Part shown: piece after piece, positions 1-64,000 of the stretch
Layout of the letters: each line of letters opens with the position of its first letter
Numbering within the stretch: the stretch's first letter is position 1
Virus record (IMG/VR): IMGVR_UViG_3300010388_000228
Location: 1-64,000 of that record
DNA length: 64,000 nt
From: a virus
Strand: one strand, 5' to 3'
The notes under the pieces: generated by a model
The model's database searches: none
The model's input: the letters and a program-made list of their open reading frames with translations, nothing else
What the model was told of the DNA's origin: nothing
Position numbers and translations under genes: made by a program

Positions 1-60
1 GCAATCCAGCGCATAGTTTGTTATACTATGCGCTTACTAACACACAATGCGGAGCTTACT

Positions 61-222
61 ATGCCAAAATACACACGTGAAGATTTAATCCAATTATTAG
101 ATCGTGCAATGTCTTATATTGAGAACCCAGGCTTCTATTCAGATAACGAACTAACTGAAATGTTAGACGACGTGCAAGAAGCTATCGATGCTGAACAAAC
201 TACAGCTGACACTTGGGAGTAA
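61..222 (+). CDS. small acidic hypothetical early protein
   Basis: ATG at 61 follows TATACT and the conserved leader cttactaacacacaatgcGGAGC; the ORF-track start at 28 lies in the promoter/leader. Confidence 0.7.
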   Translation: MPKYTREDLIQLLDRAMSYIENPGFYSDNELTEMLDDVQEAIDAEQTTADTWE

Positions 223-225
223 GAT

Positions 226-495
226 ATGAAACGTGTATTACTAGCGTTAGCACTTACATCAAATGTAATGGCTGAGCCTTTAGTAACTATTCCAGCATAT
301 AAAGATACTACTGGCTTTTATGCACACGTTCGTTGTTCAGGCCAGAGCCTATACGAAGTATGCCCAACTAAAATAGAAGTAAACTGTTGTGTGGAAGCCC
401 CCAAACAGATCCACTTACCGCGCACTGACACTAGAGCACAGATGCGTAAAATTGACCCCAACGCGGACTACCGCTACAGCTACAGGATACAATAA
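226..495 (+). CDS. hypothetical secreted Cys-containing protein
   Basis: N-terminal signal-peptide-like MKRVLLALALTSNVMA; GGGAG RBS. Confidence 0.65.
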   Translation: MKRVLLALALTSNVMAEPLVTIPAYKDTTGFYAHVRCSGQSLYEVCPTKIEVNCCVEAPKQIHLPRTDTRAQMRKIDPNADYRYSYRIQ

Positions 496-737
496 TGAAT
501 ACAGCATTACTTAAGAAGATTGGCAACATCATTTGTTATATTATTACCGCATTTACACTTAGCATGGCTATATGGATTGCGTCAGCACCTCCTAGCTTAG
601 AAGGTGATGAATATAAAGTGTGTATGGAGACGGCTAAAAACTTAGCCCCAGATGCCGACACTAAGTATTTAATACAACGTGGTTGCTTTGGCAACGCCTT
701 AATCAAACTTGGACAATCAATCGAACACGTCCAATAA
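495..737 (+). CDS. hypothetical membrane protein
   Basis: TAATG overlap with upstream gene; one hydrophobic segment near the N-terminus. Confidence 0.65.
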   Translation: MNTALLKKIGNIICYIITAFTLSMAIWIASAPPSLEGDEYKVCMETAKNLAPDADTKYLIQRGCFGNALIKLGQSIEHVQ

Positions 738-746
738 CAATAATGG

Positions 747-769
747 CGTAGTAGGCTCGCCTACTACGC
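747..769 (+). terminator. GC-rich hairpin, possible terminator or processing site
   Basis: gcgtagtaggc / gcctactacgc inverted repeat after the ORF; weak U tract. Confidence 0.4.
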
Positions 770-788
770 TACCCTTTAAGGATTTATT

Positions 789-983
789 ATGATAATCACA
801 TTACATAGAGTAGTTCATAAATCAACAGTAGAAATTGTAACACACGAAATGGATATTAAAGTAGCGGCTATCACAGCATTCCACGATGGGTTTATAGTAG
901 CAGGTGGCCATCAATTCAATGTAGTAGAGTCTAGATACGAAATCAATCAAAAGATTACAGAGTCAGGTGCAGTATGGGACTAA
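789..983 (+). CDS. small hypothetical protein (FlbD-like pattern), similar to 11508..11696
   Basis: MIITL...FNVVESRYEI pattern; AAGGA RBS. Confidence 0.55.
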   Translation: MIITLHRVVHKSTVEIVTHEMDIKVAAITAFHDGFIVAGGHQFNVVESRYEINQKITESGAVWD

Positions 984-1348
984 TACCAGATAACCCATAT
1001 CCATCTAAGCCAAGCTCATACTTTTCAAAAACAATCATTAGCAATAGCGATATGCAAGAGTTAAAAACTGGCATTAGCGAGAAGATGATCAAGCCATTGC
1101 TTAGATGGGCAGGTAGAACTATGCTAAACGTAGAAGTAGCTCCTAGATCCGAAAATAAAATGACATTTGACGAAGCTCAAATGTATATCCTATTCTGCCG
1201 GTATAATGGTAAGAAGAACTGGCGTCTACCTACAAGGCATGAATGGGAAACAATATATGGATGGGAAACACCTGTATGGCTCGTTGAAAAAGACAATGTA
1301 GTTATCGACGAAATGTGGTACGTACAGCCAGTTAGGGATACAAAGTGA
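974..1348 (+). CDS. DUF1566-like array member 1 (N-terminal extension)
   Basis: EVAP..TFDEAQMY..NWRLPTRHE..PVRD. Confidence 0.75.
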   Translation: MGLIPDNPYPSKPSSYFSKTIISNSDMQELKTGISEKMIKPLLRWAGRTMLNVEVAPRSENKMTFDEAQMYILFCRYNGKKNWRLPTRHEWETIYGWETPVWLVEKDNVVIDEMWYVQPVRDTK

Positions 1349-1590
1349 TTGAATTGGCACCACTTGAGTTATGGAAATACGACTTAAACAAAGTAGAAGC
1401 TAAGATGGCAATTTTTATGACAAAAGGTTATAGAATTGGAACCCTTGAAGAAATGAATTCTCTAAAAGACGATATACTATCAATAGATGATACTATGTGG
1501 GACGCATGGACATTAGATGCAGTACACAGTGACAACGTTCCGGACACAGAAACTGGAACGTTGATTCCAATAAGGACTAAACAATGTTAG
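1345..1590 (+). CDS. DUF1566-like array member 2 (divergent)
   Basis: IELAP..GYRIGTLEE..PIRT; GTG start overlapping upstream stop. Confidence 0.65.
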   Translation: MIELAPLELWKYDLNKVEAKMAIFMTKGYRIGTLEEMNSLKDDILSIDDTMWDAWTLDAVHSDNVPDTETGTLIPIRTKQC

Positions 1591-1823
1591 AATATGGTAA
1601 GAAATCAGAAAACGACTTAGACTATGATGGGGCATATATGTATTGCTTTTGGCATGAGCCAGTAGGCACTTGGAGACTTCCAACTGAACAGGAATACTTC
1701 CAGACAATGCTACGCTACCCAGGTAACGTAATACCTAAATGGTACGAAGACAGAGATCAGCTTGAAGAGAAGATCTTTCAACAACCAGCTAAAATGCGTG
1801 TAGTGCCTGTACGATCACTATGA
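1584..1823 (+). CDS. DUF1566-like array member 3
   Basis: YDGAYMYC..WRLPTEQE..PVRS. Confidence 0.75.
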   Translation: MLEYGKKSENDLDYDGAYMYCFWHEPVGTWRLPTEQEYFQTMLRYPGNVIPKWYEDRDQLEEKIFQQPAKMRVVPVRSL

Positions 1824-2080
1824 TCCAAGTCAGTTACTATGCTAACAATATACGGAATCACTATCCAATTGAAGTAGCACCGACTTCTAACGAAATGATG
1901 ACATACGAAAACGCTAAACTCTATGTTCTGTTCTATGAACACAACGGACATAGAGATTGGAGACTGCCTACGTTACAAGAATGGCTTAGCCATAACCCGC
2001 CACTAATAGGGTGGGATGATCATGGAGATGATAGTACTGATATAGTCCGTTATGTAACCCCAGTGAGAGATATAAAATGA
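1820..2080 (+). CDS. DUF1566-like array member 4
   Basis: IEVAP..DWRLPTLQE..PVRD. Confidence 0.75.
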   Translation: MIQVSYYANNIRNHYPIEVAPTSNEMMTYENAKLYVLFYEHNGHRDWRLPTLQEWLSHNPPLIGWDDHGDDSTDIVRYVTPVRDIK

Positions 2081-2316
2081 TCGAACTAGCACCCGAAACA
2101 CATTGGCTTACGCATTGTACACAAGATGAAGCATCCATGTATATCTTGTTTCAAAAAGGCTGGCGCCTTCCTAAAATAAAAGAACTTAATCAAGTAAGAA
2201 AATTGTTAGGAGTACGCTATATTGTAATATGGACTCAAGAAGCTGTAAGCAACTTTGAAAGTAATCAGCTGATGTATATTAAAGCACGAGTAATCCCAGT
2301 GAGGGACGTATGCTAA
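2077..2316 (+). CDS. DUF1566-like array member 5
   Basis: MIELAP..GWRLPKIKE..PVRD. Confidence 0.75.
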   Translation: MIELAPETHWLTHCTQDEASMYILFQKGWRLPKIKELNQVRKLLGVRYIVIWTQEAVSNFESNQLMYIKARVIPVRDVC

Positions 2317-2738
2317 AAATGGCTGAGCCATCACCGCATGCCTTATCGTACGACGATGCCTGGCTCTATTGTGCAACTTGTACAGCTGATAGATATTATG
2401 ATTGGCGATTACCTACTTATAATGAGTATCAATCTAACCAATTGCGTAACAGCTACGGTTGGACTGAGGATAGCGACTACAGAGGTAAAATACGAACTTT
2501 CCCAGTAAGGAGTATGAAAACAATTGAAGGCCCAGTATCTATTCCACTACCGTATGACGAAGCTTGGCTATATTGTGCTACCCTAACCCGTGATAACAAA
2601 TACGATTGGCGGATGCCTTCTAGTTTAGAATACAATGATTTAAGTATGGGTAAAACTTGGTATATAGAACGGTTAATGGCCTATAAAAAGAATGATAATA
2701 TCGGCAAGTTGAAAGTAGTACCACTGAGAACTATATGA
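2310..2738 (+). CDS. DUF1566-like array member 6, two fused domains
   Basis: Two AWLYCAT..YDWR.P units; internal AAGGAG plus in-frame ATG at 2514. Confidence 0.8.
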   Translation: MLKMAEPSPHALSYDDAWLYCATCTADRYYDWRLPTYNEYQSNQLRNSYGWTEDSDYRGKIRTFPVRSMKTIEGPVSIPLPYDEAWLYCATLTRDNKYDWRMPSSLEYNDLSMGKTWYIERLMAYKKNDNIGKLKVVPLRTI

Positions 2739-2953
2739 TTGAACAAGCAGACAAGAATAAGACAAAATTTTTGTATGATGACGCATGGCTCTATTGTGCT
2801 ACCCTAACCCAAGATAACAAGTATAATTGGCGCATACCTACGTTTAATGAATGCTCAAAGTATAATATGGATTCGCATTGGGACACGCGGCCTAGCGAGT
2901 CTTATGCGTACAGAGGTGTTGCATGGTACATAACCCCAGTGAGAGACTTATGA
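2735..2953 (+). CDS. DUF1566-like array member 7
   Basis: AWLYCATLT..YNWRIPT..PVRD. Confidence 0.8.
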   Translation: MIEQADKNKTKFLYDDAWLYCATLTQDNKYNWRIPTFNECSKYNMDSHWDTRPSESYAYRGVAWYITPVRDL

Positions 2954-3156
2954 TTGAACAAGCCCTAAGAACAGATTATGGTATGTGCTATGACTCTGCA
3001 TTCGTATACTGTCTAACATTAGATTATAATGGCCATAAAGATTGGCGATTACCTACACTTGATGAATATGCATCTTCAAACATAACCCGTAGCTGGTATG
3101 AAGGCCGCGAACGCGATTGTTTTAATTGGGCAGCTACCCCAGTGAGAGACCTATGA
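2950..3156 (+). CDS. DUF1566-like array member 8
   Basis: Start reassigned to ATG 2950 (ATGA overlap, MIEQA); KDWRLPT..PVRD. Confidence 0.8.
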   Translation: MIEQALRTDYGMCYDSAFVYCLTLDYNGHKDWRLPTLDEYASSNITRSWYEGRERDCFNWAATPVRDL

Positions 3157-3380
3157 TTAAACGAGGCCCAGGGTCACCTAAAAGATTATGCCACGACGAC
3201 GCCTGGCTATATTGTGCTACCCTAACACATGAGAACAAATACGATTGGCGTATGCCCAATCGTTCAGAACACACCTCTATTCCACCTAGTACTTGGTTTG
3301 ATGGTAGGTTTTCTCAGTATTCAGAGTATCATACTAGCATGTCAATGTCTGTAACCCCAGTGAGAGAAATATATGATTGA
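3153..3380 (+). CDS. DUF1566-like array member 9
   Basis: Start at ATG 3153 (ATGA overlap); AWLYCATLT..YDWRMP..PVRE. Confidence 0.8.
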   Translation: MIKRGPGSPKRLCHDDAWLYCATLTHENKYDWRMPNRSEHTSIPPSTWFDGRFSQYSEYHTSMSMSVTPVREIYD

Positions 3381-3579
3381 ACGAGCTCCAAGAACAACTT
3401 ATGAAATGTGCTATGACTCTGCATTCTTATACTGCCTAATATTAGAATATAAGGGACATAAAGATTGGCGAATACCTACTGAAGAAGAATATTCAACTTT
3501 AACAATTTCATACGGTTGGCATGAAGGCCGGGAGTGGAGTGCCTTTAAATGGGGAGTTACCCCAGTGAGAGACATATGA
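3373..3579 (+). CDS. DUF1566-like array member 10 (close paralog of member 8)
   Basis: MCYDSAF.YCL..GHKDWR.PT..EGRE..PVRD. Confidence 0.8.
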   Translation: MIERAPRTTYEMCYDSAFLYCLILEYKGHKDWRIPTEEEYSTLTISYGWHEGREWSAFKWGVTPVRDI

Positions 3580-3794
3580 TTGAATTATACGAATATCCTA
3601 AATCATTAAAAGTAAGCTATGCGGACGCTGAACTGCTATCTTGGACTTGTACACACAACAACAAGTATGATTGGAGACTTCCTACAAAGTGGGATGATAT
3701 CCCATTCATTATGCAAGTTGAATGCTGGAATCCAACTGGCTCACCTTACGAGTTTGAATACAGAAAGTTTAGACCGGTAGTATTAGTAAGATGA
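3576..3794 (+). CDS. DUF1566-like array member 11
   Basis: Start at ATG 3576; WTCTHNNKYDWRLPT. Confidence 0.8.
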   Translation: MIELYEYPKSLKVSYADAELLSWTCTHNNKYDWRLPTKWDDIPFIMQVECWNPTGSPYEFEYRKFRPVVLVR

Positions 3795-4003
3795 TTGAAA
3801 TAGGACCATCACTACACAAAGTTGATTATGATACTGCTTGGTTATATACCGCCACTCTAACACATAAAGACAAATACGATTGGCGATGGCCTACACTCTC
3901 TGACTTTCGTCATGTCCATAATATCCCAAATTCAATATGGTATCAAGGCTATCTTCCTAACCAATTAGACACACGAAAGATATACCCAGTGAGAGACATA
4001 TGA
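3791..4003 (+). CDS. DUF1566-like array member 12
   Basis: AWLYTATLT..YDWRWPT..PVRD. Confidence 0.8.
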   Translation: MIEIGPSLHKVDYDTAWLYTATLTHKDKYDWRWPTLSDFRHVHNIPNSIWYQGYLPNQLDTRKIYPVRDI

Positions 4004-4230
4004 TTGAAACTGCTCCAGTAAGTAAGGTTACACTACCATTTGACATCGCATGGATGTATGTGTTATTATTAGACTATAACAACAAAAAAGACTGGCGATT
4101 ACCAACCTTTGATGAAATTTTAGAAAATGATAGCCTACAAGTTGGAGTATGGACTAAAGAATACATTGACTCAAGCCCAGATTATTCTAAATGGTTTAAA
4201 AAACCAGTAACTCCAGTGAGAGACATATGA
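4000..4230 (+). CDS. DUF1566-like array member 13
   Basis: MIETAP..KDWRLPT..PVRD. Confidence 0.8.
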   Translation: MIETAPVSKVTLPFDIAWMYVLLLDYNNKKDWRLPTFDEILENDSLQVGVWTKEYIDSSPDYSKWFKKPVTPVRDI

Positions 4231-4451
4231 TTGAAACTGCTCCAGTAAGTATAGATACACTACCATTTGACATAGCATGGCTCTATTGTGCTACCCTAAC
4301 ATATGATAACAAAAACGACTGGCGATTTCCTACATTTGGTGAATATGTATACGATCTTAATACAATAGTGGGTGTATGGCATGAGAGTGATAGTAACAAT
4401 CGCACCAGCTTTTCACGATACGCACAACCAGTAAGGACCAAAGATGATTGA
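4227..4451 (+). CDS. DUF1566-like array member 14
   Basis: MIETAP..AWLYCATLT..DWRFPT..PVRT. Confidence 0.8.
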   Translation: MIETAPVSIDTLPFDIAWLYCATLTYDNKNDWRFPTFGEYVYDLNTIVGVWHESDSNNRTSFSRYAQPVRTKDD

Positions 4452-4677
4452 AACTGCGCCAGTAAGTGAGGATAAACTAACATTTGACGAAGCCTGGCTG
4501 TATGTGTTATTATTAGACTACAACAACAAAAAAGACTGGCGCTTACCCGAGTTTCTTGAATATATGCACGAATACGATGTTAATAAAACAGGGTTCCTAT
4601 GGTTTTTGGACACTACTCCTGCCAACATTCACAGCCTCACCCGCCGCACACTACCAGTAAGGACTAAAGATGATTGA
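4444..4677 (+). CDS. DUF1566-like array member 15
   Basis: MIETAP..KDWRLP..PVRT. Confidence 0.8.
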   Translation: MIETAPVSEDKLTFDEAWLYVLLLDYNNKKDWRLPEFLEYMHEYDVNKTGFLWFLDTTPANIHSLTRRTLPVRTKDD

Positions 4678-4900
4678 ACACGCGCCGTTAGTCAAATACC
4701 TTAGTATAGATGAAGCTGAACTATACACAATGACACTTACCTATAACAACAAGTATGACTGGAGAATTCCTACTATACCTGAACTAAAAACAATACCAAG
4801 GCATTTTCTACCTGTATGTTGGCATCAACATGATCTTATAGCACCACGGCTTGAAGATATGAAATGCGGAGTAATAGCAGTGAGGACTAAAGATGATTGA
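4670..4900 (+). CDS. DUF1566-like array member 16
   Basis: MIEHAP..YDWRIPT..AVRT. Confidence 0.8.
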   Translation: MIEHAPLVKYLSIDEAELYTMTLTYNNKYDWRIPTIPELKTIPRHFLPVCWHQHDLIAPRLEDMKCGVIAVRTKDD

Positions 4901-5096
4901 AGCAGCGCCTTTTTCACCATTGATGGCATACGACGATGCATTCTTATATGCAATAACCTGTACACATAACGACAAGTATGACTGGCGAATACCTGTTCCT
5001 AGTGACTTCTCCAACAAATTAGCTGCTAAACCAAGAACACTAGGTCAACGCCGCAAAATACAATTTTGCCCAGTAAGAGGATCAATAGATGATTGA
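4893..5096 (+). CDS. DUF1566-like array member 17
   Basis: MIEAAP..YDWRIP..PVRG. Confidence 0.8.
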   Translation: MIEAAPFSPLMAYDDAFLYAITCTHNDKYDWRIPVPSDFSNKLAAKPRTLGQRRKIQFCPVRGSIDD

Positions 5097-5334
5097 AATG
5101 GGACCAATAATTACAACACATCATGTTGACTACGATACCGCATTGTTAGCTACCATAACCTGTACGTTCGGCAATCACTATGATTGGCGTGTGCCTACAG
5201 ACGACGAATGGATAAGTTATGGTTGGATAAAAAGTTGGACTTGGAACGAATCTCGCATGGCTAGATATTCAGGTATTCCTCATGAGGATATCGTATCGTA
5301 TGCACTTTGCATAGTAAGGAATAAAGATGAGTAA
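5089..5334 (+). CDS. DUF1566-like array member 18
   Basis: MIEMGP..YDWRVPT..IVRN. Confidence 0.8.
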   Translation: MIEMGPIITTHHVDYDTALLATITCTFGNHYDWRVPTDDEWISYGWIKSWTWNESRMARYSGIPHEDIVSYALCIVRNKDE

Positions 5335-5542
5335 GTATATAGAAATAGCCCCTACCACTACTCTGTTTACGTATGACGAAGCATGGCTCTACTGTGCTAC
5401 ATTGACTCATAATGGCAAATATAATTGGAGAATACCTACCGAAAACGAGTATTTAGATTATGAGATTGATGGTTGGTTAGATGAAGAAAAAGACGACTAC
5501 GTGTTGTGGCCTCAACAAGTAACCCCAGTGAGAGATGTATGA
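5327..5542 (+). CDS. DUF1566-like array member 19
   Basis: IEIAP..AWLYCATLT..YNWRIPT..PVRD. Confidence 0.8.
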   Translation: MSKYIEIAPTTTLFTYDEAWLYCATLTHNGKYNWRIPTENEYLDYEIDGWLDEEKDDYVLWPQQVTPVRDV

Positions 5543-5778
5543 TTGAAATAGGTAAAACAACAGCCGTTGCGCTTGACTATGACACTGCATGGCTTTATAC
5601 TATTACTTCAACTTACAACAACAAATACGATTGGCGAATGCCATCTTGGTACGAATGGGGCGTATATACGGTCATTCCACAAGATGCATGGACCGATAAC
5701 CTTACTCCTGTTGATCAGTGGGGAAACCTAATTTATAACTTTGGTACCTTAGTGAGAGATATTAAAGATGATGTTTGA
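5539..5778 (+). CDS. DUF1566-like array member 20
   Basis: Start at ATG 5539; YDWRMPS..LVRD. Confidence 0.8.
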   Translation: MIEIGKTTAVALDYDTAWLYTITSTYNNKYDWRMPSWYEWGVYTVIPQDAWTDNLTPVDQWGNLIYNFGTLVRDIKDDV

Positions 5779-5989
5779 ATATGCAACGCATAGTGAAGAG
5801 TCAGTTAGCTTTGACCAAGCATGGCTCTATTGTGCTACTTGTACACATAAAGACAAATACGATTGGCGTTTACCAACACACAAAGAATGGATTATGAATG
5901 ATATCCCATATTATGTTTGGTTTAATGATCGTTTTGCCGTTGCTGCTGAAGTGTACAGTGTAGTACCAGTAAGGGGGTATGAATGGTAG
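5768..5989 (+). CDS. DUF1566-like array member 21
   Basis: AWLYCATCT..YDWRLPT..PVRG. Confidence 0.8.
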   Translation: MMFEYATHSEESVSFDQAWLYCATCTHKDKYDWRLPTHKEWIMNDIPYYVWFNDRFAVAAEVYSVVPVRGYEW

Positions 5990-6237
5990 TTGGCCCACAC
6001 TCAACAATACAACTAACTGCAGAAGAAGCTGACCTGTTTATTTGGACTTGCTCACACAATAACAAATACGATTGGCGAGCCCCATCTGCCCATGAATGTA
6101 CTAGATCAAGATTTAATAAAACCGCAAATATGACTTGGACAACTTACCGACTTATCGTTGCCGATGAAGCCTCCAGAAGAGGATATGGTGACGCTAGGTT
6201 CTTTGCAGCCACAGTGAGAGATAATAATGGCATTTGA
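5983..6237 (+). CDS. DUF1566-like array member 22
   Basis: WTCSHNNKYDWRAPS..TVRD. Confidence 0.8.
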   Translation: MVVGPHSTIQLTAEEADLFIWTCSHNNKYDWRAPSAHECTRSRFNKTANMTWTTYRLIVADEASRRGYGDARFFAATVRDNNGI

Positions 6238-6838
6238 TATACAACCGTTGTTTGCAAACCCAGTACTTACAACTATTCCGGACGGTATGGTAACACCTTA
6301 CTATAATGCAATTAACCATTGCAAGGCATTAGATTATTATATCAATGTAGGACGTAACTTAACAAGCAGCGATACAAAGATACTAGATCATCCAGTATTT
6401 GTAGAAATTAACGATCTGATACAACATGCGATTAATCAATATGCACATGACATAATGAAATGGGATAACGTTGAGCTTTATGTTACCCAATCTTGGATCA
6501 ATATTAACCCTAAAGGTACCGAACATCATAGTCACTATCACCCAAATAGCGTAATTAGTGGTGTATTCTATCTTCAAACAGTTACTGATGATTCTATTGT
6601 GTTTCGAAACGATAACTGCTCGTTACCATTTGAATTTGATAGAACTGAGTATAACATATGGAATTCTAATATATGGAGGATTCCTGTATCTACTAATGAA
6701 ATTGTGATTTTTCCATCAAGCCTGTGGCATAGTGTTGATACCCACGATGATGATGTTGATAGGATTAGCATTGCATTTAATGTATTCTTCCGAGGCCATG
6801 CCGGTGGTGAAATTCGATTAACTCACTTACCCTTATGA
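6227..6838 (+). CDS. 2OG-Fe(II) oxygenase (TIGR02466-like)
   Basis: SWININ..HxHPNSVISGVFY..IFPSSLWHSV..RISIAFN. Confidence 0.85.
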   Translation: MAFDIQPLFANPVLTTIPDGMVTPYYNAINHCKALDYYINVGRNLTSSDTKILDHPVFVEINDLIQHAINQYAHDIMKWDNVELYVTQSWININPKGTEHHSHYHPNSVISGVFYLQTVTDDSIVFRNDNCSLPFEFDRTEYNIWNSNIWRIPVSTNEIVIFPSSLWHSVDTHDDDVDRISIAFNVFFRGHAGGEIRLTHLPL

Positions 6839-7071
6839 TTGAACACGCACCTGAAACCCCTATACACAATATAGAACTTACTGAACTATTTGCTTGGACT
6901 TGTACACACAACAACAAGTACGATTGGCGAGTGCCTACCATACTAGAACAAGAGCAATCTAAAAAAGATAAGTGTAGGCTTGCAACCGTGTATTATGATG
7001 AAACTGAAGCCGGCAGGCTACCCATTACATACACCAACACTGCTAAGTTTATCCCAGTGAGAGACGTATGA
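6835..7071 (+). CDS. DUF1566-like array member 23
   Basis: MIEHAP..YDWRVPT..PVRD. Confidence 0.8.
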   Translation: MIEHAPETPIHNIELTELFAWTCTHNNKYDWRVPTILEQEQSKKDKCRLATVYYDETEAGRLPITYTNTAKFIPVRDV

Positions 7072-7286
7072 TTGAAATAGCATACAAAAGCCGAGATAAA
7101 CTATGCAAAGACCCAGCTTGGCTCTATTGTGCCACTTGTACACACGATAACAAGTATGACTGGCGACTTCCAACTGATCATGAACTTAATACTGATGAAC
7201 TGCTAAACTCCAGTTATCAATTTACTTGGGCAGAAGACGATATGGCCGGCTATGTCCTATACGCAATCCCAGTGAGAGACTTATGA
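7068..7286 (+). CDS. DUF1566-like array member 24
   Basis: AWLYCATCT..YDWRLPT..PVRD. Confidence 0.8.
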   Translation: MIEIAYKSRDKLCKDPAWLYCATCTHDNKYDWRLPTDHELNTDELLNSSYQFTWAEDDMAGYVLYAIPVRDL

Positions 7287-7510
7287 TTGAACAAGCACCT
7301 CGATCCCCTAAACTATACAGAGACGAAGCATTCCTGTGGGTTTGGACTTGCTCACACAATAACAAATACGACTGGCAACTTCCAATCAGACACGACGCTA
7401 GCGACGGCTGGAATAGCTGGAATGCTTACAAATTGAATATGTTTGAACACGACAAATCGTACGAATGGATGCACTGGCCAATCACACCCGTGAGAACTAC
7501 TAATGATTGA
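7283..7510 (+). CDS. DUF1566-like array member 25
   Basis: Start at ATG 7283; YDWQLP..PVRT. Confidence 0.8.
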   Translation: MIEQAPRSPKLYRDEAFLWVWTCSHNNKYDWQLPIRHDASDGWNSWNAYKLNMFEHDKSYEWMHWPITPVRTTND

Positions 7511-7709
7511 ACAAGCACCAAAACTTAAACAAGAGCTGGATTATGACGAAGCTTGGCTTTACTGCGCCACACTAACCCACAATAACAAATACGACTGGCG
7601 CCTCCCTACACATAAAGAATACATGAGCCACGAACACATCGTAGGTTGGTTTAAACACAGAGATAGCTGGGGAGACTTCCCAATTATACCCGTGAGAGAC
7701 AAACTATGA
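7503..7709 (+). CDS. DUF1566-like array member 26
   Basis: AWLYCATLTHNNKYDWRLPT..PVRD. Confidence 0.8.
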   Translation: MIEQAPKLKQELDYDEAWLYCATLTHNNKYDWRLPTHKEYMSHEHIVGWFKHRDSWGDFPIIPVRDKL

Positions 7710-7954
7710 TTATCGAACAAGCTCCCCCATCACTCCAACCCCTGTCTATAGAAGATACCTTCTTATACACTATAACTTGCTCACACAACAACAAACACGA
7801 CTGGCGTCTCCCCACCCATAAAGAGGTAGCTTACTATGCTTTGAACAACTGCTGGCGCAATATTGATAGCGACGATAACAATGACTGGGCTAAGACTAGA
7901 TGGCACAATTGGAGTTCTCGCTATGTGTGTATCCCCGTGAGAGACAAACTATGA
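7706..7954 (+). CDS. DUF1566-like array member 27
   Basis: IEQAP..HDWRLPT..PVRD. Confidence 0.8.
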   Translation: MIIEQAPPSLQPLSIEDTFLYTITCSHNNKHDWRLPTHKEVAYYALNNCWRNIDSDDNNDWAKTRWHNWSSRYVCIPVRDKL

Positions 7955-8190
7955 AAGAAACCGCCATACAATCTAAACATAAACAAACCCAAGACGAAGC
8001 GTTCTTGTACATTATAACCTGTACACATAACAATCATTACGACTGGAGATTCCCTACTATATACGAATTTATATATAGTGGATTTTTTACTAATCGAGAT
8101 GTTTGGAATATTGAGAATGTGAATAATCCGTATCTTAATATAGTAAAAGTGAAATATATGACTCTTCCTATTAGAGATATAAAGAGATAA
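7951..8190 (+). CDS. DUF1566-like array member 28
   Basis: Start at ATG 7951; YDWRFPT..PIRD. Confidence 0.8.
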   Translation: MKETAIQSKHKQTQDEAFLYIITCTHNNHYDWRFPTIYEFIYSGFFTNRDVWNIENVNNPYLNIVKVKYMTLPIRDIKR

Positions 8191-8213
8191 TGCAACACAT
8201 CCATTGCATACAC

Positions 8214-8468
8214 ATACTATAGTAAGAATAACGATAATAATAACTCTTTACATACCATAACACACTATAGTATAATAAGCAATAGTTACAGCAATCCAAA
8301 CTATAGTAACAGTAAACGCTATAGTATAATAAGTATGCCTAACTATCCACACTATAGTATAGACTATAGTGATAATACTAATGATCCACGCTATAGTAAG
8401 AGAATCATAGAGGTTCCCTATAGTAGCGTATAAGAGAACCCTGACTATAGTAAAAACTATAGTATAGA
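8214..8468. repeat. AT-rich non-coding cluster of about 10 palindromic CTATAG (ACTATAGT) motifs
   Basis: CTATAG recurs roughly every 10-50 bp; no ORF of 60 aa or more. Confidence 0.75.
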
Positions 8469-8777
8469 GATGAAAGCGAGGCCTGCAAAAAATTTTTTGA
8501 AAAAGGTTAACAATAGATGAGGCCTATGGTGGTTACAGGAGATATTGTTAACCAATGGCAGCAGGCCTGCAGGAATTATGAGGTTTTTGGAGGTTTTGGC
8601 AAAAGTATGACGCAAGTATGGTGGTATTCATTGTAGCTATGCCGTCCAACCACCCATTCCTGCTATATCGTTACAGTTATATTACAGTGGTAAAATTGTG
8701 CCAAAACAGTGCTTTACAATACCAAAACAGTGTGCTATACTATGCACATATTAACAAACTAACTGGAGCGTACCAAA

Positions 8778-8948
8778 ATGCACTTAATATTTGAACTTAT
8801 TGGTCTTGTATTCCTAGCAGCCATCTCTATAGCGTTGCTTGCCACAATACTATTAGTAATAGGCGCAGTCGGATTATTTCAAACACACAATCCATTGTTT
8901 GTACTACCATTGTTATTTGGTGTAATGCTTGCAAGCGCGTTGGATTAA
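8778..8948 (+). CDS. small two-TM membrane protein (56 aa; not in ORF track)
   Basis: TTTACA..TATACT promoter, GGAGCG RBS, MHLIFELIGLVFLAAISIALLATILLVIGAVG... Confidence 0.6.
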   Translation: MHLIFELIGLVFLAAISIALLATILLVIGAVGLFQTHNPLFVLPLLFGVMLASALD

Positions 8949-8955
8949 AAACCAG

Positions 8956-9018
8956 TTGACACTCTATACTATACTATAGTATAATAAACACTTACTAACA
9001 CACAATGCGGAGCGCAAT
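8956..9018 (+). promoter_or_regulatory. sigma70-type promoter plus conserved leader (cttactaacacacaatgcGGAGCG)
   Basis: TTGACA..TATAAT; the same leader precedes the ATGs at 61, 10430, 11508 and 12904. Confidence 0.75.
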
Positions 9019-9897
9019 ATGCAACAACCAATAGCTAAACCCCAAATGATTACTATAGACACTCTTAAGTCAACTCGTACTATAGCGCAAAGACCAGCCG
9101 AACCAGTATCACACGAAACAGATGAAGAGATTGTAGAACGATTGCGTACACGGTTTGCCATACTAGATAACATGACTCGTGCAGTAAAGAAAGGTGATGT
9201 GCGAGCAATGATTGTAAGTGGACCTCCGGGCGTAGGTAAGTCACATGGTATTGAAACAGTGTTATCTAGACACGATGTATTCGCTACTATAGCGCAAGAT
9301 GACAGCTTAAAGAAGTATGAGATTGCTAAAGGTAACATTAGCGCGTTAGGACTGTACCAGATGCTGTGGAACTTCAAAGACCATCGCTCTATAGTAGTGT
9401 TTGATGACTGCGATAGTGTATTGTTTGATGATATCGCGTTAAACCTGTTAAAAGCAGCATTGGACACAGGGCGCAAGCGTACTATCAGTTGGCACACAGA
9501 GTCACGCATACTAAAAGAAGCAGGGATTCCAAACAGTTTTGACTTTGAAGGTGGATGTATATTCATTACAAATGTTAAGTTTGACCATGTACGTAGTAAG
9601 AAGTTAAAGGACCATTTAGAAGCGTTAGAGTCACGGTGCCACTACTTGGATCTCACTATAGATACAGAGCGCGAAAAGATGTTACGCATCAAGCAAATCG
9701 TAGGGGATGGAATGCTTGATAAGTATGAGTTCGTCAATGGCGAAGCGGACGAAGTAGTACAGTATATAGACGCGCATAGAAAGAAGATGCGTGAGTTAAG
9801 TTTGCGTATGGTTCTTAAGGTTGCCGACTTGCGTAAGAGCATGCCAAACAACTGGGAGACTGTAGCTTCCATTACATGTATGCGACCACAACGATAA
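9019..9897 (+). CDS. P-loop/AAA+ ATPase
   Basis: Walker A GPPGVGKS, Walker B VVFDDCD, sensor-like FITN, ALESRC. Confidence 0.85.
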   Translation: MQQPIAKPQMITIDTLKSTRTIAQRPAEPVSHETDEEIVERLRTRFAILDNMTRAVKKGDVRAMIVSGPPGVGKSHGIETVLSRHDVFATIAQDDSLKKYEIAKGNISALGLYQMLWNFKDHRSIVVFDDCDSVLFDDIALNLLKAALDTGRKRTISWHTESRILKEAGIPNSFDFEGGCIFITNVKFDHVRSKKLKDHLEALESRCHYLDLTIDTEREKMLRIKQIVGDGMLDKYEFVNGEADEVVQYIDAHRKKMRELSLRMVLKVADLRKSMPNNWETVASITCMRPQR

Positions 9898-9916
9898 TAA
9901 GAATCGCATATAATTA

Positions 9917-10035
9917 AGAATACTATTGATTCGCTCCCAATAGTATTCTACACTATAGTATAGATTCGCTCCCTATACTATAGTAAACTCTCAAAGCTCA
10001 CTTTAGATTCGCTCCCTAAAGTGAGCTTTTTCTTT
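9917..10035 (+). ncRNA. three-hairpin RNA element with identical AUUCGCUCC loops; third hairpin doubles as intrinsic terminator
   Basis: Perfect stems 9917-9949 (12 bp), 9952-9984 (12 bp) and 9993-10029 (14 bp); U tract after the third. Confidence 0.6.
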
Positions 10036-10429
10036 ATATTAAAAACCAGACCCTGTACTCTGGTACTAGGTCGGTCTATAAACGTGAAAAACGGCAAAAA
10101 CATGGTGTTGCAGACCGCTAACGACGCGGGCCAAAAACCAAAGATGAGTCTTAAATATAGGAGCCTGGACTAGTAATAGGCCCCGCTGTGCAGTTATACT
10201 CATATGCGTATATGCGTGTATTATTACACTATAGTGTATCATAGCGTAAAATGCGCTGTAATGCGTTACACGCGCTGGTGCGTACTTATGCTATAGTATG
10301 TTATGCGCTTATAATATAACACGCTACACACGCACATACAAGCGAGCGTATACGAGTAACAAAGTTCTTTACAGACCCCGCTGTATATGTTATACTATGT
10401 ACTTACTAACAACAACTGCGGAGCACGCA

Positions 10430-10732
10430 ATGAAGTTATGCAATGTACCACAAGACTTATTAGCAAAGCAAGCAATGATAGATACTATTCCAGACATGAT
10501 TTGGATAGCACTAATAGTAACCTTGCTTAGTGGACTATACTATATGTATAAGAGGTTACGGGCAGATGATGCATTAGATCCAAAGGATGATGTAGCAATG
10601 GGATTCTTTCTTATAGTATTAACTATCGGCGGAGCACTGTTGTCAGCCGAGTTGCTCAAACATATCATAACCGCATTCCTTAATCCAGAGTATGCAGCAA
10701 TGGTTAAGTTTACTGCAGAGTGCGTCAAATGA
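10430..10732 (+). CDS. hypothetical membrane protein (2 TM)
   Basis: Start at 10430 after promoter and GGAGC; two hydrophobic helices. Confidence 0.65.
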   Translation: MKLCNVPQDLLAKQAMIDTIPDMIWIALIVTLLSGLYYMYKRLRADDALDPKDDVAMGFFLIVLTIGGALLSAELLKHIITAFLNPEYAAMVKFTAECVK

Positions 10733-11277
10733 TCCGCGCTGCCATTCTCGCTACTATAGTAGTAATGCCGATACATGCGGATGTGTATCGGTATACAGGA
10801 GCAGATGGGAGAGTTTGGTTAACTGATCATCCACAAGAGATCGCAACATCTGCCAAACCTACTACTATAGTAAAGAAACCGGAGACTCGCCCACTAACTC
10901 GATGGGAGATCAACCACTATGTTCATGCTGCGGCAAAGAAGTATGGAGTGGATGAGAAGTTAGTTCATGCAGTCATTAAAACGGAAAGTACATATCGTAA
11001 ATCGGCTGTAAGTAAGAAGGGAGCAGCTGGATTGATGCAGCTGATGCCAGCAACGGCAGAGCGATTTGGTGTGAGTGATCGGATGGATGAGCGGCAGAAC
11101 ATAGAGGGCGGAGTCCGGTTCCTAAGGTTCTTGCTCGATACATTCAAAGATACCAAACTAGCGGTTGCCGGATACAATGCGGGCGAGCATGCGGTAATGC
11201 GACATAAGAACCGGATTCCACCATATCCGGAAACCCGAAACTATGTGGGATTGGTAATGGCGGCATACACTGAATAA
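10729..11277 (+). CDS. secreted soluble lytic transglycosylase (SLT) with DUF4124-like N-terminus
   Basis: Signal peptide; ADVYRYTGADG..TDHP; AVIKTES, GAAGLMQLMP, AGYNAGE, PPYPETRNYV. Confidence 0.9.
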   Translation: MIRAAILATIVVMPIHADVYRYTGADGRVWLTDHPQEIATSAKPTTIVKKPETRPLTRWEINHYVHAAAKKYGVDEKLVHAVIKTESTYRKSAVSKKGAAGLMQLMPATAERFGVSDRMDERQNIEGGVRFLRFLLDTFKDTKLAVAGYNAGEHAVMRHKNRIPPYPETRNYVGLVMAAYTE

Positions 11278-11507
11278 CAAACCAGTTGACAACCAATGCG
11301 TAGTTTGCTATACTATGCGTGTACTATATATAAGAGGAGCAAGCAATAATGTCGTTTTTATATAATTTCGCAGTGTTTACTACTATAGTATTACTAAGTG
11401 TAATCGCGTTATTGAACTGGTATGAGTTAGTGATTTAAAAAGTTCTTTACAAACCAAAGTTAGTTTGTTATACTATACACTTACTAACAAGCAATGCGGA
11501 GCGTACA

Positions 11508-11696
11508 ATGTATAAACTAACACTTACTACCACAAGCAAGCATCCAGTAATTATTTACTTTGGTGCCAACGGTATCGCAGTATCACCAAGTGACATGTTC
11601 ACTTATGTGTATGTAAATGGCAACAGCTGGCAAACAGAAGAATCAGCTGAGTCGATCGAAGCGCGTATTGATGCAGCGATTGCGGCACGTGGTTAA
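11508..11696 (+). CDS. small hypothetical early protein
   Basis: Own promoter and GGAGCG RBS; similar to 789..983. Confidence 0.65.
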   Translation: MYKLTLTTTSKHPVIIYFGANGIAVSPSDMFTYVYVNGNSWQTEESAESIEARIDAAIAARG

Positions 11697-11804
11697 CAAA
11701 CTACTTGCAAAATGTTTTAAAACGTGTATAATATGTAACAAGTTAGCAAGCAAGCTAACTAGCAGTAAAACAACTTAACTTTTCTATTTTTTGGAGCGTA
11801 CAAT

Positions 11805-12167
11805 ATGTCAAAAGTAATCACAGTTGCAACAGTTGAAAAAACATTCACATTCGCTGGCGTTAGCGACCTCAACGGTGTGTACAAAATCCGCTTTGCTAAC
11901 AGCGCGGATCGTGTGAAAGTGTTACACCGCAATGGGCACTTAGACATTCGCTTAGTAGCGTTAGCGGGTGCAATGACTAAATATGAAGCAGCAATGGCAA
12001 TCAAAGACTTAGAGGAGTTCGCGGACTTAGATGCACAACAAGCATTCGATGACTTCTTTAGCAAAACTGCTATCGTTACTCCCAAAACTGCTGTAATTGA
12101 GACAGCAGATGATGTAGACTATGCGGCAGCAGCAGATGCATTGGAAGCTGAGTTAGCGACAGCATAA
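11805..12167 (+). CDS. hypothetical early protein, family A
   Basis: GVSD..YKIRF..H.DIR..FAD..AQ.A...F.SK shared with 17662..18039. Confidence 0.7.
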   Translation: MSKVITVATVEKTFTFAGVSDLNGVYKIRFANSADRVKVLHRNGHLDIRLVALAGAMTKYEAAMAIKDLEEFADLDAQQAFDDFFSKTAIVTPKTAVIETADDVDYAAAADALEAELATA

Positions 12168-12175
12168 GGTAATAG

Positions 12176-12206
12176 GCCCCGCTGTATGTATATGTGCGGC
12201 GGGGCG
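12176..12206 (+). terminator. hairpin built on the GCCCCGCTG motif
   Basis: gccccgctg...cggcggggc pairing right after the stop codon. Confidence 0.4.
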
Positions 12207-12231
12207 ACTTAACTACTTAGTTGGAGTTGTT

Positions 12232-12405
12232 ATGGATACTATAGAGCAAAACTTAACAGAGCAATTGGCAATACTTCAAACACGCAGTGCGACCTTAATG
12301 CAAGAGCGCAAAGAGTTCTTTGCTGAAATGTATGAAGATTGGGAAAACGAGATAGATGATGCATATGAACCAATAGCCTGGTACGACATGTGGGACGATG
12401 AGTAA
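12232..12405 (+). CDS. small acidic protein (57 aa; not in ORF track)
   Basis: GGAG RBS; MDTIEQNL...EDWENEIDDAYEPIAWYDMWDDE. Confidence 0.55.
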   Translation: MDTIEQNLTEQLAILQTRSATLMQERKEFFAEMYEDWENEIDDAYEPIAWYDMWDDE

Positions 12406-12552
12406 CCGGCAATCCGACCGACCTCCCCCCCCCCCGGATAGACCCCGCTGCTTACACACGCGTGTGCGGGCGCGTATGATGTATAAAGTTCTTTACAAAC
12501 CATGTGTTATACTGTATAATATGTTTTTTAACTACTACAGCGTGCTACTACT

Positions 12553-12810
12553 ATGTCAAAATACAATGTATCATTAAACGCCAAACTTAAAGCATACAAG
12601 CAAGCCGAAGCGGAGGCAGCTGCCCAAAAGCCAAAGCGCCTAGTATCAATAGAGACCGCCCGCCAAATCCGTTCGCTCCGCTCTCAATTGAGTGCCGCGC
12701 GTGTCAACTCTAAGCAGTATCTTGAGATCAACACACAGCTAAACCGTATATACATTGCGGAGATGGCACTTGATGAAGCGTTTGAGAAAGCGCAGTTAGA
12801 AGCCGCATAG
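12553..12810 (+). CDS. hypothetical early protein, family B
   Basis: NSKQYLEIN..N..Y..E shared with 13732..13920; own promoter. Confidence 0.65.
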   Translation: MSKYNVSLNAKLKAYKQAEAEAAAQKPKRLVSIETARQIRSLRSQLSAARVNSKQYLEINTQLNRIYIAEMALDEAFEKAQLEAA

Positions 12811-12903
12811 TATAGATATACCGGCAGGCGGTTAACAAAGTTCTTTACAAACCGCCTGCTATGCTTTATAATATACACTTACTAAACAACAACGGAGCGT
12901 CAA

Positions 12904-13251
12904 ATGCACCCATATAACCAAGCTAAAATTAACATGTCAGCTGCCAATAATGCTATTATTGCGCAGTACAATTGGACTATCAGTAAAACTACAGCAATAT
13001 ATATGGTTGCTGATTATGAGTTTGCTGAAGAATGGGCGCAGGACTTTATGACACATCCAGCACACATTGACAAAAAGATTAAAGCGATATACAATGCTTT
13101 TCCGGACAAACACGAGCTATGGAACAATAACACGTTGAAAGCGCAGTTAGTAGAGAAAGTTGAAGCGCATACGGACTTAGTGGATTACATTAACGGGCTG
13201 TTACGAAACGCTGAGTTCGTTGAGTGCTGTGCGCAAGGTGAGGGGTTGTAG
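12904..13251 (+). CDS. hypothetical early protein, family C
   Basis: AD..FAEEW..HPAHI..LWN..VE.H.DLVDYIN..AEFV shared with 16050..16397. Confidence 0.7.
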   Translation: MHPYNQAKINMSAANNAIIAQYNWTISKTTAIYMVADYEFAEEWAQDFMTHPAHIDKKIKAIYNAFPDKHELWNNNTLKAQLVEKVEAHTDLVDYINGLLRNAEFVECCAQGEGL

Positions 13252-13264
13252 AGTAAAATACCAT

Positions 13265-13344
13265 TTGCTAACTTGCGTTTAGTTTGCTATACTATGTGCA
13301 AGTTAGCAATAACGCTAACTTATAACTATAGCGTGTAAACTACT
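13265..13344 (+). promoter_or_regulatory. repeated promoter cassette: TTGCTA-17-TATACT, AAGTTAGC-aataac-GCTAACTT palindrome, AGCGTG leader
   Basis: Near-identical copies at about 13649, 13944, 14395, 15974, 16492 and 17472; variants at about 11705 and reversed at about 20045-20100. Confidence 0.8.
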
Positions 13345-13626
13345 ATGCCAAAAACTGCTAACCCTGTTGTAATCGCTACACTCAAACAATGTGTTACTAA
13401 CTTCAATGCTCAAGCAAAAGAGTATTTCGAAACAACGGATCGCGATCTCAGTGATCTTGGGTTGTTGTGTACTGAAGATGCCAAGTACAACCAAAAGTGT
13501 TTAATCAGTTATATGAAGACTGGCGACTACGATGAGTTAATCGGTAAGTTGGTATATCAGGATACTCTACCAAGAGAACGAGTTATCTATGCAATGATGG
13601 AAGCCGGCTGCTATCCGGAGGTGTGA
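13345..13626 (+). CDS. hypothetical early protein
   Basis: ORF directly downstream of a promoter cassette. Confidence 0.65.
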   Translation: MPKTANPVVIATLKQCVTNFNAQAKEYFETTDRDLSDLGLLCTEDAKYNQKCLISYMKTGDYDELIGKLVYQDTLPRERVIYAMMEAGCYPEV

Positions 13627-13731
13627 AAATATAGATCAAAAGTATCAGTTGCTAACCTGTGCTTAGTTTGCTATACTATGTGCAAGTTAGCAATAACGCT
13701 AACTTTTAACACTACTACAGCGTACACTACT

Positions 13732-13920
13732 ATGTCAAAAATACTCTATGTTACCTCAGCAGCGCGTATCAAATACATTAACATGCTCACACGCCAATTG
13801 CGTACTAAACCAAAAAACAGCAAACCATATCTCGAGTTAAACGATGCAATCAACAAGTTCTACAAAGAGGAGCTTGAAGCAGCTGATGCAGTAGCACGCG
13901 GCGAGCTTGTGGAGCTATAG
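13732..13920 (+). CDS. hypothetical early protein, family B
   Basis: Start at ATG 13732 after the cassette; NSKPYLELN. Confidence 0.65.
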   Translation: MSKILYVTSAARIKYINMLTRQLRTKPKNSKPYLELNDAINKFYKEELEAADAVARGELVEL

Positions 13921-14022
13921 GTTAAAGCTTCGTAAAAAACCATTTGCTAACTTGCGCTTAGTTTGCTATAATATGTGCAAGTTAGCAATAACGCTAACTT
14001 ATAACTTTACAGCGTGTATATT

Positions 14023-14373
14023 ATGCAAAATAAAATTACTAATATTATTAAAAACGCAGCAGCATCGCACAACCTCGAAGTCACAATTACACACAACTGG
14101 AGCAATACGGGCACCATGTTTATCACTAAAGCGAACAGTATGGAAACAGTGACTAAGCTGGACTTTTGGTTCTATCAAAACTATGTAACGTTCGATGCTC
14201 GCACACGCGGTGTAACGATTAATCCAAAAGCTAAAGCATTGGATTACAGTGAAACAATTGACTACGTGAATCACGTGGAGTTTGAAAACTTTATGCAACG
14301 ATTAGTTGGCAGCTGGGGTGCTGTTGAGTTGCAAGACTTAAGCGATGTAATTGACTCATATGCGGTAGCATAG
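14023..14373 (+). CDS. hypothetical early protein
   Basis: ATG 14023 after the cassette and AGCGTG. Confidence 0.65.
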   Translation: MQNKITNIIKNAAASHNLEVTITHNWSNTGTMFITKANSMETVTKLDFWFYQNYVTFDARTRGVTINPKAKALDYSETIDYVNHVEFENFMQRLVGSWGAVELQDLSDVIDSYAVA

Positions 14374-14482
14374 AGCAAGCGGTAAACAAAACGCTTGCAA
14401 TGTTGTAAGCGTTTTGCTATACTATGTGCAAGTTAGCAATGTTGCTAACTTGTTAAACAAACTACTACACTGGAGCGCCACA

Positions 14483-14890
14483 ATGCAAACTACTACTAAA
14501 TTACTTAAAAACACAGCTAACGCTATTGCTCACGTTGTATCACACACATCGGACGAAGTCAAACTTCCAGCTTATGTGTGCTTGCAGGATATTAAGCGTA
14601 GAGATGCAGAGAATGTGGAATTGTACAGTGCGGTACAGTTGCATGTTGGGGAAGCGTTGTTAGCGCATATTGAGGATGTGTATATACAGAGCAACGTGTA
14701 TTTGAACTACCGCAAAAAGTTTATTGCCGTTAAAGTCAACAGTCCCAAGTTTACTGATAAAGCAAGTTTAAGAGCAGCGAAGTTAGATATATGGGCAGAG
14801 GCTAATGGAATTGTAATTGAGCATACGAGACACGGCAACATGGTGTACAGAGCTAACATGGATGCACTGGATGCCATAGCAGCCGCATAG
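14483..14890 (+). CDS. hypothetical early protein
   Basis: ATG 14483 after GGAGCG. Confidence 0.65.
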   Translation: MQTTTKLLKNTANAIAHVVSHTSDEVKLPAYVCLQDIKRRDAENVELYSAVQLHVGEALLAHIEDVYIQSNVYLNYRKKFIAVKVNSPKFTDKASLRAAKLDIWAEANGIVIEHTRHGNMVYRANMDALDAIAAA

Positions 14891-15001
14891 GCCCCGCTGC
14901 TTATACACGCGCATTGCAGGCACAATGGTTAATAAACTGCTTGCAATGCGCGTACAATAGTGTATAATATACACAACTTAAACAAATAGCGTGTAAAAAT
15001 T

Positions 15002-15157
15002 ATGCAAGTAAAAAACATTAAACTGATACACACATATTGCAGTACGTGTGGGGACTTGAGTGTACTACACAACATGGAAACAGATGAGCTCGAACCATGT
15101 TGGGCTTGTGAGCAAACTGAAGCAAATGACTTTAACGATAAAGCGGAGCGTGTATAA
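15002..15157 (+). CDS. small zinc-ribbon-like protein (51 aa; not in ORF track)
   Basis: CSTC...CWAC; promoter TTGCAA..TATAAT; TAATG overlap with next gene. Confidence 0.6.
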   Translation: MQVKNIKLIHTYCSTCGDLSVLHNMETDELEPCWACEQTEANDFNDKAERV

Positions 15158-15423
15158 TGGCAACAGGTATTATGAACAACGAAGTTAAACAACAACAAGC
15201 AGCGGAGTTAGCGGCTCGCGTGGCAATGTTCTTAGCAACCGGTGGACAGATTAAAACGACTAAAACAGGACGCAGAGGGCGTACGACAGTATCACAAGTT
15301 CATACTCCCCGCGTTGTGGTAGTAGAGAAACAACGATACACATGGGAAGAGGCAAAACGGGAGCTAGCGGAGATTGGCTTACTGACTAAGCCAGTACAAT
15401 CGGCAATCAAAGCACGCCAATAG
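15157..15423 (+). CDS. hypothetical early protein, family D
   Basis: V..FL..GG....K and W..A...L shared with 16574..16864. Confidence 0.65.
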   Translation: MATGIMNNEVKQQQAAELAARVAMFLATGGQIKTTKTGRRGRTTVSQVHTPRVVVVEKQRYTWEEAKRELAEIGLLTKPVQSAIKARQ

Positions 15424-15489
15424 ACCCCGCTGCTTACACGCGCGTATAATCGAGTACGCGCGTATTACAACAAATAATCGGAGCACATC

Positions 15490-15861
15490 ATGTTAATCCA
15501 AAAAGTATTGAAAAACCATATTAAGTTTTTAAACGATGTACAGGCTAAACTCGAAGACATTCACAACACCATTGCATTCAATACAGAGGTAACCCGGTCA
15601 CTATCGAATGGCTTCCATATGCTCAAAGAGAAGGAGCGTAAGACAGTTTCAAAAGTATTGCTAAATGATGTATCGAATGTAATTGGTTATAAGGAAGCTG
15701 ATGTAATTGATCTTGTGGCACAACTACATTACACGAGCGCAATGGGCATAGTGAGCACAACGGAAAGCGACTTATACGATTTAGTGTATTGCTTGGATAT
15801 TCCATTAATGATCGAGCGTATGAAACAACGATATGCTGAAGTAGAGAGTATGATGGCATAA
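15490..15861 (+). CDS. hypothetical early protein
   Basis: GGAGC RBS; 123-aa ORF. Confidence 0.6.
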   Translation: MLIQKVLKNHIKFLNDVQAKLEDIHNTIAFNTEVTRSLSNGFHMLKEKERKTVSKVLLNDVSNVIGYKEADVIDLVAQLHYTSAMGIVSTTESDLYDLVYCLDIPLMIERMKQRYAEVESMMA

Positions 15862-15872
15862 CTGATATATCG

Positions 15873-15888
15873 GGCACAGGGAAGTGCC
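15873..15888 (+). promoter_or_regulatory. CsrA/RsmA-type hairpin ggcac-AGGGAA-gtgcc
   Basis: Matches CANGGANG with a hexaloop on a 5-bp stem. Confidence 0.6.
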
Positions 15889-16049
15889 GATTAACCGGGC
15901 AACCTGACAGACCGACCAACCACCCCCCCCCCCCGGGTTGCCCACTAGTGGTAATAATACCAAAATAAAATGCTTTACAAAATGTTTTAATGTGCTATAC
16001 TATGTGCAAGTTAGCAATAACGCTAACTTATAACTATAGCGTGTAAATT

Positions 16050-16397
16050 ATGCAAAATACTACTACAGCAACAAACAACAAAATTAACGTATTAAACGCA
16101 AACACAAGCAAGTACCCGCTAACTCCCAGCGTAACAAGTACAGTGTTTATGTTGGCGGACGAGGGCTATGCGGAGGAGTGGGGCACTACTGAGCATCCGG
16201 TGCACATAATTGCGCAAATGGTAACAATATACAACAGACATTATGAAGCACATGATGACTTGTGGAACGATGATGCTGCGGTACAAGCGTTTATAGAGGA
16301 AGTAGAGGAGCACGAGGACTTAGTGGATTACATAAACAATGTGGCATTACAGGACGCTGAGTTTGTGTATAACTGCTTGTGTGGATCGGGACTATAA
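16050..16397 (+). CDS. hypothetical early protein, family C (acidic)
   Basis: Paralog of 12904..13251. Confidence 0.7.
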   Translation: MQNTTTATNNKINVLNANTSKYPLTPSVTSTVFMLADEGYAEEWGTTEHPVHIIAQMVTIYNRHYEAHDDLWNDDAAVQAFIEEVEEHEDLVDYINNVALQDAEFVYNCLCGSGL

Positions 16398-16406
16398 CGG
16401 ATACAA

Positions 16407-16424
16407 CGGCACAAGGAAGTGCCG
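16407..16424 (+). promoter_or_regulatory. CsrA/RsmA-type hairpin cggcac-AAGGAA-gtgccg
   Basis: ACANGGANGU consensus, 6-bp stem. Confidence 0.6.
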
Positions 16425-16573
16425 CTTTAATCGGCCCCGCTGTTTATGTGTACGCGTGTGGGCGCATGGTTAATAAAACTAAAAATAATGCTTTACTTAC
16501 CAGTTTTACTTTGCTATACTATGTGCAAGTTAGCAATAACGCTAACTTATAACTTTACAGCGTGCTTACTACT

Positions 16574-16864
16574 ATGTTTAATAATACAAACAAACAAACA
16601 AAAAACGCAGCAACAAACGCAGCAGTACAAGCGTTTTTGGACAACGGCGGTACAGTGACACGCCGCAAAAGCAATGTACCGGAAGTCAGTGCACCACCTG
16701 CCAACTACTTTACAAGTACTGATGCGCCGAAAGCAGTTGACAAATTGGACAGCTGGGAAGTAGCACTTGCAAAGCTAACAACGATATTACCGGGAAGCGG
16801 CATTAAGGTAGTATGGAACGACGGACGTGCGGCAAGCAGTGTAGAGGAACTGTACGGACTATAA
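16574..16864 (+). CDS. hypothetical early protein, family D
   Basis: ATG 16574; VQAFLDNGGTV. Confidence 0.65.
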   Translation: MFNNTNKQTKNAATNAAVQAFLDNGGTVTRRKSNVPEVSAPPANYFTSTDAPKAVDKLDSWEVALAKLTTILPGSGIKVVWNDGRAASSVEELYGL

Positions 16865-16874
16865 GGTAACACAG

Positions 16875-16890
16875 AGCACATGGACGTGCT
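16875..16890 (+). promoter_or_regulatory. CsrA/RsmA-type hairpin agcac-ATGGAC-gtgct
   Basis: ACANGGANGU consensus. Confidence 0.6.
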
Positions 16891-17134
16891 GAACAACCGA
16901 GCAATCGGACAGACCGACCAACCACCCCCCCCCCGGAGAAGACGATGAACCGAATTAACCCATTACTAGCCGCTACGTTCAACACCCAAACAGATCGTAG
17001 AGAGTCGGAACGCAGACGCACTGAGCAGTTAAGAGAGCAACGAGCTGCAAAGAACACTGCGAAGTATGGTAACAACGACTTTGCGAGTGTGTTGGCAAGT
17101 GCATTAGTTGGCTATAGATAAAACGAACATAACG

Positions 17135-17150
17135 GGCGCAAGGACGCGCC
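17135..17150 (+). promoter_or_regulatory. CsrA/RsmA-type hairpin ggcgc-AAGGAC-gcgcc
   Basis: CANGGANG with a covarying stem. Confidence 0.55.
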
Positions 17151-17172
17151 GAAATAACCGGAGCAAAGAATA

Positions 17173-17370
17173 ATGGGCAAATTATATATATTGAAAGTGA
17201 TGATGTTTATTGGGGCGCAGGAAATTGATAACACATTCATATATCCATCAGAAGCCGAGTGCCAAGCGCACCGAGCAATGGAAGTACAGTTACTGGACAA
17301 GCTGAATGAATCGGTGCTCACCGGATACGCGACACGCTGTGATGTTGCTGGTGACAGTGATATGAGATAA
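17173..17370 (+). CDS. small hypothetical protein
   Basis: GGAGC RBS; 65 aa. Confidence 0.55.
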   Translation: MGKLYILKVMMFIGAQEIDNTFIYPSEAECQAHRAMEVQLLDKLNESVLTGYATRCDVAGDSDMR

Positions 17371-17661
17371 AAGAGGAAGTGTGAGTGCAGTGGTAGCGCG
17401 AGCAATGAGCTTGCGCTATTATAACACAAACAAATGCAAAATGCAAGCGGTAAATTAAATAAAAATAATGCTTGCAATGTTTTAAAAATAGCGTATAATG
17501 TAACACAAGTTAGCAATAACGCTAACTTTTAACACTACTACAGCGTGCTAATTATGCAAAATAAAACTAAAAAAACACTTGCTTTTACTGTAAAAAAAGT
17601 GTATAATGTGCAACATAAATTAAACTTAGTAACAAACAACAACACAAGTGGAGCGAACACT

Positions 17662-18039
17662 ATGAACACAACAACAAACACAACACCAGTTTTTGCACAA
17701 GTAGTAACAGCAAGCTCAAAAGCCAACAGCAAATTAGTACAATGCGTGGGTGTTAGCGATCACGCAAAGCTGGGCTACAAAATACGCTTTAGCGGCAAGC
17801 CCGAAGCAACGGCGCGTGTTACTACGCTAATTGCAACAAAATTACACACGGACATCCGCTTTATAAACTTAGCACAAATTAAAACGGAAATTGAGGCAGC
17901 TGTAGAATTAGAAGGGCATCCAAACTTTGCAGATGACAACGCGCAAATGGCTATTGCGGCGTTTTTAAGCAAGCATAACGCAACGGAAGTACAGGCAGCA
18001 AGAGACGCGTATGCGGAACTGTTAGCACAGGCGGCATAA
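17662..18039 (+). CDS. hypothetical early protein, family A
   Basis: ATG 17662 after GGAGCGAA; GVSDH..GYKIRF. Confidence 0.7.
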   Translation: MNTTTNTTPVFAQVVTASSKANSKLVQCVGVSDHAKLGYKIRFSGKPEATARVTTLIATKLHTDIRFINLAQIKTEIEAAVELEGHPNFADDNAQMAIAAFLSKHNATEVQAARDAYAELLAQAA

Positions 18040-18051
18040 GCAAGTACACAG

Positions 18052-18067
18052 GGCACAGGGACGTGCC
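18052..18067 (+). promoter_or_regulatory. CsrA/RsmA-type hairpin ggcac-AGGGAC-gtgcc
   Basis: ACANGGANGU consensus just after the stop codon. Confidence 0.6.
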
Positions 18068-18151
18068 GCAACTGGAAAAAATAACACTTGCAATTAGTTT
18101 TAAAACGTGTATAATATACACATACTTTAACAAAACAGCGTGCTAACTACA

Positions 18152-18367
18152 ATGCAAACTAAACAACAAACAGTACACAATTTTTTAAACAAACAAGCGC
18201 AAACAGCTCACCACACCGTGAGCCCCGAGACCGGGACTGCCGCCCCGGGTTTGTTTAATACAGTAATGACAGCTGTGGTTACAACAATACAGTTTATAAT
18301 ATTGGCAATGCCATTTGCAATCGCAATTGCCGGCTTTGGTGGCGCGTTTGACGCATTGGTAAAATAA
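18152..18367 (+). CDS. small membrane protein
   Basis: ATG 18152 after promoter and AGCGTG; C-terminal hydrophobic helix. Confidence 0.6.
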   Translation: MQTKQQTVHNFLNKQAQTAHHTVSPETGTAAPGLFNTVMTAVVTTIQFIILAMPFAIAIAGFGGAFDALVK

Positions 18368-18458
18368 ATAAATATAACGCTTGCATATAGTGTAACACTA
18401 TGCTATACTATATGCAAGTTAAGTAATAACACTTAACTACTAACTGGAGATAGACAAC

Positions 18459-18533
18459 ATGGCAAGAAGATCCGACAGAGCAAAGACAGCAGGACAGAAA
18501 GCGGTACGTCGATACATTAGACGCAACAAATAA
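18459..18533 (+). CDS. 24-aa Arg/Lys-rich peptide (not in ORF track)
   Basis: Own promoter TTGCAT..TATACT, GGAGA RBS, MARRSDRAKTAGQKAVRRYIRRNK. Confidence 0.5.
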   Translation: MARRSDRAKTAGQKAVRRYIRRNK

Positions 18534-18952
18534 AAGGCCCCGCTGCTAGGTATTAGCGGCCCATGTTAGGATATAGGTAGTAGTATATCCTAACAACCAA
18601 ACACATTTTGCATTGTGTTACCCCGACCCTGTATTCATTATGCGATGATACAGGGTTTTTTATTGACCATCGCGTCAACCGAATAACCGGACCTAGTGGA
18701 CTTAAACTAACTGAACAATCGGATCTCCATCTATTTCTGTAACCATCTGCCACCTGCAAATCCGCAGGCCCCGCTGTAAGGTATTGTGGTTTGTTGCTTA
18801 TAAGTTTTAAACACGTTTAACAAGTACAATTTACAATGCTAAAATTTGCGTTTTAACGCGTGTACAATGCGCGTTTATATACTAAGCAATGCAACAATAG
18901 CAGTACAAAATTTTAAACGCTTACAACGCAAATACGCAATGGCAAAAGAAAC

Positions 18953-19497
18953 TTGACATTCCATATTAGAGGTGTTATACTATAGTGGTATGACCGACCT
19001 AATCGCAGGCCCCGCTGTAGCATATTAGGGGTTGACAGGAGGTGGGGAAAGGTGGTGGGGAAAGGTGGTATAATATAACATTGGCTCCGCCGAACCTCGG
19101 TTATATTTTTTAAAAAAATGCTTGCATTGTGTATAGTATAATGCTATAATATATTTTTTTAACAACACAGCGTATAATACAATGAATACATACTATTACG
19201 GTTACATATATAAACGGAACGCATACGCAATGTCCGGCGCGTTCGTTACCCTGCTTAGCCTTACGCGTAAGGAACATGCGGCGAGGTTGACTGGTAAGAT
19301 AAAAAGGTTAAAAGGAATAGTTGACTAAGGTGGGGATAGGTGCTATACTAATATAGCACCTGTTGCCGGTACAGTGAGACTACAGTGGCTGGACAGTTAT
19401 GGAAGGTGTGGTGCGTTACCGGATCGGGCCGTACGGCCCCGCTATAGCGTGTGCTATAGTATGTATATATTATAGCACGTTTAATGTGCAATGTCAA
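18953..19497. promoter_or_regulatory. cluster of consensus sigma70 promoters with little coding content
   Basis: + strand: TTGACA-17-TATACT (18953), TTGCAT-17-TATAAT (19122), TTGACT-17-TATACT (19321); - strand: TTGACA-17-TATAAT (19497-19469). Confidence 0.7.
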
Positions 19498-19550
19498 ATA
19501 AAAAACAAACAAAAAAAGTGCAACCCTTTCGGATTGCACTGTTTTGGTGC

Positions 19551-19952
19551 TTAGTTAGGTATTAAACATAATCCTGCATCAATAACGTGCTGTTTTGCTG
19601 CATCAATTTCCCCTTGTTGGTGCTTGTTAATGAACAATTCTAGTGCATTAACATGGTTATCACTAAAAGGCGTTCTATCGCTCGTTATTAGTGCATAGTT
19701 AGCGACTAATGTTAATGCGGCTTGTAATTGTGTACATGGCGCACTAATTTTGTACATTAACACTTCTGTATGCCCACATTGTGTGCTTTGCAAGTGACTT
19801 GCACGTTTGCTAACGTTTGCATCAGCACTAAAACGAGTTGCATACCCTATTGTATCTTTTGGGTGCTTGCTTACACCGAACCCTTGCACTAATTTTGCGC
19901 TGTTAGGTGTGCTTGTTGTTACTGCGTAGCTAATTGCTTGTTGTGCTTGCAT
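19551..19952 (-). CDS. hypothetical early protein, family A (divergent)
   Basis: NSAKLVQGFGVSKH..GYATRF..HTEV resembles 17662..18039; GGGGA RBS; reversed promoter cassette upstream. Confidence 0.65.
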   Translation of the reverse strand: MQAQQAISYAVTTSTPNSAKLVQGFGVSKHPKDTIGYATRFSADANVSKRASHLQSTQCGHTEVLMYKISAPCTQLQAALTLVANYALITSDRTPFSDNHVNALELFINKHQQGEIDAAKQHVIDAGLCLIPN

Positions 19953-20473
19953 AATAATTCCCCTTTTTTGTGCGGGTTAAATAAACATTAAGCGCGTATG
20001 CGCACGCTTAATGCGCGTGTTGTACTGCTACTAAGTTTTTAAAAAGCTAAGTTATTTGCTAACTTGTGTACAATTATACAGTATATAAAATAAAAAGCAA
20101 GCGTTTTTTTATTTTTTTTTTTACTTTTATTAAAAATAAATTGCTTGCAATGTATAAAAAAACGTGTTATAATAGTGTAACGCAATACACAATGCCCCGG
20201 GGGTGGGGGGTGTATATATACAACAATTTGTTGTTTTTTTACAACAACGCAACCTTTTTCTCTCTTTTCTCTAAAGTCTAAAAACACCTCTAAAAAGTCA
20301 CCATAGGTGCAAAATCACCACCGAGAATCTGTAAGTACTTCTTTCTAATTTTTTGCGCAGCAAAAAATTACATACCGCAGGACCCTTTTCGGACTATAAA
20401 AACAGTTCGGCCCGTAACTATCTCTACAGTGGAGTTACAGTGATATATACAGTATAGTCACAGTGGAGTCACA

Positions 20474-20680
20474 ATGGAACAATATAACAACCCCCCGGTC
20501 CCGAACAGCGTAGTCCCGGTTCGAGTAGAGTCTAGTAACAGTAGTTCTAGCCATGAGAGCCATCTAGCCAGCTTAGTACACCGTCTAGTAGAAACGGTAG
20601 AAAAGCAGCAAAGGCAAATACAAAGGCTGGAATCTACCATAGCAGAAGTTAGGGCAACCATAAACAGACTCAATGGTTAG
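20474..20680 (+). CDS. small coiled-coil hypothetical protein
   Basis: GGAG RBS; heptad-like C-terminus. Confidence 0.5.
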   Translation: MEQYNNPPVPNSVVPVRVESSNSSSSHESHLASLVHRLVETVEKQQRQIQRLESTIAEVRATINRLNG

Positions 20681-20825
20681 AAAAACTTAAAAAAATGGTG
20701 ATAATACTGTAGTGCCCCTAATCCATAAAAACAGTGGATAAACAGTGATAATAGAGTAGAGTCACCATAATGGGCCGGTAGTCTTTAATAAGCCAAGGTG
20801 TTATTAAAGTTTAGGGCCTGGGGCC

Positions 20826-20857
20826 AAAATAAAACCAGCTGTTGCTGGTTTTATTTT
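20826..20857. terminator. bidirectional intrinsic terminator at the strand switch
   Basis: aaaataaaaccagc-tgtt-gctggttttatttt between convergent units. Confidence 0.7.
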
Positions 20858-20918
20858 AAGTGTGCATCTAAAAGCTGAAAAATTGTTTTACCGCCTGCGT
20901 TGCAGGGTCAGTATGTTC

Positions 20919-23603
20919 TCATTGTTGTTGTAAAGCTGGGTCACTTCTATTTGGATTATTTCTATCGTCTTCATCCATATTATTAACAGTATCTAAAAAT
21001 GTTTCATCCCAGCCACCATTATACTGAGCGCGTTCTAATAAGTAGTTGTATTGTTCTTCAGTCATAAGTTCTTTTGGCACTGCAGACATAGTTTCTGGAT
21101 CGTGTTCTATTGCAAGTTTACAAAGTTCAAAGGTGCGATGATATCTTGGTATACCTACTAGCACGCCACCTTGCTCAGCTGCGTTACCGGTAGTAACTGC
21201 TGCTGCATGTAGCTCAAATAGTTCTTCTGGAGTAAACAATTTTTCAAGTTCTCTATAGTTTGCTTTACCTAGGCAATGTGAATTTTCAGCCTCATCTGAA
21301 TCCATATTTTCAACCATTATTTGTTTTATCTGTTGTTTAGCGTTGTCATCAAACAAGTGCCATGGGAAGTTAGCACTACAAATTGCGTATAAGTGATCCG
21401 TGCCGCCTGCATCTTCATAATCATCCCACCATTTTTCACGCATTTCGGATGTAAAGTCGCCGCCTAGAATTCCTATTGCAGCTGACCATAAGCTAAGTTC
21501 ATCGCGTGGAGTATTCATAATTTCAGGTAACTTATTACTGCCAATCAATGACCACGGATCGCTGAATACATGTTTTATATATAGTTCTTTGATCTTGTCT
21601 TCACTTAAAAAGGATGGAGGTTTAATATGGCCGTTAAACAGATAGGTTGAGTTGTTTGTGAGATGAGACATCCAAATATCTTTTAGTTCATTTTCAGTAA
21701 ATAAGCCATCTGGGATGTTATTAAAATCAACTATAGAATGTCGTGATTTTGATCGTGCAATCCACATATCTTTTTCATCTTTAGGCCCTAACAATGATAT
21801 TGGGAACTTACTATTATTAATCAAGTCAGGCTGCGCTTTAAGTGCTGCCATCCATATTTCAAGTTTTTGTTTAGGGTCAGTTATAAAATCTGGCATGCGA
21901 ACAATTGCGGCAGGTTTCTGTTCAAGTGCCTTTAATCGAATTTTATTTTTTTCTTCTTTTGAAAATATAGTAGTTTCATCAAACAAATCATGAGTCGCTT
22001 GGAACGGGTTAGATTCTATAGCTGCCAACCACATATCTTTTATCTCGTCATTACTAAACAGATTTGCTGGAAGGCCTGGATGATTTAAGTTGCCTATCGA
22101 TCGTATAATTTCATTGCGCCACAGTTCTTTAGTTTCAGCCGGTGTAAATAAGTTTTCTGGCCAATCGTCTGTACCTATGAAATCTTTAGCTGCAGGAGTC
22201 CATGCTTGTTTTAGTTCGTCTGTAGACCAACCAGTAGTAGTTACTGATTTAATAAGTTTCGGTACTAACTTTATTGCTTGGTGTGCTAGCTCTTTATATT
22301 TAGGTGCTCTAACAGGAATCATCTCAACTGCATATGGTCTTACCTTAATTACCTCTGACATTATGTTATAATTAGATCTAGTACGGGTACTTGCATATCC
22401 AACATCACTAGGGTTTTGTTTTAGATAGGCAGTAATACGGCGTTCCCAGTTAATAAGTGTTTCCGGGGCATAGATAATCATAATTGAACTTGTGTTAATA
22501 GCTTCTTCCCATACTTCACTTGATTGATTTATAGTACCTGCTTCGTCAACCAGTACACTAAGTCCTGCTAATTGTTGTATTGCATAGGTTCTAAATTCAG
22601 GATTAGCGCGAATATCTTGAGGTGCTCTTAAAAAATCAATTGGATATTTTTTAATTTGATCTGTAATTAATTGTGGTTTACTTTGAGCAATGTCTAATAC
22701 TAATGGTTCGTCCATATCAAATAAAGAAAAGTCACTTGATGGTTGATATGTCTTTCCTGTATATATGCCGTTAACTAAATCACTCTTTAACAGTGCTAAT
22801 AATGCGTAATGGAATTTCTTTGCTGGTTTAGAATTACTTCTACCTTTGCTTTGATGCAATACTCCGGTGTCTTTATTGTATTCAATAGTAACCCATGGTG
22901 TAGGTATTTTATCACGTAAACTTAATAATACATTACTGTTACTAGAAGCTGTGCCACAATGTCCCATAAACTTAGATTCTGCAGTGTGCTTATTAGTAGG
23001 TAGTAACCACCAATCACCTTGATTGCCAAGTGGTAATATAATTTGATCACCTGGCAAAATTTCAACCGGGGTTGCGTTCTTAATTTTAGATTCGTTTTCT
23101 TTTGTAATTTTTTCTACTGCTGCAGTTGCATTAGTAATAAGATTATCAACTTGGGTAGTAGCAGGTTTAATTGCTTTAACGATGTCTTTAATATGTTGCG
23201 ATGCGGCATATTCAGATGTAAAGAAATGTGCTAACTCTTCGTTTAATGAACTAAAATCACTGAACTGATATTGGCCAATCATTGCTTCAAACTTGCCTGC
23301 AAATTTAGGTTCGTTTCTTTTATAGTAAGTTTCAATTAATGACAAGTACCATTGCATTGCTTGTTCAGATGGGTTAGCGCCGGCTCTAAATGCTTCTTCA
23401 GCAAATTGAACTAATGCTGTTAATTGGGGTTCATCTGGAACAGATGGATCGCCTGGGATTGCAGGTTGTGCAGGTCCCCATTGTGTTTCTGGTTTCTCTG
23501 GGAAGCCTGCTCTTAGTTGAGCAAAGTCTTTATGTAGCTTAGTAACTTTAGTGTCGTATGCTTCAAAAAGATTTATTGTTTCGTATAATTCTCTTAATTT
23601 CAT
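20919..23603 (-). CDS. PcfJ-like domain plus DUF4116-like helical repeats, probable virion-packaged protein (paralog 3)
   Basis: MKLRELYE N-terminus; ES..MGHCG..LLSLRD..P..TIE..Q.KG..N; RTFELCKLAIEHDP repeat. Confidence 0.65.
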   Translation of the reverse strand: MKLRELYETINLFEAYDTKVTKLHKDFAQLRAGFPEKPETQWGPAQPAIPGDPSVPDEPQLTALVQFAEEAFRAGANPSEQAMQWYLSLIETYYKRNEPKFAGKFEAMIGQYQFSDFSSLNEELAHFFTSEYAASQHIKDIVKAIKPATTQVDNLITNATAAVEKITKENESKIKNATPVEILPGDQIILPLGNQGDWWLLPTNKHTAESKFMGHCGTASSNSNVLLSLRDKIPTPWVTIEYNKDTGVLHQSKGRSNSKPAKKFHYALLALLKSDLVNGIYTGKTYQPSSDFSLFDMDEPLVLDIAQSKPQLITDQIKKYPIDFLRAPQDIRANPEFRTYAIQQLAGLSVLVDEAGTINQSSEVWEEAINTSSIMIIYAPETLINWERRITAYLKQNPSDVGYASTRTRSNYNIMSEVIKVRPYAVEMIPVRAPKYKELAHQAIKLVPKLIKSVTTTGWSTDELKQAWTPAAKDFIGTDDWPENLFTPAETKELWRNEIIRSIGNLNHPGLPANLFSNDEIKDMWLAAIESNPFQATHDLFDETTIFSKEEKNKIRLKALEQKPAAIVRMPDFITDPKQKLEIWMAALKAQPDLINNSKFPISLLGPKDEKDMWIARSKSRHSIVDFNNIPDGLFTENELKDIWMSHLTNNSTYLFNGHIKPPSFLSEDKIKELYIKHVFSDPWSLIGSNKLPEIMNTPRDELSLWSAAIGILGGDFTSEMREKWWDDYEDAGGTDHLYAICSANFPWHLFDDNAKQQIKQIMVENMDSDEAENSHCLGKANYRELEKLFTPEELFELHAAAVTTGNAAEQGGVLVGIPRYHRTFELCKLAIEHDPETMSAVPKELMTEEQYNYLLERAQYNGGWDETFLDTVNNMDEDDRNNPNRSDPALQQQ

Positions 23604-23668
23604 TAATTGTCCTTAATATCTATAAGCGGTTGAGTCAGGTAACAGTAGTGTATAGTCTCAGAGTGTTT

Positions 23669-26077
23669 TTAATTATTTTCGTCTTCATCATACCAAGTCA
23701 TCATCTCCCAATATCCCGGGGGCACCATTGCTTTCAGTTGTTCAACAGCTTCTGGACCTAGTAGTGCTCTAACTTGATTGTTTATACCTACTATGTTATT
23801 TGGATTAACTTCAAGTGCATATTTACAAATGTCAAACGTTTTATCTTCCGGTGCCATATCTCTAAGTCGTTCTTCACGGAAATATGTCTTAAGAATCTTC
23901 TTTAAAATTTCTGGTAACCGTGTAGTAATAACTTGATTAAAATGTTCAGCCTGTCTAGCAACAGATGGTTCATCAATATTGTCGCTAATATAGTCTGCTA
24001 CTAGTGGTTCAATTTCTTCTGGTGTAATTGGTACATCTATGTTTGCTTTATGTTGATATTGATTTCTAAATAGTCTAAACGCTAGCATAGGGTCTTCTTG
24101 TATAAGTTCAAGCCAACGTTGTCTAGCTAGTTCTGGGCCAACAAGTTTTGCAAGTGACATGCTGTGTAGTAAGTTTGTATCAGAGCTATTAAAGTATGGT
24201 AGTACTAACTCAGTTAAATCTTCTTGTGAAAACAATCCTTCTGGTATTTCATGTATTGCCCAGTACGCAGTACCGTTCGATTCAAGCTGCTCTTGTATAG
24301 CTACCTGCCATGACTTTATAATAGTATCCATATCAAATATTTCTTTCAATGGAAGGCCTTTAACATTAGCTAACCTTGTAATACGAGATGGGTATTCCTC
24401 AATTGCGTCTATGCATGCCTTGCGTATAACTTCAAACGGTATTAGTTTAAGATTCATACTTTCAAGCATGTCAGCTAATGAGTGAGTATTTTGCAGTACT
24501 TTTACATATATTTTTTGAAGTTCATCATCACTAAACAATCCAGTAGGTAATTTTTTAACTAGATATATAGAGTGGTCCTGTATAGCTACTTCCCAAATGG
24601 CTTTTAGTTCTTTGTTAGTAAATACACCATCTGGTATTTCACCTGCTTTATTTCTATCATGTTTTACTGCAGCTTCATACTTTGGTTTTAGTTCATCAGT
24701 AGTAAACAGCTCTACTGGGAATTCTCGGTGAAAGATCAAATCTGGATCTGTAGCCCATAACTCTCTTTTAACATCATCGGCCATATTGTCGGTATTAATA
24801 TACCCTATTACATGACGATTTTTACGAATTGCAAGCTGTGCAAGTTGTTTAAATGCAGGTGCGCTATATGGGACTGACTCAATTAAATATGGATCAGTCT
24901 CAAGCACCATTGTCATAATCTCTAGATCGCCAAGTATTTTAGACGAGCAATAGCCTGATAATTCATAGTCACTTACTAAAGCTTTGGCTACTCGTTGTTT
25001 ATAATTTGGTAAGGTAGGTGGTGCATATATTATAGTTGACGGGTCAGTGCTAACTGCTTCTTCCCATGCAGCAGGTGTTTGATCAACTGTACCATCTTCT
25101 TGAACAATAGCAGCAAGTCCGGGTAGTTTTTCAATAGCAGCATTTCTAAATTCTGGATTAGCTCTAATAAAATCAGGTGCGTTTAAGAATACAACCGGGT
25201 ACTTGTTAATTTGATCTATAATCAATTTTGGTTTTTGTTCTGCTATCATTTGAACTTTGTCTGGAGACATATCAAATATAGAAAAGTCAGTTGCTGGCAT
25301 GTATGATTTATTTTTCAGTCCAGTAACCATATCACTTAGTAGTAGTGCTAAGATTGCATGATGATATGACTTAGCAGGTTTTGAATTCTTAGGTCCTTTC
25401 ATCTGATATAGTTCATAAGAAGATGGATCCCATTCAAATGTTAAATGCGGACGGGGAACTTTATCACGTAAGCTAAGTAAGTTGTTTGATCCAATATTAC
25501 AACTTCCGCAGTGTCCCATAGCTTGTGATTCAGGACGATGTGTATTAACTGGTAAGTGCCACCAATCACCTTGTGCGCCTAATGATAGGACAGGTGTGTC
25601 ACCTGGTAGTATTTCAATTGGAGTACTGGCTGTTTGTGCAGCTTCTTGTTCGGCAACTATAACTTTTTCAATCTTATTTAGATTAGCAACTACATCTGCA
25701 AGTGTTGTACTTGTGTTAACATTCTTTTTAAGATATTCTTTAATACGTTGGTCATCGCCATAGGTTGAAGCAAGCCAATGATCTAGTTTAGCTTGTACAT
25801 CGTTAAATGACGTAAACTGATACCCGCCGAGTAAACTATCAAACACGCCTTTGTATTTTTCATCATTTTGACGTAAGTAGTTTTCAAATAAATTTACATA
25901 CCAAAGTATAGCTTGACCTGATTTCAATCTAGCAACTGCCCATTCTACCCGTGCATTAAGTTCTGCTTCTCCCGGAGTGCCGGGAGCGCAAGTTGGTACT
26001 TCATTTTTTATTTTGCCAACTTTACCTTTATAGTTTTCGTCTAGTTGGATTGTTTCGTATAATTCTCTTAATTTCAT
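23669..26077 (-). CDS. PcfJ-like domain plus helical repeats (paralog 2)
   Basis: MKLRELYE; ESQAMGHCG..LLSLRDK.PRPHLTFE..QMKGPKN; KTFDICKYALEVNP. Confidence 0.65.
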   Translation of the reverse strand: MKLRELYETIQLDENYKGKVGKIKNEVPTCAPGTPGEAELNARVEWAVARLKSGQAILWYVNLFENYLRQNDEKYKGVFDSLLGGYQFTSFNDVQAKLDHWLASTYGDDQRIKEYLKKNVNTSTTLADVVANLNKIEKVIVAEQEAAQTASTPIEILPGDTPVLSLGAQGDWWHLPVNTHRPESQAMGHCGSCNIGSNNLLSLRDKVPRPHLTFEWDPSSYELYQMKGPKNSKPAKSYHHAILALLLSDMVTGLKNKSYMPATDFSIFDMSPDKVQMIAEQKPKLIIDQINKYPVVFLNAPDFIRANPEFRNAAIEKLPGLAAIVQEDGTVDQTPAAWEEAVSTDPSTIIYAPPTLPNYKQRVAKALVSDYELSGYCSSKILGDLEIMTMVLETDPYLIESVPYSAPAFKQLAQLAIRKNRHVIGYINTDNMADDVKRELWATDPDLIFHREFPVELFTTDELKPKYEAAVKHDRNKAGEIPDGVFTNKELKAIWEVAIQDHSIYLVKKLPTGLFSDDELQKIYVKVLQNTHSLADMLESMNLKLIPFEVIRKACIDAIEEYPSRITRLANVKGLPLKEIFDMDTIIKSWQVAIQEQLESNGTAYWAIHEIPEGLFSQEDLTELVLPYFNSSDTNLLHSMSLAKLVGPELARQRWLELIQEDPMLAFRLFRNQYQHKANIDVPITPEEIEPLVADYISDNIDEPSVARQAEHFNQVITTRLPEILKKILKTYFREERLRDMAPEDKTFDICKYALEVNPNNIVGINNQVRALLGPEAVEQLKAMVPPGYWEMMTWYDEDENN

Positions 26078-26086
26078 TAGGTGTCC

Positions 26087-29065
26087 TTAAAAAGAGATTG
26101 AGCTAAGTCCAGGTGCTTTCTCTGCTTTATATTTGTTTAGATATTCTGCAATTTCTGGTTTTAAATATGCAACCGATGGAAATGGTTCTCTTCTAAGATG
26201 TAGCAGTATATTTTCCGGTGAATGTTTTCTTTTTTCTAAATAATGCATATAGCGTTTTACATGAAAAAGCTCGATTTCTTGAGGTGATAACCTCGTAATT
26301 ATGTTAGGTACAAGATTTAACATATTTTCCAGTACTGCTTCATATTCTGGGTCGTCTTTATAGTATTGGTATAACTCCTCTAGTTTTCTTTCAACATTAG
26401 CATCTATTTCACCTGCGTTAACGATTGCAGTATTTAATAGTTCAGGAGTTAGTAGCTGCATTGGGAAGTTATAGAGTAATGCTTTAATTCCACCATTAGT
26501 AAATCCTTTATAGTTTAATTTATCTAACCAAGGTTTTTCTGTTTCTGGAATATAGTCTGGTACTAAATCTTGTACGGATGCAATTAGATACGGATCTCGC
26601 TCTACCATAAGCTCTAATACTCGTTTAAACTTGAGGGGATCAACTTCATACATTTGAGCTAGATAAAACGGGTATGGTAGTGTACCTAGATCACTAACTG
26701 GTAGACGTTTAAATAATTCAACAACCATTTCAGGATGTCTGTCTGTTATGAGACTAAAGCTCATATATAAGGTAGACTTACTAAATTCTTTACATATAGT
26801 ATTAACAACCCATTCAAAGTTTTTATCAACAAAATCAGGAGTTAAGTTTCTTACAAATTCTGCCAAGTTAATGTTAGCGGCATACGCTAACACATCAAAC
26901 CAATCATTGTTATTATATTTGTTAGCTTGCTTCAATGCATAGTTATTAATAAAGGCTATATATGAACCATTACTATATTCAAGCGAGTGTTTGTAATATG
27001 CAATTAACTTATCATATTCTTCATCAGATACACCATGGTCTCTTGAAGCTATTGCAATATCAGCAGCTAAGGAATTATCTAACCGTCTATCTGTTTTTTG
27101 TACCATCTTTAGTGTTGTAGATATGTTACCTCTATAGTCAATTGGTAATTCAAAATACGATTCAGGACATAACTTTACAGCAATTGATATTAAATCTTCT
27201 CGTTCTTCAGGCGGTAATTGTTTAAAAGCGGGAGTAAACATTGGTGTAATAATTTGGTATCTAGTTGGTTCTACAGTAAGAATATATTTTTTGAAATAGT
27301 CATATGTTTGGAATTCTATTGGCACTGCCTTGTGGGATGATAATTCACCCGCCTTTATACAGATTTTCATATATTCATCATCAGATACTGAACCAGGAGT
27401 AACCGAATCAACTATTTCTTTTACTTTGTCTAATCGGTCGCTGCCATAACTTCTATATTCAATGTGTTTAAGACGAGCCATTGAGGATAGGTATGTTTTA
27501 ATTTCAGCCGGTAGTAAATCTAATAATTCATTTTCTGTATCGTATTGTAATACTAACGAAGCTAATTCATTATGTTGGTCTTTAGTGAAGGGTAGTGTAT
27601 TAAACAATTCGTAAAACTCTGTCAATGAACTTTCAGCCCATCTTTCACGATTTGCTGCAGATGCATGACATATTTCATATGTTCTTTTTTCTACAGGAAT
27701 AGCCTTTAATAGTTCACTTCTTTTTGTAACTGCTTGTATTGCTAGTTCTTCATATGTAGGTGCTCTAAGAGGAACTAGTTCAATCGATTCAGGATTCCAT
27801 CTAATTACTTCAGACATAATTTTGTGATTGCTGCGAATCTTAGCACTTGCAAATCCTAACAACGATGAATCACGATTTAACGCATCAATAATTCGGTCTT
27901 CATAATTTTTAAGCTCTTCTGGAGCGTAAATAATAATACTTCTGTCAGCTGTTATAGCTTCTTCCCATGCATCTAGTGATGTATTAACTTTGCCAGTATC
28001 GTCAACTAGTGCTGCTAATCCTCGTGCATTTCGTACTGCAGTATCTCTAAATTCGGGAATAGCTCTAATAAACTCCGGTGCTCTTAAAAAGTCAATTGGA
28101 TACTTTTCTATCTGGCCAGTAATCAACGATGGTTTTTGATCTGCAATTGCTTTTACATCTGCCGGTTCAAAATCAAATACAGAAAAGTCATTAGCCGGTT
28201 GATATGAGTTGTTACCAATACCACTTATTAAATCACTAAGCATTAATTTTAAAATAGCTGGGCGATATCTATGAGCAGGTTTTGAATTCTTAGGACCTTT
28301 TGTTTGATATAACATTTTATCTTGCGGATCCCATTCAAATGTTAACTCGGGCCATATAGGTCTTTTAGTACGAAGGCTTAATAAGTTGCCACCGGCTGTT
28401 TGACATGAACCACAATGTCCCATTGCTTTTGATTCAAACTCGTGCCCGTGATGTGGTAACCACCACCAATCATATTTGTTATCTACCGGTAATATTACTT
28501 GATCGCCTTCCATTAGTTCAATGTCTGGACGGGCTGCTAATTTACGAGCTGCTTCGTTTTCTGCATGTATTCTTTGTTCAGCTGCTGTTGCATTAGTAAT
28601 AAGATTATCAACTTGTGTAGTAGCTGGTCTAATTGCTTTAACTAGATCCTTAATGTACTGCGAGTCAGCATATTCAGATGTAAAGAAATGTGCTAGCTCA
28701 GTGTTTAGTGAATTAAAATCAGTAAATTGATATTCACCGATCATTGCAGCAAACTTACCTGCAAATTTAGGATCGTTTTGTTTATAAAACGTTTCGAGTA
28801 GTGTTAGGTACCATTGCATTGCTTGTTCAGATGGTTTAACACCTGACTTAAATGCCTGTTCAGCAAACTGAACTAATGCCGCTAATTGATTTTCATCTGG
28901 AACAGACGGATCTCCTGGGATTGCAGGTTCTGCAGGCCCCCATTGTGTTGCAGGCTTCTCAGGAAACCCAGCTCTTAGTTGAGCAAAATCTTTTTGCAAT
29001 TTAGCAACTTTAGTATCGTATGCTTCAAAAAGATTTATTGTTTCGTATAATTCGCGTAAACGCAT
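26087..29065 (-). CDS. PcfJ-like domain plus helical repeats (paralog 1)
   Basis: MRLRELYE; ESKAMGHCG..LLSLR..LTFE..QTKGPKN; RTYEICHAS. Confidence 0.65.
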   Translation of the reverse strand: MRLRELYETINLFEAYDTKVAKLQKDFAQLRAGFPEKPATQWGPAEPAIPGDPSVPDENQLAALVQFAEQAFKSGVKPSEQAMQWYLTLLETFYKQNDPKFAGKFAAMIGEYQFTDFNSLNTELAHFFTSEYADSQYIKDLVKAIRPATTQVDNLITNATAAEQRIHAENEAARKLAARPDIELMEGDQVILPVDNKYDWWWLPHHGHEFESKAMGHCGSCQTAGGNLLSLRTKRPIWPELTFEWDPQDKMLYQTKGPKNSKPAHRYRPAILKLMLSDLISGIGNNSYQPANDFSVFDFEPADVKAIADQKPSLITGQIEKYPIDFLRAPEFIRAIPEFRDTAVRNARGLAALVDDTGKVNTSLDAWEEAITADRSIIIYAPEELKNYEDRIIDALNRDSSLLGFASAKIRSNHKIMSEVIRWNPESIELVPLRAPTYEELAIQAVTKRSELLKAIPVEKRTYEICHASAANRERWAESSLTEFYELFNTLPFTKDQHNELASLVLQYDTENELLDLLPAEIKTYLSSMARLKHIEYRSYGSDRLDKVKEIVDSVTPGSVSDDEYMKICIKAGELSSHKAVPIEFQTYDYFKKYILTVEPTRYQIITPMFTPAFKQLPPEEREDLISIAVKLCPESYFELPIDYRGNISTTLKMVQKTDRRLDNSLAADIAIASRDHGVSDEEYDKLIAYYKHSLEYSNGSYIAFINNYALKQANKYNNNDWFDVLAYAANINLAEFVRNLTPDFVDKNFEWVVNTICKEFSKSTLYMSFSLITDRHPEMVVELFKRLPVSDLGTLPYPFYLAQMYEVDPLKFKRVLELMVERDPYLIASVQDLVPDYIPETEKPWLDKLNYKGFTNGGIKALLYNFPMQLLTPELLNTAIVNAGEIDANVERKLEELYQYYKDDPEYEAVLENMLNLVPNIITRLSPQEIELFHVKRYMHYLEKRKHSPENILLHLRREPFPSVAYLKPEIAEYLNKYKAEKAPGLSSISF

Positions 29066-29102
29066 CTCGTAAATCCTTTAAATATAGTTTCTAGTATTTA
29101 TG

Positions 29103-30506
29103 CTAAAATTCGTCTACGTCTAAATTGTTTATTAGGTCTCTTAGTGCAGTGCTTTGTATTCCAGCTGTTACTTTTGCAGTAGGTGCATCGCCTTCTACTG
29201 TGTTTCTATTTTTAATTGAGTTTAATAGTGAACTACCTGCCGACATTGTACTAGCATTACCATATCCTTGTTCTTCTTCTAAGTCTGTAATACGTAATGT
29301 ATCAATATCATATTCTAAGTCAATTTTCATACCTACGCCGGAACTACTACGTGTTTTCATAAGTTGGATTTGATATCTGCCACGTTCGCGCATAGCTCTT
29401 GATGTAAAGATACCAAACACGTTATCAGCAGTTTGAATTTTAGATAGTCCGCCTGAGATATGACTATGGTCAAACTCTACTTCTTCTACTGCACCTCTAT
29501 TAAGCTGTGCCGCAGTAACAAATACACAATTCTTTTCTACTGCTAAGTTTCTTAATTCTTCTGATACATACTTGTCTTTAATGAATAAGTCTGCCGGACT
29601 AATCTTTTTGGACATTGGCATTAACAAGTCTAAGTAATCTACTAGTAGCACGTCAACTTTTCTATCTGTTTTAATTTCGTATTCTTTTAAGTATGATCTA
29701 ATATCGTTTGCTGTTTTGCCAGATGGCATGTATTTTACTTGTAATGATCCGGACTTCTTACCAATCATTCTAACTTTAAGTTCTACATCTTCAATGTTTT
29801 TAAATACTTCTCTAGTTGAGATACCTGTTATCATACTATCAATACGCATTGATACAAGTTCTTCACTAAGCTCTAGTGTAAGGTAAACTACGTTAAATCC
29901 TGCTAGTGCCCAGTTAACGCCTAAGTTAGCTAAGAATAAAGATTTACCTGCGCCTGATCCACCTGCAAAAATATTAAGTTCGCCTCTATTCATACCACCA
30001 AACAGTTTATCATCCATGTTCTTCCAACCAGTAGATACTTGTCCGTTCTTATCTTTAATCTTCATAAGTCGTTCACGTGGATTAGCAAAGTAATCTGTAC
30101 CTAAGTCTTTCTGTAAACCAATTTGTACTGCTTGTTTAATTTTATCTTCTACTGGGCCATATTCGCCCTTTTCTAACAAGTCTGCTGATTCGTTAATAGC
30201 ACGTTCGAGACCTTTGTGTCTAATAAACGTTTCAAAGTCATTAAGTAGCCAATCGTAATGTTCTTCCTTAAGTCCGTCTACTTCTTTAAAGTCACTTTGT
30301 GTAGCAGCATTAACAATTTCTAATGTTGGCATTACGTTGTGTTCATCAACATAGCTGTTTATAAAGTCTGCTGATTTTTGTAATTTGCGATCAAACAATC
30401 TGTAATCAAAAATGGATTGGCATCTAACAAATGTAGCTGCATCGCTTATCATCATTTCTAAGTACAACTTTTGTATATCGTACCCATAGTCTACGTTTTG
30501 TGCCAT
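29103..30506 (-). CDS. gp41: DnaB/gp41-like replicative helicase
   Basis: GGSGAGKS Walker A, TLELSE, LVDYLDL, TAAQLNR, MKTR. Confidence 0.9.
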   Translation of the reverse strand: MAQNVDYGYDIQKLYLEMMISDAATFVRCQSIFDYRLFDRKLQKSADFINSYVDEHNVMPTLEIVNAATQSDFKEVDGLKEEHYDWLLNDFETFIRHKGLERAINESADLLEKGEYGPVEDKIKQAVQIGLQKDLGTDYFANPRERLMKIKDKNGQVSTGWKNMDDKLFGGMNRGELNIFAGGSGAGKSLFLANLGVNWALAGFNVVYLTLELSEELVSMRIDSMITGISTREVFKNIEDVELKVRMIGKKSGSLQVKYMPSGKTANDIRSYLKEYEIKTDRKVDVLLVDYLDLLMPMSKKISPADLFIKDKYVSEELRNLAVEKNCVFVTAAQLNRGAVEEVEFDHSHISGGLSKIQTADNVFGIFTSRAMRERGRYQIQLMKTRSSSGVGMKIDLEYDIDTLRITDLEEEQGYGNASTMSAGSSLLNSIKNRNTVEGDAPTAKVTAGIQSTALRDLINNLDVDEF

Positions 30507-31484
30507 TTAATATCCTTTAAAAAATTGTTTTGCTCTTAGTTGAATCTTAAGTGCATAGTTTTGTTTTGCATTGATAATTAGCCATAGTGTAGCTAATCTA
30601 CCAAGTTTAATGACTGCATCATTAACGTCCTTAACGCCTTCAGGCCATTCTGGCATGCTAACAGACCAACCATATTCAATAGCTTGTTCTACAGTAGCAG
30701 GGCCTTCGTGATCTCTGTCAGGTACTAAGATAATTTCTTTGTTTAATCTTTTTAATAACCAATCTTGTTTATCTTTAATTTGTGATCCAAGTATAGCACA
30801 CCCGTCTATACTAATAGCATCAATTGGACCTTCACATACAATAACAAACTTACGTTCATACACTTGCCGATCTAAGTTGAATACAAAATTAGGTTGTTGT
30901 TCTGAAAAGTATCTTGGGTTTTTGTTTGACCCAACACGTCTTGCAGTATAACCTACTAATCTATTTTCGTAGTAGTATGGAATAATTAGTCGATCATTAA
31001 ATCCTGTTTTAGGAGTCCAATGAAACGGATAGTCGTCTATACATAAGTTACGTTCAGCCATGTATTCTAATATAGGGAATAATTTTTCGGGTACATTATC
31101 TAAAAATGAAGTAATAGGTGCTGCATTTATTGGTAGTGTACGATTTTCAAACTTAGGTAGCATGGTTTCTAGTAACACAGTTTCTGATGCTTCTAGTCTA
31201 AATGCTTCTAAGCTAAGTTTAGATATTTCTGAATCACTCATATGCAAGTAACGCATAAAGTCTTTCATGTTTTTACTAATGTGCCGACCTGGTTGCCAAC
31301 TAGCTTTAAACGAGCAATTGAAGCAATGAAAGGTAACTGCGTCGCCGTCGTTTATAATAAATCCGCCACGATAACGGGTATCCTGGCAACAAGGAGCGTT
31401 GCCAGTTATCCATCCACTTGGGGTTCTTTTAGTTCGTCTACCAGATTGCCAGTACATTAACAATGTATCGGTAATAAGGTTCAT
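30507..31484 (-). CDS. gp61: DNA primase (gp61-like, Toprim)
   Basis: N-terminal Cys motifs (APCC, HCFNC), GYTARR, CEGPIDA, PDRD, KDVND. Confidence 0.85.
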   Translation of the reverse strand: MNLITDTLLMYWQSGRRTKRTPSGWITGNAPCCQDTRYRGGFIINDGDAVTFHCFNCSFKASWQPGRHISKNMKDFMRYLHMSDSEISKLSLEAFRLEASETVLLETMLPKFENRTLPINAAPITSFLDNVPEKLFPILEYMAERNLCIDDYPFHWTPKTGFNDRLIIPYYYENRLVGYTARRVGSNKNPRYFSEQQPNFVFNLDRQVYERKFVIVCEGPIDAISIDGCAILGSQIKDKQDWLLKRLNKEIILVPDRDHEGPATVEQAIEYGWSVSMPEWPEGVKDVNDAVIKLGRLATLWLIINAKQNYALKIQLRAKQFFKGY

Positions 31485-31513
31485 AGGATTAGTTAATTTA
31501 AAAGTATATTATA

Positions 31514-32347
31514 CTACCAAACAGTTACTTTGTCAACTGTTCCGGTTGGATTAATTGGACTATTACCTTGATATAATATACGGATATATTTGAAGTCGCC
31601 TACAGGAATACTAACCTGTACAGGATTACTGTTAGGCAACGATGCTTGTAGTATGTTATGCTGAGTAGCATGTAAGAATGAGTTAACACTAATTGTTGAA
31701 TCAGTAGTACCTTCGTACCAAATTCTTCCAATAAATCCAGTAGTTGCAATTTCAACTGCTAACTCAGTAGTTGGGATTGCTTCATAATATGTAGTAGGGA
31801 TGCAACTAGAATGATACACCACTTTACCCATGAAATCAATTTCACCTGTAAATGTTTTATATATTTTATCATTGCGAAACGTAGACATTGCATTACCAAT
31901 TAATTCGATAGTTCCTACTGCACCAAATTTAGTATCGGCGTATAATAACACATCTAACCCAGTTGCTGCACTAATTGCGCTAACACTATATTTTAAGAAT
32001 TGGGGTGATAAATTTTCTACATCTTCTTGAGGAATAGTTACTCTAGCAATACCTATTTTAGGTACTTGAGTGGTTGGGTTGTTAACTTGAATTAATTCGT
32101 ATGGACTATTAGGTAACGCAGTACCAGACACATCCATAATATTTAATTCAATATGATTTAATGTAGCTAGATTAATTCGTTTTTGGTCTGCATTCTTAAT
32201 GTCAAACTCGATGGTATTATCAATACCATTGTATATTTTTACGTTTCTTTGATACACTGATGTAAACTCCACTGAATATCCGTCCAGATCGGCAAGAAGT
32301 TCGATCCGGTTTGGGTATAAATAACTTGATATTTTTTGCATTGGCAA
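31514..32347 (-). CDS. hypothetical beta-rich protein, possibly structural
   Basis: 277-aa ORF preceded by ATAAATA. Confidence 0.55.
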   Translation of the reverse strand: MPMQKISSYLYPNRIELLADLDGYSVEFTSVYQRNVKIYNGIDNTIEFDIKNADQKRINLATLNHIELNIMDVSGTALPNSPYELIQVNNPTTQVPKIGIARVTIPQEDVENLSPQFLKYSVSAISAATGLDVLLYADTKFGAVGTIELIGNAMSTFRNDKIYKTFTGEIDFMGKVVYHSSCIPTTYYEAIPTTELAVEIATTGFIGRIWYEGTTDSTISVNSFLHATQHNILQASLPNSNPVQVSIPVGDFKYIRILYQGNSPINPTGTVDKVTVW

Positions 32348-32365
32348 TATCCTTTATATATATTT

Positions 32366-32740
32366 ATGGCAAACTTAAGAGATAACATAGAACACAATTT
32401 ACCATTTATTAGTGTACTTAATTACGGAAACGATGAATACGTTGGAATAATCATCAACCAAGATCAATACGTAACAAGTTTCTACGACTTAAATGCAATA
32501 TTAACTGCTGAAGATAAAGCAACCTTTTTAGAGATCGGCGAAATATGGTGGTGGGAATCAAATAGACAATTTCCAATTTCAATATTTTGTAGAGAAGAGA
32601 TACGACCGTTTGCGTATGCTATTAAAACATTCAATAGTAAAGATACTCGAATAATATTAGGTCCAGTAGTAAATCTAATGAACCTAACTGTTAAACGAGT
32701 TAAACGCAAATCAGTTCAACTCGTTCGAAAACCTTCTTAA
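32366..32740 (+). CDS. hypothetical protein
   Basis: MANLRDNI...; divergent from the upstream gene. Confidence 0.6.
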   Translation: MANLRDNIEHNLPFISVLNYGNDEYVGIIINQDQYVTSFYDLNAILTAEDKATFLEIGEIWWWESNRQFPISIFCREEIRPFAYAIKTFNSKDTRIILGPVVNLMNLTVKRVKRKSVQLVRKPS

Positions 32741-33294
32741 ACCTGTTCGCAAATTAAATTCATTTGAACCACAATAGCCATTGCATAAGCAATAGCATGC
32801 GATTTACGAAACGCGTAGCCTGAGTCAGTGTCGTTGTGTTCCCATATTTCGGTCATCACCGTAGTCCATTCTTTCCCAATCAAATAGCGTTTCGCCGGTC
32901 TTATCATTGCTAGGACTGCAGCTAATTGTTCCACCGAAGTCGGCTGCATCTGTCTCAGAATATCTATATGCCCGTTTATATGAAATAGTAGATTTAGAAA
33001 GTCTTCTTGAAGTAAAAGTTCCCATATTGGTTCAGTTCCCATTAATTGTAATAGATGATCGTTGTTTCTAACGTCTTTGTATATCATAACGTTTAGAAAG
33101 TCAATCTTAAAATATCCCCTGTCTTCGGCTTCTTTATAGTCAATTGTGCTTACACCTGTTATTGGATTATGCGGTATATTATGACAATAAACGCCTGTAT
33201 TATGTTTCTTTTGAGTACTAATAGCTGCCGTGACGTGTTTTAACTTAGACAATGCATCATCTCTATTAGCAAAGTCGATGTCAATATCCGGCAT
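32737..33294 (-). CDS. dnaE: miniature DNA polymerase III alpha (DnaE)-like catalytic fragment
   Basis: MPDIDIDF, HNTGVY, YFKIDFL, LAMIRP, YAFRKSHAIAYA are DnaE motifs; start reassigned to the MPD methionine. Confidence 0.8.
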   Translation of the reverse strand: MPDIDIDFANRDDALSKLKHVTAAISTQKKHNTGVYCHNIPHNPITGVSTIDYKEAEDRGYFKIDFLNVMIYKDVRNNDHLLQLMGTEPIWELLLQEDFLNLLFHINGHIDILRQMQPTSVEQLAAVLAMIRPAKRYLIGKEWTTVMTEIWEHNDTDSGYAFRKSHAIAYAMAIVVQMNLICEQV

Positions 33295-33348
33295 TGGTAA
33301 TGAACCTCCATTGAATATTTGGTATTGTTTCAACCTCAATATTTATGC

Positions 33349-34041
33349 TCATATGTTACTCTCCTTAACCACAGTTTTTACAAGCTCTGCGTCAGCTGAT
33401 AATTTATGAAATCGATGCATCCAAAATGGAATATCTAACACACTACTTACTGCTGCAAGTTGCTCGTCATTAAATCTTTTAATCATTAGTTTACCTGAAT
33501 TAGAATTTAACACAATCCATGGGCTTATTTTACCGTCTTTAATATCGTACATTGCCCTGTTTAAACTTACATACAGAAAATAATGATTCCACTGTGCGTT
33601 ATTAGTATCACCCCATGCTAGCATATGATTAATACTACGTTCTAACGCAGTCTCTACACATTCTGTTTTAATTAGATCTACTACATATCTATCATACAGC
33701 TCATCTCTGCACCAATGATCTAATTTAGTCCCGCTTGTTACTACATATGAAATAAACTTATCAGGATACAGTGGCTTTACATTACTAACAAAACTACCAA
33801 ACTTAACAAACGCATTATAATAAGGACTTTTGCAGAAGTTCTCATATGTCTTAACACCCTGAAAGTTTTGTGTTTTTTGAAAGAATACGTTGTATGTTTC
33901 AAACCCTATAACTACATGTTTTTCTTTCTGTGCTAATGCTCTGCGCTTTGATTCACACACGTGAACCATAAGAGTAGATTCTTTTACAAATTTACTCCTG
34001 CAGTATTGACATTCAAATGGTTTAGTTTCTAAACTCATCAT
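33349..34041 (-). CDS. hypothetical protein with N-terminal Zn finger
   Basis: FECQYC..F..E.TL..HVC. Confidence 0.65.
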   Translation of the reverse strand: MMSLETKPFECQYCRSKFVKESTLMVHVCESKRRALAQKEKHVVIGFETYNVFFQKTQNFQGVKTYENFCKSPYYNAFVKFGSFVSNVKPLYPDKFISYVVTSGTKLDHWCRDELYDRYVVDLIKTECVETALERSINHMLAWGDTNNAQWNHYFLYVSLNRAMYDIKDGKISPWIVLNSNSGKLMIKRFNDEQLAAVSSVLDIPFWMHRFHKLSADAELVKTVVKESNI

Positions 34042-34541
34042 TTAAGTTTCTTTTTAATATAGGTATCTTCAAATCCATAGTCTTTAGCTAATCTAGTTAA
34101 CTCTTTAGCAGGAGTTAGTTTTGCTAACATCTCAACTTCATCCATTTTCATAGTTGGGTTAATTTCAGCTAAAAATTTTACTTTTTTATTATCACTACCC
34201 TCTTTCTTTTTAAATCCAATCCACTTATGAAAATAGATTGTATTATTATCGTAACTACACATACATAGCAACAACCATACTAATTTAGGATGGTGTTGTA
34301 ATAAAAACCAATCCTTGTTATAATAATCATTTACTGTACATACAAAATGTTCTTGTATTTTACGCGATTGTCCTTCGACATTACTAATAAATCGATTTAA
34401 AATAAAGAAATCGCCTTTAAGTGATTTTTTATTTTCGTCGCTAAGTGCATCCCACAAGTATCGCATATTAGTGTCAACTGCTTCTAATTTTTCACTTAAC
34501 TTAATTTCGCTTTGAATTTCAGGTTGTAATTCTTCTTTCAT
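34038..34541 (-). CDS. possible clamp-loader small subunit (gp62-like)
   Basis: FILNRFIS..N....L..H.KL...L....KW..KK pattern; replication context. Confidence 0.45.
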   Translation of the reverse strand: MKEELQPEIQSEIKLSEKLEAVDTNMRYLWDALSDENKKSLKGDFFILNRFISNVEGQSRKIQEHFVCTVNDYYNKDWFLLQHHPKLVWLLLCMCSYDNNTIYFHKWIGFKKKEGSDNKKVKFLAEINPTMKMDEVEMLAKLTPAKELTRLAKDYGFEDTYIKKKLK

Positions 34542-34543
34542 TT

Positions 34544-35170
34544 TTATTCTTCCTTAGGTACAATTGATGCTTCAAATGATACAACAGTTCTATTGCCAAT
34601 GCCCGACCATGGATTTACCGTATGCGATAAACAGCTAGGAAACAGAACATATGTTCCAGGAGTTGCATCAGTTTGCCATGTGTCTTGCATTATAAATCTG
34701 GATATATCCTTAGTTTGTGGTAATTTTAATACAAACTTTCCATCGGATGGATTACTTGTTGTATCTAACTCAGGTACACTAATGTATATGTTTCCGCTAA
34801 TGTTACTGCCTAAATGACTATGCAATGTTTGATAACTTCCTGATGTTTGGCGTGTAGTCCATACATTAGTAACTACCGGCTTGCAAATTTTAAGATCTGA
34901 CGAACCTGAATGTTCTGATATAATATCTATATAATCTTGTGAAATCTTTGTTAACCATTGCGTAAGCCATAGTACATTTAATTCAATTCGTGATGGTTGA
35001 ATTTGAATATGTTGGCCGCCTCGTACATTTACAAATGGATTATTAGTTTCATTTAAATCGATACGACTATGCAAGTCCTCAACTAAATTAAATAGTTTAC
35101 TAAATTCAACAGGCGGAACTTGATCCGCCGCAACAATAGTTGGCGTAAAATATGCTACTTTATATGCCAT
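34544..35170 (-). CDS. 2OG-Fe(II) oxygenase (TIGR02466-like)
   Basis: HSH..NISGNIY..LFPSCLSHTV.P..RTVVSF. Confidence 0.8.
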   Translation of the reverse strand: MAYKVAYFTPTIVAADQVPPVEFSKLFNLVEDLHSRIDLNETNNPFVNVRGGQHIQIQPSRIELNVLWLTQWLTKISQDYIDIISEHSGSSDLKICKPVVTNVWTTRQTSGSYQTLHSHLGSNISGNIYISVPELDTTSNPSDGKFVLKLPQTKDISRFIMQDTWQTDATPGTYVLFPSCLSHTVNPWSGIGNRTVVSFEASIVPKEE

Positions 35171-35178
35171 AATATCTC

Positions 35179-35685
35179 CTATAACAGTTTATCTAAATGT
35201 ATCATCTCACTATGCCTTGATACTTCTTTTACAAAGAATGCACACTCAGGCTGGTTTGAGATTTGTAACGGTGTTGTTAGTAAATGCCCAACTTTTATTT
35301 TAGGAAAATACCATTTAATATCATTATAAAAATTTACTATCTCAATTGGGCTAAATTCAATTCTAAAGTCAGAGATTGGGTTAAACACAAGTGCGCTAAA
35401 CCCTCGATCGTTTAAGCTAGTTAATGGTAATATTTCAATGTTAGTTGCACTACTACTATCACCTACTGCTATGCACCAATCTATTGGCATCATGATTTCT
35501 TTACCTCCAATTTTTAAAACAATTGCAGGTGCGTTAAATGATTCTAAATATATTAGTGGCATAAAATAGAAATCTGGATCTTGCGGATTACTATTATCTA
35601 AGACACTAAATTTCATATTCTCATCAACTTCGTCTGGTAAATTATTCAACGAAAATGATTCGTTTGATGTTGTTAAAATTTGCAT
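35179..35685 (-). CDS. hypothetical protein
   Basis: 168-aa ORF in the operon after uvsW. Confidence 0.6.
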   Translation of the reverse strand: MQILTTSNESFSLNNLPDEVDENMKFSVLDNSNPQDPDFYFMPLIYLESFNAPAIVLKIGGKEIMMPIDWCIAVGDSSSATNIEILPLTSLNDRGFSALVFNPISDFRIEFSPIEIVNFYNDIKWYFPKIKVGHLLTTPLQISNQPECAFFVKEVSRHSEMIHLDKLL

Positions 35686-35686
35686 A

Positions 35687-37150
35687 TTATTTCCAGTCTA
35701 TTTTATTAATGTCGAATTCGTATTTTGCATCTTTATAAAATTTCTTTCGTTCTGCAAGATGTCGTTTAGCATACTTACACGTACTTGTTACATCGTAAAT
35801 TTGTACAAAATCTTTATCATGGGCTTTTCTAATACCTCTACCGATACTTTGAATTACTCGTGTAAAACTTTTACCTGCTTCAATTAGTACTAAGTTAAAG
35901 ATACGTGGAATGTTAATACCTACAGCTGCTACACCGTATGTAGCTACAATAATTTTATTTGATGATGTTTTAATTTCGTCGTATTCTGTTTTTCTATCTT
36001 TTGTTTTTACACTGCCTGATACAAAAACTGCATCTGGAATGTTTTCAAGTATTATATTACCGCTTTCTATACGTCCTACTAATACTAATGTGTTACCAGT
36101 TTCTGCAATTATTTTAATTTGTTCACTAATGTATCTCATTCGATCTTCATTAGTAACTTGATACTTTAATTCGTCAGTATACGATCTAAATGACGGTAAG
36201 TCAATCAGTTGTAACACCTTAACATGACACGCAGATAACACACCTGCATCTTGTAATTCATGTGCTTTAATACCGCCTACTACTGGTCCAATGCTTGCAA
36301 ATATTTGTTCGTATTCGAACTTTTCTTTAGGAACTGTTCCTGTTAATCCCCAACGAATTGGTGCATTACATAAGTTATGTGTAAGTAGATTTTTTAATAC
36401 ATCGGCTTTTGCCATATGTACTTCGTCAACAATTACTGCGCTTACGCCGTCTAAAAATTCTGCTAATGTTACAATATCATGTTCTGAGTTTTTACTTTTC
36501 TTATCTAATATATTAAGGCTTTGCCACGTACATATTGTATGTGTTTTGTTTAAGTCCTTGCGGTCACCGTAATACATACCGACATCTAAATCAACATTTA
36601 CAAAGTCTTCATGTGTTTGTTCTACTAAACTTTTGTTTGGTACAATAACTATAGTACGTCCTTGCGACTCACAGATATGTGCTAGTGTAGCAGTTGTAAT
36701 CGTTTTACCTGCACCGGTTGCAATCTCCTGTAATGCTTGTGGTTGTGTTAAAAACTTATTAATAGCGTCTACTTGGTAATCACGTAACATAATCGGCTTA
36801 CCTGCATCATTGTGGCCTTCTGGCCACACTTTACCTAAGTCTGCCCAATATGTTTCTGTTACTGGTGTAAATGCTAAGTTAAATGGTTTACGTAAATCTT
36901 CAATATCATCAATAGCTACACCCATCTTATTAAGGATTGCAAGTATTGATTCTAAGTTGTTTAAGTATCCAGTTCCACCTATGCCAAATAAGCTAACAGT
37001 ACCGTCCCATCTACCTAATTTAAATGCAGGCTGATATCTAGCATATGGTACTTCATATTTAAATGCACTTGCTAATTTCTTTCTTGCATCTAACGGTAGA
37101 TGCTCAAATTTGATGTTAACTTCGTCTTTTATTACTAATTTGACTCCCAT
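35687..37150 (-). CDS. uvsW: UvsW-like SF2 helicase
   Basis: LRDYQ, ATGAGKT, DEVH, GLTGT, AVGINIP, QSIGRGIR. Confidence 0.9.
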   Translation of the reverse strand: MGVKLVIKDEVNIKFEHLPLDARKKLASAFKYEVPYARYQPAFKLGRWDGTVSLFGIGGTGYLNNLESILAILNKMGVAIDDIEDLRKPFNLAFTPVTETYWADLGKVWPEGHNDAGKPIMLRDYQVDAINKFLTQPQALQEIATGAGKTITTATLAHICESQGRTIVIVPNKSLVEQTHEDFVNVDLDVGMYYGDRKDLNKTHTICTWQSLNILDKKSKNSEHDIVTLAEFLDGVSAVIVDEVHMAKADVLKNLLTHNLCNAPIRWGLTGTVPKEKFEYEQIFASIGPVVGGIKAHELQDAGVLSACHVKVLQLIDLPSFRSYTDELKYQVTNEDRMRYISEQIKIIAETGNTLVLVGRIESGNIILENIPDAVFVSGSVKTKDRKTEYDEIKTSSNKIIVATYGVAAVGINIPRIFNLVLIEAGKSFTRVIQSIGRGIRKAHDKDFVQIYDVTSTCKYAKRHLAERKKFYKDAKYEFDINKIDWK

Positions 37151-38361
37151 TTATTCCTCGTTTCTATAATTGGTTCTACTGGTACATGCGATATAACTAA
37201 GTCACATCGATTAGCATATACTGCAGTTTTACTATGGCGTAATGTATTTTTAATACACAGCACACTCATTGGTTGCCATTTTTCTTTAAGAAAGAATTTA
37301 GGTAGTTTACCACCTAACACTGCTGCAACCTGCGTATCGTTGTTCAACACACTATTATACTGCCTTTTTCCAATTGCGTCATTAAATATCTTTCCATCAG
37401 GTGTGTTATCTAATCTAAAATGGAATCCAATGTTATCAGTAATACCGTTTGATGTTAACGCATGTGCTAATTCGTTAAATTGTGTTATTGTAATAAGATC
37501 AGTTGATTGTTCGAACACTACTAGTAGTGGAAATCGTTTTAATTCAATTAATGATTTAATAACATCGTTAATTGAATACGCATTACTATTAACCCATATT
37601 TTAGTTTTTTCACGATTTGCAATATTCTTTGTTAATTCATACTCGGTTTGAAAATCGTCAATTTTTGTTGTGTATTGATATCTCAATCTGCGATCATTTA
37701 TAATTGCAGGCGGTAAGTTAGATATATCGCCAAGATCAGATGCAATACAATCTTGAAATCTTGGGTAAGGCATTTTATTAAGGTTGTACATATCTTCAAT
37801 ATCTGATTTGTCCCATAACTTAATAGTAGTATAGTAGTCTCGTAATGTTGTTTCAATTTCAAAGTTATACGGAGTTAATTTTTCAATAATTGCTACTAAG
37901 TTTTCTTCAGTAAAATCTGCATAGTATAACGAACCGGATTTTACTTGCCATAAGATTTCAGCAAGCGGTTTTAACTCATTACGGATTATAGAAGAAAATG
38001 TAAAGTCAATTGCAATTACACCTGTATAGTTTTCCTTTAATAAGTGAATATTAATTTGATTAGAGCCTGCTGGAATATGATATATCTTTTTTATATCAGG
38101 TAATACACGGAAGTCTTTTTTCCACAGCGGATCGTTAATATACTCTGCATAGTCCGAGTTAGCTAACAGCATAAACGGCGCATACAGTTGATTGCTTAAT
38201 ATTTGAAGTAACAAATTACTTTGTTTTTCGGTAATGTAAGTATCGGTTTGCATTGCATTGTGTAAACTTTGCAATGTGCGAGTGTCTCTTGATGAGAAAG
38301 GAAGGGTAGTTGTCATTGCTTCTAAAAATACAAAATGAAGCAAACTATCAATTGTTTTCAT
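37135..38361 (-). CDS. hypothetical protein
   Basis: 408-aa ORF coupled to uvsW. Confidence 0.65.
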   Translation of the reverse strand: MKTIDSLLHFVFLEAMTTTLPFSSRDTRTLQSLHNAMQTDTYITEKQSNLLLQILSNQLYAPFMLLANSDYAEYINDPLWKKDFRVLPDIKKIYHIPAGSNQINIHLLKENYTGVIAIDFTFSSIIRNELKPLAEILWQVKSGSLYYADFTEENLVAIIEKLTPYNFEIETTLRDYYTTIKLWDKSDIEDMYNLNKMPYPRFQDCIASDLGDISNLPPAIINDRRLRYQYTTKIDDFQTEYELTKNIANREKTKIWVNSNAYSINDVIKSLIELKRFPLLVVFEQSTDLITITQFNELAHALTSNGITDNIGFHFRLDNTPDGKIFNDAIGKRQYNSVLNNDTQVAAVLGGKLPKFFLKEKWQPMSVLCIKNTLRHSKTAVYANRCDLVISHVPVEPIIETRNKWESN

Positions 38362-38408
38362 GTGTTATACACCTATAAAAGTAACGGGCACTAAGCCCGT
38401 CATAATAA

Positions 38409-38864
38409 TTAAAGAGTTGCGTCTTCCATGCCTGCACATCTTAATCGTATAATGTTGCTTAATGCATACGATTTTTGATCTAAGGCTTTTGTAATACCCA
38501 ACCATTGATTTCTCAGTAACGCAAATTCATTTATAATCTTTTCATATTCGATTACTTCGTCTTCACCTTCTACATATTTTTCACAGTCGCGACTACTTAA
38601 TGCTCTTGCGTATGTTTCTAAATACTTTCTAAAGTGATAACTCTTTAATCTTTTAAATTCAATGTTAAGGAACTCTAGGATAGCTTCAATTTCTTGAAGC
38701 TGTCCATATCTGTGTTCTACAATGCCTGGCATTGCAGCAGATGCTTTTTCTACGTTCCCTGCTATTTTACATTCTTTTTTGGCATCTGTCAACTCTGCTT
38801 CAAAGTGCAGAATACCATCAGGCAATCTTGTAATATCTCTAGTAATTGTAGAATACCAACTCAT
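38409..38864 (-). CDS. uvsY: UvsY-like recombination mediator
   Basis: Helical ~150 aa, Y.RALSSRD.EKYVEGE..KALDQK..L.N; close to uvsX. Confidence 0.65.
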   Translation of the reverse strand: MSWYSTITRDITRLPDGILHFEAELTDAKKECKIAGNVEKASAAMPGIVEHRYGQLQEIEAILEFLNIEFKRLKSYHFRKYLETYARALSSRDCEKYVEGEDEVIEYEKIINEFALLRNQWLGITKALDQKSYALSNIIRLRCAGMEDATL

Positions 38865-39097
38865 TAGAACTCCAGTTCGTCGTAGCCGTCGTCTTCGTCT
38901 TCATTATCTTCAAGATAATAATTAATTGCTTGATCTAATGTAGGGTCAATGCCAGTTGCACCTAAAAAGGTACGATCAGTAGCACCAAAGTCTGCAAGCA
39001 ATTCAATAAATCTTTCAGCAGCAATTTCTGCTTGCTTTTTATCAATATAATCTGCAAACAATAACCATACATCAGCAATTTGTGTTTCATTCAACAT
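38864..39097 (-). CDS. small acidic hypothetical protein
   Basis: MLNETQIADVW...EDEDDGYDELEF. Confidence 0.6.
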   Translation of the reverse strand: MLNETQIADVWLLFADYIDKKQAEIAAERFIELLADFGATDRTFLGATGIDPTLDQAINYYLEDNEDEDDGYDELEF

Positions 39098-40175
39098 CGT
39101 CATTCTCCATAACGTAATCATTGAGTTCATCTGTATCATCAATATCAGAAGATAATACAGGCATATCAGTAAATTCATTCATTGCTCTTAGTAGAGCATC
39201 GTTTGCATTACTTTCCCACTCTTTACGGTATTGTTTAATTTCAGTACCATCAGTAGCCACGTATTTAAGTCTATTACCATCTTTTGATAGAATACCTTTT
39301 TTCTCAAATAAGTCAACTAATCCGCTAAATGGATTCATACCTGTAGTATACGGAATTTTAATTTGCAACGACTCAAATGGTTTAGCATAACGTGTTTTCA
39401 TAATTTTACATGAGGCACGAATACCGTTAACTTCGCTAACTTTGTTACCATCTAGATCTTCTTTTAGTTTAAGTTTTTTCATTGCAACTACAATACTAGA
39501 TGCATAGATAAACCCTTGACCGCCTGAAATTTTGTCATCTGGATCAAACATATCTTGTGATGCATAACTATGGTTAGTACATACTAGTCCTACATTATGA
39601 CTACCAAACATATTAACACAGTTACGAACAAGTGCTGTAAGTGCTTTAGGTTTACGACCCATATCACCTTTTAAATCACCTGCTTCGAATTGATTAATGT
39701 CTGTTGGAGTTAATAACATACCTAGTGAATCTACTACAAATAAGACTTTTGGTTTGTCTTCCATAGCTTTATATTCTTTCATAAACTCACTGATAGTTTT
39801 AGCTACGTCATCAATCATAGCCATGTTAAGTTTAAGAAGTTTTTCTTCACTTGTGTCTACACCTAATGCGTGTAGCCAAGCTTCGTCTAATGCGTTTTCA
39901 GAATCGATCAGTACTACATAGATGTTCTGTTCTTGCGCGTGTTTAATGATGTTACCTGAACAAATATAACTTTTACCTGCACCTGATTCTCCTGCAAACA
40001 CAGTTACTTTGCCTAATGGTATACCTTTGTTGAAATCTGAACTAATAAGGTAGTTAAGTGCATAGTTGCCTGTACTAACCCAATCTGTAGGATCGTTAAA
40101 GCCTACACCTAGGCCATCAATGCTTTTTGTTAGAGTTTTTCGAAATTTTGTTAAATCAAAGGGACGAGTAGCCAT
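39087..40175 (-). CDS. uvsX: RecA/UvsX recombinase
   Basis: STGNYALN, AGESGAGKS, IDSENALD, VVDSLG, ISGGQG. Confidence 0.9.
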   Translation of the reverse strand: MATRPFDLTKFRKTLTKSIDGLGVGFNDPTDWVSTGNYALNYLISSDFNKGIPLGKVTVFAGESGAGKSYICSGNIIKHAQEQNIYVVLIDSENALDEAWLHALGVDTSEEKLLKLNMAMIDDVAKTISEFMKEYKAMEDKPKVLFVVDSLGMLLTPTDINQFEAGDLKGDMGRKPKALTALVRNCVNMFGSHNVGLVCTNHSYASQDMFDPDDKISGGQGFIYASSIVVAMKKLKLKEDLDGNKVSEVNGIRASCKIMKTRYAKPFESLQIKIPYTTGMNPFSGLVDLFEKKGILSKDGNRLKYVATDGTEIKQYRKEWESNANDALLRAMNEFTDMPVLSSDIDDTDELNDYVMENDDVE

Positions 40176-40918
40176 TAGTTATCTCCGTGTGTTAGTTTTC
40201 TATTTTCTTTTTTGTTATGTTTGCCAAACCGATCTTTACGTTCTTCTGCTGTCATTTTAGATATTTGTTCTTTCTTTATATTACTCATTTTTTTACATAT
40301 TTCTGCATTATGAGTATACTCTAATTTTGCTTGAGATTCTCTCATTTTTTGTTTAGTTTCATCAGTATGCTTCATACCGATATGACCATTAGATTTACCT
40401 TTTTTTGCTAAAGAAATTGCCAATTTTCTCTCTTCAGACATAGGGCCTCTAAGTTTTCCACTTAATGATGCTTTTATTTTTTGACGCTGTTCGTTGGTAA
40501 ATCCTCGGCGTTTAGCAGATGCACTCATTTTCTTAATAGTTTCAACCGAATGACGCTTATTGAGCATTCCGGTAATACCTTGTTTAATATTCTCTCTCAT
40601 TTTTTTTCGAGTTGATGGTCCTGGATTTATTAATCCATCGCCGCCATCTGTTAAATTGTGTAATATTCCAGTACCAATATCCTTTCTACCATAAAACGAT
40701 ATTAACTCTATTTCTAATGAAATTGCTGCTGACTCGAATAAATTTTCTTTTATGAATTTAATTTTTGATTTATCTTTTGGAACGCCGATTCTACCATGCG
40801 TCTCAAACGCTCGATTTTTTTTACCTTTACCGATATAATACGGGGTATTATCAGATTTTCTTAAATAACTGTAAACATAAAAAATAGGGGTATTATTATC
40901 AAAGGGTTTTGTTGCCAT
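40175..40918 (-). mobile_element. free-standing GIY-YIG homing endonuclease with NUMOD3 repeats
   Basis: [23 protein letters not shown]; [20 protein letters not shown] and [10 protein letters not shown] repeats. Confidence 0.85.
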
Positions 40919-40977
40919 GAGGATACTCCTAATAATGTAGTGTAGCAAGACCCCTTGCTACACTAATCACTTGTATA

Positions 40978-41982
40978 TTAAGCGCCGCGGTTTCTAATTT
41001 TTGCTAAGATATCAGCTGCTCTTGAATCACTTGCAGGTGCTGCTTCAGCTACTGCAGGTGGTGGAGTATATGCGTTAACAATACCGGCTGGTTCATCCCA
41101 TGGCATTTCTTCAGTAGTATGCACTGCAGGTGCAACAACAGGTGCTACCGTAGCAACGGGAGTTGCAACTGATGCAGGTGCGTCGCTTTCTGAAATACCA
41201 TATGGTCTAAAGTATTTTCCCCAACGTTCAATGTCGTATGCTTCGCCATTAACTGATGCTTCAAACATTTCCATCATAACTTTAAGTTCAACTTCGTTTG
41301 GTTTTTTAGGTAAGTACTCTGATAAATCAGGTAAACCATATTTGTCAATTGCTGCGCGTTCTTCTTCACCGAGTGGACGTGTACGTCTGCTCCATGTAGA
41401 AGTAGAGTAATCTGCATAACCGCCTTTTGTACCAACCTTTAAACGGAAATCAAATCCGTTAACGTAGTCTGTAGGTAATTCTGTAAATTCGTCGTCAAGC
41501 AATGCTGCGTGGATTAATTTGTAAATTTGTGGACCAATCACAAATCTACGAATTGGATTTTCAGGTTTTTCTTGTTCGCCAAGACCGTCTTCAGGAACAA
41601 ATCCGTGGAAGATATATGATTTCTTTTTCCAGTATTTACGACCCATTTCTTCTAATGAAGGATCTTTAAACCAAGGACGCACTTCTGAAAGAATTGGACA
41701 TACTGAACCGTCGTTGTACATTTCAACGCATGGTACATTTACTACTACTGGTTTGCTATCGGTACGACCTTTGATACCTGCGAAAGGTAATTTGATTACA
41801 GAACGTTCAGCCCAGAAAAAAGTATTGTTTGGGTTGCCGTCTGGTAAGAATCTAAAAACTGCTTCACCACCGTTTTTAATAGTCCAGAAAGGATAAATTG
41901 ATTTATCACCGCCTGTGTTGCTATCTGTACTACGTGTTTCTGCCGCTTTTAATTTTGCTCTGATTTCTGCTAATGTTGCCAT
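40978..41982 (-). CDS. gp32: single-stranded DNA-binding protein (gp32-like)
   Basis: FRFLPD, C..C, YWKKKSY, PTDYVNGFDFRL, YADYSTS; C-terminal ADILAKIRNR. Confidence 0.8.
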   Translation of the reverse strand: MATLAEIRAKLKAAETRSTDSNTGGDKSIYPFWTIKNGGEAVFRFLPDGNPNNTFFWAERSVIKLPFAGIKGRTDSKPVVVNVPCVEMYNDGSVCPILSEVRPWFKDPSLEEMGRKYWKKKSYIFHGFVPEDGLGEQEKPENPIRRFVIGPQIYKLIHAALLDDEFTELPTDYVNGFDFRLKVGTKGGYADYSTSTWSRRTRPLGEEERAAIDKYGLPDLSEYLPKKPNEVELKVMMEMFEASVNGEAYDIERWGKYFRPYGISESDAPASVATPVATVAPVVAPAVHTTEEMPWDEPAGIVNAYTPPPAVAEAAPASDSRAADILAKIRNRGA

Positions 41983-42174
41983 ATTATAATTTCCTATTGT
42001 GTTTTGAGTTAACACACAGATTTTACTCTGTGTGTTATATAGCCTAAGTGTTTTATTACTAATATTTTTTTGTTTTATACTAATATATAAGTTGCCTTAC
42101 TTTTAAAGTATGTGCATATTATATACTCTATTATTTATATGAGCAAGTGAAATCTTTCACTTTTTCAATTTATT

Positions 42175-43251
42175 TTACCATTTTGCTAATTGTATAATTC
42201 TAGCTAAACTATCTTCTTGACCGAATGTAACCGATTCACGCATACCTTGGAAATTAACACCTAGCGGTCCCTGCGCAGTTGATGCAGTAGATGGCGGAGT
42301 TGCAGGTATTGCAGCATTTGCCGCTTGCGCTACATTGCGTGTAAGCGTATCAGGGCTGTTAAGGTTAGATTGTCCTTGTGCAACCGCTTGTTGTGATGCT
42401 GCAGTCTTTTGTGATTGTTGACCATGGTACATGTTGATCGCATGCTGCTCATCTGATGGAAGATTTACATACGCTGCGTTTGCTGCAAGATTTGCATCGG
42501 TTTGAGCGTTACCTGATGATACAGTACCGTCGGGATTAACATATCCTGCAGTACCGGGTGCTGCTTTTTGAGCTGCTGCCGGGTGTGCTGCTGCCGGGTG
42601 TGCTGCTGCCGGGTGTGCTGCTGCCGGATGTGCTGCTGCCGGATGTGCTGCTGCAGCTGGTTTATTCCCAGCCATTTGGAATCCAGCAGGTGGTTGAATG
42701 CCAGCTCTTGCTAGAGCCTGCATTGTTTGCGCACCAATTAATCCGTCAGTTGCTAATGGTTTACCGAATTGATCTTTATTCACTTTTTGAAATGCAATGA
42801 TTTCGTCACGTGTAGTTGGCCATTTTCCGGGAGGAGTAGCTGTTGTTGGTTTTGCGCTTGTACCTTGTTGGGTCGGCTGAGTAGTTTGACCGGATGCTTT
42901 TTTTGCATCTAACTCCTGTTGAGCGTAACTTACATGTTGATGTTTGTGCGGTGTAACAGGTTGTTGCTGAGTTTGCTGATTAGCAACAGGTTGTTGCTGA
43001 GTTTGCTGATTAGCAACAGGTTGTTGAGCAGTAGGTTCTAACTGTTGAAAAAATGCATTAGGATCAGTAAGTACACCTGAGTTATCAGCATTTTTATTAG
43101 CAGCTGCAGTAGCAGCTGCAGCTGCTTCGCCTTGTTTTCGAGTAGCAATACGCTGCTTTGCAGCATCCATCGAAGCATCTTCGTAAATTGCTAATTTTTC
43201 TGTTAATTGTTTAACTCTAAATAAGAGCGCATTTTCTGTAATTTTTATCAT
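42175..43251 (-). CDS. low-complexity protein with peptidoglycan-binding (PG_binding_1-like) domain
   Basis: IIAFQK..LATDGLIGAQTMQAL; AAHPA and QQPVANQQT repeats. Confidence 0.65.
   Translation of the reverse strand: MIKITENALLFRVKQLTEKLAIYEDASMDAAKQRIATRKQGEAAAAATAAANKNADNSGVLTDPNAFFQQLEPTAQQPVANQQTQQQPVANQQTQQQPVTPHKHQHVSYAQQELDAKKASGQTTQPTQQGTSAKPTTATPPGKWPTTRDEIIAFQKVNKDQFGKPLATDGLIGAQTMQALARAGIQPPAGFQMAGNKPAAAAHPAAAHPAAAHPAAAHPAAAHPAAAQKAAPGTAGYVNPDGTVSSGNAQTDANLAANAAYVNLPSDEQHAINMYHGQQSQKTAASQQAVAQGQSNLNSPDTLTRNVAQAANAAIPATPPSTASTAQGPLGVNFQGMRESVTFGQEDSLARIIQLAKW
42570..42655 (-). repeat. 15-bp coding tandem repeat (AAHPA x5)
   Basis: tgctgctgccgggtg units. Confidence 0.85.
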
Positions 43252-43252
43252 C

Positions 43253-44011
43253 TTATCTCCATTGGGCTATTTGCAGTATTCTAGCTAAACTATCTTCTTG
43301 TTTAAAGGTAACACTTTCTGAAATGGTTGCAGTTGGATCTTCAAAAATTCCTGGTTCAGGCATATTTGCAGTAGGATCCCTGTATTCATCACCTTGTGGA
43401 TTATCAGGAGCAAATTGTTGATACTGTGCGTTATCAGCACCATTAGATTTCATAAATTCTTCCCAATCTAAAATTTGTTGTGTTTGAGGACCTAAAATAC
43501 CGTCAGCTTTGATGTTGTAACCTTTTGCTCTCAATTCATATTGTAATTTTTGAATAGCCGGATCAAACTTAGCCCCAGGTTTTTTTGGTATGCCAGCCGG
43601 ATGCTGAGGTGTTGGTTTAGATGCAGCACCATGTTGAGGCGCACCATACGCAGGAGCTTTATCTAAATCACTTAGATCTCCTACTTTATCTTCTGGAGGT
43701 ATAAACGATCCAGGATGGTCTTGTGCAAAACTAGTATCCGACACATTAAACTGGTGCGGGTCTACAGGCGGTGCTTCATATGGTTTAGGTTGTGCATTTA
43801 ACAAATTAGTTGCTAAGTCGGGTGCATCGCCTGCGCCTGTTGACGCTAATGGTCCTTTTTTCATTCTTTCTTTTGTAGCTTGTATGCTGCGAGTCTGATC
43901 ATCAAACGGACTAACACCGTGTACATTCCAATCAGCTTCATTAATAATTTGGATTAATTCTCTTAAAGAACTAACGGAATTTTGAAGCGCGGTTTCTAAA
44001 ATTTCTTTCAT
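43253..44011 (-). CDS. protein with peptidoglycan-binding domain, paralogous C-terminus to 42175..43251
   Basis: IQKLQYELRAKGYNIKADGILGPQT; ESVTFKQEDSLARILQIAQW. Confidence 0.65.
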   Translation of the reverse strand: MKEILETALQNSVSSLRELIQIINEADWNVHGVSPFDDQTRSIQATKERMKKGPLASTGAGDAPDLATNLLNAQPKPYEAPPVDPHQFNVSDTSFAQDHPGSFIPPEDKVGDLSDLDKAPAYGAPQHGAASKPTPQHPAGIPKKPGAKFDPAIQKLQYELRAKGYNIKADGILGPQTQQILDWEEFMKSNGADNAQYQQFAPDNPQGDEYRDPTANMPEPGIFEDPTATISESVTFKQEDSLARILQIAQWR

Positions 44012-46310
44012 AATTATTCCTCATTGTTTTACGAATTTTTTGTTTGTCTAAACTATCATATCGACGGCGACCGCCAAATCCTTGTAATTCTCTCATTAAC
44101 AACTCAATACTCTGGCCATCGTCATTATTATGATCAGTATGGCTAACTCCTGCTAATCGTAATACATCGTTTTGTTCTTGATCGGCTGAGCTAGGGTCTA
44201 ATTTGCTAACTTTATCTAATATATACTTTACATCGTCTTCTGTTGCGTCGTTGCCATACTCGCCGTCTTTAAAACTTTTAATAATTTTAATTTTAACTCT
44301 AGCACCGCCAATTGTGAAGTTTTCTTCTTCTTTATTCCAAAATCCTTCAATTGAATTTAGAATTCGTTGTTTAACAGGTAAGTTTTCCTCTTCTGGTTCA
44401 CCTCCGGCATCATCCATATCACATTCGCCAAATCCAGCTTCGCATGGTGTCATTCCGCTTTCTCTAATAAGATCGCGCATAGTCATACCTTCAGCAATCG
44501 GTGTATCTAAGTTAGCACCGGCAGCTTTAGCTTTAATAAGTTTAGCTTTGATTTTTGATTTTTTAGAATTAGCTCCTTCTTGAATCGGAGCTGCTGGAGG
44601 AACTTCACCTTCTGCACCTGGAGCTGCTGGAGGAACTTCACCTTCTGCACCCGGAGCTGCTGGAGGAACTTCACCGCCCTCTGGAGGAACTTCACCGCCC
44701 TCTGGAGGCATTCCGCCTAAATCTGGAGGCATTCCGCCACCGCCAAGTGCAGGCATGCCGCCGCCTAAATCTTCAGGAGGAGCGCCTGGATCTGCAGCCG
44801 GTGCAGGTGGAGGAGTTGATCCGTCGGCCATTGGTGGTAAATCAGTGCCGCCTAACTGGTCATCACCAAATTTTAATTCTCTTGCAACATCTGCATCTTT
44901 TCGTGTAATATATGCTTGCAATAATGCTCGTATATCTAAGTTTTCATCAACCTCAAGATCTTCGAGTTCATCAAAAAATGCAGGATCGTCAATTAACCCT
45001 CTTAACTCTGTCTTAAGAGTATCTAGATCTGGTCCTTGTTTAAGTTCATTTTGTAATTTATCATTTAATTTCTTAATGGCAGCAGTTCTTGCGTTTTTGT
45101 TGCTACTAAATATTTCATTTTCATCTTCCATCATAATGTGATGAATAAAAGATTCAAACGTTTCTTCTGGATCAAAACTTTCGTTCTTATGGCTCTTATA
45201 GCCTTTGTTTTTCATTGAGTGTGCTAATGCCCAAGGGTTATCAATTTCCTTGTGGTTCTTCATTGCTTTAACAGTACCTTCCCAACCTTTAGGAGCTTTT
45301 TCACCTAAGAAGTAATCTGAAGATAATTCACATACAGGCAATTCGCTTTCGTCTACAATGTTATATAAGAACGGAAATACTGATTTCATATCTTCATTAA
45401 ACGTGCGTACTGTTAATCGATCAATCCAGTCATTCATAACTGTTTCTGGAATTACTTTTTCTTCTTGCGTAGTAAATGATTCTGCAAATTGTTGATAATA
45501 TGCAGGACGTTGTAAGCTGTTAATTTCTTTTTTTACTAATTCAATGCGGTCAATTACGCGTGATGTAACATCTCCCATTGCTTCTGATATTTGTGATTGA
45601 CGATTAACGTAACCTTTAAATTTACGTAAACTTGCTAATTCTTCACTAAGTTTAGTAATGTGTTTACCAATATCGTCATACGGAATTCCACCGTGTTTAA
45701 TATGTTCTGCTAGTGCGCGAGCACCTTGTAAATGCTTATACGGATATTTAAATCGTTCACCATCTGCATTTTCTATGTATATGCATTCAATATGCATAGT
45801 ACGTCCAGCAGCTAACTCTGGGTTAATAGGTTGATTATGTTTAACTATTAATCGAGCTTCACCTAAGTCTTGGTAGCTCATTCTAGAAGTACCAAACATT
45901 TTACTTTCCATCATTGTTTGTTCCTTGGGTTTTGCTTGAAACTGATAGTCTCGTTTGTCTAAGTTGCTCTTTCCGATGTTTTGTACATCAAAGTTTAATA
46001 AGCGATTTTTAGCAAATTTTCTAAATGATCTTATAAATTTAAATGCATTGTGGTGTGTAGTATTTGACTTATCGTCTACTAGGTCTCCACTAACTTGCAC
46101 TACAACTCCGTCATCCAAATCTAAAGTAATAGTAATAGTCCCTAATGGCTCTCCGTCTTCAATGTATTCAAACTCAAAGAACCGTGCTTTTGGAATATCA
46201 ACTTTTTTACTCAATACTTCTGCATTTTCGTCGCCCATTTTAATGTTTGAGAAACGTGTTTCTATTTTGCCATAAAGGTCTTTAGCAATTTTATCTAAAT
46301 TATTGTCCAT
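43971..46310 (-). CDS. large acidic head-associated/hypothetical protein with Pro/Gly-rich linker
   Basis: Start reassigned to MDNNLDKIA (46310) after GATAAATA; PPEGGEV and PPAAPGAEGEV repeats; VLRLAG motif. Confidence 0.6.
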   Translation of the reverse strand: MDNNLDKIAKDLYGKIETRFSNIKMGDENAEVLSKKVDIPKARFFEFEYIEDGEPLGTITITLDLDDGVVVQVSGDLVDDKSNTTHHNAFKFIRSFRKFAKNRLLNFDVQNIGKSNLDKRDYQFQAKPKEQTMMESKMFGTSRMSYQDLGEARLIVKHNQPINPELAAGRTMHIECIYIENADGERFKYPYKHLQGARALAEHIKHGGIPYDDIGKHITKLSEELASLRKFKGYVNRQSQISEAMGDVTSRVIDRIELVKKEINSLQRPAYYQQFAESFTTQEEKVIPETVMNDWIDRLTVRTFNEDMKSVFPFLYNIVDESELPVCELSSDYFLGEKAPKGWEGTVKAMKNHKEIDNPWALAHSMKNKGYKSHKNESFDPEETFESFIHHIMMEDENEIFSSNKNARTAAIKKLNDKLQNELKQGPDLDTLKTELRGLIDDPAFFDELEDLEVDENLDIRALLQAYITRKDADVARELKFGDDQLGGTDLPPMADGSTPPPAPAADPGAPPEDLGGGMPALGGGGMPPDLGGMPPEGGEVPPEGGEVPPAAPGAEGEVPPAAPGAEGEVPPAAPIQEGANSKKSKIKAKLIKAKAAGANLDTPIAEGMTMRDLIRESGMTPCEAGFGECDMDDAGGEPEEENLPVKQRILNSIEGFWNKEEENFTIGGARVKIKIIKSFKDGEYGNDATEDDVKYILDKVSKLDPSSADQEQNDVLRLAGVSHTDHNNDDGQSIELLMRELQGFGGRRRYDSLDKQKIRKTMRNNYERNFRNRASKFR

Positions 46311-46320
46311 ATTATATTTA

Positions 46321-47913
46321 TCACATATTAGAGGAAACAAATATTGGTAGAGGTGCTTCCCAGTCCTCAAATCGCTCTTCAATCCGCATTCTTTCAAATA
46401 CCAAAGGATCCCACTCTGCTAGTATGTCAATCATTCTTACTATTAATAGTAATGCTGCTACTAAATCGTCGTGTTGTCCCGGTTTACCTTTAAAACTAAT
46501 GCCATGTGCGATAAAAGATTTTAGTTCGGTTATTAAAGGTTTACTGTTAATTACCATCTTATCTTCTTCAACAAAATATTTTAATTTTGAACATGCAGCA
46601 ATTTTATTATTAAAGGTTGTATTAAATCCTTTGCGGAATTTGCGAACATGCCCCTTTCTGCCCGGCTCGCTTACAAATAATCCCGGAAATGTTTCTTCTC
46701 CTAAGTTGTCAATTACTACTAGTGCGCTTTCACCTACCGTATTGTTTTCTACTGACCAGTATACTGAGTTGTATTGGTCGGCGCCAATCTCATCTTGTAT
46801 ATATAATAGTACATCTCTAAATAACTTTACCTGTCCTTGGATTGGAGTAATGTTATGATGCCATTCTGCTACTTGTACCATTGACGGTAATTCAAATACT
46901 GATATTGCAGAATAGTCCCCGCCTGTACCTAAACTTGGATCCAATGCTACTAAATATAAATTACCAGCAGTTGGTGCTTTATACCATCTAACTTGTCCCA
47001 TTTTCATTATTGGCTCTTTACCGTATAGTTCAACTAATTTTAAACTGTTAATAAGAGTTTCGTCGTATACTAAGAATTCGCAGCCGTATTCACGTCTAAA
47101 CTTTTCTTCACCAATACGACCTAATTCGTCTTTCTTCCATTCTTCATCGCGATCTGGGTGATCCCACCAGTCAGAACGAAATCCAGAGAATCCGTTAATT
47201 CCGATCCTATCTGCTTTCTCATTACCAAATTCATCAAAACATTGTTGGCTTTCTTTCCATATAGTAGCAAATTGATCTTCGTCACTATTTGGTGTAGAAG
47301 TAATAATACAACGTCCACCAGTTGCTAGTGTAGGTGAAATAGAAGTCCAAAACTCTTCAGCAATGTTAGGTTGTAAGAACGCAAACTCATCGCAATACAG
47401 TAACGAAATAGACATACCTCGTCCTGTTGTACCTGTTGTAGTTTGACTTACAATACGTGAACCGTTATCGAACTCCATAGACCCTTTGTTATAACTAATA
47501 ACACCAGCACGTAAAAAGTCTGGACAAAGTTCATATCCATAACGTATACGTTGCATAATCTCTTGAGCACCTGTATATTTGTGCGCTGCAATTAGAATAG
47601 TTTGGTCCGGGTGAAACATTGCATACCATAATAAGTATGCAGATGCACACGTAGTTTTACCACTTTGTCGTGGTAACATGTTAATATTAAAACGATGTGC
47701 GTGATAACAATTTAACAAATTAACCTGATAATCAAACGGCTGGAATAATAACTTTCCTTTTACTGAGTGTTGAATATGAAAAAAGTATCTTGAAAAATAT
47801 AAATACCCATCAGTTGGATCGGCACACATTCGTAAATCAGTAATCTGTTGTTCTTCAAATCGTTCAGTTTTATGAGCTTTTTTAGTTAAAACACCATCTA
47901 AACTTTTAGCCAT
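46321..47913 (-). CDS. gp17: terminase large subunit (gp17-like)
   Basis: PRQSGKTT, LLYCDEFAF, ITSTPN, FRREYGCEF, ALDPSLG.G.DYS, HDDLV. Confidence 0.92.
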   Translation of the reverse strand: MAKSLDGVLTKKAHKTERFEEQQITDLRMCADPTDGYLYFSRYFFHIQHSVKGKLLFQPFDYQVNLLNCYHAHRFNINMLPRQSGKTTCASAYLLWYAMFHPDQTILIAAHKYTGAQEIMQRIRYGYELCPDFLRAGVISYNKGSMEFDNGSRIVSQTTTGTTGRGMSISLLYCDEFAFLQPNIAEEFWTSISPTLATGGRCIITSTPNSDEDQFATIWKESQQCFDEFGNEKADRIGINGFSGFRSDWWDHPDRDEEWKKDELGRIGEEKFRREYGCEFLVYDETLINSLKLVELYGKEPIMKMGQVRWYKAPTAGNLYLVALDPSLGTGGDYSAISVFELPSMVQVAEWHHNITPIQGQVKLFRDVLLYIQDEIGADQYNSVYWSVENNTVGESALVVIDNLGEETFPGLFVSEPGRKGHVRKFRKGFNTTFNNKIAACSKLKYFVEEDKMVINSKPLITELKSFIAHGISFKGKPGQHDDLVAALLLIVRMIDILAEWDPLVFERMRIEERFEDWEAPLPIFVSSNM

Positions 47914-47945
47914 ATAATATCCTTTATCTGTCTTATTGTATTTAC

Positions 47946-47974
47946 AAAAAAAAGCGGACATAATGTCCGCTTTG
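47946..47974 (-). terminator. intrinsic terminator
   Basis: aaagcggaca-taa-tgtccgcttt hairpin with T tract on the minus strand. Confidence 0.7.
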
Positions 47975-47977
47975 TGA

Positions 47978-48178
47978 TTATCTTGGAGGATTATCTGTTA
48001 GTTCGATTGTGCAGTGTTTACCTTTTCTAGCTTGTAATTTCTTTTCTTTTTCAGCTTTATGAATAGCAGCATCTAACTCAGGAGACCCGTCTACACCGCC
48101 TGGATATATTCTCCACGGAAATTCATGATTGTAATTAAAAATTGCAACATTAATAATTGGATCATAATCAGGATCCAT
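47978..48178 (-). CDS. hypothetical ORF, possibly a frameshifted C-terminal extension of 48271..48738
   Basis: Frame stays open upstream to an A11 run; no SD before the ATG. Confidence 0.45.
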   Translation of the reverse strand: MDPDYDPIINVAIFNYNHEFPWRIYPGGVDGSPELDAAIHKAEKEKKLQARKGKHCTIELTDNPPR

Positions 48179-48270
48179 GATTGATCGTGGTTTAGAAAAT
48201 GCTTGATCTGCTGTAAATCCGCCTCTTCCGCCGTATACATGATCATGTTCGGCTTTATGACGATCCTCAC

Positions 48271-48738
48271 TTATTTTTTTTTTTGGCTACGTAATTTAAC
48301 GTTTTCGTATAAATCAGAAAGATTTTGAATTAACGCTTCGTGAACTTGAGGATTGCCGCCGCCATTTACTTTACGTGCTTCTCTGTCTTTTTTATCGCCT
48401 TGATGAATTAATGCATCAATGCCGTACGTTGTTGGACCAACATCACCGTCTACTTCATTTTTATACCCATCACCGATAACAATTTCAGCGTCATGATCAT
48501 GTGGAATGTCTTTTGGTTCTGCATCAGTATCACTGCCAATTCCTTTTAGTACATCAATTAATTCACGAATACCATCTGCACCTTTGCTATTAATAGTAAG
48601 ATTCATATTTAATGATTCGTCAGGTGGTTGACTACCATGAATAATAGCTGCAGGCATTTCGCCGCCACATTCTTCAATTGACGGGTTGCACCCTTCTTCA
48701 ATGCTTTTCATTGTTTGCATTAACTGTTTAAAATCCAT
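48271..48738 (-). CDS. acidic head-associated/hypothetical protein
   Basis: MDFKQLMQTMKSIEE N-terminus; late operon. Confidence 0.6.
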   Translation of the reverse strand: MDFKQLMQTMKSIEEGCNPSIEECGGEMPAAIIHGSQPPDESLNMNLTINSKGADGIRELIDVLKGIGSDTDAEPKDIPHDHDAEIVIGDGYKNEVDGDVGPTTYGIDALIHQGDKKDREARKVNGGGNPQVHEALIQNLSDLYENVKLRSQKKK

Positions 48739-49361
48739 TAGTTTATTCCTTTAGCAGTCGGTAATGTAACTTTTTTAGATCCAACTGGACTAGTAGTTCC
48801 AATTGTTTTATCATATTTGGCACTTGTTGCTGCTTTTTCAACAGGCGCTTTTTTTGCTAATAGTTGATCATTAACACCCTTATACTGTTCACCTTGATGT
48901 TTAACTTTGTTAAGTTCTTTTAACAATGACATTACATTTGATTGGCCTGCTAAGTGCTGATTGCTTTCTTTATCGTAATCTTTACCTAATAATGCGTCAC
49001 CTGATGTTTCATCAAATTTGTGATTAAGCTCTTCTTCTTCAACTTCTTTAAGATTGCGAACTTTAACACAGCATTCACTTAACCCTAATGCATCAGCAGC
49101 AAGCTGTCTTACTTGAAAACTAGTTGCAGGGTATGTTAATATAACATCATATGTAGTAACATTGATGTTGTGATGTTCAGGAAAATCAACTTGTGTTTCT
49201 TGAATTGGAGTGCGAGTGCTTTCTGAAAACGATTCAACTGTAAATCTTTCTAATGCACTTTTAAGTTTATTAATATTGTCTTGTGGATGTTCTCCCACAA
49301 GTTTAATTTTAAATTCATAAACTTGTTTTGATTCTAATAAATGTTGTCTAAATGATTTCAT
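48738..49361 (-). CDS. probable prohead core/internal protein
   Basis: MKSFRQHLLE resembles T4-type capsid-targeting propeptides; late context. Confidence 0.5.
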   Translation of the reverse strand: MKSFRQHLLESKQVYEFKIKLVGEHPQDNINKLKSALERFTVESFSESTRTPIQETQVDFPEHHNINVTTYDVILTYPATSFQVRQLAADALGLSECCVKVRNLKEVEEEELNHKFDETSGDALLGKDYDKESNQHLAGQSNVMSLLKELNKVKHQGEQYKGVNDQLLAKKAPVEKAATSAKYDKTIGTTSPVGSKKVTLPTAKGIN

Positions 49362-49382
49362 AATATATCCTTGATATTATAT

Positions 49383-49862
49383 TTATTTCATATTCTTCAA
49401 TTTTTCGATCAGACTATTACGGTCGGTAACGATAAATCCTTCGCCTGAAATATTAACACCGTTGTCTTCTGGGTGAGCATCGTTGTCTAATTTTTGTTTC
49501 TTAATCTGAAGTTCGATCATTTTAATTTTCTTATCAATTTTTGCCGACTTAGCATCAATTGCGTTCTTAAGCATACTTGCAGCTACTTCAAATACCCGGC
49601 CGCTGTATCGAGCTTCAACATTCATTCCTAAATCCATTAAGTCGTCATACGCATCCGTTGCACGCTGCGCTAATGCATCAAACTCTGAATCACTAGCATC
49701 GCCTAGCCCTTTTACTTGTGGTAATGCTGCTGATATTTTATCAAATTCAGCCATGTCTCGAAGTAACGGAACTGGTCCAGCCGGTACTGCAGGCGTAGTA
49801 TCTTCTTTTATAATTGTTTTACTTTCTGGTAAATTTAGAAGGTCTTCTAATTTGCGGGTCAT
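49383..49862 (-). CDS. probable terminase small subunit (gp16-like)
   Basis: Helical, RVFEVA..MLK..D..K, C-terminal beta segment; near terL. Confidence 0.5.
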   Translation of the reverse strand: MTRKLEDLLNLPESKTIIKEDTTPAVPAGPVPLLRDMAEFDKISAALPQVKGLGDASDSEFDALAQRATDAYDDLMDLGMNVEARYSGRVFEVAASMLKNAIDAKSAKIDKKIKMIELQIKKQKLDNDAHPEDNGVNISGEGFIVTDRNSLIEKLKNMK

Positions 49863-49892
49863 GAATTATCCTCATATAGTATACTATTTAAG

Positions 49893-50333
49893 TTATTTGG
49901 ACCCGTTATGAAAAATATCATTTTCATTTATAACTCTAAATACTAATCCATGTTGTTTACAATAAGCAGTAGCAGCTGCCCATTTTGCTTGATTTTTAAT
50001 AAACTGCGCTTGATTGTATTTGTTTTTACCAACACGTTCTAATATATGTTGACTTGCAGGTTTTATTTCAATTACTTCATTATGTATATGATTGTTTTTA
50101 TCTACGTACTGAATAAAAAAATCTGGCAAATAAATAGTGTTACGATTAGTAAGAGGATCTCGATACGGTATAGTGATTGCTTCGCTTGCCCATTTGTGAA
50201 TTGCAGGATTTGTATCACACATACTCATAAAAGTCATTTCCCAAGAACTTCTGTAGAATGGTATTTTTGTCCCTACATATTTTGCTGGATTTTTAGGTGT
50301 AAATTTTCCTTTAGCAAATTTACGACTACTCAT
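49893..50333 (-). CDS. gp4: head completion nuclease (gp4-like, TnsA-type fold)
   Basis: YRSSWE..CD.NP.I..WASE..IPY..Y.PDF..IEIKP..N.AKW.AA. Confidence 0.85.
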   Translation of the reverse strand: MSSRKFAKGKFTPKNPAKYVGTKIPFYRSSWEMTFMSMCDTNPAIHKWASEAITIPYRDPLTNRNTIYLPDFFIQYVDKNNHIHNEVIEIKPASQHILERVGKNKYNQAQFIKNQAKWAAATAYCKQHGLVFRVINENDIFHNGSK

Positions 50334-50698
50334 ACTAATATGTTTCTCGATTCGTAGTCATTATCAATCTTATTAACTCGATATCCTAATAAACTAGTAG
50401 GTGATCTATATGAATTTAATATTTGGGCAACTACTTGATTTAACTGTAATGATGGAAGAGTTTTAAGGGTGTCTAACAATGCAAATACATCAACTCCGTC
50501 GTATCGTGCTTGATTTAATAACACAATTGCAGTTGAACTTGCACTAGCAGTATCAAAATTTCTTTTTTGAAAAAACCCAATAACTGCATCAATCTGTTCA
50601 CACGGAAACGAAACATCGTTAGTATAAAATTTATCAAAAAAATGTTTAATTTCAGTTGATACCGGTTCAGTATATGGAGATGGTAAATTTATATTCAT
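50330..50698 (-). CDS. hypothetical protein
   Basis: 122-aa ORF coupled in the late operon. Confidence 0.6.
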   Translation of the reverse strand: MNINLPSPYTEPVSTEIKHFFDKFYTNDVSFPCEQIDAVIGFFQKRNFDTASASSTAIVLLNQARYDGVDVFALLDTLKTLPSLQLNQVVAQILNSYRSPTSLLGYRVNKIDNDYESRNILV

Positions 50699-51843
50699 CT
50701 AGTTTGTCCGTTTTGTCCATAGTTAGGAGTTGTAGTTAGTCCAGTTTGTGTTGCAATTGTACCAGTAGCAGTAGCTTTAGCATTTCCTACATTAGTACTT
50801 ATTTGTGTTGCAGTTGTGCCAGTAGCAGTTGTGCCAGTAGCAGTTGTGCCAGTAGCAGCGGTGCCATTACCTGTTGGAATAGATGCACCGAGTTTGTTTG
50901 CAGATGTAGAACTAGTACCTGCTGCACCAATCGTTGATGAAAGAGATGCTAACCCATTGCCAGTCGGTAACGCAATGCCAAGTTTGTTTGCAACTGATGC
51001 TAGAAGAGCCGATTGTTGTGCAGCTACAGTAGTTGAGTTAGCTGTACCTAATATCGGTTGCGGAAATGATGGATATGTGCTAGTATTTGACATCGGTGTT
51101 CCGGGTTGCAACGGTGACGGATAATAATCATAATGTGATATACCAAATCCTTCCATGTTACCGTCAGTAACATACCCAGTACCGTACGAAACTGCTTCAT
51201 ATGCAAGTGTCATATCAAACGCGTGTGAATCACCTGAATGGTATGCTAAGTTGCCTCCGCCCCAGTGGGTAATAAGAGGGTTAATAAGTTTATAACTAAC
51301 AAACTCATGTCTTGCCATTTGATAAATTGTTATATAATTAAAAAATGGTTTAGATCGCCCAATAAATCCGTAAGGATTTTTTATGTACGACGATGGTAGT
51401 GTTGCTGTCTTATTATATGCACCTTTAGCAGATGAAACTGTTGGATCGTTATAAAAATACTTATAATATGTTTGCCATAATTGATTTACGAGTCCCATAT
51501 TATCATCATGAAACGATAATTTAACATCAGTATATTTGTGCTGATATTGGACAACTCGTTTTCTATTATATTGATTTAACGTTTCGGCAGATACAGTGTA
51601 TGTAGGTAAGTCAATATTTTTAACTAATAAGTTAATCTCATTTTTAAGAGTTTCTAACATCTTAGCTTCAATTGTACTTGGTTTAATACCTTGCCAGTTA
51701 ATATTAAATGCAACATGAAATAAAAATTTATCTTTAGGTAATAATCGAAATTGATCGGTTACAAAAGTTTGAGACGCGTGCTGGCGGCATCGAAGGTTTT
51801 CGACAGGGTCAGCTACTAAAAATTCGTTTTGTGCAAATGCCAT
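50695..51843 (-). CDS. tail-tube-fold baseplate/tube initiator protein (gp54/gp48-like) with Thr/Ala/Gly-rich tail
   Basis: NIDLP....ETLNQYNRKR..Y.DV.L.FHDD..YKLINP.IT..MTLAYE; TTATG repeats. Confidence 0.55.
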   Translation of the reverse strand: MAFAQNEFLVADPVENLRCRQHASQTFVTDQFRLLPKDKFLFHVAFNINWQGIKPSTIEAKMLETLKNEINLLVKNIDLPTYTVSAETLNQYNRKRVVQYQHKYTDVKLSFHDDNMGLVNQLWQTYYKYFYNDPTVSSAKGAYNKTATLPSSYIKNPYGFIGRSKPFFNYITIYQMARHEFVSYKLINPLITHWGGGNLAYHSGDSHAFDMTLAYEAVSYGTGYVTDGNMEGFGISHYDYYPSPLQPGTPMSNTSTYPSFPQPILGTANSTTVAAQQSALLASVANKLGIALPTGNGLASLSSTIGAAGTSSTSANKLGASIPTGNGTAATGTTATGTTATGTTATQISTNVGNAKATATGTIATQTGLTTTPNYGQNGQTR

Positions 51844-51876
51844 ATATATATTTATCCCTTAAAACTCGCAGAAATC

Positions 51877-51902
51877 AAAAAAAAGCCCGCAATGCGGGCT
51901 TT
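51877..51902 (-). terminator. intrinsic terminator after the tail tube gene
   Basis: aaagcccgca-a-tgcgggcttt hairpin plus T tract. Confidence 0.75.
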
Positions 51903-51924
51903 AATTGTTTTACTTAAATTGGTA

Positions 51925-52581
51925 TTATGAACCAACAACTGTACTAAAATCAGCCATAGTTGATCTAGTAGTGTCTTCGTATCCAATACCAGCACTTTCT
52001 CCGCCAACAACTTGTACGCAGTTATCAGGTTGAATTGAAAGATCAATTGTCATAAACCCAGCATCAGCGTATGTTAATGCGTTGTAAGTTGATGAAACTA
52101 AGTAACAACCGTAGCACATCCATGTTTCTAATATCGATGAACTGTCATCAAACGACTTGTTGTTTGCACCGTCTAGCATTTCAACTTTCATTTTAAACTT
52201 ATATGAACCTGCAGCAGCAGCTGAACTTTGTTCAAAGAAGTCAAATTGTTTCTGATTTTGCTCACCGACAAGTTGATTTACAACGTTAGTTTGATCATCA
52301 CGTATTTTAACACTAATTGCTCCCCATTTAGGTTTCCCTGCATAGTGAATAATACTGTTATATACGTCAATTGTTTTATCATCAAATGTTAGCGTAGGTC
52401 TAGAAGCTTCTGATACTTGACGAGTTAATTCAGTAAGTTTACCAGTACTAGATTCAGCACCAAAGCCTTCAAATGTTATTCTAAAACGATATTTTAATTT
52501 AGGCATTAACAACGAAGAGTTGCCAAGATCGCCCATTTCAGTTGGTACTGACATATTAATTAATGATGAAATTGCAGCCAT
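51925..52581 (-). CDS. gp19: tail tube protein (gp19-like)
   Basis: PKLKYRFRI, RP...F, YAGKPKW..I....RDD, LETW..YGC; directly after sheath. Confidence 0.8.
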   Translation of the reverse strand: MAAISSLINMSVPTEMGDLGNSSLLMPKLKYRFRITFEGFGAESSTGKLTELTRQVSEASRPTLTFDDKTIDVYNSIIHYAGKPKWGAISVKIRDDQTNVVNQLVGEQNQKQFDFFEQSSAAAAGSYKFKMKVEMLDGANNKSFDDSSSILETWMCYGCYLVSSTYNALTYADAGFMTIDLSIQPDNCVQVVGGESAGIGYEDTTRSTMADFSTVVGS

Positions 52582-52582
52582 T

Positions 52583-55500
52583 TTATTTTGCTCCTAATGT
52601 TTTAACTTCGCCGGTGTTTAATAAACGCAACGGGATGTAAATAAATTCTACAGCTTTAGTTGGTTCAATTGCAACATCTAAATATACTTCACTGTTATCT
52701 ATTCTTGCAGGTGTATTATTGGTAGTATCACATACTACTACAAAATCGTATAATGCACGTTGGCCTACAAGCTCCATTAACATGTTTTCAGCAGCATGTT
52801 TAATTTGACTACGTGTAGCGGTATCGTTTGGTTGGAACAAATACGGTCTTGCAAGTTTTGCAAACTGTCTACGTAATTGAATAACTAAACGAGCAACGTT
52901 AATGCGATCTAATGAACTAGAAACTGATGAACGAGTGTATTGTCCAAAGTTAACAATTCCTGATCCAATAATTGTAGCAATTGCATTAACTTTAATTTTT
53001 GCTAATGTATCACGTTGTCCAGGATTTAACGATACTGTTACAAACTCACCTGATGTATTAACATATCCTACAGATGATGCATTGTTAATAACACCTCTTG
53101 AAGTTCCAGCTGGAGCAAACCAAGGATGACTTGCAGCATCGCTTAATGCAATAGTGCGAAGCATCATAGTACTTGGAGGAATAACAATGTTATTTCCGCT
53201 GTTGTCACTTGATAATCCCCATGGATAAAAGAATGCTAAGTATGGATCAGATGTAGTTAAACCGTTGTCATTATCTTCAATAGCACCTTTAATGTTTGAA
53301 CCCCAATTTTCTAATGAGGTTGCATCTGGTGTTAATCTTGCAGGAGTATCAGCTACAACAAACGCAGTAATGCCGTTGTCATAATTTAAAATTTTCATTT
53401 CGCCAACAAGTTCAGGATATCCAGGACATGCAATCAAATTAAATTCTCTAACTTCTGTTTCACGAATTTGAAGATTTGAATTAACAACTGCTTGCAATGC
53501 CTGAACGACTACCCCGCGTTGTGCTAAACGACCAAATGCGCCTGCACCATTTGACAAGTTAGCAGCAGCAGTTACCCAACGATGTGGATGATAATATGCC
53601 ATTGATTCGTCGCTAAATCTTAAGTTAAGATTGTTCAAATTAACATAATTTTTATGTAATTTTTTAACATTGTTTCCACTTCTACGCAAGTTCCATAACA
53701 TCATGCCTTCTGGATATAACGCAGGATCCGGAGCATCAAAGTCTACAAAGTCAGCTGCATCAAGTTCTGCTTGTGAGTATTCATCAAGTGTACCACCTAA
53801 CAACGAAATAATTGAAGCAGCTTCACTGTCGGTACCACTAGTACTCCATCTTGCGTCAGCAAAGATAATACCTTCACTAGTAACTTGGTCAGTAATGTCA
53901 ACTCTTTCCCATTTTTTATCAAAGTTAATATATTTGTATAATGATGGGTAATTTTCAGTATCCGAAGTATCAATCCACAAATCACCTTCTTTTAAATCAG
54001 AAACACCATCGTTTTGTGTAGTTGGTTTAGAAGCAGAAACAATTGGTCCAAGTGGATCAGTTGCGCCGCGATTATTACCGTGATCTACGTTACGATATGC
54101 TCTCCATTTATGATTACTGTTAACCATAATGTCAATTTCGTCAACACTTGGGTTATACCATAACAAGCCATCATCTGCTGCACCGGTTACTTCGGTTTCG
54201 CTTGGAGTAATAAATGAATGAATTCTATCATTTGTATATTCAGTCCATAATGTTGCAATGTAATGTGTAGTAAGAGGGTTTGGAGGAGTTGATGTATCAT
54301 AAGTATCTGCAATTAAATAATTTGCATTATGATAGAAATTATCAGTTTTAGATGGATCAAACAATTTAGTTAACGGTTGTCCAATTAAATCTACAAACTC
54401 AATATCGCCGCCGCGTGCGTGTGAAATTACAATTCTGTTTCCAGTACGTGATGCATGAACCGATGTACCGTTTCTGCTGTTAATTGCAGTTAAGATACTT
54501 TGAATAACTTCATCAATTTTTTGTGAGTCAGGAGTTGACGGTGGAAACGTAGGAATATCAAAAGAGATCGGTGCAGTTACTGATAACGCAGCTGCTCCAG
54601 CAACACTTTCTTGAAGTGAAAATGTATACGTGCCAGATGCAAACGTATCAGTTTTAATTACTGCAGAAGTGATTGAAGTAGCAATTACATCTTTACGACG
54701 ATATACTTTAAATGTTGCATAAGTAGTAGCTGATTCTGAATCGTTATATTTAACGTATACTGTATTTCCAGCTAACCCAATACCGCCACCTGTTGGATCT
54801 AATGCAGCTAAAGCAGATGAACCGTTTGGATACAACGGAGCTGATTTAGTAACCCAAGAAGCTGACGCAGTTTCGTATTTTTGAACTACCCAATTTGCAC
54901 CATTGTTTACAGAGTTTGTTTTAATCCATAGCGACCCTGTTGGTACTCCAATAAAGGTATCTGGATTTTCTTTACGTTTGTAAGTTGGTACATGCGTAGA
55001 CGACGAAATTGTCAATTTTGGTGCAATATAATTTGTTTGAGTAGTTGGAATCGAAATTCCAAGTTTTGTTGTAGTTTGTGCAAGAGAATTAGCAAAGTCT
55101 ACATCAATACCTGTCGAATAAATTACTAATGCGTTGTTAACTACTGCAGCAGAAATACCAACCATTGAATCGTCTGTTGAATCATTGATTAGATTTACTA
55201 ATCCTTCATTCACATCATCACTTACTAATGCAGTAAATCCTGTAAATACCACACCATTAATAGTTAATGAATCTGCACTATTTGTACCAGACGGTGCATC
55301 ATACCACACAGTAGTTGATGGTACAGTAGAACCTTGTACAGTAGGGATACTTCCTTTCCATTCAGGTGATCCAACTAATACCCAATTACTAGTAACTGGT
55401 GATTTATACCAAAGTGAAATAAGACTAGTTACTGCAGTGATTGCGTATGACCCAACTACTCCATAACTTGACAGTGGTGCAAAAGAGGGATCTACTAATG

Positions 55501-56032
55501 TTACGTCAGTAATTATAGACGGTGTAATACTTTTAAATTTTTGGCCTTGTGCTGTACTTGCAGATGCTGAATCCCATTCAGAAATACCCCAATGTGAAGC
55601 AATAGTGTTTAACCAAAAGGTGTTGTTTGCAGGTTTACCTGCAGGTTCTGTAGAAAGAGGTTTTAGTTGATCTAAATCAACATCTGCACGTAGTACATAA
55701 GCAGCACTGCTTACTCCTAAGAAACTATATGCAGCATGTAAACCATATTCATTTTGTTCACCAGCATTAACTGGAGTGTTACTCGCATCGGTTTTAAACA
55801 CTGGTTGACCGAATGTGTCTGTTAATTCTTTTTGGCTAGTAATTTTAAATACTTGGCCATATTTGCTAGATGTTTTTAATGTCCCTGGAGCAATTCCAGT
55901 TTTAGAGCCATTTAATTTGTTCGCAGCAGTAGCGATAAAAATTAATGGTACTGTACCAGGAGCCGATGAAGTGTAGAAACTATCGTCCGTTACCGATACA
56001 CTTACGCCTGGTGAACTAAGTTGTTGAGCCAT
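52583..56032 (-). CDS. gp18: tail sheath protein (gp18-like) with large insertions
   Basis: SPGVSVS, FGQP, LIACPGY, PWFAPAG..RG, DRINVARL, VVCDTTNNTP..ID, IEPTKAVEFIYIP. Confidence 0.92.
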   Translation of the reverse strand: MAQQLSSPGVSVSVTDDSFYTSSAPGTVPLIFIATAANKLNGSKTGIAPGTLKTSSKYGQVFKITSQKELTDTFGQPVFKTDASNTPVNAGEQNEYGLHAAYSFLGVSSAAYVLRADVDLDQLKPLSTEPAGKPANNTFWLNTIASHWGISEWDSASASTAQGQKFKSITPSIITDVTLVDPSFAPLSSYGVVGSYAITAVTSLISLWYKSPVTSNWVLVGSPEWKGSIPTVQGSTVPSTTVWYDAPSGTNSADSLTINGVVFTGFTALVSDDVNEGLVNLINDSTDDSMVGISAAVVNNALVIYSTGIDVDFANSLAQTTTKLGISIPTTQTNYIAPKLTISSSTHVPTYKRKENPDTFIGVPTGSLWIKTNSVNNGANWVVQKYETASASWVTKSAPLYPNGSSALAALDPTGGGIGLAGNTVYVKYNDSESATTYATFKVYRRKDVIATSITSAVIKTDTFASGTYTFSLQESVAGAAALSVTAPISFDIPTFPPSTPDSQKIDEVIQSILTAINSRNGTSVHASRTGNRIVISHARGGDIEFVDLIGQPLTKLFDPSKTDNFYHNANYLIADTYDTSTPPNPLTTHYIATLWTEYTNDRIHSFITPSETEVTGAADDGLLWYNPSVDEIDIMVNSNHKWRAYRNVDHGNNRGATDPLGPIVSASKPTTQNDGVSDLKEGDLWIDTSDTENYPSLYKYINFDKKWERVDITDQVTSEGIIFADARWSTSGTDSEAASIISLLGGTLDEYSQAELDAADFVDFDAPDPALYPEGMMLWNLRRSGNNVKKLHKNYVNLNNLNLRFSDESMAYYHPHRWVTAAANLSNGAGAFGRLAQRGVVVQALQAVVNSNLQIRETEVREFNLIACPGYPELVGEMKILNYDNGITAFVVADTPARLTPDATSLENWGSNIKGAIEDNDNGLTTSDPYLAFFYPWGLSSDNSGNNIVIPPSTMMLRTIALSDAASHPWFAPAGTSRGVINNASSVGYVNTSGEFVTVSLNPGQRDTLAKIKVNAIATIIGSGIVNFGQYTRSSVSSSLDRINVARLVIQLRRQFAKLARPYLFQPNDTATRSQIKHAAENMLMELVGQRALYDFVVVCDTTNNTPARIDNSEVYLDVAIEPTKAVEFIYIPLRLLNTGEVKTLGAK

Positions 56033-56064
56033 ATTATAATCTCCATATATACAAGTTCTAACTG

Positions 56065-56072
56065 TATTTATA
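56065..56072 (-). promoter_or_regulatory. T4-like late promoter TATAAATA
   Basis: Exact TATAAATA about 33 nt upstream of the sheath ATG; NATAAATA variants precede other minus-strand genes. Confidence 0.6.
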
Positions 56073-56093
56073 GGAAATTGTCAAATTATGGCC

Positions 56094-56711
56094 TTATATA
56101 TTAACTATTTCTGTTACTTTTGAATATAACGATTCAAGTGTACCGTTGTTATCAATTGTATGATCTACTACTAAACCATACCATGCCCACTCACTCTCGT
56201 GTATTCCAAACTCTTTTAACATTAAGATATCTTCTATGTTGTTAGCTAATGCACCGGTAACATATTGATGCCATTCTGGGTTAGGCCCGCGTTTTACACG
56301 AAGCATTATACCACCTAATTTTTTAATAGTTTCAAACTCATTTGGAAATCTGCAATCACTTATAACAACATTAGTACCTACATTTCTTAACTTATTTTCT
56401 AAACTAGCAATCCATATATCGTCATGAAAACTTCTTCTACATACTTCTGTACCCCATTGCTGCAATACATACCGAGGAGTTAAGTTTGGGATATTTAACT
56501 TATCTGCCCACCATTGATCAACTTGTTCACGCCATTCCCTAGACTCTTTAGTTTGTCCTTCAAGCATTGATCTATCCCATCCAAATACTGCAGCAACTGC
56601 ATCTTTTAATGTGCCTGCAAAACTTTCACGTTTAAAGTTATGTTCATTTACTAAGTAATCTGCGATAGTATCTTTGCCTTCGCCTATATTTCCTACAATA
56701 CCGATTATCAT
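56094..56711 (-). CDS. deoxynucleoside monophosphate kinase (gp1-like)
   Basis: IIGIVGNIGEGKDT, SFAGTLK, TPRYVLQQWGTE, VISDCRFPNE, HESE. Confidence 0.85.
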   Translation of the reverse strand: MIIGIVGNIGEGKDTIADYLVNEHNFKRESFAGTLKDAVAAVFGWDRSMLEGQTKESREWREQVDQWWADKLNIPNLTPRYVLQQWGTEVCRRSFHDDIWIASLENKLRNVGTNVVISDCRFPNEFETIKKLGGIMLRVKRGPNPEWHQYVTGALANNIEDILMLKEFGIHESEWAWYGLVVDHTIDNNGTLESLYSKVTEIVNI

Positions 56712-56761
56712 ATTATTCTCCTAAAATTGTATTATACACTAATTTTAGAAAAATGTCAATA

Positions 56762-57532
56762 CTAACCTATGATAAACGAATAGCCAGTTCCTCCGGAAAT
56801 TTGTGTTTCAAGTTCTTTGTCAAGTGCAACTAATTCTTCTTTACCTGCAGTTTTTAAATCGTTGCCATTAAGTGTAATGCCGCCGCCTGGTCCTGCAATA
56901 GTCGAAAACAAACTACGTGCTTCTCCTAACATAATTTTACAAGTAGCTAGTGTATAATCACGTAACCACTGTTTAGCATATATATCAGATAACAACACAA
57001 AATCAGGTCGAAAGTTATGTGACTTAATTAAAATCTGTTCACCTTGTGCAAACGGACGTTGTAAAATTGTTAGTACGTGACTAGTTGGTTTCCATTTAAA
57101 TTCGATATAACTACCAAACATCTTACCGACTAATTTTTGATATCCTGAAAATAATTCATATGTAGCAAGTCCGCCCATCATACTTCCACTCATCATGTAT
57201 GTGTTAGTATATGCTAAGTTAAATGGTTCAAATAATGTACCACCTGCTCCTATTCCAGAACGTGAGCCAATTGCACGTCTAAAAACACTTTGTACTTCAA
57301 TAATTTCATCAGGCAACCGGTAATCGTTTTGATCTTGTACTAGTTCTAAAAAGCTATAGCTTTCTTCTACTGAATTTGGACTACGTTGTCTAAAGCGGTT
57401 TAATGCTCTGTCCAATGCAGTTTCGTAATGAATAGGATCTAAATCTAGATCAATCATCTGATCACCAAGCATAGCTTTAACGTAATCAAATACTTTGTTT
57501 CTTTCTATCAATGATGTTGTTTCGTCAGACAT
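56762..57532 (-). CDS. gp13: neck protein (gp13-like)
   Basis: LG...IDLDL, WLRDYTLA.CK..LGEAR..F....GPGG.ITLNG. Confidence 0.75.
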   Translation of the reverse strand: MSDETTSLIERNKVFDYVKAMLGDQMIDLDLDPIHYETALDRALNRFRQRSPNSVEESYSFLELVQDQNDYRLPDEIIEVQSVFRRAIGSRSGIGAGGTLFEPFNLAYTNTYMMSGSMMGGLATYELFSGYQKLVGKMFGSYIEFKWKPTSHVLTILQRPFAQGEQILIKSHNFRPDFVLLSDIYAKQWLRDYTLATCKIMLGEARSLFSTIAGPGGGITLNGNDLKTAGKEELVALDKELETQISGGTGYSFIIG

Positions 57533-57547
57533 AATAGTTCTCCTACT

Positions 57548-57569
57548 ATATTTATCGTAAGATAAATAT
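57548..57569. promoter_or_regulatory. back-to-back GATAAATA late promoters forming a palindrome
   Basis: atatttatc-gtaa-gataaatat between the divergent neck genes. Confidence 0.55.
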
Positions 57570-57593
57570 GATAACACCCAAGGAGAACACTAA

Positions 57594-59027
57594 ATGCCTA
57601 GACTTTCACTTTATCATCCTGAGAAAGGCAACAACTACAGATTTATCGATCGCCAAATATCACGGATGTTTCAAGTCGGATGCACTGACGTACATTTGCA
57701 TAAGTACCTTGGTCCTAAGATACAAGAAGAAGGAACTGCCGATCAACCAGTCTATCAAAATATTTCTGAAATTAATATACAAGATCTATTATTTTTAGAA
57801 AACCGAGATCGCAAATACGAATCAGAAGTATATCGTCTTAGAGGCCATTATCAAGTTCAAAATCTTGATTTTAATTTAAGTCAATTTGGTTTATTCATTG
57901 ACAACGATACTGTAATTATGACAGTACATATTAATGATTTTATCGAAGCAATTGGCCGTAAGCCACTAGACGGTGATGTAATCGAATTGCCTCACTTACG
58001 TGATGATTTTTCATTAAATGATTATGATGTTAGTGTTCCTCGATTTTTTGTTGTTGAAGATGTTGGTCGTGCTAGTGAAGGTTACAGCGCAACATGGTAT
58101 CCTCATTTATACAGATTAAAACTTAAAAAAATCGCAGACAGCCAACAATATTCTGACATTCTTGATCAACCAGCAAGTGAAGACTCTCCATTTGCACTAC
58201 GTGATTTATTAAGTACTCGCAAACGAGAATTAGAAATAAACGATGCAATCGTTGCGCAAGCAGAAAGCGATGCACCAATGTGCGGTTATGAAACTCGACA
58301 ATTTTATACATTAGCAATTGATCCTACTACCGGTAGAACAGATCTAATTACAGTCGATTCTGATGTTTATACTGCAAATTACCAAAGCCAACTCATAAAT
58401 GGTGAATCTAATATTAACGCAAGCAGCCTTAATGCAGTACCGTTAAGAACAGGTTATACTGGATATTTAGTAGGTGACGGTTATCCGTTTAACGGGTACG
58501 TATTTGGACAAGGAATTGAGTTTCCAGTAAACGTTGCAAAAGATGACTTCTTCTTAAGACTTGATTTTGTTCCAAATCGATTATTTAGATACGACGGCCG
58601 CAAATGGCACAAGGTAGAAGACGCTATTAGAACAACACTAACTAATACCGATACTCGATTTACTAGACGAGTTAGCTTTATTAACAATAGTAACTTTACT
58701 TACAACGACGAAGTTGCAACTGATTATGTTAGAGTTAGTAATGAATTTACTGTAATTGATACCGACATTAACTTTAGTATAACTGCACCGTATATTGTAC
58801 TTACATACGAAACTAACAGATTAGAATTTGTTATTGCTGATTTTGATAATTTATTAGAAGAATATGATGTTAACGGTATTAGTAAAATTAGAGTTAACTT
58901 ACCAATAGTTGATAATTCTCAAGTTAAAATACCATATACAGGTGTATGGAGAATTAGCTTATTTACATATAGAGAAGCTCAAAGACAAGGTATTTCAAAA
59001 GTACTTAAACCCCGTGCTGATTTTTAA
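57594..59027 (+). CDS. gp14: neck/head-closure protein (gp14-like)
   Basis: DLLFLENRDRKY, LSQFGLFI, GRKP..GDVIELPH; context between gp13 and gp15. Confidence 0.65.
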   Translation: MPRLSLYHPEKGNNYRFIDRQISRMFQVGCTDVHLHKYLGPKIQEEGTADQPVYQNISEINIQDLLFLENRDRKYESEVYRLRGHYQVQNLDFNLSQFGLFIDNDTVIMTVHINDFIEAIGRKPLDGDVIELPHLRDDFSLNDYDVSVPRFFVVEDVGRASEGYSATWYPHLYRLKLKKIADSQQYSDILDQPASEDSPFALRDLLSTRKRELEINDAIVAQAESDAPMCGYETRQFYTLAIDPTTGRTDLITVDSDVYTANYQSQLINGESNINASSLNAVPLRTGYTGYLVGDGYPFNGYVFGQGIEFPVNVAKDDFFLRLDFVPNRLFRYDGRKWHKVEDAIRTTLTNTDTRFTRRVSFINNSNFTYNDEVATDYVRVSNEFTVIDTDINFSITAPYIVLTYETNRLEFVIADFDNLLEEYDVNGISKIRVNLPIVDNSQVKIPYTGVWRISLFTYREAQRQGISKVLKPRADF

Positions 59028-59071
59028 TCTCATAAGAAGTGCAGTACTAAATATTGATATAGGAGAAAGTA

Positions 59072-60565
59072 ATGCAACATTTTTATGACGGTGCTATACG
59101 CAAGTATATTACCCAAACAATTAGACTCTTTAGTGAGTTTTCAGTTCGATATGGTGATGGATCTTTGCATCGAGTACCAGTAGCATACGGTGATGCAGAT
59201 AGACAGGCAGTAAATATCGTTCGTCAAAACTCAGAAAACGCCCTTAACTCAGTTCCAAAAATAAGTGTATATATTCATACCTTAGAGTTAGATAAAGATC
59301 GATTATCTGATTCATCGTTTGTAAGTAAAGTAGCAGTACGTGAGCGTGATGTACAACCAGATGCATCTGGTAACCTTAAGTATACTTCTAATCGAGGAAG
59401 AAACTATACTATTGAACGGTTAATGCCAACTCCGTTTAAACTAACATTAAAAGTTGATATATGGACTGCAAATACTGATCAAAAATTACAGTTAATGGAG
59501 CAAATCTTAATGTTGTTTAATCCTAGTTTAGATATTCAGACATCTGACAACTATCTAGATTGGACTAGTTTATCTGTAATTTATCTTGAAGGTATTAATT
59601 GGACAAGTAAAGCAATTCCTGTCGGTACTGACACTCCTATCGACATTGCAACATTAACGTTTTCTACACCAATATGGATTAGTCCTCCTGCTAAAGTTAA
59701 ACAGCTTGGTGTAATTACAAAAATTATTACTGGTATATTTGACGGTAATACTACATTAAGTGAACCAATTTTTGGTTCAGATTATTTAGATCCGTTATCA
59801 AAATTTACCGATGCAAGTGCAGCACTGTTAACTACTGTGCTTACTATTGTTGAAGATTTTTCAATTGAAGTATCTGATAATCAAGTAGTATTATTAGATT
59901 CGCATTATCACATACCATACGAAGAATCACAGTACGAAACTCCTGAAAGAAACGGGTTAGAAGTGAGTTGGGTTGAAATACTTGAAAAATATCCTAAAAA
60001 ATTTATACCTGGTTTTAGCAGAATAATTGTAACGCAATTAGGCGGAATTGAAATTGTAGGTACATTAACAGCAAATCCATTGAATGAAGCAATAATGGAC
60101 GTAGTATGGGATGCGGATACTCTAAATCGAAACACGTTAATTGATAGTCAAGGTTATTTAGATTCCGATGTTAATTATTTTAATTTGTCAACATGTCTTC
60201 GTGCATCGCCTGGAACATTTAATGCAATTATTAACCCGTACACCTTTAATCCGTACGAACAAGGCGAACTTTTAGTTCCAGGTATTCGATATTTAATTAT
60301 TGAAGATATTGGTTCTGATATTAATGAAAACGGCGCACTTGCATGGAAAGCAACAAATAATGATGATTTAATTGCACACGCTAATGATATTATTGAGTGG
60401 ACCGGTGAGAAATGGAATGTTATTTTTGATTCTCAAACCGAAACTGATACTATTATTTGGCAAACTAACTTAACAGGTGGTATTCAGTTTATGTGGAACG
60501 GTGTTGTGTGGACTAAAAGTTTTGAAGGGTTTTACAGGACAGGAAAATGGCGATTGGAGTTTTAA
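59072..60565 (+). CDS. gp15: tail terminator/sheath stabilizer (gp15-like)
   Basis: HFYDGAIRKY..F..F..VPVAYG, MPTPF.L....DIW..N.DQ.LQ.MEQI...FNP, IWISPP. Confidence 0.75.
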   Translation: MQHFYDGAIRKYITQTIRLFSEFSVRYGDGSLHRVPVAYGDADRQAVNIVRQNSENALNSVPKISVYIHTLELDKDRLSDSSFVSKVAVRERDVQPDASGNLKYTSNRGRNYTIERLMPTPFKLTLKVDIWTANTDQKLQLMEQILMLFNPSLDIQTSDNYLDWTSLSVIYLEGINWTSKAIPVGTDTPIDIATLTFSTPIWISPPAKVKQLGVITKIITGIFDGNTTLSEPIFGSDYLDPLSKFTDASAALLTTVLTIVEDFSIEVSDNQVVLLDSHYHIPYEESQYETPERNGLEVSWVEILEKYPKKFIPGFSRIIVTQLGGIEIVGTLTANPLNEAIMDVVWDADTLNRNTLIDSQGYLDSDVNYFNLSTCLRASPGTFNAIINPYTFNPYEQGELLVPGIRYLIIEDIGSDINENGALAWKATNNDDLIAHANDIIEWTGEKWNVIFDSQTETDTIIWQTNLTGGIQFMWNGVVWTKSFEGFYRTGKWRLEF

Positions 60566-60996
60566 AAGATCAAATTATATGTAGCGGTGCATTAATCTAT
60601 TCACAAGCTACACATAGATTCTTACTAATTCAAAAGTCGTCTGGCAAGCATCAAGGTACATGGGGACTAGTAGGTGGAACTAATTTAGTTAATGAAAATC
60701 CATGGCAAGGGTTAGTTAGAGAAATAGAAGAAGAGATTGGGTTTCTTCCAGACATTAAAAAAACACTACCGTTAGAAAAATTTGTATCTAACGATAGTGT
60801 CTTTAATTTTCATACATATTTTTGTTTAGTTAACAACGAATTTGTGCCAACATTAAGCGATGAACATATTGCCTGGGGTTGGTTTGATATAACTGTGTTA
60901 CCTAAACCAATTCATCGTGGCTTAAATCTTAGCTTGCGTAACAAAGTTATTCAAACTAAGATTCAAACATTAATCGATATTATTGACTCTTTATAA
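60547..60996 (+). CDS. NUDIX hydrolase
   Basis: WGLVGG.....E.......REIEEEIG Nudix box; LSDEH..WGW. Confidence 0.85.
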   Translation: MAIGVLKDQIICSGALIYSQATHRFLLIQKSSGKHQGTWGLVGGTNLVNENPWQGLVREIEEEIGFLPDIKKTLPLEKFVSNDSVFNFHTYFCLVNNEFVPTLSDEHIAWGWFDITVLPKPIHRGLNLSLRNKVIQTKIQTLIDIIDSL

Positions 60997-62470
60997 CAGA
61001 GTCAATCCACTGTTTATGATCTACAGATTGCTGCTCGATATATTTTTTAAGTTCTTTAATTTGTTGCGATGCACTAGCAGCATGATCGTATAGCCATCTA
61101 GATTTTAAAAAGTTTTCTAAATTATCAGTATTTTTAAATAATCCATACCCATATGCAATGCAATTAAAATCTGCAGACTCAAACATGTCTGCAGCAGTTT
61201 TATTAAAATTGTAAATAGTTAACGGAGTACTATCAATTAAGGTTATTATATCTTTAATTTCGTCTGGAGTATTATCAGTTAAATATTGCCAAAATGAAGA
61301 ATCTGTTCGGCCAGTATTATAAAAAAATCGTATATATTTAAACGTATTTTTATATATTGTAGTCATTACTGTGTTATAATGATTTATTATTTGAGTAGAT
61401 GTAATACCGTCAAACACCTTTGTAATTAAATCTATTTGTGTAAATGCATGATGTATGTTAGTTGCTTCGAGAGGTTCAACAAACCCACTCGACAATCCAA
61501 TTGCAACACAATTGCCTACCCAATGCTCTGCATTATATCCGCTCTTAAATTTAATAATACGATCAGACGTTAAATTAACATTGTATTTTTCTTTTAACCA
61601 TTTATCAAATTCAAATCGAGCCTCGTCATCTGTTGTAAATTTACTGCTATATACATACCCAGTACCATGTCGATTTGATAACGGCACATCAAGAATCCAC
61701 CCATTTTTAGTTGCCTCTGCAGTCGTATATGGCGGGATATAATCAAAATCCTTAAACAGAGGAAACGGTATTGCTCTATCGGTTGGTAACTGATCAGATA
61801 AATCAACCCAATCAACTGCTAAGTGTTTAAACAACACTTGGTCTAACCCGGATGCATCTATAAATAAGTCAGCTGAATATTCTTGCCTATTTGCTAATTT
61901 GATAGAGGTAATAGATCTATTAGTAACATGTACATCGGTGACATTTCCGTCGATAATTGTAATTTTATCTTGAAATACAAATTCGACATATTTACTAAGA
62001 AGACTTGCATCTACATGTAATGCATGTCGATATGATAAATTGTCAGTTGACGGTAATACGTTATTATTAAAATAAAATTTACCATAGGTATAACCAGAAT
62101 CGTATTGGTTATGTAAAATATCAAATGCGTCTACTGCATTAAAATCAACAAGTACCGGATTAACTAATGATAACGATTCGTTATGTGGAAAACTGTGAAA
62201 CCATTCGCTACCGTCGTGTGTCCAATTTTTAAACTTTAAACCAAGTTTAATCGTTGCATTACAATTTCGAATTAAATCAATTGTAGAAATACCCACTGTT
62301 TTTAAATAATTGTCAAATAGTGGCGTTAGACTCTCGCCTACGCCAATACCAGGTTTACTATGGTCGTATAGCATAGTAACATCAGCACGATCTCCCCAGT
62401 AAGATTTGAAATAGCTAGCAGCCATAGCACCGGCTGTTCCGCCACCGACTACAATAATTTTAAATGTCAT
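60980..62470 (-). CDS. tryptophan halogenase-family flavoprotein
   Basis: VVGGGTAG, IGVGES, ATIKLG, ADLFIDASG, GYVYSS, GFVEPLEAT. Confidence 0.85.
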   Translation of the reverse strand: MTFKIIVVGGGTAGAMAASYFKSYWGDRADVTMLYDHSKPGIGVGESLTPLFDNYLKTVGISTIDLIRNCNATIKLGLKFKNWTHDGSEWFHSFPHNESLSLVNPVLVDFNAVDAFDILHNQYDSGYTYGKFYFNNNVLPSTDNLSYRHALHVDASLLSKYVEFVFQDKITIIDGNVTDVHVTNRSITSIKLANRQEYSADLFIDASGLDQVLFKHLAVDWVDLSDQLPTDRAIPFPLFKDFDYIPPYTTAEATKNGWILDVPLSNRHGTGYVYSSKFTTDDEARFEFDKWLKEKYNVNLTSDRIIKFKSGYNAEHWVGNCVAIGLSSGFVEPLEATNIHHAFTQIDLITKVFDGITSTQIINHYNTVMTTIYKNTFKYIRFFYNTGRTDSSFWQYLTDNTPDEIKDIITLIDSTPLTIYNFNKTAADMFESADFNCIAYGYGLFKNTDNLENFLKSRWLYDHAASASQQIKELKKYIEQQSVDHKQWIDSVIKSQ

Positions 62471-63092
62471 AGTTATCCTCCTCTATAGTGTATGTAAAGT
62501 TTATAATCACTCGTCTATCAACATCATTAGGTGTTGCACTTGCATGATAATGTTCACCGTTAAAACCTAATAGTCTATTTCGACGCGGGGCTACCTTATG
62601 AAGTATAGTTTCGTTACCTAAAAAATTTTCTTTAAAATAACTAAAACTTGCATCTGCAAAGTCTTCATATTTTGACTTATCTAAATTAAAATCATACTTT
62701 TCATTATAAATTACAGTCGGTGAATCTGAATCAATCAGATATAAAATACCTACTTGATGCGGATCTGGCATATCGATATGAGGATCATTAACATATTGGC
62801 CTGTTGTTCTTGGTTGTAATACTATTCGAACTCGAATTATTTCTTTTACAGTATGTCCGAGTTTATCAATTAAGTCAAGAAGTATAGGCTGTAACATTTC
62901 ACCTATTTGATTATGTGGTTGACTGTTAGTAATTGGATAGTGTGTAAAATTAAACGGGTGCGGATTTGTGCTATTGAGTTTATCAAAAGAATACGTAATT
63001 GGGCTATAATGCCATGGAAAATCATAATCTAAAATTTTTCTTTCTAGCAATGCAATTATTGCAGGTGATACCGCATTATCGATTATTTTCAT
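62460..63092 (-). CDS. 2OG-Fe(II) oxygenase
   Basis: FPW, PHID, ILYL.DSD..T, HYHAS.TP..RRVIINF. Confidence 0.8.
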   Translation of the reverse strand: MKIIDNAVSPAIIALLERKILDYDFPWHYSPITYSFDKLNSTNPHPFNFTHYPITNSQPHNQIGEMLQPILLDLIDKLGHTVKEIIRVRIVLQPRTTGQYVNDPHIDMPDPHQVGILYLIDSDSPTVIYNEKYDFNLDKSKYEDFADASFSYFKENFLGNETILHKVAPRRNRLLGFNGEHYHASATPNDVDRRVIINFTYTIEEDNYDI

Positions 63093-63240
63093 AGAGTTGC
63101 TAACCTCACAAGTCCTGCAATGCTATTTGGTAGATTTACGTTGTAATTTAACATATAGTGTCTCCTTTTTTTACTTATCAGAATACTATGTTTGTGAAAA
63201 TCAATTCTGATAAGTAACTTCATATTAAAAAGGAATAACT

Positions 63241-64000
63241 ATGCCTAAAAAAATTGAAAAAGTAGTGATTGTAGGTGGTGGATCAGCTGGATGGATGAGT
63301 GCTGCTACATTGATTAATTTTTTTCCTAATAAACAAATTGTTGTTGTTGAAAGTCCAGATGTTCCTGCAGTAGGAGTCGGTGAAAGTACACTTGGTGGGA
63401 TACGACACTGGATGTATGCGTTAGGAATTAATGAAAAAGACTTCATGCAGTATACAAATGCATCTTATAAAATGAGTATTAAGTTTACTGATTTTTATAA
63501 TAAAGATGCTGGTTCGTTTCATTACCCATTCGGAAGTCCGAGATTATTTGATACTGAAACCGGATTAGCGGAATGGCAAGCAAAAAAAGCGTTGTATCCC
63601 GATACGCCAGTTGATGATTATTGTAGAAATTATTATTCAACAATGCCGTTAATCGAAAACAACAAATTTAGCAATAACGATAATGGTGAATTTGATACTT
63701 TTAGACCTGATCTAGATGTTGCGTATCATTTTGAAGCATCGTTATTTGCTAGTTGGTTACGTGACAAATATTGTATTCCCCGTGGAGTAATTCATATTTT
63801 AGAAAACGTATCTAACATTACTACATCAGACATTGGAATAGAAAGTTTAACATTAGCTAACGGTGATACTGTTATTGCCGATTTGTTTGTTGATTGTACT
63901 GGATGGAAAAGTATGTTGCTAGGGGATGCGCTTGATGAACCGTTTACTTCATACGAAGATATCCTTCCAAATAACCGAGCATGGGCAGTTCAAGTACCAT
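63241..64000 (+). CDS. second tryptophan halogenase-family flavoprotein (runs off the window end)
   Basis: AGGA RBS; MPKKIEKVVIVGGGSAGWMSAA, VGVGEST, ASYKMSIKF, AYHF, ADLFVDCTG. Confidence 0.85.
   Translation, partial: MPKKIEKVVIVGGGSAGWMSAATLINFFPNKQIVVVESPDVPAVGVGESTLGGIRHWMYALGINEKDFMQYTNASYKMSIKFTDFYNKDAGSFHYPFGSPRLFDTETGLAEWQAKKALYPDTPVDDYCRNYYSTMPLIENNKFSNNDNGEFDTFRPDLDVAYHFEASLFASWLRDKYCIPRGVIHILENVSNITTSDIGIESLTLANGDTVIADLFVDCTGWKSMLLGDALDEPFTSYEDILPNNRAWAVQVP

Follow-up and report, generated by a model that had tools for sequence, protein, structure and literature searches.

Positions 974-8190 of the window, i.e. the 64,000-nucleotide stretch of virus record IMGVR_UViG_3300010388_000228 analysed here, carry on the plus strand an array of 28 intact genes with 29 copies of a domain of 65-82 aa. 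As judged from a structural model and profile comparisons, this mini-domain derives from Lcl_C/DUF1566 as a truncated, stand-alone form and has a compact C-type-lectin-like (CTLD) fold. The array is an old collection of fixed specificities, gaining and losing members, and not a fast-mutating, antibody-like system. It constitutes a lineage-specific expansion in an uncultured jumbo myophage lineage.

The array pattern far exceeds chance. A family profile matched 29 of 29 copies almost end to end (E 3.5e-11 to 2.7e-30), and internal stops were absent from all of them; a TGA reported as internal in 3576-3794 is the terminal stop codon of that gene. The genes are packed head to tail, each overlapping the previous one by 4-11 nt. 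The ORFs, coordinates and three framework blocks of the original prediction were real. Its 28 mini-genes stand as a count of intact genes, yet the domains number 29 because 2310-2738 is a fusion, and an oxygenase gene is located inside the array. Longer ORF versions at 2923, 3126, 3549, 5506, 7226 and 7900 were discarded as out-of-frame read-ins. The real starts of these six ORFs are MIE-type ATG codons (MKE at 7951) with a 4-nt overlap with the preceding stop. After start correction 26 genes encode 67-86 aa, the size range originally given for most of them; outside it fall the N-terminally extended first gene (124 aa) and the two-domain fusion (142 aa). The claim that signal peptides are missing also held, as neither a signal-peptide-like nor a transmembrane stretch was found in any member. 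A profile search of the remainder of the 98-kb contig yielded no further copies.

Related phages, independently assembled, have syntenic arrays. In the following, G0 (G000) is the present contig, G1 (G001) and G3 (G003) are relatives, the latter a complete genome of 372 kb. Member 1 (974-1348, domain from about 1121) has G1/G3 orthologues with 80-82% amino acid identity. Member 2 (1345-1590, 81 aa, GTG start) is the most divergent copy, in which YRIGT replaces WRLPT; it, too, has G1/G3 orthologues, as have member 3 (1584-1823, 79 aa; 83-85%), member 4 (1820-2080, 86 aa; 87-89%), member 16 (4670-4900, 76 aa; 64-67%) and member 17 (4893-5096, 67 aa; 73-75%), whose loop is the shortest of all and basic. 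The array's last gene, member 28 (7951-8190, 79 aa), grouped in a tree with the last genes of the G1 and G3 arrays. Member 6 (2310-2738) is the natural fusion with domains at 2310-2519 and 2520-2735 (AF2 pLDDT 80, pTM 0.51). Members 8 (2950-3156) and 10 (3373-3579), each 68 aa, are close paralogues. Member 11 (3576-3794, 72 aa) terminates with PVVLVR, and the most acidic of all copies is member 19 (5327-5542, 71 aa), with a pI of 4.1. Members 13 (4000-4230, 76 aa), 14 (4227-4451, 74 aa) and 15 (4444-4677, 77 aa) form a mosaic trio: codons 1-13 of member 14 resemble those of the genes at 4000 and 4444, codons 14-27 those at 2520, 2735 and 3153. The best family-profile match was member 26 (7503-7709, 68 aa). 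Further profile matches are members 5 (2077-2316, 79 aa), 7 (2735-2953, 72 aa), 9 (3153-3380, 75 aa), 12 (3791-4003, 70 aa), 18 (5089-5334, 81 aa), 20 (5539-5778, 79 aa), 21 (5768-5989, 73 aa), 22 (5983-6237, 84 aa), 23 (6835-7071, 78 aa), 24 (7068-7286, 72 aa), 25 (7283-7510, 75 aa) and 27 (7706-7954, 82 aa). Between members 22 and 23 a 2OG-Fe(II) oxygenase gene is inserted (6227-6838, plus strand, 203 aa; PF13759, phrog_81), whose translation is coupled to that of both neighbours. The insertion is lineage-specific. G001 and the complete G003 lack this gene; therefore, it is neither a family member nor an obligatory partner.

The A1 consensus is MIExAP...DxAxLYxxTxTHNNKYDWRxPTxxE...W...PVRD. 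The scaffold consists of strand beta1 (MIE), helix 1 (AWLYC), WR.PT..E with the Arg-x5-Glu pair of DUF1566, one core Trp and strand beta5 (PVR). Only A17, W32, R33, P35, W49 and R65 are near-invariant. In Lcl a conserved salt bridge connects Arg338 and Glu344, and the highly conserved DUF1566 residues of Lcl-CTD are mostly situated in the core (PMC11162425). The spacing of the R-x5-E pair in the array domain equals that of Arg338 and Glu344, and by likeness to Lcl-CTD the near-invariant residues may be read as scaffold. Member 26 was modelled by AF2 with a pLDDT of 93.4. The best 50 structural matches were all CTLDs, among them Lcl-CTD, TvpA and Bd2740; the best BFVD match was a DUF1566 protein of an uncultured phage (probability 0.97, TMq 0.70). 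CTLD paralogues of Ranid herpesvirus 3 were also among the structural matches. The single-domain members score under the Pfam gathering threshold for Lcl_C, and below-threshold Lcl_C matches were obtained in all nine domain-bearing members scanned, bar the one at 1345. The array profile matched bona fide multi-Lcl_C proteins with E values down to 8.5e-36, and hhalign against 80 true Lcl_C repeats gave a probability of 97.7% (E 1.7e-12). A full-length Lcl_C protein of 169 aa is present among the copies in G003 (57 bits, above threshold). The mini form is shorter than every canonical Lcl_C repeat. The originally proposed CLec-like, DUF1566-related fold was thus borne out by model, structural matches and hhalign. 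Conserved catalytic residues are absent, which suggests binders rather than enzymes.

Judged from the fold, the segment that follows WR.PT..E and helix 2 and precedes the PVR strand would occupy the position of the long, ligand-binding loop of a full-length CTLD. It comprises 19-36 residues, is unique in each member and aromatic-rich (16% W, Y or F), and its charge spans -8 to +6. Amino acid identity between paralogues was 46% in the core, 49% at the C-terminus and 11.5% in the loop segment, which is the random level. Within orthologue lineages the loops are under purifying selection: for 39 G1-G3 orthologue pairs dN/dS was 0.16 (core) and 0.37 (loops), and for 6 G0-G3 pairs at greater distance 0.10 and 0.14, respectively. 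Overall dN/dS was 0.13-0.24, and orthologues persist across a dS of about 1.1. The loops are hypervariable, as had been claimed, between paralogues, yet they are conserved between orthologues. This speaks against a fast-mutating, antibody-like system and, for members with orthologues, against a fast arms race.

How did the repertoire diversify? RVT_1 was absent from G000, G001 and the complete G003, and the loops bear no footprint of a diversity-generating retroelement (DGR). Loop differences between close orthologues were distributed 54/41/68 over codon positions 1/2/3, were dominated by transitions and displayed no NNY excess. Diversification took place without a reverse transcriptase: copies were duplicated, gained, lost and locally reshuffled, and short tracts were altered by gene conversion. 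The predicted duplication and recombination without such an enzyme were demonstrable from copy turnover and mosaic genes. Related uncultured jumbo phages, G003 included, possess 25-48 copies of differing content. Only 6 of the 29 G0 members have a G3 partner at 60% identity or more, i.e. at least 60%, and the G1 and G3 arrays differ by 6-9 copies; relatives do not share identical arrays. The family was not found in GenBank phage records, nor was a published description of it, and it is absent from PA5oct, the closest relative in culture whose virion proteome is known.

The array makes up the distal 7.2 kb of an operon of about 8.2 kb. The operon head (1-60, plus strand) has a -10-like TATACT at 22-27, its -35 being cut by the contig end, and a stereotyped 23-nt leader, CTTACTAACACACAATGCGGAGC, at 33-55 including the Shine-Dalgarno sequence GGAG. 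An identical leader recurs at 8991-9013 behind a perfect sigma-70 consensus promoter (8956-8985, TTGACA-18-TATAAT); no copies of this 23-mer are expected by chance. Thus, the operon appears to carry an early-type sigma-70 promoter and leader, with its timing read from the similarity of promoter and leader. Four small plus-strand leader genes precede the array in a region (61-983) syntenic in G001 and G003: gene 1 (61-222), gene 2 (226-495; signal peptide, Cys-rich), gene 3 (495-737; transmembrane helix) and gene 4 (789-983). A conserved hairpin lies among them at 746-769, and no plus-strand terminator was found within the array. The terminal PVR strand retains Val-Arg codons of the form GTGAGAGA or GTAAGGA, 7-12 nt 5' of the next start. 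Its arginine is AGA/AGG in 27/28 copies compared with 7/28 at the WRLPT arginine (Fisher p=3e-8), and its valine is GTG in 17/26 copies compared with a genome background of 5% (p=1.5e-16). This demonstrated that the last scaffold strand is dual-coded, its codons doubling as Shine-Dalgarno sequence of the next gene. Together with the overlaps the genes are therefore set up for coupled translation. The framework conservation noted originally is real; for PVR, however, it is partly due to the ribosome-binding site.

On balance we favour, with moderate confidence, the reading that the expanded mini-CTLDs serve as specific binders, forming a repertoire that is early and cytoplasmic. Host RNA polymerase would transcribe the operon early and the array proteins would be made together. 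Having neither signal peptide nor transmembrane stretch, they would remain in the cytoplasm, where each member may bind one particular target with its own loop face. Candidate targets are those of host takeover or counter-defence, or macromolecules of competitors or phages. The array thus resembles a hard-wired binding-protein library, putatively produced early in infection. Most DUF1566/CLec proteins known so far are extracellular adhesins; a role in the cytoplasm therefore lacks a characterised precedent.

The members might instead be virion-associated, as interchangeable adhesin tips or decoration proteins docked via the scaffold face on fibre or capsid, and widen or switch adsorption specificity. 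CLec/DUF1566 domains are classic receptor-binding tips, the Bd2740 C-terminal domain and TvpA are among the best structural matches, and the conserved N- and C-terminal strands are adjacent, as in stalk-mounted domains. Virion proteins do not need a signal peptide; since the cytoplasm is where phage virions are assembled, its lack cannot separate an intracellular from a virion role. We nevertheless regard this as unlikely: the genes belong to an operon of small plus-strand genes with early-type promoter and leader, the block with replication and structural genes lies about 12 kb away in divergent orientation, docking or trimerisation extensions are absent, and PA5oct lacks the family. It is rather unlikely, too, that the members are strict lectins, which, instead of proteins, bind envelope glycans or their precursors, or which target debris or neighbouring cells once lysis has occurred. 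Sulphated glycosaminoglycans are ligands of Lcl-CTD and a role in carbohydrate recognition has been suggested for DUF1566 (PMC11162425), the loops are aromatic-rich and the operon opens with a secreted Cys-rich and a membrane protein. Yet the Ca2+/carbohydrate motifs EPN/QPD and WND are not conserved, the loop segment has no conserved residue except one core Trp, export signals are missing and the span of loop charges fits many unlike ligands.

Universal gene overlaps, repeated neighbour fusions and the trimeric state of Lcl-CTD, the type DUF1566 domain (PMC11162425), would agree with subunits of one hetero-oligomer, coupling giving near-equimolar amounts of packed neighbours. The low number of G0 members matched in G3 and the 6-9 copies by which G1 and G3 differ fit poorly with a fixed complex, and by the hhalign alignment Trp315 of the Lcl trimer interface would have no conserved counterpart; we consider such a complex improbable. 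Near-neutral tandem amplification, or the break-up of a giant multi-Lcl_C adhesin gene into members without individual functions, is suggested by fast copy-number change between relatives and by the strongest long profile matches, giant proteins of bacteria in which Lcl_C is repeated 4-17 times. It is largely refuted by the selection data and very improbable: the 29 copies are without exception intact and almost complete in length, overall dN/dS is low, orthologues persist, every gene still has a start codon of its own and a Shine-Dalgarno sequence under selection, and no canonical repeat is as short as the mini form. Hardly probable at all is that a DGR of the host or of a co-infecting element writes, or recently wrote, the loops in trans, even though the scaffold usually targeted by DGRs has the CLec fold and TvpA is among the best structural matches. 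Neither the complete relative nor the two partial contigs have a reverse transcriptase, loop lengths that range from 19 to 36 aa are not a product of DGR mutagenesis, and the mostly third-position orthologue differences and loop dN/dS of 0.14-0.37 speak against it.

The repertoire of binders, as we prefer to see it, can be compared with known systems. The mini-domain is homologous over its N-terminal half to Lcl-CTD/DUF1566 of Legionella pneumophila (PF07603, PDB 8q4e). Both have WRLPT..E with the Arg-x5-Glu pair and lack disulfides and a Ca2+ motif. Compared with Lcl_C, the mini-domain lacks about 40 residues, and the private loop segment of 19-36 aa replaces the C-terminal half of the Pfam profile. 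Lcl-CTD forms the head of a collagen-like trimeric adhesin that is secreted, whereas the mini-domains are stand-alone and leaderless, and each phage genome has 29-48 copies. The DGR proteins Treponema TvpA (PDB 2y3c; among the best three structural matches) and Mtd of Bordetella phage similarly use a CLec scaffold with massive C-terminal variation directly before the last strand. The array, in contrast, has no reverse transcriptase, template repeat or adenine-type footprint, its loops vary in length and its diversity resides in many fixed genes, not in a single rewritable one. Other compact CTLDs, poxvirus A33/A35 (OPG161), Link modules and intimin/invasin D3, have no sequence relationship to the mini-domain; unlike the array members they are extracellular or membrane-anchored, disulfide-bonded proteins of eukaryotic viruses or hosts. 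CLec-fold (FGS) domains were absent in 224 jumbo phages (Iyer et al.). In Bacillus phage G the expansion of the ZnR family to about 35 copies was termed unprecedented (PMC7824862). With 29-48 copies the array family equals or exceeds it. Parallels in large viruses and gene clusters are the ASFV MGF, the CTLD paralogues of poxviruses and Ranid herpesvirus 3, and the Ly49/KLR CTLD clusters of the vertebrate NK complex. Like the large-virus multigene families the array consists of tandem paralogues with gain and loss of copies and a content differing between relatives; unlike them its units are of about 70 aa, translationally coupled through a dual-coded ribosome-binding site, and set in a bacteriophage.

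The contig from which the window was taken is 98,182 bp long, the window being its first 64 kb, and was rated 27% complete by CheckV. Therefore, the genome should measure roughly 360 kb. The minus strand of the contig carries the large terminase, a 1,149-aa tail sheath, DnaB and other helicases. Among cultured phages, the nearest terminases come from PA5oct-type Pseudomonas jumbo phages (53% at the amino-acid level) and from the 469-kb Sinorhizobium phage Phosso. On the plus strand, 28 ORFs of a single family fill positions 974-8190. Since the gene at 2310-2738 holds two domains, they comprise 29 domain copies with envelopes of 65-82 aa. The family profile matched all 29 near end-to-end (E 3.5e-11 to 2.7e-30) and without internal stops, in agreement with the original prediction of 28 intact head-to-tail mini-genes. 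A profile search of the contig (~98 kb) found no further family copies outside the array. Six seemingly longer ORFs turned out to be artefacts; NPSERLMIE results from reading TPVRDL-stop in a frame shifted by one base. The genes really begin at MIE-type ATG codons (MKE in member 7951), and with corrected starts each gene overlaps its predecessor by 4-11 nt, mostly as ATGA. We weighed whether MIE might be a T4-type capsid-targeting/prohead-protease signal and gave up the idea, as the motif has only three residues and makes up strand beta1. The array is interrupted by an inserted 2OG-Fe(II) oxygenase gene (PF13759, phrog_81; 6227-6838, plus strand), which is translationally coupled to both of its neighbours. 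Neither G001 nor the complete genome G003, both of related uncultured jumbo phages, has this gene. Therefore, it was rejected as a functional partner of the array and is considered a lineage-specific insertion. As the contig begins with the head of the operon, the genome may have additional copies farther upstream, like those of G003 at 319-341 kb.

The domains share the consensus MIExAP...DxAxLYxxTxTHNNKYDWRxPTxxE...W...PVRD with A17, W32, R33, P35, W49 and R65 as near-invariant residues (W32, R33 and P35 at 90% or more); E39 sits six residues past R33. Mean identity between paralogues is 35% in the N-terminus, 46% in the core and 49% in the C-terminus, and drops to 11.5% in the loop segment, i.e. 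from WR.PT..E to PVR. Loop segments are 19 to 36 residues long, contain 16% Trp/Tyr/Phe and have net charges from -8 to +6; apart from one Trp no residue is conserved in them. A conserved Cys pair was not found in the family. The pI of the domains ranges from 4.1 to 9.1, and we therefore rejected the idea that the members are DNA mimics of uniformly acidic character. As had been claimed, no member has a signal peptide, nor has any a membrane segment, whereas the neighbours at 226 and 495 do have them.

The predicted DUF1566/C-type-lectin-like fold was corroborated by modelling and profile comparison. The AlphaFold2 model of member 7503-7709, computed with the 29-copy alignment (pLDDT 93.4), runs in the order strand, helix, helix, ordered loop region, strand. 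It has the paired N- and C-terminal strands and the two helices of C-type-lectin-like domains and superposes significantly on them. Foldseek against the PDB returned nothing at E<=1e-3; the weak, non-significant matches were such domains and pointed in the same direction. The top BFVD match was a DUF1566 protein of an uncultured phage (probability 0.97), and the nearest ESM Atlas clusters were viral Lcl_C proteins. Searching PDB sequences with the profile gave no significant match; the best of the relevant entries were OvoA, Lcl (HbP1) and TvpA (E 0.5-1.8). Likewise, the gathering threshold of Pfam PF07603 (34.9 bits) was not reached: scores were 13.8-25 bits for single-domain members and 30 bits for the two-domain gene, and the matches spanned only profile positions 10-58 of 117. 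Such sub-threshold Lcl_C matches were present in eight of nine domain-bearing members scanned; member 1345 had none. The array profile matched giant proteins with 4-10 Pfam-confirmed Lcl_C repeats, E 4.7e-28 for the scanned P0007; the strongest multi-repeat match, P0003 (E 8.5e-36), lies outside the Pfam-scanned set. Alignment with 80 such Lcl_C repeats by hhalign gave 97.7% probability and E 1.7e-12 over 42 columns of the N-terminal half. Homology to bona fide Lcl_C domains thus is detectable, yet the full length of about 105-150 aa is not attained by 65-82 aa and the N-terminal half alone aligns. Because of this we read the mini-domain as a truncated Lcl_C offshoot, ~40 residues shorter, and not as a canonical member. 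The WRLPT..E core is conserved, and R33-x5-E39 is a predicted Arg-Glu salt bridge. The spacing equals that of Arg338-Glu344 in Lcl, a conserved intradomain salt-bridge pair, and Lcl likewise is devoid of disulfides and Ca2+ motifs (PMC11162425). At 330313-330819 of G003 (L005:15313-15819) the scattered mini-copies are accompanied by a 169-aa protein whose full-length Lcl_C domain exceeds the Pfam threshold (57 bits), and several other copies there have long envelopes of 96-97 aa. They have the appearance of intermediates between the canonical and the mini forms.

The genes are linked through their coding sequence. The Val-Arg codons of PVR are GTG/GTA followed by AGA/AGG. AGR encodes the PVR arginine in 27/28 copies versus 7/28 at the WRLPT arginine (p=3e-8), and GTG encodes the PVR valine in 17/26 copies versus 5% in the genome (p=1.5e-16). 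GAGA/AGGA is found 7-12 nt ahead of the start in 23 of the 27 downstream family genes examined. Thus, codon choice at PVR places a Shine-Dalgarno-type GAGA/AGGA before the start of the next gene; GTGAGAGA is the dual-coded sequence, and GTTCGTGA-type codons are the synonymous alternatives. This is a clean example of dual coding, in which the C-terminal strand of a protein is the ribosome-binding site of the next gene. At the contig start a truncated promoter retains TATACT at 22-27 (plus strand), followed by a 23-nt leader, CTTACTAACACACAATGCGGAGC, at 33-55. The identical leader recurs at 8991-9013 behind a perfect TTGACA-18-TATAAT promoter (8956-8985) and, with two mismatches, at 11480-11502 (plus strand). 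It fronts at least three transcription units, with none expected by chance. Four small genes, syntenic in the relatives, precede the array (61-983, plus strand). Within the array no plus-strand terminators were found, none scoring above chance, and the same holds for internal promoters. Considering the shared leader and promoter, the upstream genes and the missing internal terminator, the array is the distal part of an ~8.2-kb unit of the early, host-RNA-polymerase type; its early timing we infer from sequence.

Among the preceding genes, an 89-aa Cys-rich protein with a Sec-type signal peptide (226-495, plus strand) and an 80-aa membrane protein with one transmembrane helix (495-737, plus strand) are kept in G001 and G003; both may have a role in the envelope or in superinfection exclusion. 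Between the third and fourth of these genes a perfect hairpin with an 11-bp stem, GCGTAGTAGGC..GCCTACTACGC, and no U-tract is located at 746-769. Its stem is kept in G001 and G003 with differing loops; RNA processing or attenuation might take place there. Directly after the array (8191-8470) an AT-rich non-coding stretch contains about a dozen (A)CTATAGT(A) repeats and then AGGCCT sites. A DUF4124-SLT lytic transglycosylase gene follows in an early-type region (10720-11277, plus strand). In G003 the ATPase gene that comes after the main array is the same as in the phage of the window, and the next gene there (194 aa) is of similar size and a putative SLT counterpart.

Related arrays were found in other uncultured phages. 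The family profile matched 44 times in G001 (an 88.6-kb contig), 25 times in a 47.6-kb contig, 10 times in a 38-kb fragment and 47 times in G003, a complete genome of 372,016 bp with terminal repeats; a separate domain extraction yielded 45 copies in G001 and 48 in G003. A junction DNA probe matched only four contigs in IMG/VR. In a library of 1.84 billion proteins 1,707 cluster representatives matched at E<=1e-3, most of 68-90 aa, on contigs of up to 355-372 kb; those named in their source were nearly all "hypothetical". Two-domain fusions arose repeatedly in other metagenomic phages (P0002, P0004, P0005, P0006, P0010, P0013, P0048 and P0064; alignment A3), and each of the eight junctions keeps the pattern PVR...IE.AP, which fits a loss of the ATGA stop/start overlap. 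GenBank phages (50,697 records) gave no tblastn match, for a single member at E<=1e-3 and for the two-domain member at E<=1. The array profile found nothing in PA5oct and Phosso, and the first 12 kb had no match in a megablast search. Bacterial genomes (185k species) contained only WRLPT-core matches to ordinary Lcl_C and no mini form, and in PHROGs only phrog_16004, annotated as unknown function, matched. Literature searches found no published description of such arrays.

The arrays are not identical between relatives. In a tree (quick IQ-TREE version, 79 columns) the copies of G001 and G003 pair one to one. The phage of the window has orthologues at both array ends and a few inside; most interior members are unique, and only 6/29 have a G003 partner of at least 60% identity. 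Even between G001 and G003 (dS about 0.15) there is a difference of 6-9 copies, and the local order is not the same. Between G003 358193-360298 and G001 82543-83581 cassette order differs, and a block of five to six cassettes is present in G003 only; therefore, rearrangement within the array must occur on this short time scale. Member 4227 resembles 4000/4444 in codons 1-13 (85-92% nt) and 2520/2735/3153 in codons 14-27 (76-81% vs 52-57%). Members 4000 and 4444 are 83% identical in the framework, their loops 33%, which is the random level (p=9e-13). Judged from these patterns, mosaicism among members is real. Together with copy gain and loss and the missing RVT_1 domain, this bears out the proposed diversification by duplication and recombination, independent of a reverse transcriptase. 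At profile-aligned positions of 39 G001-G003 orthologue pairs, the core had a dN/dS of 0.16 and the loops one of 0.37; in the six pairs of the window phage with G003 (dS about 1.1) the values were 0.10 and 0.14. By these ratios purifying selection acts on every segment of the orthologues. Hypervariability of the loops, as originally predicted, thus applies to paralogues and not to orthologues. The ratios speak against the rival reading of the array as a neutral amplification, which is unlikely.

What do these proteins do? The family has no conserved catalytic residues, each loop is maintained individually and physicochemical properties vary among the members; because of this we consider the members as binders, each presenting private loops on a common scaffold. 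They would be made together from one coupled early operon and, lacking an export signal, may stay in the cell. An intracellular repertoire of specific binders directed at host takeover, counter-defence or competitor targets appears to be the most likely reading of the sequences. True glycan lectins would be a rival; the conserved disulfides and the EPN/QPD and WND motifs of canonical Ca2+-dependent C-type lectins are missing. The members might alternatively be virion or adsorption modules, a less likely rival in view of the putative early timing. For a hetero-oligomeric assembly the fusion 2310-2738 is informative only in part: its AlphaFold2 model consists of two folded units, and no interface between them is predicted with confidence (pTM 0.51), which is neither support for packing of neighbours nor evidence against it.

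The loops might also be written by a diversity-generating retroelement (DGR) acting in trans. However, RVT_1 is absent from the window phage, from G001 and from the complete G003. Loop differences by codon position (54/41/68) are dominated by transitions, NNY amounts to 54% vs 51%, and no codon-position, NNY or adenine-type footprint of a DGR emerged. The marks of a DGR target protein, i.e. a cognate reverse transcriptase, a template/variable repeat pair and adenine-specific differences, were not found; loop lengths also vary. A DGR origin of the loops was therefore rejected. Returning to the binders, we have high confidence in the anatomy, fold and evolution of the array. Function as intracellular specific binders is proposed tentatively, and the statement as a whole, from anatomy to binder function, we hold to be slightly on the probable side. 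A narrower version is rather unlikely: a germline-encoded counter-defence and host-takeover repertoire, in which each protein would be a stoichiometric inhibitor or decoy of a different host or competitor molecule, released in one early polycistronic burst. If it were true, the jumbo phages of this clade would adjust their host range through gain, loss and recombination of cassettes, and the array would amount to a static, multi-gene parallel to DGR diversification, with the same fold as its basis. If the targets are nodes of host defence or takeover, the arrays would be a catalogue of such nodes.

The domain family and lineage-specific expansion as a phenomenon are already known. Here the family provides a candidate binder scaffold that is compact (~70 aa), free of disulfides and apparently cytoplasmic, with natural loop diversity. 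In 224 jumbo phages CLec-fold domains were not found by Iyer et al., who called the ~35-copy ZnR family of phage G unprecedented (PMC7824862). With 29-48 copies per genome, the arrays in this clade of uncultured ~360-370-kb phages equal or exceed that expansion. DGR systems put the CLec fold on one rewritable gene, whereas here the same fold is spread across many fixed genes.

Follow-up and report, generated by a model that had tools for sequence, protein, structure and literature searches.

Tandem hairpins with one invariant loop, complementary to a ribosome-binding-site tag of early genes in uncultured jumbo phages: a candidate anti-tag small RNA

The stretch of DNA analysed here (hereafter the window) is the first 64 kb (64,000 nucleotides) of a 98-kb IMG/VR record, IMGVR_UViG_3300010388_000228, for which CheckV gives a completeness of 27%, and its source is an uncultured jumbo myovirus. 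The nearest isolates, Pseudomonas phage PA5oct and its kin, share protein identities of ~50-54% with it, and its uncultured relatives include a complete 372-kb genome with terminal repeats (G001), whose ATPase is 78% identical to that of the window. Further along the window's own record, beyond the window, two giant adjoining minus-strand ORFs encode 3688 and 2670 aa (G000:C1:73480-92601). The locus of interest consists of an early gene for an AAA ATPase, matched in tblastn by T4-like NrdC.10 and by PA5oct gp126, and of its 3' untranslated region, where three hairpins follow one another, the first starting 20 nt past the ATPase stop:

9019..9897, plus strand: AAA ATPase gene (T4 NrdC.10-like), from the ORF, weak AAA Pfam matches and tblastn
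9917-9949, plus strand: hairpin 1, 12-bp stem (9917-9928/9938-9949), loop AUUCGCUCC at 9929-9937
9952-9984, plus strand: hairpin 2, 12-bp stem, loop AUUCGCUCC at 9964-9972
9993-10029, plus strand: hairpin 3, 14-bp stem, loop AUUCGCUCC at 10007-10015
10027-10035, plus strand: U tract after hairpin 3, TTTTTCTTT up to 10035

The first-pass annotation of this DNA had described three perfect hairpins at 9917-10035 (plus strand) with variable stems of 12, 12 and 14 bp, one shared loop closed by a G-C pair and a terminal U tract, and both the sequence and its predicted fold agree with that description. All three loops read ATTCGCTCC in the DNA (AUUCGCUCC in RNA). RNAfold returned exactly the three hairpins for the element, at -45.6 kcal/mol, compared with -17.6 +/- 2.8 kcal/mol for dinucleotide shuffles (z = -9.9), none of the 200 shuffles being as good. 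The 11-mer comprising the loop and its closing pair, GATTCGCTCCC, occurs in three copies in the window and in the whole 98-kb record, all of them at the hairpin locus. Hairpin 3 and its U tract likely form an intrinsic terminator and the 3' end of the RNA, as a stable hairpin is directly followed by a run of U (TTTTTCTTT); a consensus terminator scan missed it because the loop is longer than the 8-nt limit of the scan. A search for a promoter belonging to the RNA in the window gave at best 9 of 12 matches, overlapping the ATPase stop and at chance level.

Two known kinds of hairpin were compared with the element and set aside. A tRNA T arm or tRNA-like element has a 7-nt T loop (UUCRANY), A58 and a cloverleaf, whereas the loop here is 9 nt long with C at the place of A58, and ARAGORN found no tRNA in the window; we regard the 9-of-11 resemblance of the 11-mer to a tRNA T arm as unsupported. 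Hairpin promoters of the N4 type have stems of 5-7 bp and loops of 3 nt and lie at the left genome end, whereas these stems are 12-14 bp long, the loops are 9 nt long and the element lies at the 3' end of a gene.

The element is kept in about 60 related phage contigs, its carriers being uncultured jumbo phages of one large clade from freshwater, estuaries and wastewater; in PA5oct, the closest isolate, neither hairpins nor tag was found. Across 98 distinct hairpins the 11-mer GAUUCGCUCCC hardly changes, whereas the stems show complete covariation. Of 109 hairpins, 103 have ATTCGCTCC as their loop and 101 close it with a G-C pair, a constancy that spans ATPase identities of 60-87%, and the hairpin flanks comprise 85 distinct 12-mers that differ nearly everywhere. 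At least 6 pairs enclose the loop in 99% of the 98 distinct hairpins (mean 12.7, vs 6.7 for shuffled flanks), and one subtype carries compensatory changes at all 7 outer-stem positions without a single broken pair. In a search anchored on the ATPase, every locus of at least 63% identity (15/15) carries 2-3 motif copies directly behind the gene, and loci at 59% or below are without the motif. A pattern scan of IMG/VR that was independent of the ATPase, and which required two exact motif copies 20-50 nt apart, yielded 56 loci, of which 53 are the hairpin element and 3 are simple tandem repeats. The 9-mer is found in two copies in the complete 372-kb genome, both at the hairpin locus, which amounts to one locus per genome. 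In the lake clade the loop sits on a helix of 2-3 bp above conserved internal loops (CCAAC/GGYAA, AUAARYCC), motifs that are not present in the window clade, whose stems are perfect. Loop invariance, stem covariation and the single locus together indicate a single-copy structured element of which the loop is the constrained part, and the earlier suggestion that the loop is the functional part is strengthened by its identity in 103 of 109 hairpins on covarying stems.

The hairpin element is an RNA family missing from curated databases. Rfam, searched at permissive thresholds, gave no match below E = 0.3 for the stretch in the window, and for 12 related loci its matches at E <= 1 were only tRNAs and a weak overlapping Plastid-ycf2; no description of such a phage RNA was found in the literature searched. 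When 185,579 prokaryote genomes were scanned for the 11-mer in two copies, 83 loci came up, all of them tandem or REP-like repeats in which it falls within a repeat unit or a stem. None consists of two variable-stem hairpins that carry the 11-mer in their loops, hence no cellular homologue and no clue to the host, and the element appears to be phage-only.

The genomic setting of the element defines its strand. In all 59 cases the element shares its strand with the gene before it, which in 56 of these is the ATPase, 7-97 nt away; of 63 related loci, 55 have a run of T after their last motif hairpin. Two groups are arranged differently. In group X (four loci) the element still closes the same operon, with a small winged-helix gene as its immediate upstream neighbour, and in group Y (three loci, L060, L062 and L072, in records G006-G008) no gene feeds it. 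The order in clade Y is a consensus promoter, a 5' hairpin without the motif and two motif hairpins. The promoter (TTGACA or TTGACC, 17 nt, TATACT; 11-12 of 12 consensus matches) ends exactly 59 nt before the first motif, a fixed distance, and after the last hairpin comes a conserved CACCTTGAG in place of a U tract, with the next promoter immediately behind it. No promoter of this type was found in the other 44 distinct contexts. Given the constant loop, the fixed strand, the terminators and the promoter of one clade, we read the element as an RNA whose loop is the working part, and the settings of groups X and Y indicate a module that most phages have as a 3'UTR and others as a separate sRNA gene of ~125 nt. 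The plus-strand reading proposed for the window is supported by the U tracts, by an orientation that stays constant relative to the preceding gene and by the promoter seen in clade Y. Among Logan contigs from two metatranscriptomes and two other runs, compared with positions 8600-11400, those from RNA libraries that belong to related phages cover the ATPase and the downstream genes and not 9916-10197, which speaks neither for nor against expression, since such contigs show neither RNA ends nor levels.

The non-coding DNA downstream has features of its own. The ~150 nt that directly follow the hairpin terminator (10040-10190) hardly differ between the window and relatives whose ATPases are 87% and 78% identical, so that they exceed the ATPase gene in conservation, and on the minus strand they end in a terminator-like hairpin at 10064-10045 followed by TTTTT. 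This stretch may encode a second ncRNA, convergent with the hairpin RNA; Rfam gave no match to 10040-10190, and its variation is too small for a fold test. The next non-coding stretch (10200-10360) is rich in short GCG-centred repeats (ATGCGT, AGCGT, ACGCG) and lies downstream of a TATACT -10-like element at ~10198; the stretch is kept in L004 and not in L005.

The second half of the evidence comes from the ribosome-binding sites (RBSs) of the early genes, many of which carry what we call the tag, a Shine-Dalgarno (SD) sequence extended to GGAGCG. The first-pass annotation had listed eight such leaders, together with shorter GGAGC leaders before the ATGs at 61, 10430, 15490 and 17173, and all are present as given. 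The eight tagged sites follow, each with support from the site listing and the predicted duplex energy; the 8-nt form GGAGCGAA occurs only before ATG 17662:

8765..8780, plus strand: GGAGCG RBS before ATG 8778 (56-aa ORF), predicted loop duplex -10.2 kcal/mol
9009..9021, plus strand: GGAGCG RBS of the ATPase gene itself (ATG 9019)
11498..11510, plus strand: GGAGCG RBS before ATG 11508
11793..11807, plus strand: GGAGCG RBS before ATG 11805
12894..12906, plus strand: GGAGCG RBS before ATG 12904
14472..14485, plus strand: GGAGCG RBS before ATG 14483
15145..15159, plus strand: GGAGCGTG RBS before ATG 15157
17650..17664, plus strand: GGAGCGAA RBS before ATG 17662, the only 8-nt complement in the window and the best predicted target (-12.9 kcal/mol)

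The tag is specific to one temporal class of genes. The leader classes of the record, which rest on rough gene calls, are GGAGC(G) or an SD-less AGCGTG for the genes at 8.6-18.4 kb, each with its own sigma-70-type promoter; GAGAGA or AAGGA for an array of ~28 small ORFs (1.4-8.2 kb); and AAGGA, or GGAG followed by A, T or G, for late and structural genes. Among sites with GGAG, 8 of the 14 early ones and none of the 20 late ones read GGAGCG (p = 1.7e-4), and GGAGC is found at 13 of the 14 early and 1 of the 20 late ones (p = 2e-7). In the complete genome G001, a 28-kb region surrounding the element holds, on a single strand, 18 of the 24 GGAGCG-N3-8-ATG sites (p about 3e-21), and two lake-clade records (G002 and G003) display the same split between early and late genes. 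Equal frequency of GGAGCG at late RBSs, named at the outset as an observation that would tell against the idea, is thus not what the record contains. The CG that follows GGAG adds no pairing to the 16S anti-SD, and some other pressure must therefore maintain it. The RBS of the ATPase carries GGAGCG in all 37 distinct loci where the hairpins lie directly behind the gene, and no tag in the three group X loci that lack this arrangement. The original claim that a whole early regulon is targeted is overstated, as about half of the early genes in the window are tagged. In a PHROG scan, the proteins of the tagged early genes were all orphans save for one weak membrane-protein match.

The same region contains other repeated sequences. 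AGCGTG, a second private early leader, stands 6-9 nt before nine further early ATGs without any SD (12539, 13330, 14011, 14988, 16038, 16559, 17542, 18137 and 15147); 10 of the 13 copies in the record lie in its first 21 kb, nine of these before an ATG, and several belong to near-identical promoter-hairpin-leader cassettes. These leaders had been linked to the loop through a shared AGCG core, but they have only 4 nt in common with the loop complement and are not credible targets. At 1450-8200 (plus strand) lies the tandem array of ~28 small ORFs of 45-142 aa (mostly 65-90), whose stops and starts overlap at junctions marked by a repeat, CCAGTGAGAGA-N2-4-ATG; within the array lies a gene for a 2OG-Fe(II) oxygenase (6227-6838), and related clades have similar arrays ending ...FLLRWS. 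Intergenic regions among the early genes repeatedly contain a GC-rich polar motif, G(G/A)CCCCGCTG (10179, 10374, 12175, 12441, 14890, 15423 and further sites), its copy at 10374 filling the spacer of a TTTACA-17-TATACT promoter.

Loop and tag are complementary to each other. The CGCUCC of the loop complements GGAGCG exactly, so the complementarity claimed by the first-pass annotation is real, extending over 6 nt in the window and 8 nt in sister clades. The tags of the window continue after GGAGCG with T or C, so that 6 of the 9 loop bases pair, except at ATG 17662 (8 nt); in the other clades the tag GGAGCGAA is an 8-nt complement of the loop part UUCGCUCC. GGAG sites in the lake clade (n=261) read GGAGCG in 59%, GGAGCGA in 50% and GGAGCGAA in 35% of cases, those of group X (n=76) read GGAGCG in 53% and GGAGCGAA in 25%, and those of the window clade read GGAGCG in 54%, with only 3% continuing with A. 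When the 9-nt loop was paired with translation start regions of the window, energies of -8 kcal/mol or below were predicted for 12 of 22 early and 2 of 58 late regions (Mann-Whitney p = 8e-5), and at tagged sites the predicted loop duplex (-10 to -12.9 kcal/mol) is stronger than the duplex with the 16S anti-SD (-5.6 to -7.0 kcal/mol). A C/U-rich loop complementary to the SD of the target, as in sRNAs of the LhrC and RNAIII type, is thus found for eight early RBSs. The UUCG of the loop fits the YUNR signature of a U-turn, which in antisense RNAs presents the following bases for fast pairing and may do so here for CGCUCC. A relation of tag and loop to the 16S helix-24 sequence GGGGAGCGAACAGG of some phyla is an unsupported idea.

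We give about an even chance to the reading that the element is an anti-tag sRNA, which would repress early translation in the manner of cuckoo RNAs, LhrC or RNAIII. The three hairpins would form an RNA of ~120 nt at the 3' end of the early ATPase transcript, either as its 3'UTR or as a fragment released from it, in which each stem would display the invariant loop AUUCGCUCC for pairing through its 3' part, CGCUCC (UUCGCUCC in sister clades), with GGAGCG(AA). The latter would serve as a private SD extension on about half of the early genes transcribed by the host RNA polymerase, the ATPase gene included. Made together with the early transcripts and stabilised by its hairpins, the RNA would build up, and its loops would pair in vivo with tagged SDs and block 30S binding; because the loop-tag duplex is predicted to be stronger than the 16S anti-SD duplex, the accumulated RNA should occlude tagged RBSs. 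The outcome would be a delayed negative feedback that shuts off a subset of early genes, its own ATPase gene among them. If so, timing would be exerted by an RNA regulator and a sequence tag in the RBSs of one temporal gene class, instead of by a protein, and the pair could be of use as a compact orthogonal translational switch.

Some facts fit poorly with the anti-tag sRNA. Clade Y (G006, G007 and G008) has the RNA with identical loops and nearly no tagged RBS (0 in 68 kb of G006; 1 in G007, a GGAGCGAA directly downstream of the RNA), and a sister clade (L017-L025) has a GGAGCAC tag, with no GUGCUCC-type loops or tandem shared-loop hairpins found in 60 kb of G004 and in seven loci, so that a GGAGC extension need not be accompanied by the RNA. 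None of the 11 nt varies, not even A2, U3, U4 and the G-C closing pair, whose constancy is left unexplained by pairing with window tags. Shared ancestry is a confounder wherever loop and tag are found together, and a compensatory change between them is not obtainable as proof because the loop never varies. The tag-poor clade Y, the RNA-less GGAGCAC clade and the 6-of-9 pairing in the window leave room for a protein or host partner, and we consider it possible, if doubtful, that a protein or a conserved host RNA recognises the loops by their sequence, the phage RNA being a decoy, sponge or RNP scaffold and the tag complementarity either being secondary or coupling tagged mRNAs to the partner. 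Such a site would account for the invariance of the closing G-C and of the AUU that is unable to pair with window tags, as well as for the retention of the RNA in clade Y without a tagged regulon, and the lake-clade loop on 2-3 bp over conserved internal loops suggests a defined three-dimensional motif. The perfect stems of the window clade are without those internal-loop motifs, however, and there is no co-occurring candidate: the winged-helix protein beside the group X element is absent from the window's own record (G000), G001 and G006, and RegB (PF10715), considered as the reason for a GGAG-centred tag, is absent from G000-G003. An 8-nt perfect complement between two independently conserved features is, moreover, unlikely to arise by chance.

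The remaining explanations dispense with a trans-acting plus-strand RNA. It is improbable that the hairpins are cis-only elements, i.e. tandem intrinsic terminators or 3' stabilisers of the ATPase operon that possibly pair with the ATPase's own RBS in autoregulation, even though they lie at the operon end, with a U tract after the last one, and the ATPase RBS is tagged in 37/37 linked loci; terminators need neither an invariant 11-nt loop nor two to three copies, the clade Y element has its own promoter without an upstream gene, the group X element stands behind an untagged winged-helix gene, and the tag is on many other early genes. HUH nuclease hairpin origins also combine a variable stem with an invariant nonanucleotide loop, and the GCG-rich repetitive non-coding stretch 200 nt downstream would likewise suit a function at the DNA level, with single-stranded or cruciform hairpins recognised via the 9-nt loop by a replication, nicking or packaging protein. 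We regard this as very unlikely in view of the fixed orientation behind a gene, the U tracts, the clade Y promoter at its fixed distance and the single locus per 372-kb genome, in the early region; the loop on 2-3 bp above internal loops in many relatives suits an RNA and would make a poor cruciform. The least probable reading by far is the alternative entertained in the first-pass annotation, in which minus-strand transcription would present the loops as GGAGCGAAU, an RBS or GGA decoy similar to the CsrA-type sponges. It has the GGA of the complementary loop in its favour and nothing more, and we reject it: T tracts, gene orientation and the promoter of clade Y each favour the plus strand, and on the minus strand the terminator-like hairpin at 10064-10045 (with TTTTT) precedes the element; a CsrB/RsmZ-type GGA-loop sponge is likewise discarded, as the loops on the transcribed strand are AUUCGCUCC.

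Beside the anti-tag sRNA in its repressive form, we see a small probability that tag and anti-tag RNA constitute a phage-owned orthogonal control of initiation, in which the multivalent RNA would gather or park tagged mRNAs and time their hand-over to ribosomes, possibly with bS21. In this way a jumbo phage would apportion access to ribosomes between the classes of its own genes, the RNA serving as a surrogate anti-SD. A homologue of ribosomal protein bS21 (PF01165, 55.9 bits) is encoded in the complete genome (G001:C1:285560-285715, minus strand, locus L105) and was not found in the 98 kb of the window's own record; since bS21 adjoins the SD/anti-SD helix, it may bear on class-specific initiation.

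Known systems offer both likenesses and differences. In phage T4, the translational repressor protein RegA and the GGAG-cutting endoribonuclease RegB both shut off early mRNA translation via initiation regions. The logic of an early phage product silencing early mRNAs at their initiation regions would be the same here, whereas the effectors of T4 are proteins and the proposed effector is an RNA. The Listeria sRNAs LhrC1-5, of ~100 nt and up, use redundant CU-rich (UCCC) loop sites, including one in the terminator loop, to pair with the SD and block initiation (PMC4132741), and RNAIII and the Rsa sRNAs of Staphylococcus similarly have several UCCC loop sites that pair with SD regions. The phage loop with its closing base also reads UCCC, without sequence homology to either; LhrC and RNAIII are host stress or virulence regulators with few targets each, whereas the target signature of the phage element is present in many early genes. 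The closest counterparts are the cuckoo RNAs of Alphaproteobacteria (RSs0680a-d/CcsR, C14/alpha-r14), with 2-4 adjacent variable-stem hairpins that share an identical 9-nt, anti-SD-like, C/U-rich loop motif (PMC4615179). Like these, the phage element has three hairpins (2-3 in relatives) with covarying stems and one shared loop. Unlike them, it is phage-encoded rather than carried on alphaproteobacterial chromosomes, its loop is AUUCGCUCC in 103 of 109 hairpins and not CCUCCUCCC, no Rfam model matches it, and the loop corresponds not to a generic SD but to a private extension, GGAGCG/GGAGCGAA, of one temporal gene class. We read the element as a new, phage-borne variant of the multi-hairpin anti-SD sRNAs, with a mechanism that is inferred.

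Follow-up and report, generated by a model that had tools for sequence, protein, structure and literature searches.

An uncultured, T4-related jumbo myovirus from fresh water, about 360-370 kb in size, is the source of the DNA analysed here (a window of 64,000 nucleotides from a virus record of 98,182 bp), and the GC-rich word GRCCCCGCTG is a real and selected signal of its early-gene block. The strand of the word, its position and its restriction to the block suggest that it is read during transcription or just after, and it is probably a cis-acting, transcription-coupled signal of the sense strand. No published account of such an early-block motif was found in the literature searched.

The record contains 10 exact matches to GRCCCCGCTG between 10179 and 19017, all on the plus strand, where shuffled sequences gave an expectation of 0.01 matches and never more than 1. 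Allowing one mismatch adds a further plus-strand copy, giving a total of 11 forward and 0 reverse (Table 1), and the 7-mer CCCCGCT shows the same distribution over the 98,182 bp, with 11 forward and 0 reverse occurrences. A scan of the full record found no further GRCCCCGCTG copies outside 10179-19444. The first-pass annotation had reported eleven plus-strand copies, considered chance recurrence implausible and saw no motif in the core region; the count and strand bias over the whole record bear out all of this, and the core region is also free of the motif in the complete relative described below. The one-mismatch search additionally returned a minus-strand match at 50856, which is unrelated to the motif. 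The logo of the motif is A-W-A-GRCCCCGCTG-Y-W, the 10-base word reaching 13-15 bases with its flanks.

Table 1. Position and surroundings of the motif copies in the virus record.
Feature	Position	Strand	Sequence	Orthologous copy in G011	Surroundings
Motif setting	8200..19550	+			Distal portion of the co-directional early block, whose genes are small and mostly orphans
Copy	10179..10188	+	GGCCCCGCTG	362567	Flanks aata / tg; starts 5 nt past the ORF listed at 10021-10173
Copy	10374..10383	+	GACCCCGCTG		Occupies nt 1-10 of the 17-nt spacer between TTTACA (10368) and TATACT (10396) of a promoter
Copy	12175..12184 (element 12175..12205)	+	GGCCCCGCTG	364783	5' arm of a 12-bp hairpin, the sole copy with a full complement; 7 nt past TAA; next gene starts at 12232, no intervening promoter
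Copy	12441..12450	+	GACCCCGCTG		-35 of promoter 12492-12520 lies 41 nt downstream; C11 run in front; starts 35 nt past TAA
Copy	14890..14899	+	GGCCCCGCTG	366693	41 nt upstream of promoter 14941-14968; first G is the final base of the TAG stop of ORF 14483-14890
Copy	15423..15432	+	GACCCCGCTG		First G is the final base of the TAG stop of ORF 15157-15423; 9-bp-stem hairpin (15438-15463) next, with the SD and ATG of gene 15490 behind it
Copy	16433..16442	+	GGCCCCGCTG		49 nt upstream of promoter 16492-16520
Copy	18536..18545	+	GGCCCCGCTG	369779	2 nt past the TAA of a basic 24-codon ORF (18459-18533); canonical intrinsic terminator (18627-18661) about 80 nt downstream
Copy	18767..18776	+	GGCCCCGCTG		Within a non-coding stretch
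Copy	19008..19017	+	GGCCCCGCTG		-10 of consensus promoter 18953-18981 about 25 nt upstream; TTGACA 13 nt downstream
Variant copy	19435..19444	+	GGCCCCGCTA		Short non-coding unit bounded by promoter 19321-19349 and bidirectional terminator hairpin 19517-19540

The part of the block that holds the copies is dense in sigma-70-type promoters and ends where it converges with replication genes of the minus strand. Seven early transcripts have a predicted stem-loop at their 5' end, and classical plus-strand terminators are few within the early block. Canonical terminators with hairpin and U tract do occur in the motif region, separate from the motif copies (18627-18661 and 19517-19540), and the motif itself is no intrinsic terminator, lacking the GC-rich hairpin followed by a U tract.

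A complete syntenic relative of 372 kb (G011) carries 19 forward and 0 reverse copies, all of them within 320.3-371.9 kb in a plus-strand block of about 150 small ORFs, that is, roughly 51 kb of small co-directional genes with sigma-70-type promoters, and none in its remaining 320 kb. The conservation in relatives extends to about 45 related contigs (583 kb, GC 36-50%) with 144 forward and 0 reverse copies, the best one-mismatch variant being found 6 times against the 144 exact matches, and the flanking Y and W are conserved in 100% and 93% of cases, respectively. Copies at orthologous sites in the present record and G011 are identical at 10 of 10 bases while their flanks have diverged to 55-78% identity (53-92% over 60 nt), which indicates selection on the motif and, together with the strand bias, strongly supports the earlier proposal of an orientation-dependent signal. 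One near-invariant polar word in phages of such different GC content further argues for some specific reader conserved across the clade. At the head of the block, the relatives have one main cluster of 3-5 direct copies within 300-700 bp, directly in front of a promoter (GGTTGAC...TATAAT) and operon that are conserved, and the conserved genes downstream of motif clusters have the orientation of the motif in 24-26 loci. Of the known relatives, Phosso carries the motif once, and PA5oct and pEa_SNUABM_19 have no copy.

This distribution bears directly on the idea, raised in the first-pass annotation, of a Chi-like, translocase-guiding or DNA-entry signal on the first-injected DNA. The strict polarity and the clustering in a single region would suit such a signal, but the motif is confined to the non-coding gaps of one block of about 51 kb, being absent from coding DNA and from 320 kb of complete G011, its length is 13-15 nt instead of 5-8, and nothing points to fixed genome ends in this T4-related phage. 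Chi, by definition, is a short word over-represented throughout the genome and in the host, with a replication-linked skew. The near or complete lack of the motif in the three known relatives also speaks against it, and a scan of bacterial genomes with the motif gave only high-GC coding or chance matches and one ordinary terminator. We therefore consider this explanation very improbable.

The placement of the copies relative to genes and promoters follows no single rule. The motif had been described as often lying after stop codons, which holds for six copies (10179, 12175, 12441, 14890, 15423, and 18536) and fails for 10374, inside a promoter spacer, and for 19008 and 19435, downstream of consensus promoters. 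Overall, a stop codon lies at most 3 nt before the motif in 30 of 146 copies, and a strong -35 or promoter lies 5-45 nt downstream in 28 of the 146; in the present record about 5 of the 11 copies are promoter-proximal. Other copies lie in 5' UTRs 25-35 nt past -10 boxes (321342 and 331124 in G011, 19008 here) or between cistrons without a promoter (12175 and 15423 here, 321600 and 340843 in G011). The distance to promoter or ribosome-binding elements is variable, with no fixed spacing, and the number of copies per kb of non-coding DNA is roughly equal in short and long gaps. The copies share no hairpin, with only 12175 (12 bp) and perhaps 18536 (7 bp) able to pair, and hairpins adjoining the motif are not enriched overall. 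The ACGCG-rich DNA noted behind the motif generalises to tracts of alternating purines and pyrimidines, which are longer downstream, with a mean longest run of 9.5 nt against 6.7 nt upstream (p = 6e-7, n = 118).

The post-stop, pre-promoter copies resemble the promoter-early stem-loop (PeSL) cassettes described in T4-type phages (PMC2839356, PMC4122927). Like the PeSL element, the motif can stand behind a gene and shortly before a sigma-70-type early promoter, within the hyperplastic early region of a T4-related myovirus. PeSL cassettes are associated with indels between relatives, as the motif may be too, and the window also has repeated promoter units where relatives recombine. However, the PeSL is a stem-loop of variable sequence, whereas the motif is a conserved linear word, free of a hairpin in 9-10 of the 11 copies, and it is found away from promoters as well, in 5' UTRs and intercistronic gaps. 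The comparison raises the possibility of a factor-dependent polar terminator or insulator, in which the word would replace the stem-loop, end the upstream unit and shield the next early promoter from read-through. The shared location after a stop and just before an AT-rich region and the -35 (PMC4122927), and the scarcity of classical plus-strand terminators in the block, fit this explanation. We nevertheless regard it as quite unlikely, since termination at copies placed between a promoter and its gene, or between cistrons without a downstream promoter, would silence genes; furthermore, the motif has no hairpin and U tract, a canonical terminator follows copy 18536 after about 80 nt, and RNA-library contigs of relatives span the copies at 10179, 12175, 14890, and 15423 (weak evidence, DNA carry-over being possible).

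Comparison of the record with G011 also gives some substance to the suggested recombination hotspot, as four blocks of homology end at 10192, 10363, 12206, and 15423, each 0-22 nt from a copy, and copies are gained or lost in patches. Copy 15423 with its hairpin is an indel of about 57 nt, missing in G011 and placed directly after a pre-existing ATAG, and copy 10374 is a 10-nt patch, differing from G011 in 7 of 10 bases, within an otherwise conserved promoter whose spacer in G011 has the same length and an unrelated sequence. The motif could thus mark a seam of cassette exchange or form the end of a small mobile unit that inserts next to A-W-A-G. Against this, copies are kept at orthologous sites across divergent phages, the joints in the relatives' contigs lie mostly at repeated promoters and not at the motif, and gene ends are the expected breakpoints in any case. 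No second element end is conserved, no Y1 transposase (Pfam ID PF01797) is present, and neither G011 nor G006 has a resolvase-type gene above the family cut-off, making this explanation improbable. A REP/RAYT or IS200/IS605-type mini-element was rejected as a candidate, with no palindrome within the motif and PF01797 absent.

A duplex DNA site, i.e., an asymmetric operator, iteron, or roadblock for an early or virion protein, would have known counterparts in the dispersed asymmetric C1 operators of P1 and in polar roadblocks before promoters, and its binder would regulate, insulate, or later silence early promoters. The near-invariant core is as found with specific DNA binders, and the cluster abutting the conserved promoter and operon at the head of the block in relatives, the 28 copies shortly upstream of a strong -35, and the tandem 44-46-bp arrays in the relatives G003 and L045 are all consistent with such a site. 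Iterons and centromere-like arrays are direct repeats located by the gene of their binder; clusters and arrays of the motif exist, but no neighbouring candidate binder gene is universally linked to them. The 106-aa protein and the small GIY-YIG protein that adjoin the cluster are absent from the present record and from 112 kb of G011 including the early block, and a Pfam GIY-YIG scan of the whole of G011 found only four genes, of 210-298 aa, outside the early block. Moreover, the promoter spacing is not fixed, many copies are promoter-distant or intercistronic, and a duplex binder does not need the strict co-orientation with transcription, so we judge this reading to be unlikely.

Polarity, non-coding location, and restriction to the early block would equally be expected of an RNA-level site, where the transcribed G(G/A)CCCCGCUG is targeted by a sequence-specific RNA-binding protein or endoribonuclease of the phage or host, which would cut, protect, or mark early mRNAs at cistron boundaries and thereby set their stability or shut-off. 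All positions fit such a site, including the 3' UTR before a true terminator (18536) and the promoter-to-terminator unit (19435). The motif and stable hairpin gained as one intercistronic unit of about 57 nt recall processing or stabiliser modules, stem-loops already exist at the 5' ends of early transcripts, and the tandem arrays of the relatives could represent multi-site RNAs. Signals at cistron boundaries of early polycistronic mRNAs are known from the RegB targets (GGAG) of T4 and the RNase III sites of T7; these are 4-nt or double-stranded targets, whereas the motif is a linear word of 13-15 nt, and we know of no bacterial or phage RNase or RNA-binding protein with a linear GC-rich target of 10-15 nt. 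An Rfam search gave no match, a complementary guide is absent throughout the complete G011 genome, the lack of a general hairpin enrichment beside the motif does not favour a processing site, and the RNA-library contigs crossing four copies again weigh weakly against cleavage. Overall, an RNA-level site appears rather unlikely, although it belongs to the favoured class.

We favour the transcription-coupled class because the copies are always on the sense strand, presumably transcribed, and flexibly placed with respect to promoters and ribosome-binding sites. The RNA processing or antitermination box proposed in the first-pass annotation stands to this extent, with processing and elongation control not distinguished from each other. 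Within the class, our tentative preference, by analogy, is for an elongation checkpoint of the ops or boxA type. Host RNA polymerase starting from any sigma-70-type early promoter would meet the word in an untranslated gap and might be held briefly at the invariant T-G step, where a putative host or phage factor could recognise the exposed GRCCCCGC in the non-template DNA or in the RNA. The factor may then alter the polymerase or the transcript downstream, for example by allowing read-through of terminators and untranslated gaps, or by a timed shut-off. Some observations do not sit easily with such a checkpoint. About a fifth of the copies stand at the extreme end of a unit with a promoter directly downstream, where a loader would help read-through polymerases only, and one copy lies inside a promoter spacer. 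The roughly equal copy density in short and long gaps gives no sign of preferential placement where Rho could load, and the appearance of the tandem arrays of G003 and L045 would better suit landing pads for a protein or sponge RNAs.

Giant T4-related phages devote at least 50 kb to small orphan early genes, and how these blocks are transcribed, timed, and reshuffled is largely unexplained. Finding the reader of the motif would reveal a new control point of the host RNA polymerase or of early mRNA, and the motif offers a simple sequence tag to locate and orient early regions in metagenomic jumbo-phage contigs. Should the word be ops-like, it would found a new family of elongation-control signals and help to explain how giant phages schedule hundreds of orphan early genes. 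Short and exact as it is, the motif lends itself to direct in vitro tests on synthetic templates, even for an uncultured phage.

Two known elongation signals provide the closest comparisons. The boxA element of the lambda nut sites and rrn leaders, a binding site for NusB/NusE, is like the motif a linear, conserved, and polar word in untranslated regions, and it modifies elongation. The 3' part of the motif with its flank (CGCUG-Y-W-A) resembles lambda CGCUCUUA, but compared with the boxA core GCUCUUUA the motif lacks a CUUU or U-rich core, conservation lying in its GC-rich 5' half instead, and it is not succeeded by a boxB-like hairpin as in the nut sites.

The operon polarity suppressor (ops) is the 12-nt recruitment site of RfaH, GGCGGTAGnnTG (PMC5995543). 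By sequence the 10-nt motif is not an ops element, sharing only GGC...GC..TG, and position -10 from its invariant T is an A (86%), in contrast to the G-10 of the consensus pause, with TG followed by Y. Whereas ops occurs once or twice per operon, the motif is present in tens of copies per block, many at unit ends. RfaH is a NusG paralog, and an NGN-domain protein (Pfam ID PF02357) is absent from G011, G006, and the present record. On the other hand, both are short, near-invariant, and orientation-dependent words in untranslated transcribed DNA, both start with GGC and may form a small loop through a C:G pair (C3:G8 in ops, putatively C3:G7 in the motif), and both end in TG, which is pause-inducing in ops. 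The ops element is read independently of the promoter, as the motif appears to be. Consistent with reading from the non-template strand as in ops, all copies are co-directional with the genes, and several lie in presumably transcribed 5' UTRs behind sigma-70-type promoters, the RNA-library contigs giving a weak hint of transcription. By this analogy, it is possible that a clade of uncultured freshwater jumbo phages has its own ops-like word, repeated 10-20 times per early block.

The pattern search recovered 10 exact matches to GRCCCCGCTG, all on the + strand (see the table), where 0.01 would be expected by chance according to dinucleotide-preserving shuffles, confirming the one-strand repeated 10-mer of the first-pass annotation. 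Allowing one mismatch adds the copy at 19435 (GGCCCCGCTA, + strand) and an unrelated minus-strand match at 50856. The remainder of the 98,182-bp record beyond the 64-kb window holds no motif copy, and over the whole record the 7-mer CCCCGCT is found 11 times, always forward. The copies have common flanks, A-W-A upstream of the core and Y-W downstream, and the "ACGCG-rich DNA" said to follow them corresponds to purine/pyrimidine-alternating tracts, which are enriched just downstream.

The record (G000) represents part of the genome (CheckV 27%) of a T4-related jumbo myovirus, encoding tail sheath, gp15-like, gp32-like, UvsX, and DnaB-type helicase proteins and a large terminase that shares 53% identity with its counterpart in Pseudomonas phage PA5oct. 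Similar DNA is found in lake, freshwater, and estuary metagenomes, and a megablast search with the motif region found no cultured relative. The motif copies lie in the early block, a co-directional run of small genes whose proteins are nearly all orphans, the exceptions being a membrane protein, an SLT transglycosylase, and a T4 NrdC.10-like AAA ATPase. Seven of its sigma-70-type promoters have in common a unit of promoter and 5'-terminal stem-loop. Copies 10179, 12175, 14890, and 15423 are crossed by contigs of two RNA libraries, both belonging to one study, a weak hint that transcription through the motif is real. As these are assembled contigs and not reads, they do not give the start, end, or level of any RNA. 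They cover the stretch unevenly, and their uncovered parts carry no meaning. Two DNA runs cover all of the stretch.

Motif copies and other elements of the region, by sequence
Feature	Sequence	Coordinates	Strand	Remarks
Small genes	window	1 to ~19,550	+	run up to a convergent junction with replication genes on the minus strand
Dense series of sigma-70-type promoters	window	from ~8.2 kb onward		
Near-palindromic word ACTATAGTA	window	8216-11382	both	~13 forward, 7 reverse, around promoters
Three hairpins, unlike stems, identical loop GATTCGCTCCC	window	9917-10035		directly after the AAA ATPase gene; U tract follows the last
Motif copy	window	10179	+	starts 2-7 nt past a stop
Motif copy	window	10374	+	takes up 10 nt at the start of a promoter spacer
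Motif copy	window	12175	+	starts 2-7 nt past a stop; next cistron directly after, no promoter between
Motif copy	window	12441	+	-35 box 41-49 nt downstream
Motif copy	window	14890	+	first G shared with TAG stop of upstream ORF; -35 box 41-49 nt downstream
Motif copy	window	15423	+	first G shared with TAG stop of upstream ORF; next cistron directly after, no promoter between
Motif copy	window	16433	+	-35 box 41-49 nt downstream
Motif copy	window	18536	+	starts 2-7 nt past a stop; canonical hairpin + U6 terminator (18627-18661) ~80 nt further on
Motif copy	window	18767	+	
Motif copy	window	19008	+	non-coding unit, downstream of a consensus promoter
Motif copy	window	19435	+	non-coding unit, downstream of a consensus promoter
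Intergenic C runs of 10-12	window	12425-12435, 15923-15934, 16925-16934		first run directly upstream of copy 12441
Conserved promoter TTGCTATACTATGTG, seven copies	window	13299-17528	+	then stem-loop CAAGTTAGC-AATAAC-GCTAACTT at transcript start
TTGACA to TATAAT, gap 31 nt	window	19031-19075		two tandem 13-nt units GGTGGGGAAAGGT (19041-19066)
Three paralogous giant proteins	window	20919-29065	-	894, 802, 992 aa; DUF4116 match only
Phased repeats beside main cluster	L031	~2370-2410		
Phased repeats beside main cluster	G001	19894-19995		inverted repeat GGGGAGATCTAT beside the cluster
Phased repeats beside main cluster	G005	50916-51020		inverted repeat GGGGAGATCTAT beside the cluster
Tandem array of GCGCATAGCAA-type units	G011	371,800-372,016		contig end; holds the last motif copy

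IMG/VR pattern scans recovered the word, with its flanks unchanged, from over 40 further viral contigs (GC 36-50%), every copy within any one related contig lying on a single strand; matches to pentapeptide-repeat or other coding repeats, and one pair due to chance, were left out as unrelated. Over 583 kb of related contigs the exact core is seen 144 times, every time in the forward direction. The commonest one-mismatch variant has 6 occurrences against these 144, a stringency that is partly ascertainment, each locus having been found via two exact copies and the other copies at the locus being unselected. A metagenome scan for closer relatives returned G011-type loci and chance matches only, and the cultured relatives PA5oct, pEa_SNUABM_19, and Phosso have 0, 0, and 1 copies.

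G011 (372,016 bp, rated complete), syntenic with G000 at 66-88% nucleotide identity, is the most telling relative: it carries 19 copies, all forward, between 320,293 and 371,874, inside a ~51-kb + strand block of ~150 small ORFs, and zero copies in its other 320 kb, so that just the distal third of the motif field falls within the window. Its terminal tandem array probably broke the assembly. Copies 10179, 12175, 14890, and 18536 form clear orthologous pairs between the two genomes, and 12441 is a probable fifth, apparently relocated. The core is identical in all five (10/10), amid 60-nt flanks that are 53-92% identical (53-78% on the non-coding downstream side).

In most relatives the main cluster consists of 3-5 copies within 300-700 bp at the head of a co-directional block, ending beside a GGTTGAC...TATAAT promoter; next comes a conserved operon that codes for a 106-aa BPSL0761-like protein, a small GIY-YIG protein, a 139-aa protein, and the AAA ATPase. 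Two relatives carry tandem 44-46-bp arrays. Clusters and arrays adjoining a conserved promoter would suit a duplex DNA site bound by a phage protein, but no gene for such a binder accompanies them throughout, and we consider such a site rather improbable. The 106-aa gene was rejected as the reader, being without known function and not universal, and GIY-YIG as reader or mobiliser, the GIY-YIG genes of G011 lying outside the block. The repeats adjoining the main cluster in the related sequences L031, G001, and G005 are four 10-bp-phased, DnaA-box-like AAAGTGTG/CACACTTT units; with the inverted repeat of G001 and G005 they may mark an origin or major regulatory site, and the head of G011's block is without such an arrangement.

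Of 146 distinct copies, 30 are at most 3 nt away from where an open frame (at least 45 codons) ends; a strong promoter follows 28 copies at a distance of 5-45 nt and precedes 6 by no more than 35 nt. Per kb of non-coding DNA, gaps of different sizes hold copies at similar density, judged by ORF calls that are crude and over-call coding, and a preference for long untranslated gaps was dropped on this ground. Some G011 copies are unambiguously 5' UTR (promoter, 25-35 nt, motif, Shine-Dalgarno, ATG) and others stand between cistrons, positions that conflict with a factor-dependent terminator or insulator in PeSL position, which we hold to be less probable still than the duplex site. The sense strand, the host-type promoters, the occurrence in all kinds of untranslated position, and the near-invariance therefore point to the simplest class, that of signals read either from the non-template DNA strand or from nascent or mature RNA, and we think it probable that the motif belongs there.

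No consistent hairpin was detected by folding the 11 copies, comparing 118 contexts with shuffles, or a positional hairpin scan; a full hairpin (12 bp) forms only at copy 12175, with no fold common to the others. An intrinsic terminator was rejected in that hairpin and U tract are lacking, true terminators occur nearby, and copies stand between promoters and genes. A known RNA family was ruled out by an Rfam E-value scan of 7500-21000, which gave nothing relevant, a promoter element or translational operator by the inconstant spacing to -35, -10, or SD, and pairing with a phage-encoded guide by YAGYGGGGTY occurring in G011 only as the motif's own opposite strand. The 7-deazaguanine idea was abandoned, TGT/DpdA not being found in G011, the related genome G006, or G000. 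The dinucleotides GA/GG/TC/CC are depleted in window 8000-20000 (observed/expected 0.61-0.79) and in G011 364-372 kb (0.55-0.73; elsewhere ~0.85-0.98), a correlate discarded because in G011 it fails to track the motif through the proximal part of the block. The Chi-like or translocase-directing word proposed in the first-pass annotation does not fit a motif that is 13-15 nt long and found only in non-coding gaps within a single block, and a bacterial-genome scan yielded only ankyrin, NRPS, and other high-GC coding matches and one ordinary terminator, identifying no host. Nor is there any indication of fixed ends in this T4-related phage that would support the accompanying notion of first-injected DNA.

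Homology blocks between G000 and G011 end at 10192, 10363, 12206, and 15423, each 0-22 nt from a copy. Copy 15423 belongs to an indel of ~57 nt that follows immediately on an ATAG already present, and copy 10374 is a 10-nt patch with 7/10 bases unlike G011 in an otherwise conserved promoter, the spacer length being kept; the word thus comes and goes as a discrete unit. These breakpoints and this turnover favor a seam or mobile unit and partly support the recombination hotspot suggested earlier, but the joints in contigs of lake and estuary relatives link promoter to promoter (8714>8956, 11440>17467, 10373>11301, 13717>18146), as in the PeSL mechanism (PMC4122927), and are PeSL-like cassette shuffling at promoters. 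The Y1 transposase was not found in G011, G006, or G000, and the resolvase family gave no match above cut-off, with one sub-threshold match in the related genome G008. Because the joints connect promoters and no transposase or recombinase was found, we treat the seam as a secondary property and as an improbable reading.

Other elements accompany the motif. Dropping one GGTGGGGAAAGGT unit from the promoter at 19031-19075 would give back an 18-nt spacer, and this promoter could be switched by repeat number. The GATTCGCTCCC loop is complementary to the region's GGAGCG-type ribosome-binding sites. The syntenic place in G011 is without the three giant paralogues.

A literature search did not find the word in phage context, and nothing similar surfaced in the PA5oct literature; we rate the motif among the polar cis-signals of phage early regions. 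Within the class of strand- or RNA-read signals, we tentatively favor an elongation checkpoint of the ops/boxA type, such signals being short, exact words, polar and promoter-independent, that lie in untranslated sequence. Nearly as likely is an RNA-processing or RNA-binding site, which would account for the motif and hairpin unit gained between two cistrons at 15423 and for the copies in short non-coding units. As to the checkpoint, the reader of ops is of the NGN-domain type, whereas no NusG NGN domain is encoded by these phages (G011, G006, and G000 searched), and the motif departs from the ops sequence definition and has mostly A where G-10 would stand. The two nevertheless have a common outline of GGC, a small loop, GC, and TG, from which we infer a likeness to ops, whose TG induces pausing (PMC5995543).

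Follow-up and report, generated by a model that had tools for sequence, protein, structure and literature searches.

Promoter-early stem-loop (PeSL) cassettes have been described in the T4-type phages RB49 and phi1, and their authors speculated on a stem-loop-binding recombination protein (Arbiol et al. 2010, PMC2839356). In these hyperplastic regions, strong sigma-70 early promoters and intergenic stem-loops flank small orphan genes, and the cassettes recombine, shuffling the genes. The PeSL stem-loops have G-run/C-run stems, terminate efficiently and often overlap the promoter.

High-affinity CsrA/RsmE hairpins, such as the hcnA ribosome-binding-site hairpin (PDB 2JPP), carry GGA in a hexaloop closed by a C-G pair, and the SELEX consensus is RUACARGGAUGU. 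The contact consensus from RsmE-hcnA is (A/U)CANGGANG(U/A), typically presented in a penta- or hexaloop (PMC5864733, PMC6849547). Such sites lie in 5' leaders, and the sponges CsrB, RsmZ, RsmY and RsmX are dedicated short non-coding RNAs with many GGA sites. The lambda nutR site sits behind cro. Its boxB is a hairpin of 15-16 nt with a 5-bp stem and a GNRA-like pentaloop, placed between the stop codon of a small early gene and a Rho-type region, and the N protein is small and arginine-rich.

The locus described here shares features with each of these systems. It lies in the early region of IMG/VR record IMGVR_UViG_3300010388_000228 (98,182 bp), of which positions 1 to 64,000 form the window, the whole stretch of DNA analysed. 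The virus is an uncultured freshwater giant phage. It is T4-superfamily-like, with a large terminase closest to that of PA5oct, and isolate phages yielded no megablast match to the region. No tRNA was found in a scan of the window, and the sole match to a RegB-like nuclease (PF10715) is spurious and contains stop codons. The initial annotation reported five CsrA-type hairpins here, and all five are present with the positions, stems and loops it gave, each on the sense strand and each the minimum-free-energy fold of its own intergenic stretch:

15873..15888, + strand: HP1, 5-bp stem, loop AGGGAA, 11 nt past the stop of ORF 15490-15861
16407..16424, + strand: HP2, 6-bp stem, loop AAGGAA, 9 nt past the stop of ORF 16050-16397
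16875..16890, + strand: HP3, 5-bp stem, loop ATGGAC, 10 nt past the stop of ORF 16574-16864
17135..17150, + strand: HP4, 5-bp stem (GGCGC/GCGCC), loop AAGGAC, 13 nt past the stop of the arginine-rich ORF (below)
18052..18067, + strand: HP5, 5-bp stem, loop AGGGAC, 12 nt past the stop of ORF 17662-18039

A scan of both strands of the record, the genome-wide control that had been proposed, found no further GC-stemmed ANGGAN-hexaloop hairpin. First-order Markov simulations give a chance expectation of 0.07 per record and 0.0075 per early region, against the five observed. Stop codon and hairpin are 9-13 nt apart, so that the placement behind stop codons holds and the proposed range of about 10-20 nt does not. 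The neighbouring features are as follows:

15904..15935, + strand: C-rich, G-poor tract ending in C13, inside a 10-bp stem, immediately behind HP1
15974..16001, + strand: sigma-70-type early promoter of the cassette after HP1
16433..16442, + strand: GGCCCCGCTG box behind HP2, a unit of a polar repeat found in the early region
16492..16520, + strand: sigma-70-type early promoter of the cassette after HP2
16906..16935, + strand: the C-rich tract in its second copy, downstream of HP3 and ahead of the arginine-rich ORF
16935..16938, + strand: GGAG ribosome-binding site of the arginine-rich ORF, 44 nt past HP3, a second GGA site
16945..17121, + strand: small arginine-rich ORF, 58 aa, present at all 12 loci behind the universal hairpin copy
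17160..17163, + strand: GGAG ribosome-binding site of ORF 17173-17370, 9 nt past HP4
17173..17370, + strand: conserved 65-aa ORF, part of the module with the hairpin and the arginine-rich ORF, used as anchor for locating relatives
18088..18115, + strand: sigma-70-type early promoter of the cassette after HP5

A promoter follows only HP1, HP2 and HP5 (the -35 box lies 20 nt past HP5), and the early 3'UTR placement in the initial annotation is right for these three. HP3 and HP4 are intercistronic, upstream of the GGAG sites of ORFs 16945-17121 and 17173-17370 by 44 and 9 nt. With stems of 4-6 bp and no T run behind any of the five, none has the GC-rich stem plus U tract of an intrinsic terminator. 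The tract at 15904..15935 looks like a Rho-loading (rut) site.

The region has much of the PeSL architecture. The repeat families D5, D8, D11 and D13, together with a promoter scan, mark strong sigma-70-like promoters with AT-rich upstream sequence between small ORFs without a family, and cassette content varies among relatives. In contigs from other lake and estuary samples the sequence changes partner at the 3' ends of hairpins: 16424 is joined to 15972, 16892 is joined to 16510, and 16889 is a loose end. The last codons ahead of several copies are alike, which suggests spread by duplication. Unlike PeSL stem-loops, the hairpins have a short GCAC stem without a U tract, a set distance from the stop codon and a loop constrained in sequence, and they also occur within operons and in unrelated phages.

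Relatives were found with a degenerate pattern of the leader hairpin and with an alignment of the 65-aa ORF; searches with an exact 22-mer of the leader hairpin and with ORF 15490-15861 found none. The 65-aa ORF has 24 homologue clusters, with genomic contexts recovered for part of them. Its predicted beta-beta-alpha-beta fold is confident and had no PDB match in a fold search. This phage and 11 related contigs together hold 23 distinct copies of the hairpin, all on the sense strand. The flanks cannot be aligned, and the apex CAC-ANGGAH-GUG is kept throughout. The loop constancy claimed for the five copies thus extends to all 23, as an A-N-G-G-A-H hexaloop: positions 1, 3, 4 and 5 are invariant, position 2 is free (G 8, A 2, T 6, C 7) and position 6 is C in 16 copies, A in 5, T in 2 and never G. 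At least 7-8 loop substitutions have occurred, all at positions 2 and 6, a pattern with a probability of about (1/3)^8 under equal rates; the aligned set omits the one departure, a terminator with the loop AGTGAT in a relative. Compensatory changes, also claimed, are real in the lower stem, where the observed covariation score is reached by 0 of 500 shuffles and the pair in alignment columns 7 and 22 is AU in 7, GC in 6, UG in 1 and unpaired in 8 of 22 distinct rows. They do not extend to the top pairs, which hardly vary from GCAC/GUGC. A single G-U wobble occurs, on the sense strand.

Copy number ranges from 1 to 5 per phage, with one copy in the complete 372-kb relative. HP3 is the copy kept in all relatives. 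This universal copy precedes the arginine-rich ORF in all 12 loci, which were all retrieved via a neighbouring gene, and a GGAG site lies 6-44 nt downstream (6-29 nt in the relatives). HP4 was seen in this phage only. The complete relative has true terminators at two equivalent places, and the one at the HP1 position is the ordinary AGTGAT-loop terminator, which indicates that the GGA is dispensable there. A 10-bp intrinsic terminator on the sense strand of L176 has one copy as its tip.

The GCAC-stem, ANGGAH-loop hairpin also occurs in at least four phage groups without nucleotide similarity to this one; reversed-pattern controls gave 0. In these groups it is found 2-4 times, clustered and co-oriented, on the sense strand and 4-21 nt past stop codons. 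The DNA polymerase of one carrier is closest to those of phages of Stenotrophomonas and Pseudoxanthomonas. The recurrence of the same hairpin in unrelated phages favours a reader supplied by the host over one private to the phage.

The likeness to a high-affinity CsrA/RsmE hexaloop site, as first proposed, is exact. The consensus is fitted by 22 of 23 copies, HP4 being the exception with a G...C outer pair, and the one loop position that varies freely is the N of the consensus. A second GGA near a ribosome-binding site, within roughly 10-60 nt, accompanies HP3, HP4 and the universal copy and is absent for HP1, HP2 and HP5, which precede promoters. Unlike described CsrA/RsmE sites, the phage hairpins lie behind stop codons and also keep stem pairs 3 and 4 more strictly than the CsrA consensus demands, and binding here is predicted from sequence.

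We tentatively favour the hairpin as a cis-acting docking site for a CsrA-type protein, a local control element of the shuffling cassettes, and consider this reading plausible. The hairpin would be the stem-loop part of a PeSL-like cassette border, co-transcribed with the preceding gene and placed just outside the terminating ribosome. Selection keeps the apical 12 nt, which would be a sequence-specific docking site acting on its own transcript. At HP3, HP4 and the universal copy, the hairpin and the GGAG site downstream would form a two-site geometry through which a CsrA-type dimer may repress translation. At HP1, HP2 and HP5, the bound hairpin may act as a 3'-end cap or modulate the C-rich tract that follows, which resembles a Rho site. 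As reader we regard a CsrA-family protein from the host as most likely. The analysis shows that the hairpins exist, are conserved, are under selection in the loop, keep their position, mark cassette borders and recur in unrelated phages; that they are transcribed, that a protein binds them, which protein reads them and what this does to regulation are what we infer here. CsrA docking is supported by the consensus fit, the invariant loop positions, the covariation, the presence of the universal copy in every locus and the recurrence. It is weakened by the over-conserved stem pairs, the AGTGAT terminator and the host evidence, and, the match having been drawn from a very large scan, a number of chance look-alikes are to be expected.

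The initial annotation had pointed to a CsrA-encoding, probably gammaproteobacterial, host. The check for csrA on the phage side (PF02599) found none in this record, in G001, in the complete relative (G003) or in three unrelated carriers that are near-complete. Evidence on the host is limited to a permuted tmRNA in the complete relative, typed beta_tmRNA with 90.4 bits against a gathering score of 84, and it hints at a betaproteobacterial host. Phage tmRNA type usually tracks host lineage, with one documented exception (PMC9004378), and in a survey of CsrA only two species of Betaproteobacteria had it (PMC7366521). The tmRNA type and this survey argue against a CsrA in the host. No beta_tmRNA scored above the cut-off in a class-level sample of 151 genomes, and BLAST of the phage tmRNA against 400 genomes gave no match. 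A halogenase gene used as host probe retrieved only MAG contigs with mixed labels, which are probably mis-binned phage.

It is possible, though doubtful, that the GCAC-stem/ANGGAH-loop hairpin is an uncatalogued post-stop-codon RNA element of unrelated aquatic phages that, in hosts lacking CsrA, is read by an undescribed protein with CsrA-like loop specificity. Such a protein could be the 58-aa arginine-rich protein, forming a boxB/N-like pair in a T4-type giant phage, or a new RNA-binding protein of the host.

With a phage-encoded reader, the hairpin would be the operator of the arginine-rich protein, which would autoregulate its translation or, like lambda N, permit read-through of the C-rich and terminator-like elements. 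Like nutR/boxB, the hairpins are short with 5-bp stems and lie past the stops of small early genes, ahead of C-rich or terminator-like sequence, and the terminator-tip copy in L176 also fits. The arginine-rich ORF stays beside the hairpin in 12 of 12 loci despite cassette shuffling, although this adjacency may be plain synteny, all 12 loci having been retrieved via the neighbouring gene. Four arginines are invariant in its protein, which is predicted with modest confidence (pLDDT 67) as a single long helix. The alignment of this ORF is diverse. A reader of this kind needs no host CsrA, in keeping with the beta-type tmRNA. The ORF has no family in Pfam or PHROG and, unlike N, no detectable homology; the loop is an ANGGAH hexaloop, not GNRA-like, and no boxA-like element was seen, nor any conserved flank of that type in the alignment. 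The ORFs that follow the hairpin in unrelated phages are not arginine-rich. On balance a phage-encoded reader is unlikely.

A passive stem-loop, serving as 3'-end stabiliser, weak attenuator or recombination joint, with its loop kept by descent, gene conversion or folding, is suggested by the PeSL architecture of promoters, adjacent stem-loops and small orphan genes (PMC2839356). The partner changes at hairpin 3' ends and the similar last codons, a sign of duplication, agree with it. It does not readily account for loop substitutions confined to two positions, or for an apex that is fixed between unalignable flanks and recurs in otherwise dissimilar phages, and a stem of 4-6 bp that lacks a U tract terminates poorly. 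We do not think it likely.

The reader could instead be some other host factor, such as an RNA-binding protein or RNase not yet described whose loop preference is like that of CsrA, in hosts lacking CsrA. It would explain the hairpin in unrelated phages without csrA, and it fits the beta-type host clue and the conservation of stem pairs 3 and 4. The match to the CsrA consensus would have to be put down to chance or convergence, and we know of no host factor of that kind. Such a reader is improbable.

The hairpin could also act at the DNA level, where a recombination or replication protein would recognise it at cassette borders, either as a cruciform or as a hairpin in single-stranded DNA. Module borders do coincide with hairpins, the PeSL authors' speculation runs the same way, and uniform orientation could follow from the co-orientation of cassettes. 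The loop, however, is asymmetric and always on the sense strand, unrelated phages included. The sense-strand G-U wobble, the sense-strand terminator in L176 and the fixed distance from stop codons, which points to a link with translation, also make a DNA-level element very unlikely.

Four further candidates were rejected. The loops are not complementary to the anti-ribosome-binding-site loops of the 9917-10035 RNA. A preQ1-like pseudoknot would need a larger loop, and only two relatives have a downstream complement. A Type I restriction-site look-alike would be avoided by a phage, not conserved, and the pairing of a Shine-Dalgarno mimic is broken by positions 2 and 6.

The distributed sponge of the initial annotation, in which abundant early mRNAs jointly titrate host CsrA, is hardly credible: single hairpins do resemble individual sponge stem-loops, match the high-affinity consensus and lie on transcripts from strong early promoters, but a genome has only 1-5 sites, the complete relative just one, and they lie on separate mRNA segments of about 260-900 nt with one site each, roughly 500 nt from one another, no Rfam Csr/Rsm family matches between 11000 and 20500 at E up to 5, the sole conserved copy is placed like a cis operator, and the host is probably without CsrA.

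We found no paper describing the wiring of phage cassettes to CsrA that the docking-site reading implies. The element is compact, has sharp limits and occurs in several uncultured phages that are unrelated to one another. It refines the PeSL concept in that the stem-loop of a cassette can itself hold sequence information. Should a CsrA-type protein bind it, these phages would wire single cassettes into a global carbon and stress regulator of the host through a portable 16-nt tag. If the host is without CsrA, the strict conservation of the loop would imply a new loop-reading protein.

The window opens a 98,182-bp IMG/VR record, covering its initial 64 kb; this record has 37% G+C and a CheckV completeness of 27%. 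Its large terminase shares 53% identity with the counterpart in the Pseudomonas giant phage PA5oct, and its sheath and helicase genes are phage-typical. Near-identical DNA is present in a freshwater metagenome, and estuary and lake-water runs match in part. A group of three Trp-halogenase-family genes, two 2OG-Fe(II) oxygenases and one carbamoyltransferase (60980-64000 and L182:3241-10655) is clustered amid the virion genes; its nearest copies, at 58% identity, belong to MAG contigs with mixed taxonomic labels. The early region (8.7-20 kb) is made up of small + strand orphan ORFs; a strong sigma-70-type promoter precedes each of them, in many cases with a leader hairpin. The five ANGGAN-loop hairpins of the initial annotation are present there as described, and each is the minimum-energy fold.

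15873, +, HP1: behind ORF 15490-15861; followed by a C-rich tract, then a promoter
16407, +, HP2: behind ORF 16050-16397; followed by a GGCCCCGCTG box, then a promoter
16875, +, HP3: behind ORF 16574-16864; intra-operonic, GGAG ribosome-binding site 44 nt downstream
17135, +, HP4: behind ORF 16945-17121; intra-operonic, GGAG site 9 nt downstream
18052, +, HP5: behind ORF 17662-18039; followed by a promoter, with neither tract nor box in between

They do lie just after stop codons, at a measured 9-13 nt rather than about 10-20 nt, and the early 3'UTR placement holds for HP1, HP2 and HP5, where a promoter comes next, but not for HP3 and HP4, inside an operon. Scanning both strands of the 98 kb identified no further GC-stemmed ANGGAN-hexaloop hairpins; simulated sequences gave an expectation of 0.07 per record and 0.0075 in the early region, against the 5 seen.

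Other elements recur nearby. Promoter, leader and first codons of early ORFs form 80-220-nt stretches devoid of GA, GG, TC and CC (16% of dinucleotide steps overall), including 11692-11783, 13262-13348, 13941-14065, 15961-16115, 16501-16639, 17450-17650, 18076-18208 and 19976-20195, and the hairpins lie just beyond their edges. Genes in these zones lack a Shine-Dalgarno and share the motif ACAGCGTG 8-15 nt upstream of ATG (starts 13346, 13733, 14024, 15002, 16050, 16574, 17555, 18152); early genes outside them have GGAGCG instead. An identical 8-bp leader hairpin (AAGTTAGC, 6-nt loop, GCTAACTT) lies directly 3' of the -10 box in at least six early promoters, and is kept in relatives with different loops. 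The C-rich, G-poor tract has three copies ending in C11-C13.

13300-13321, leader hairpin
13684-13705, leader hairpin
13979-14000, leader hairpin
16008-16029, leader hairpin
16527-16548, leader hairpin
17508-17529, leader hairpin
12414-12435, C-rich tract
15904-15935, C-rich tract
16906-16935, C-rich tract

The tracts are ideal-looking candidate Rho loading sites, and the + strand of their region has no canonical intrinsic terminators. In G003, a complete relative (372,016 bp with terminal repeats, 78% identical and colinear), their places are occupied by intergenic CGGCATTCCGGT and ATATATCGGTCC repeat units, including a 32-nt tandem repeat (L149:9150-9290 and 10260-10360). A polar box, G(G/A)CCCCGCTG, recurs behind early ORFs (starts about 12176, 12442, 14890, 15424, 16433), in some cases forming the 5' arm of a strong hairpin that lacks a U tract. 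The early proteins 15157-15423 and 16574-16864 share a motif that weakly resembles SutA's domain for RNA-polymerase binding (PF20661; E 0.02 and 0.17) and may bind the host polymerase.

A 176-kb contig from a relative, ~80% identical at the nucleotide level, carries four of these hairpins, all in syntenic positions, and no others. Anchoring on the 65-aa ORF 17173-17370 yielded 4 viral and 12 metagenome loci; adding the window brings the total of distinct copies to 23, every one on the sense strand. The anchor protein itself is strongly conserved (24 clusters, 74-97% identity) and is modelled with confidence as beta-beta-alpha-beta (pLDDT 91), with no match in a fold search of the PDB. When the copies are aligned, the apex is CAC-hexaloop-GTG in 22 of 23 (HP4 has CGC/GCG), and the loop invariance noted initially extends to positions 1, 3, 4 and 5 (A, G, G, A) without exception. 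Position 2 varies freely (G 8, A 2, T 6, C 7), and position 6 is C 16, A 5, T 2 and G 0. The compensatory stem changes reappear in the alignment, where the fifth pair covaries (AU 7, GC 6, UG 1), and the structure scores above 500/500 shuffles and every slid control.

The contact sequence published as optimal for RsmE reads (A/U)CANGGANG(U/A); SELEX gave RUACARGGAUGU as consensus, as a rule in a penta- or hexaloop. The proposed fit to a CsrA/RsmE site is borne out, since 22/23 copies agree at all specified positions and the variable ones are consensus N positions. CsrB repeats read CAGGA(U/C/A)G, and a repeat of this type would explain the missing G at position 6. Docking of a CsrA-type protein in cis is our leading, still tentative, reading of the hairpins.

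What 12/12 loci have in common is one copy 6-44 nt upstream of the GGAG site of an Arg-rich ORF (57-61 aa; 16945-17121 in the window). The ORF product, which matches no known family, keeps four Arg unchanged along a helix predicted to be long. G003 has ordinary intrinsic terminators at two equivalent places, with similar stems and loops AGTGAT and TTCG, and a related contig has a 10-bp terminator topped by the hairpin apex.

The hairpin could instead be an operator for the phage Arg-rich protein, which is possible but doubtful. The same GCAC/GCGC-stem ANGGAH hairpin turns up in four or more other phage groups, in clusters of 2-4 with a shared orientation, 4-21 nt downstream of stop codons and in one phage behind large genes. 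Among these carriers (L055 and L098, two contigs, counted as one group) are genomes of 54 kb and 258 kb that are close to complete; no group has nucleotide similarity to the window phage or to another group. Reversed-pattern controls gave 0 hairpins, and no CsrA gene was found in three near-complete carriers among them. This recurrence weakens a reader private to the window phage and favours one supplied by the host.

A passive cassette stem-loop is similarly doubtful. Every one of the loop changes, seven or eight at the least, is confined to two of six positions, a pattern that points to selection acting on the loop's sequence and not to descent alone.

Reading by some other host factor is somewhat less probable again.

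As to the host, ribosome-binding sites are strong (GGAG/AGGA type) and promoters sigma-70-like. G003, with seven tRNAs besides, encodes a permuted tmRNA (242613-243039; L204:2613-3039, minus strand) beyond the part of the genome that the 98-kb record covers, typed beta_tmRNA at 90.4 bits (gathering score 84) and scoring 101.9 bits with the tmRNA_permuted model. The three older Rfam models divide permuted tmRNAs into clade subtypes (PMC11915505), and phage tmRNA lineage mostly tracks host lineage, with one exception known (PMC9004378). A CsrA survey found just two betaproteobacterial species positive (PMC7366521). These two lines, tmRNA type and survey, speak against the suggested CsrA-encoding gammaproteobacterial host and are the chief evidence, indirect, against a host CsrA.

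A DNA-level site is quite improbable. The distributed Csr sponge first proposed is very improbable, with just 1-5 copies per phage scattered across separate mRNAs, a single copy in G003 (plus one nearby in-ORF AGGAC pentaloop) and no match to the Csr/Rsm Rfam models over 11000-20500 at E up to 5.

The hairpins stand in an early region whose architecture matches that of the promoter-early stem-loop (PeSL) cassettes of T4-type phages. In contigs of other samples, the point where the sequence changes partner coincides exactly with a hairpin 3' end, at the joints 16424->15972 and 16892->16510; so does the loose end 16889. The element is a PeSL-type cassette stem-loop bearing a CsrA-type loop.
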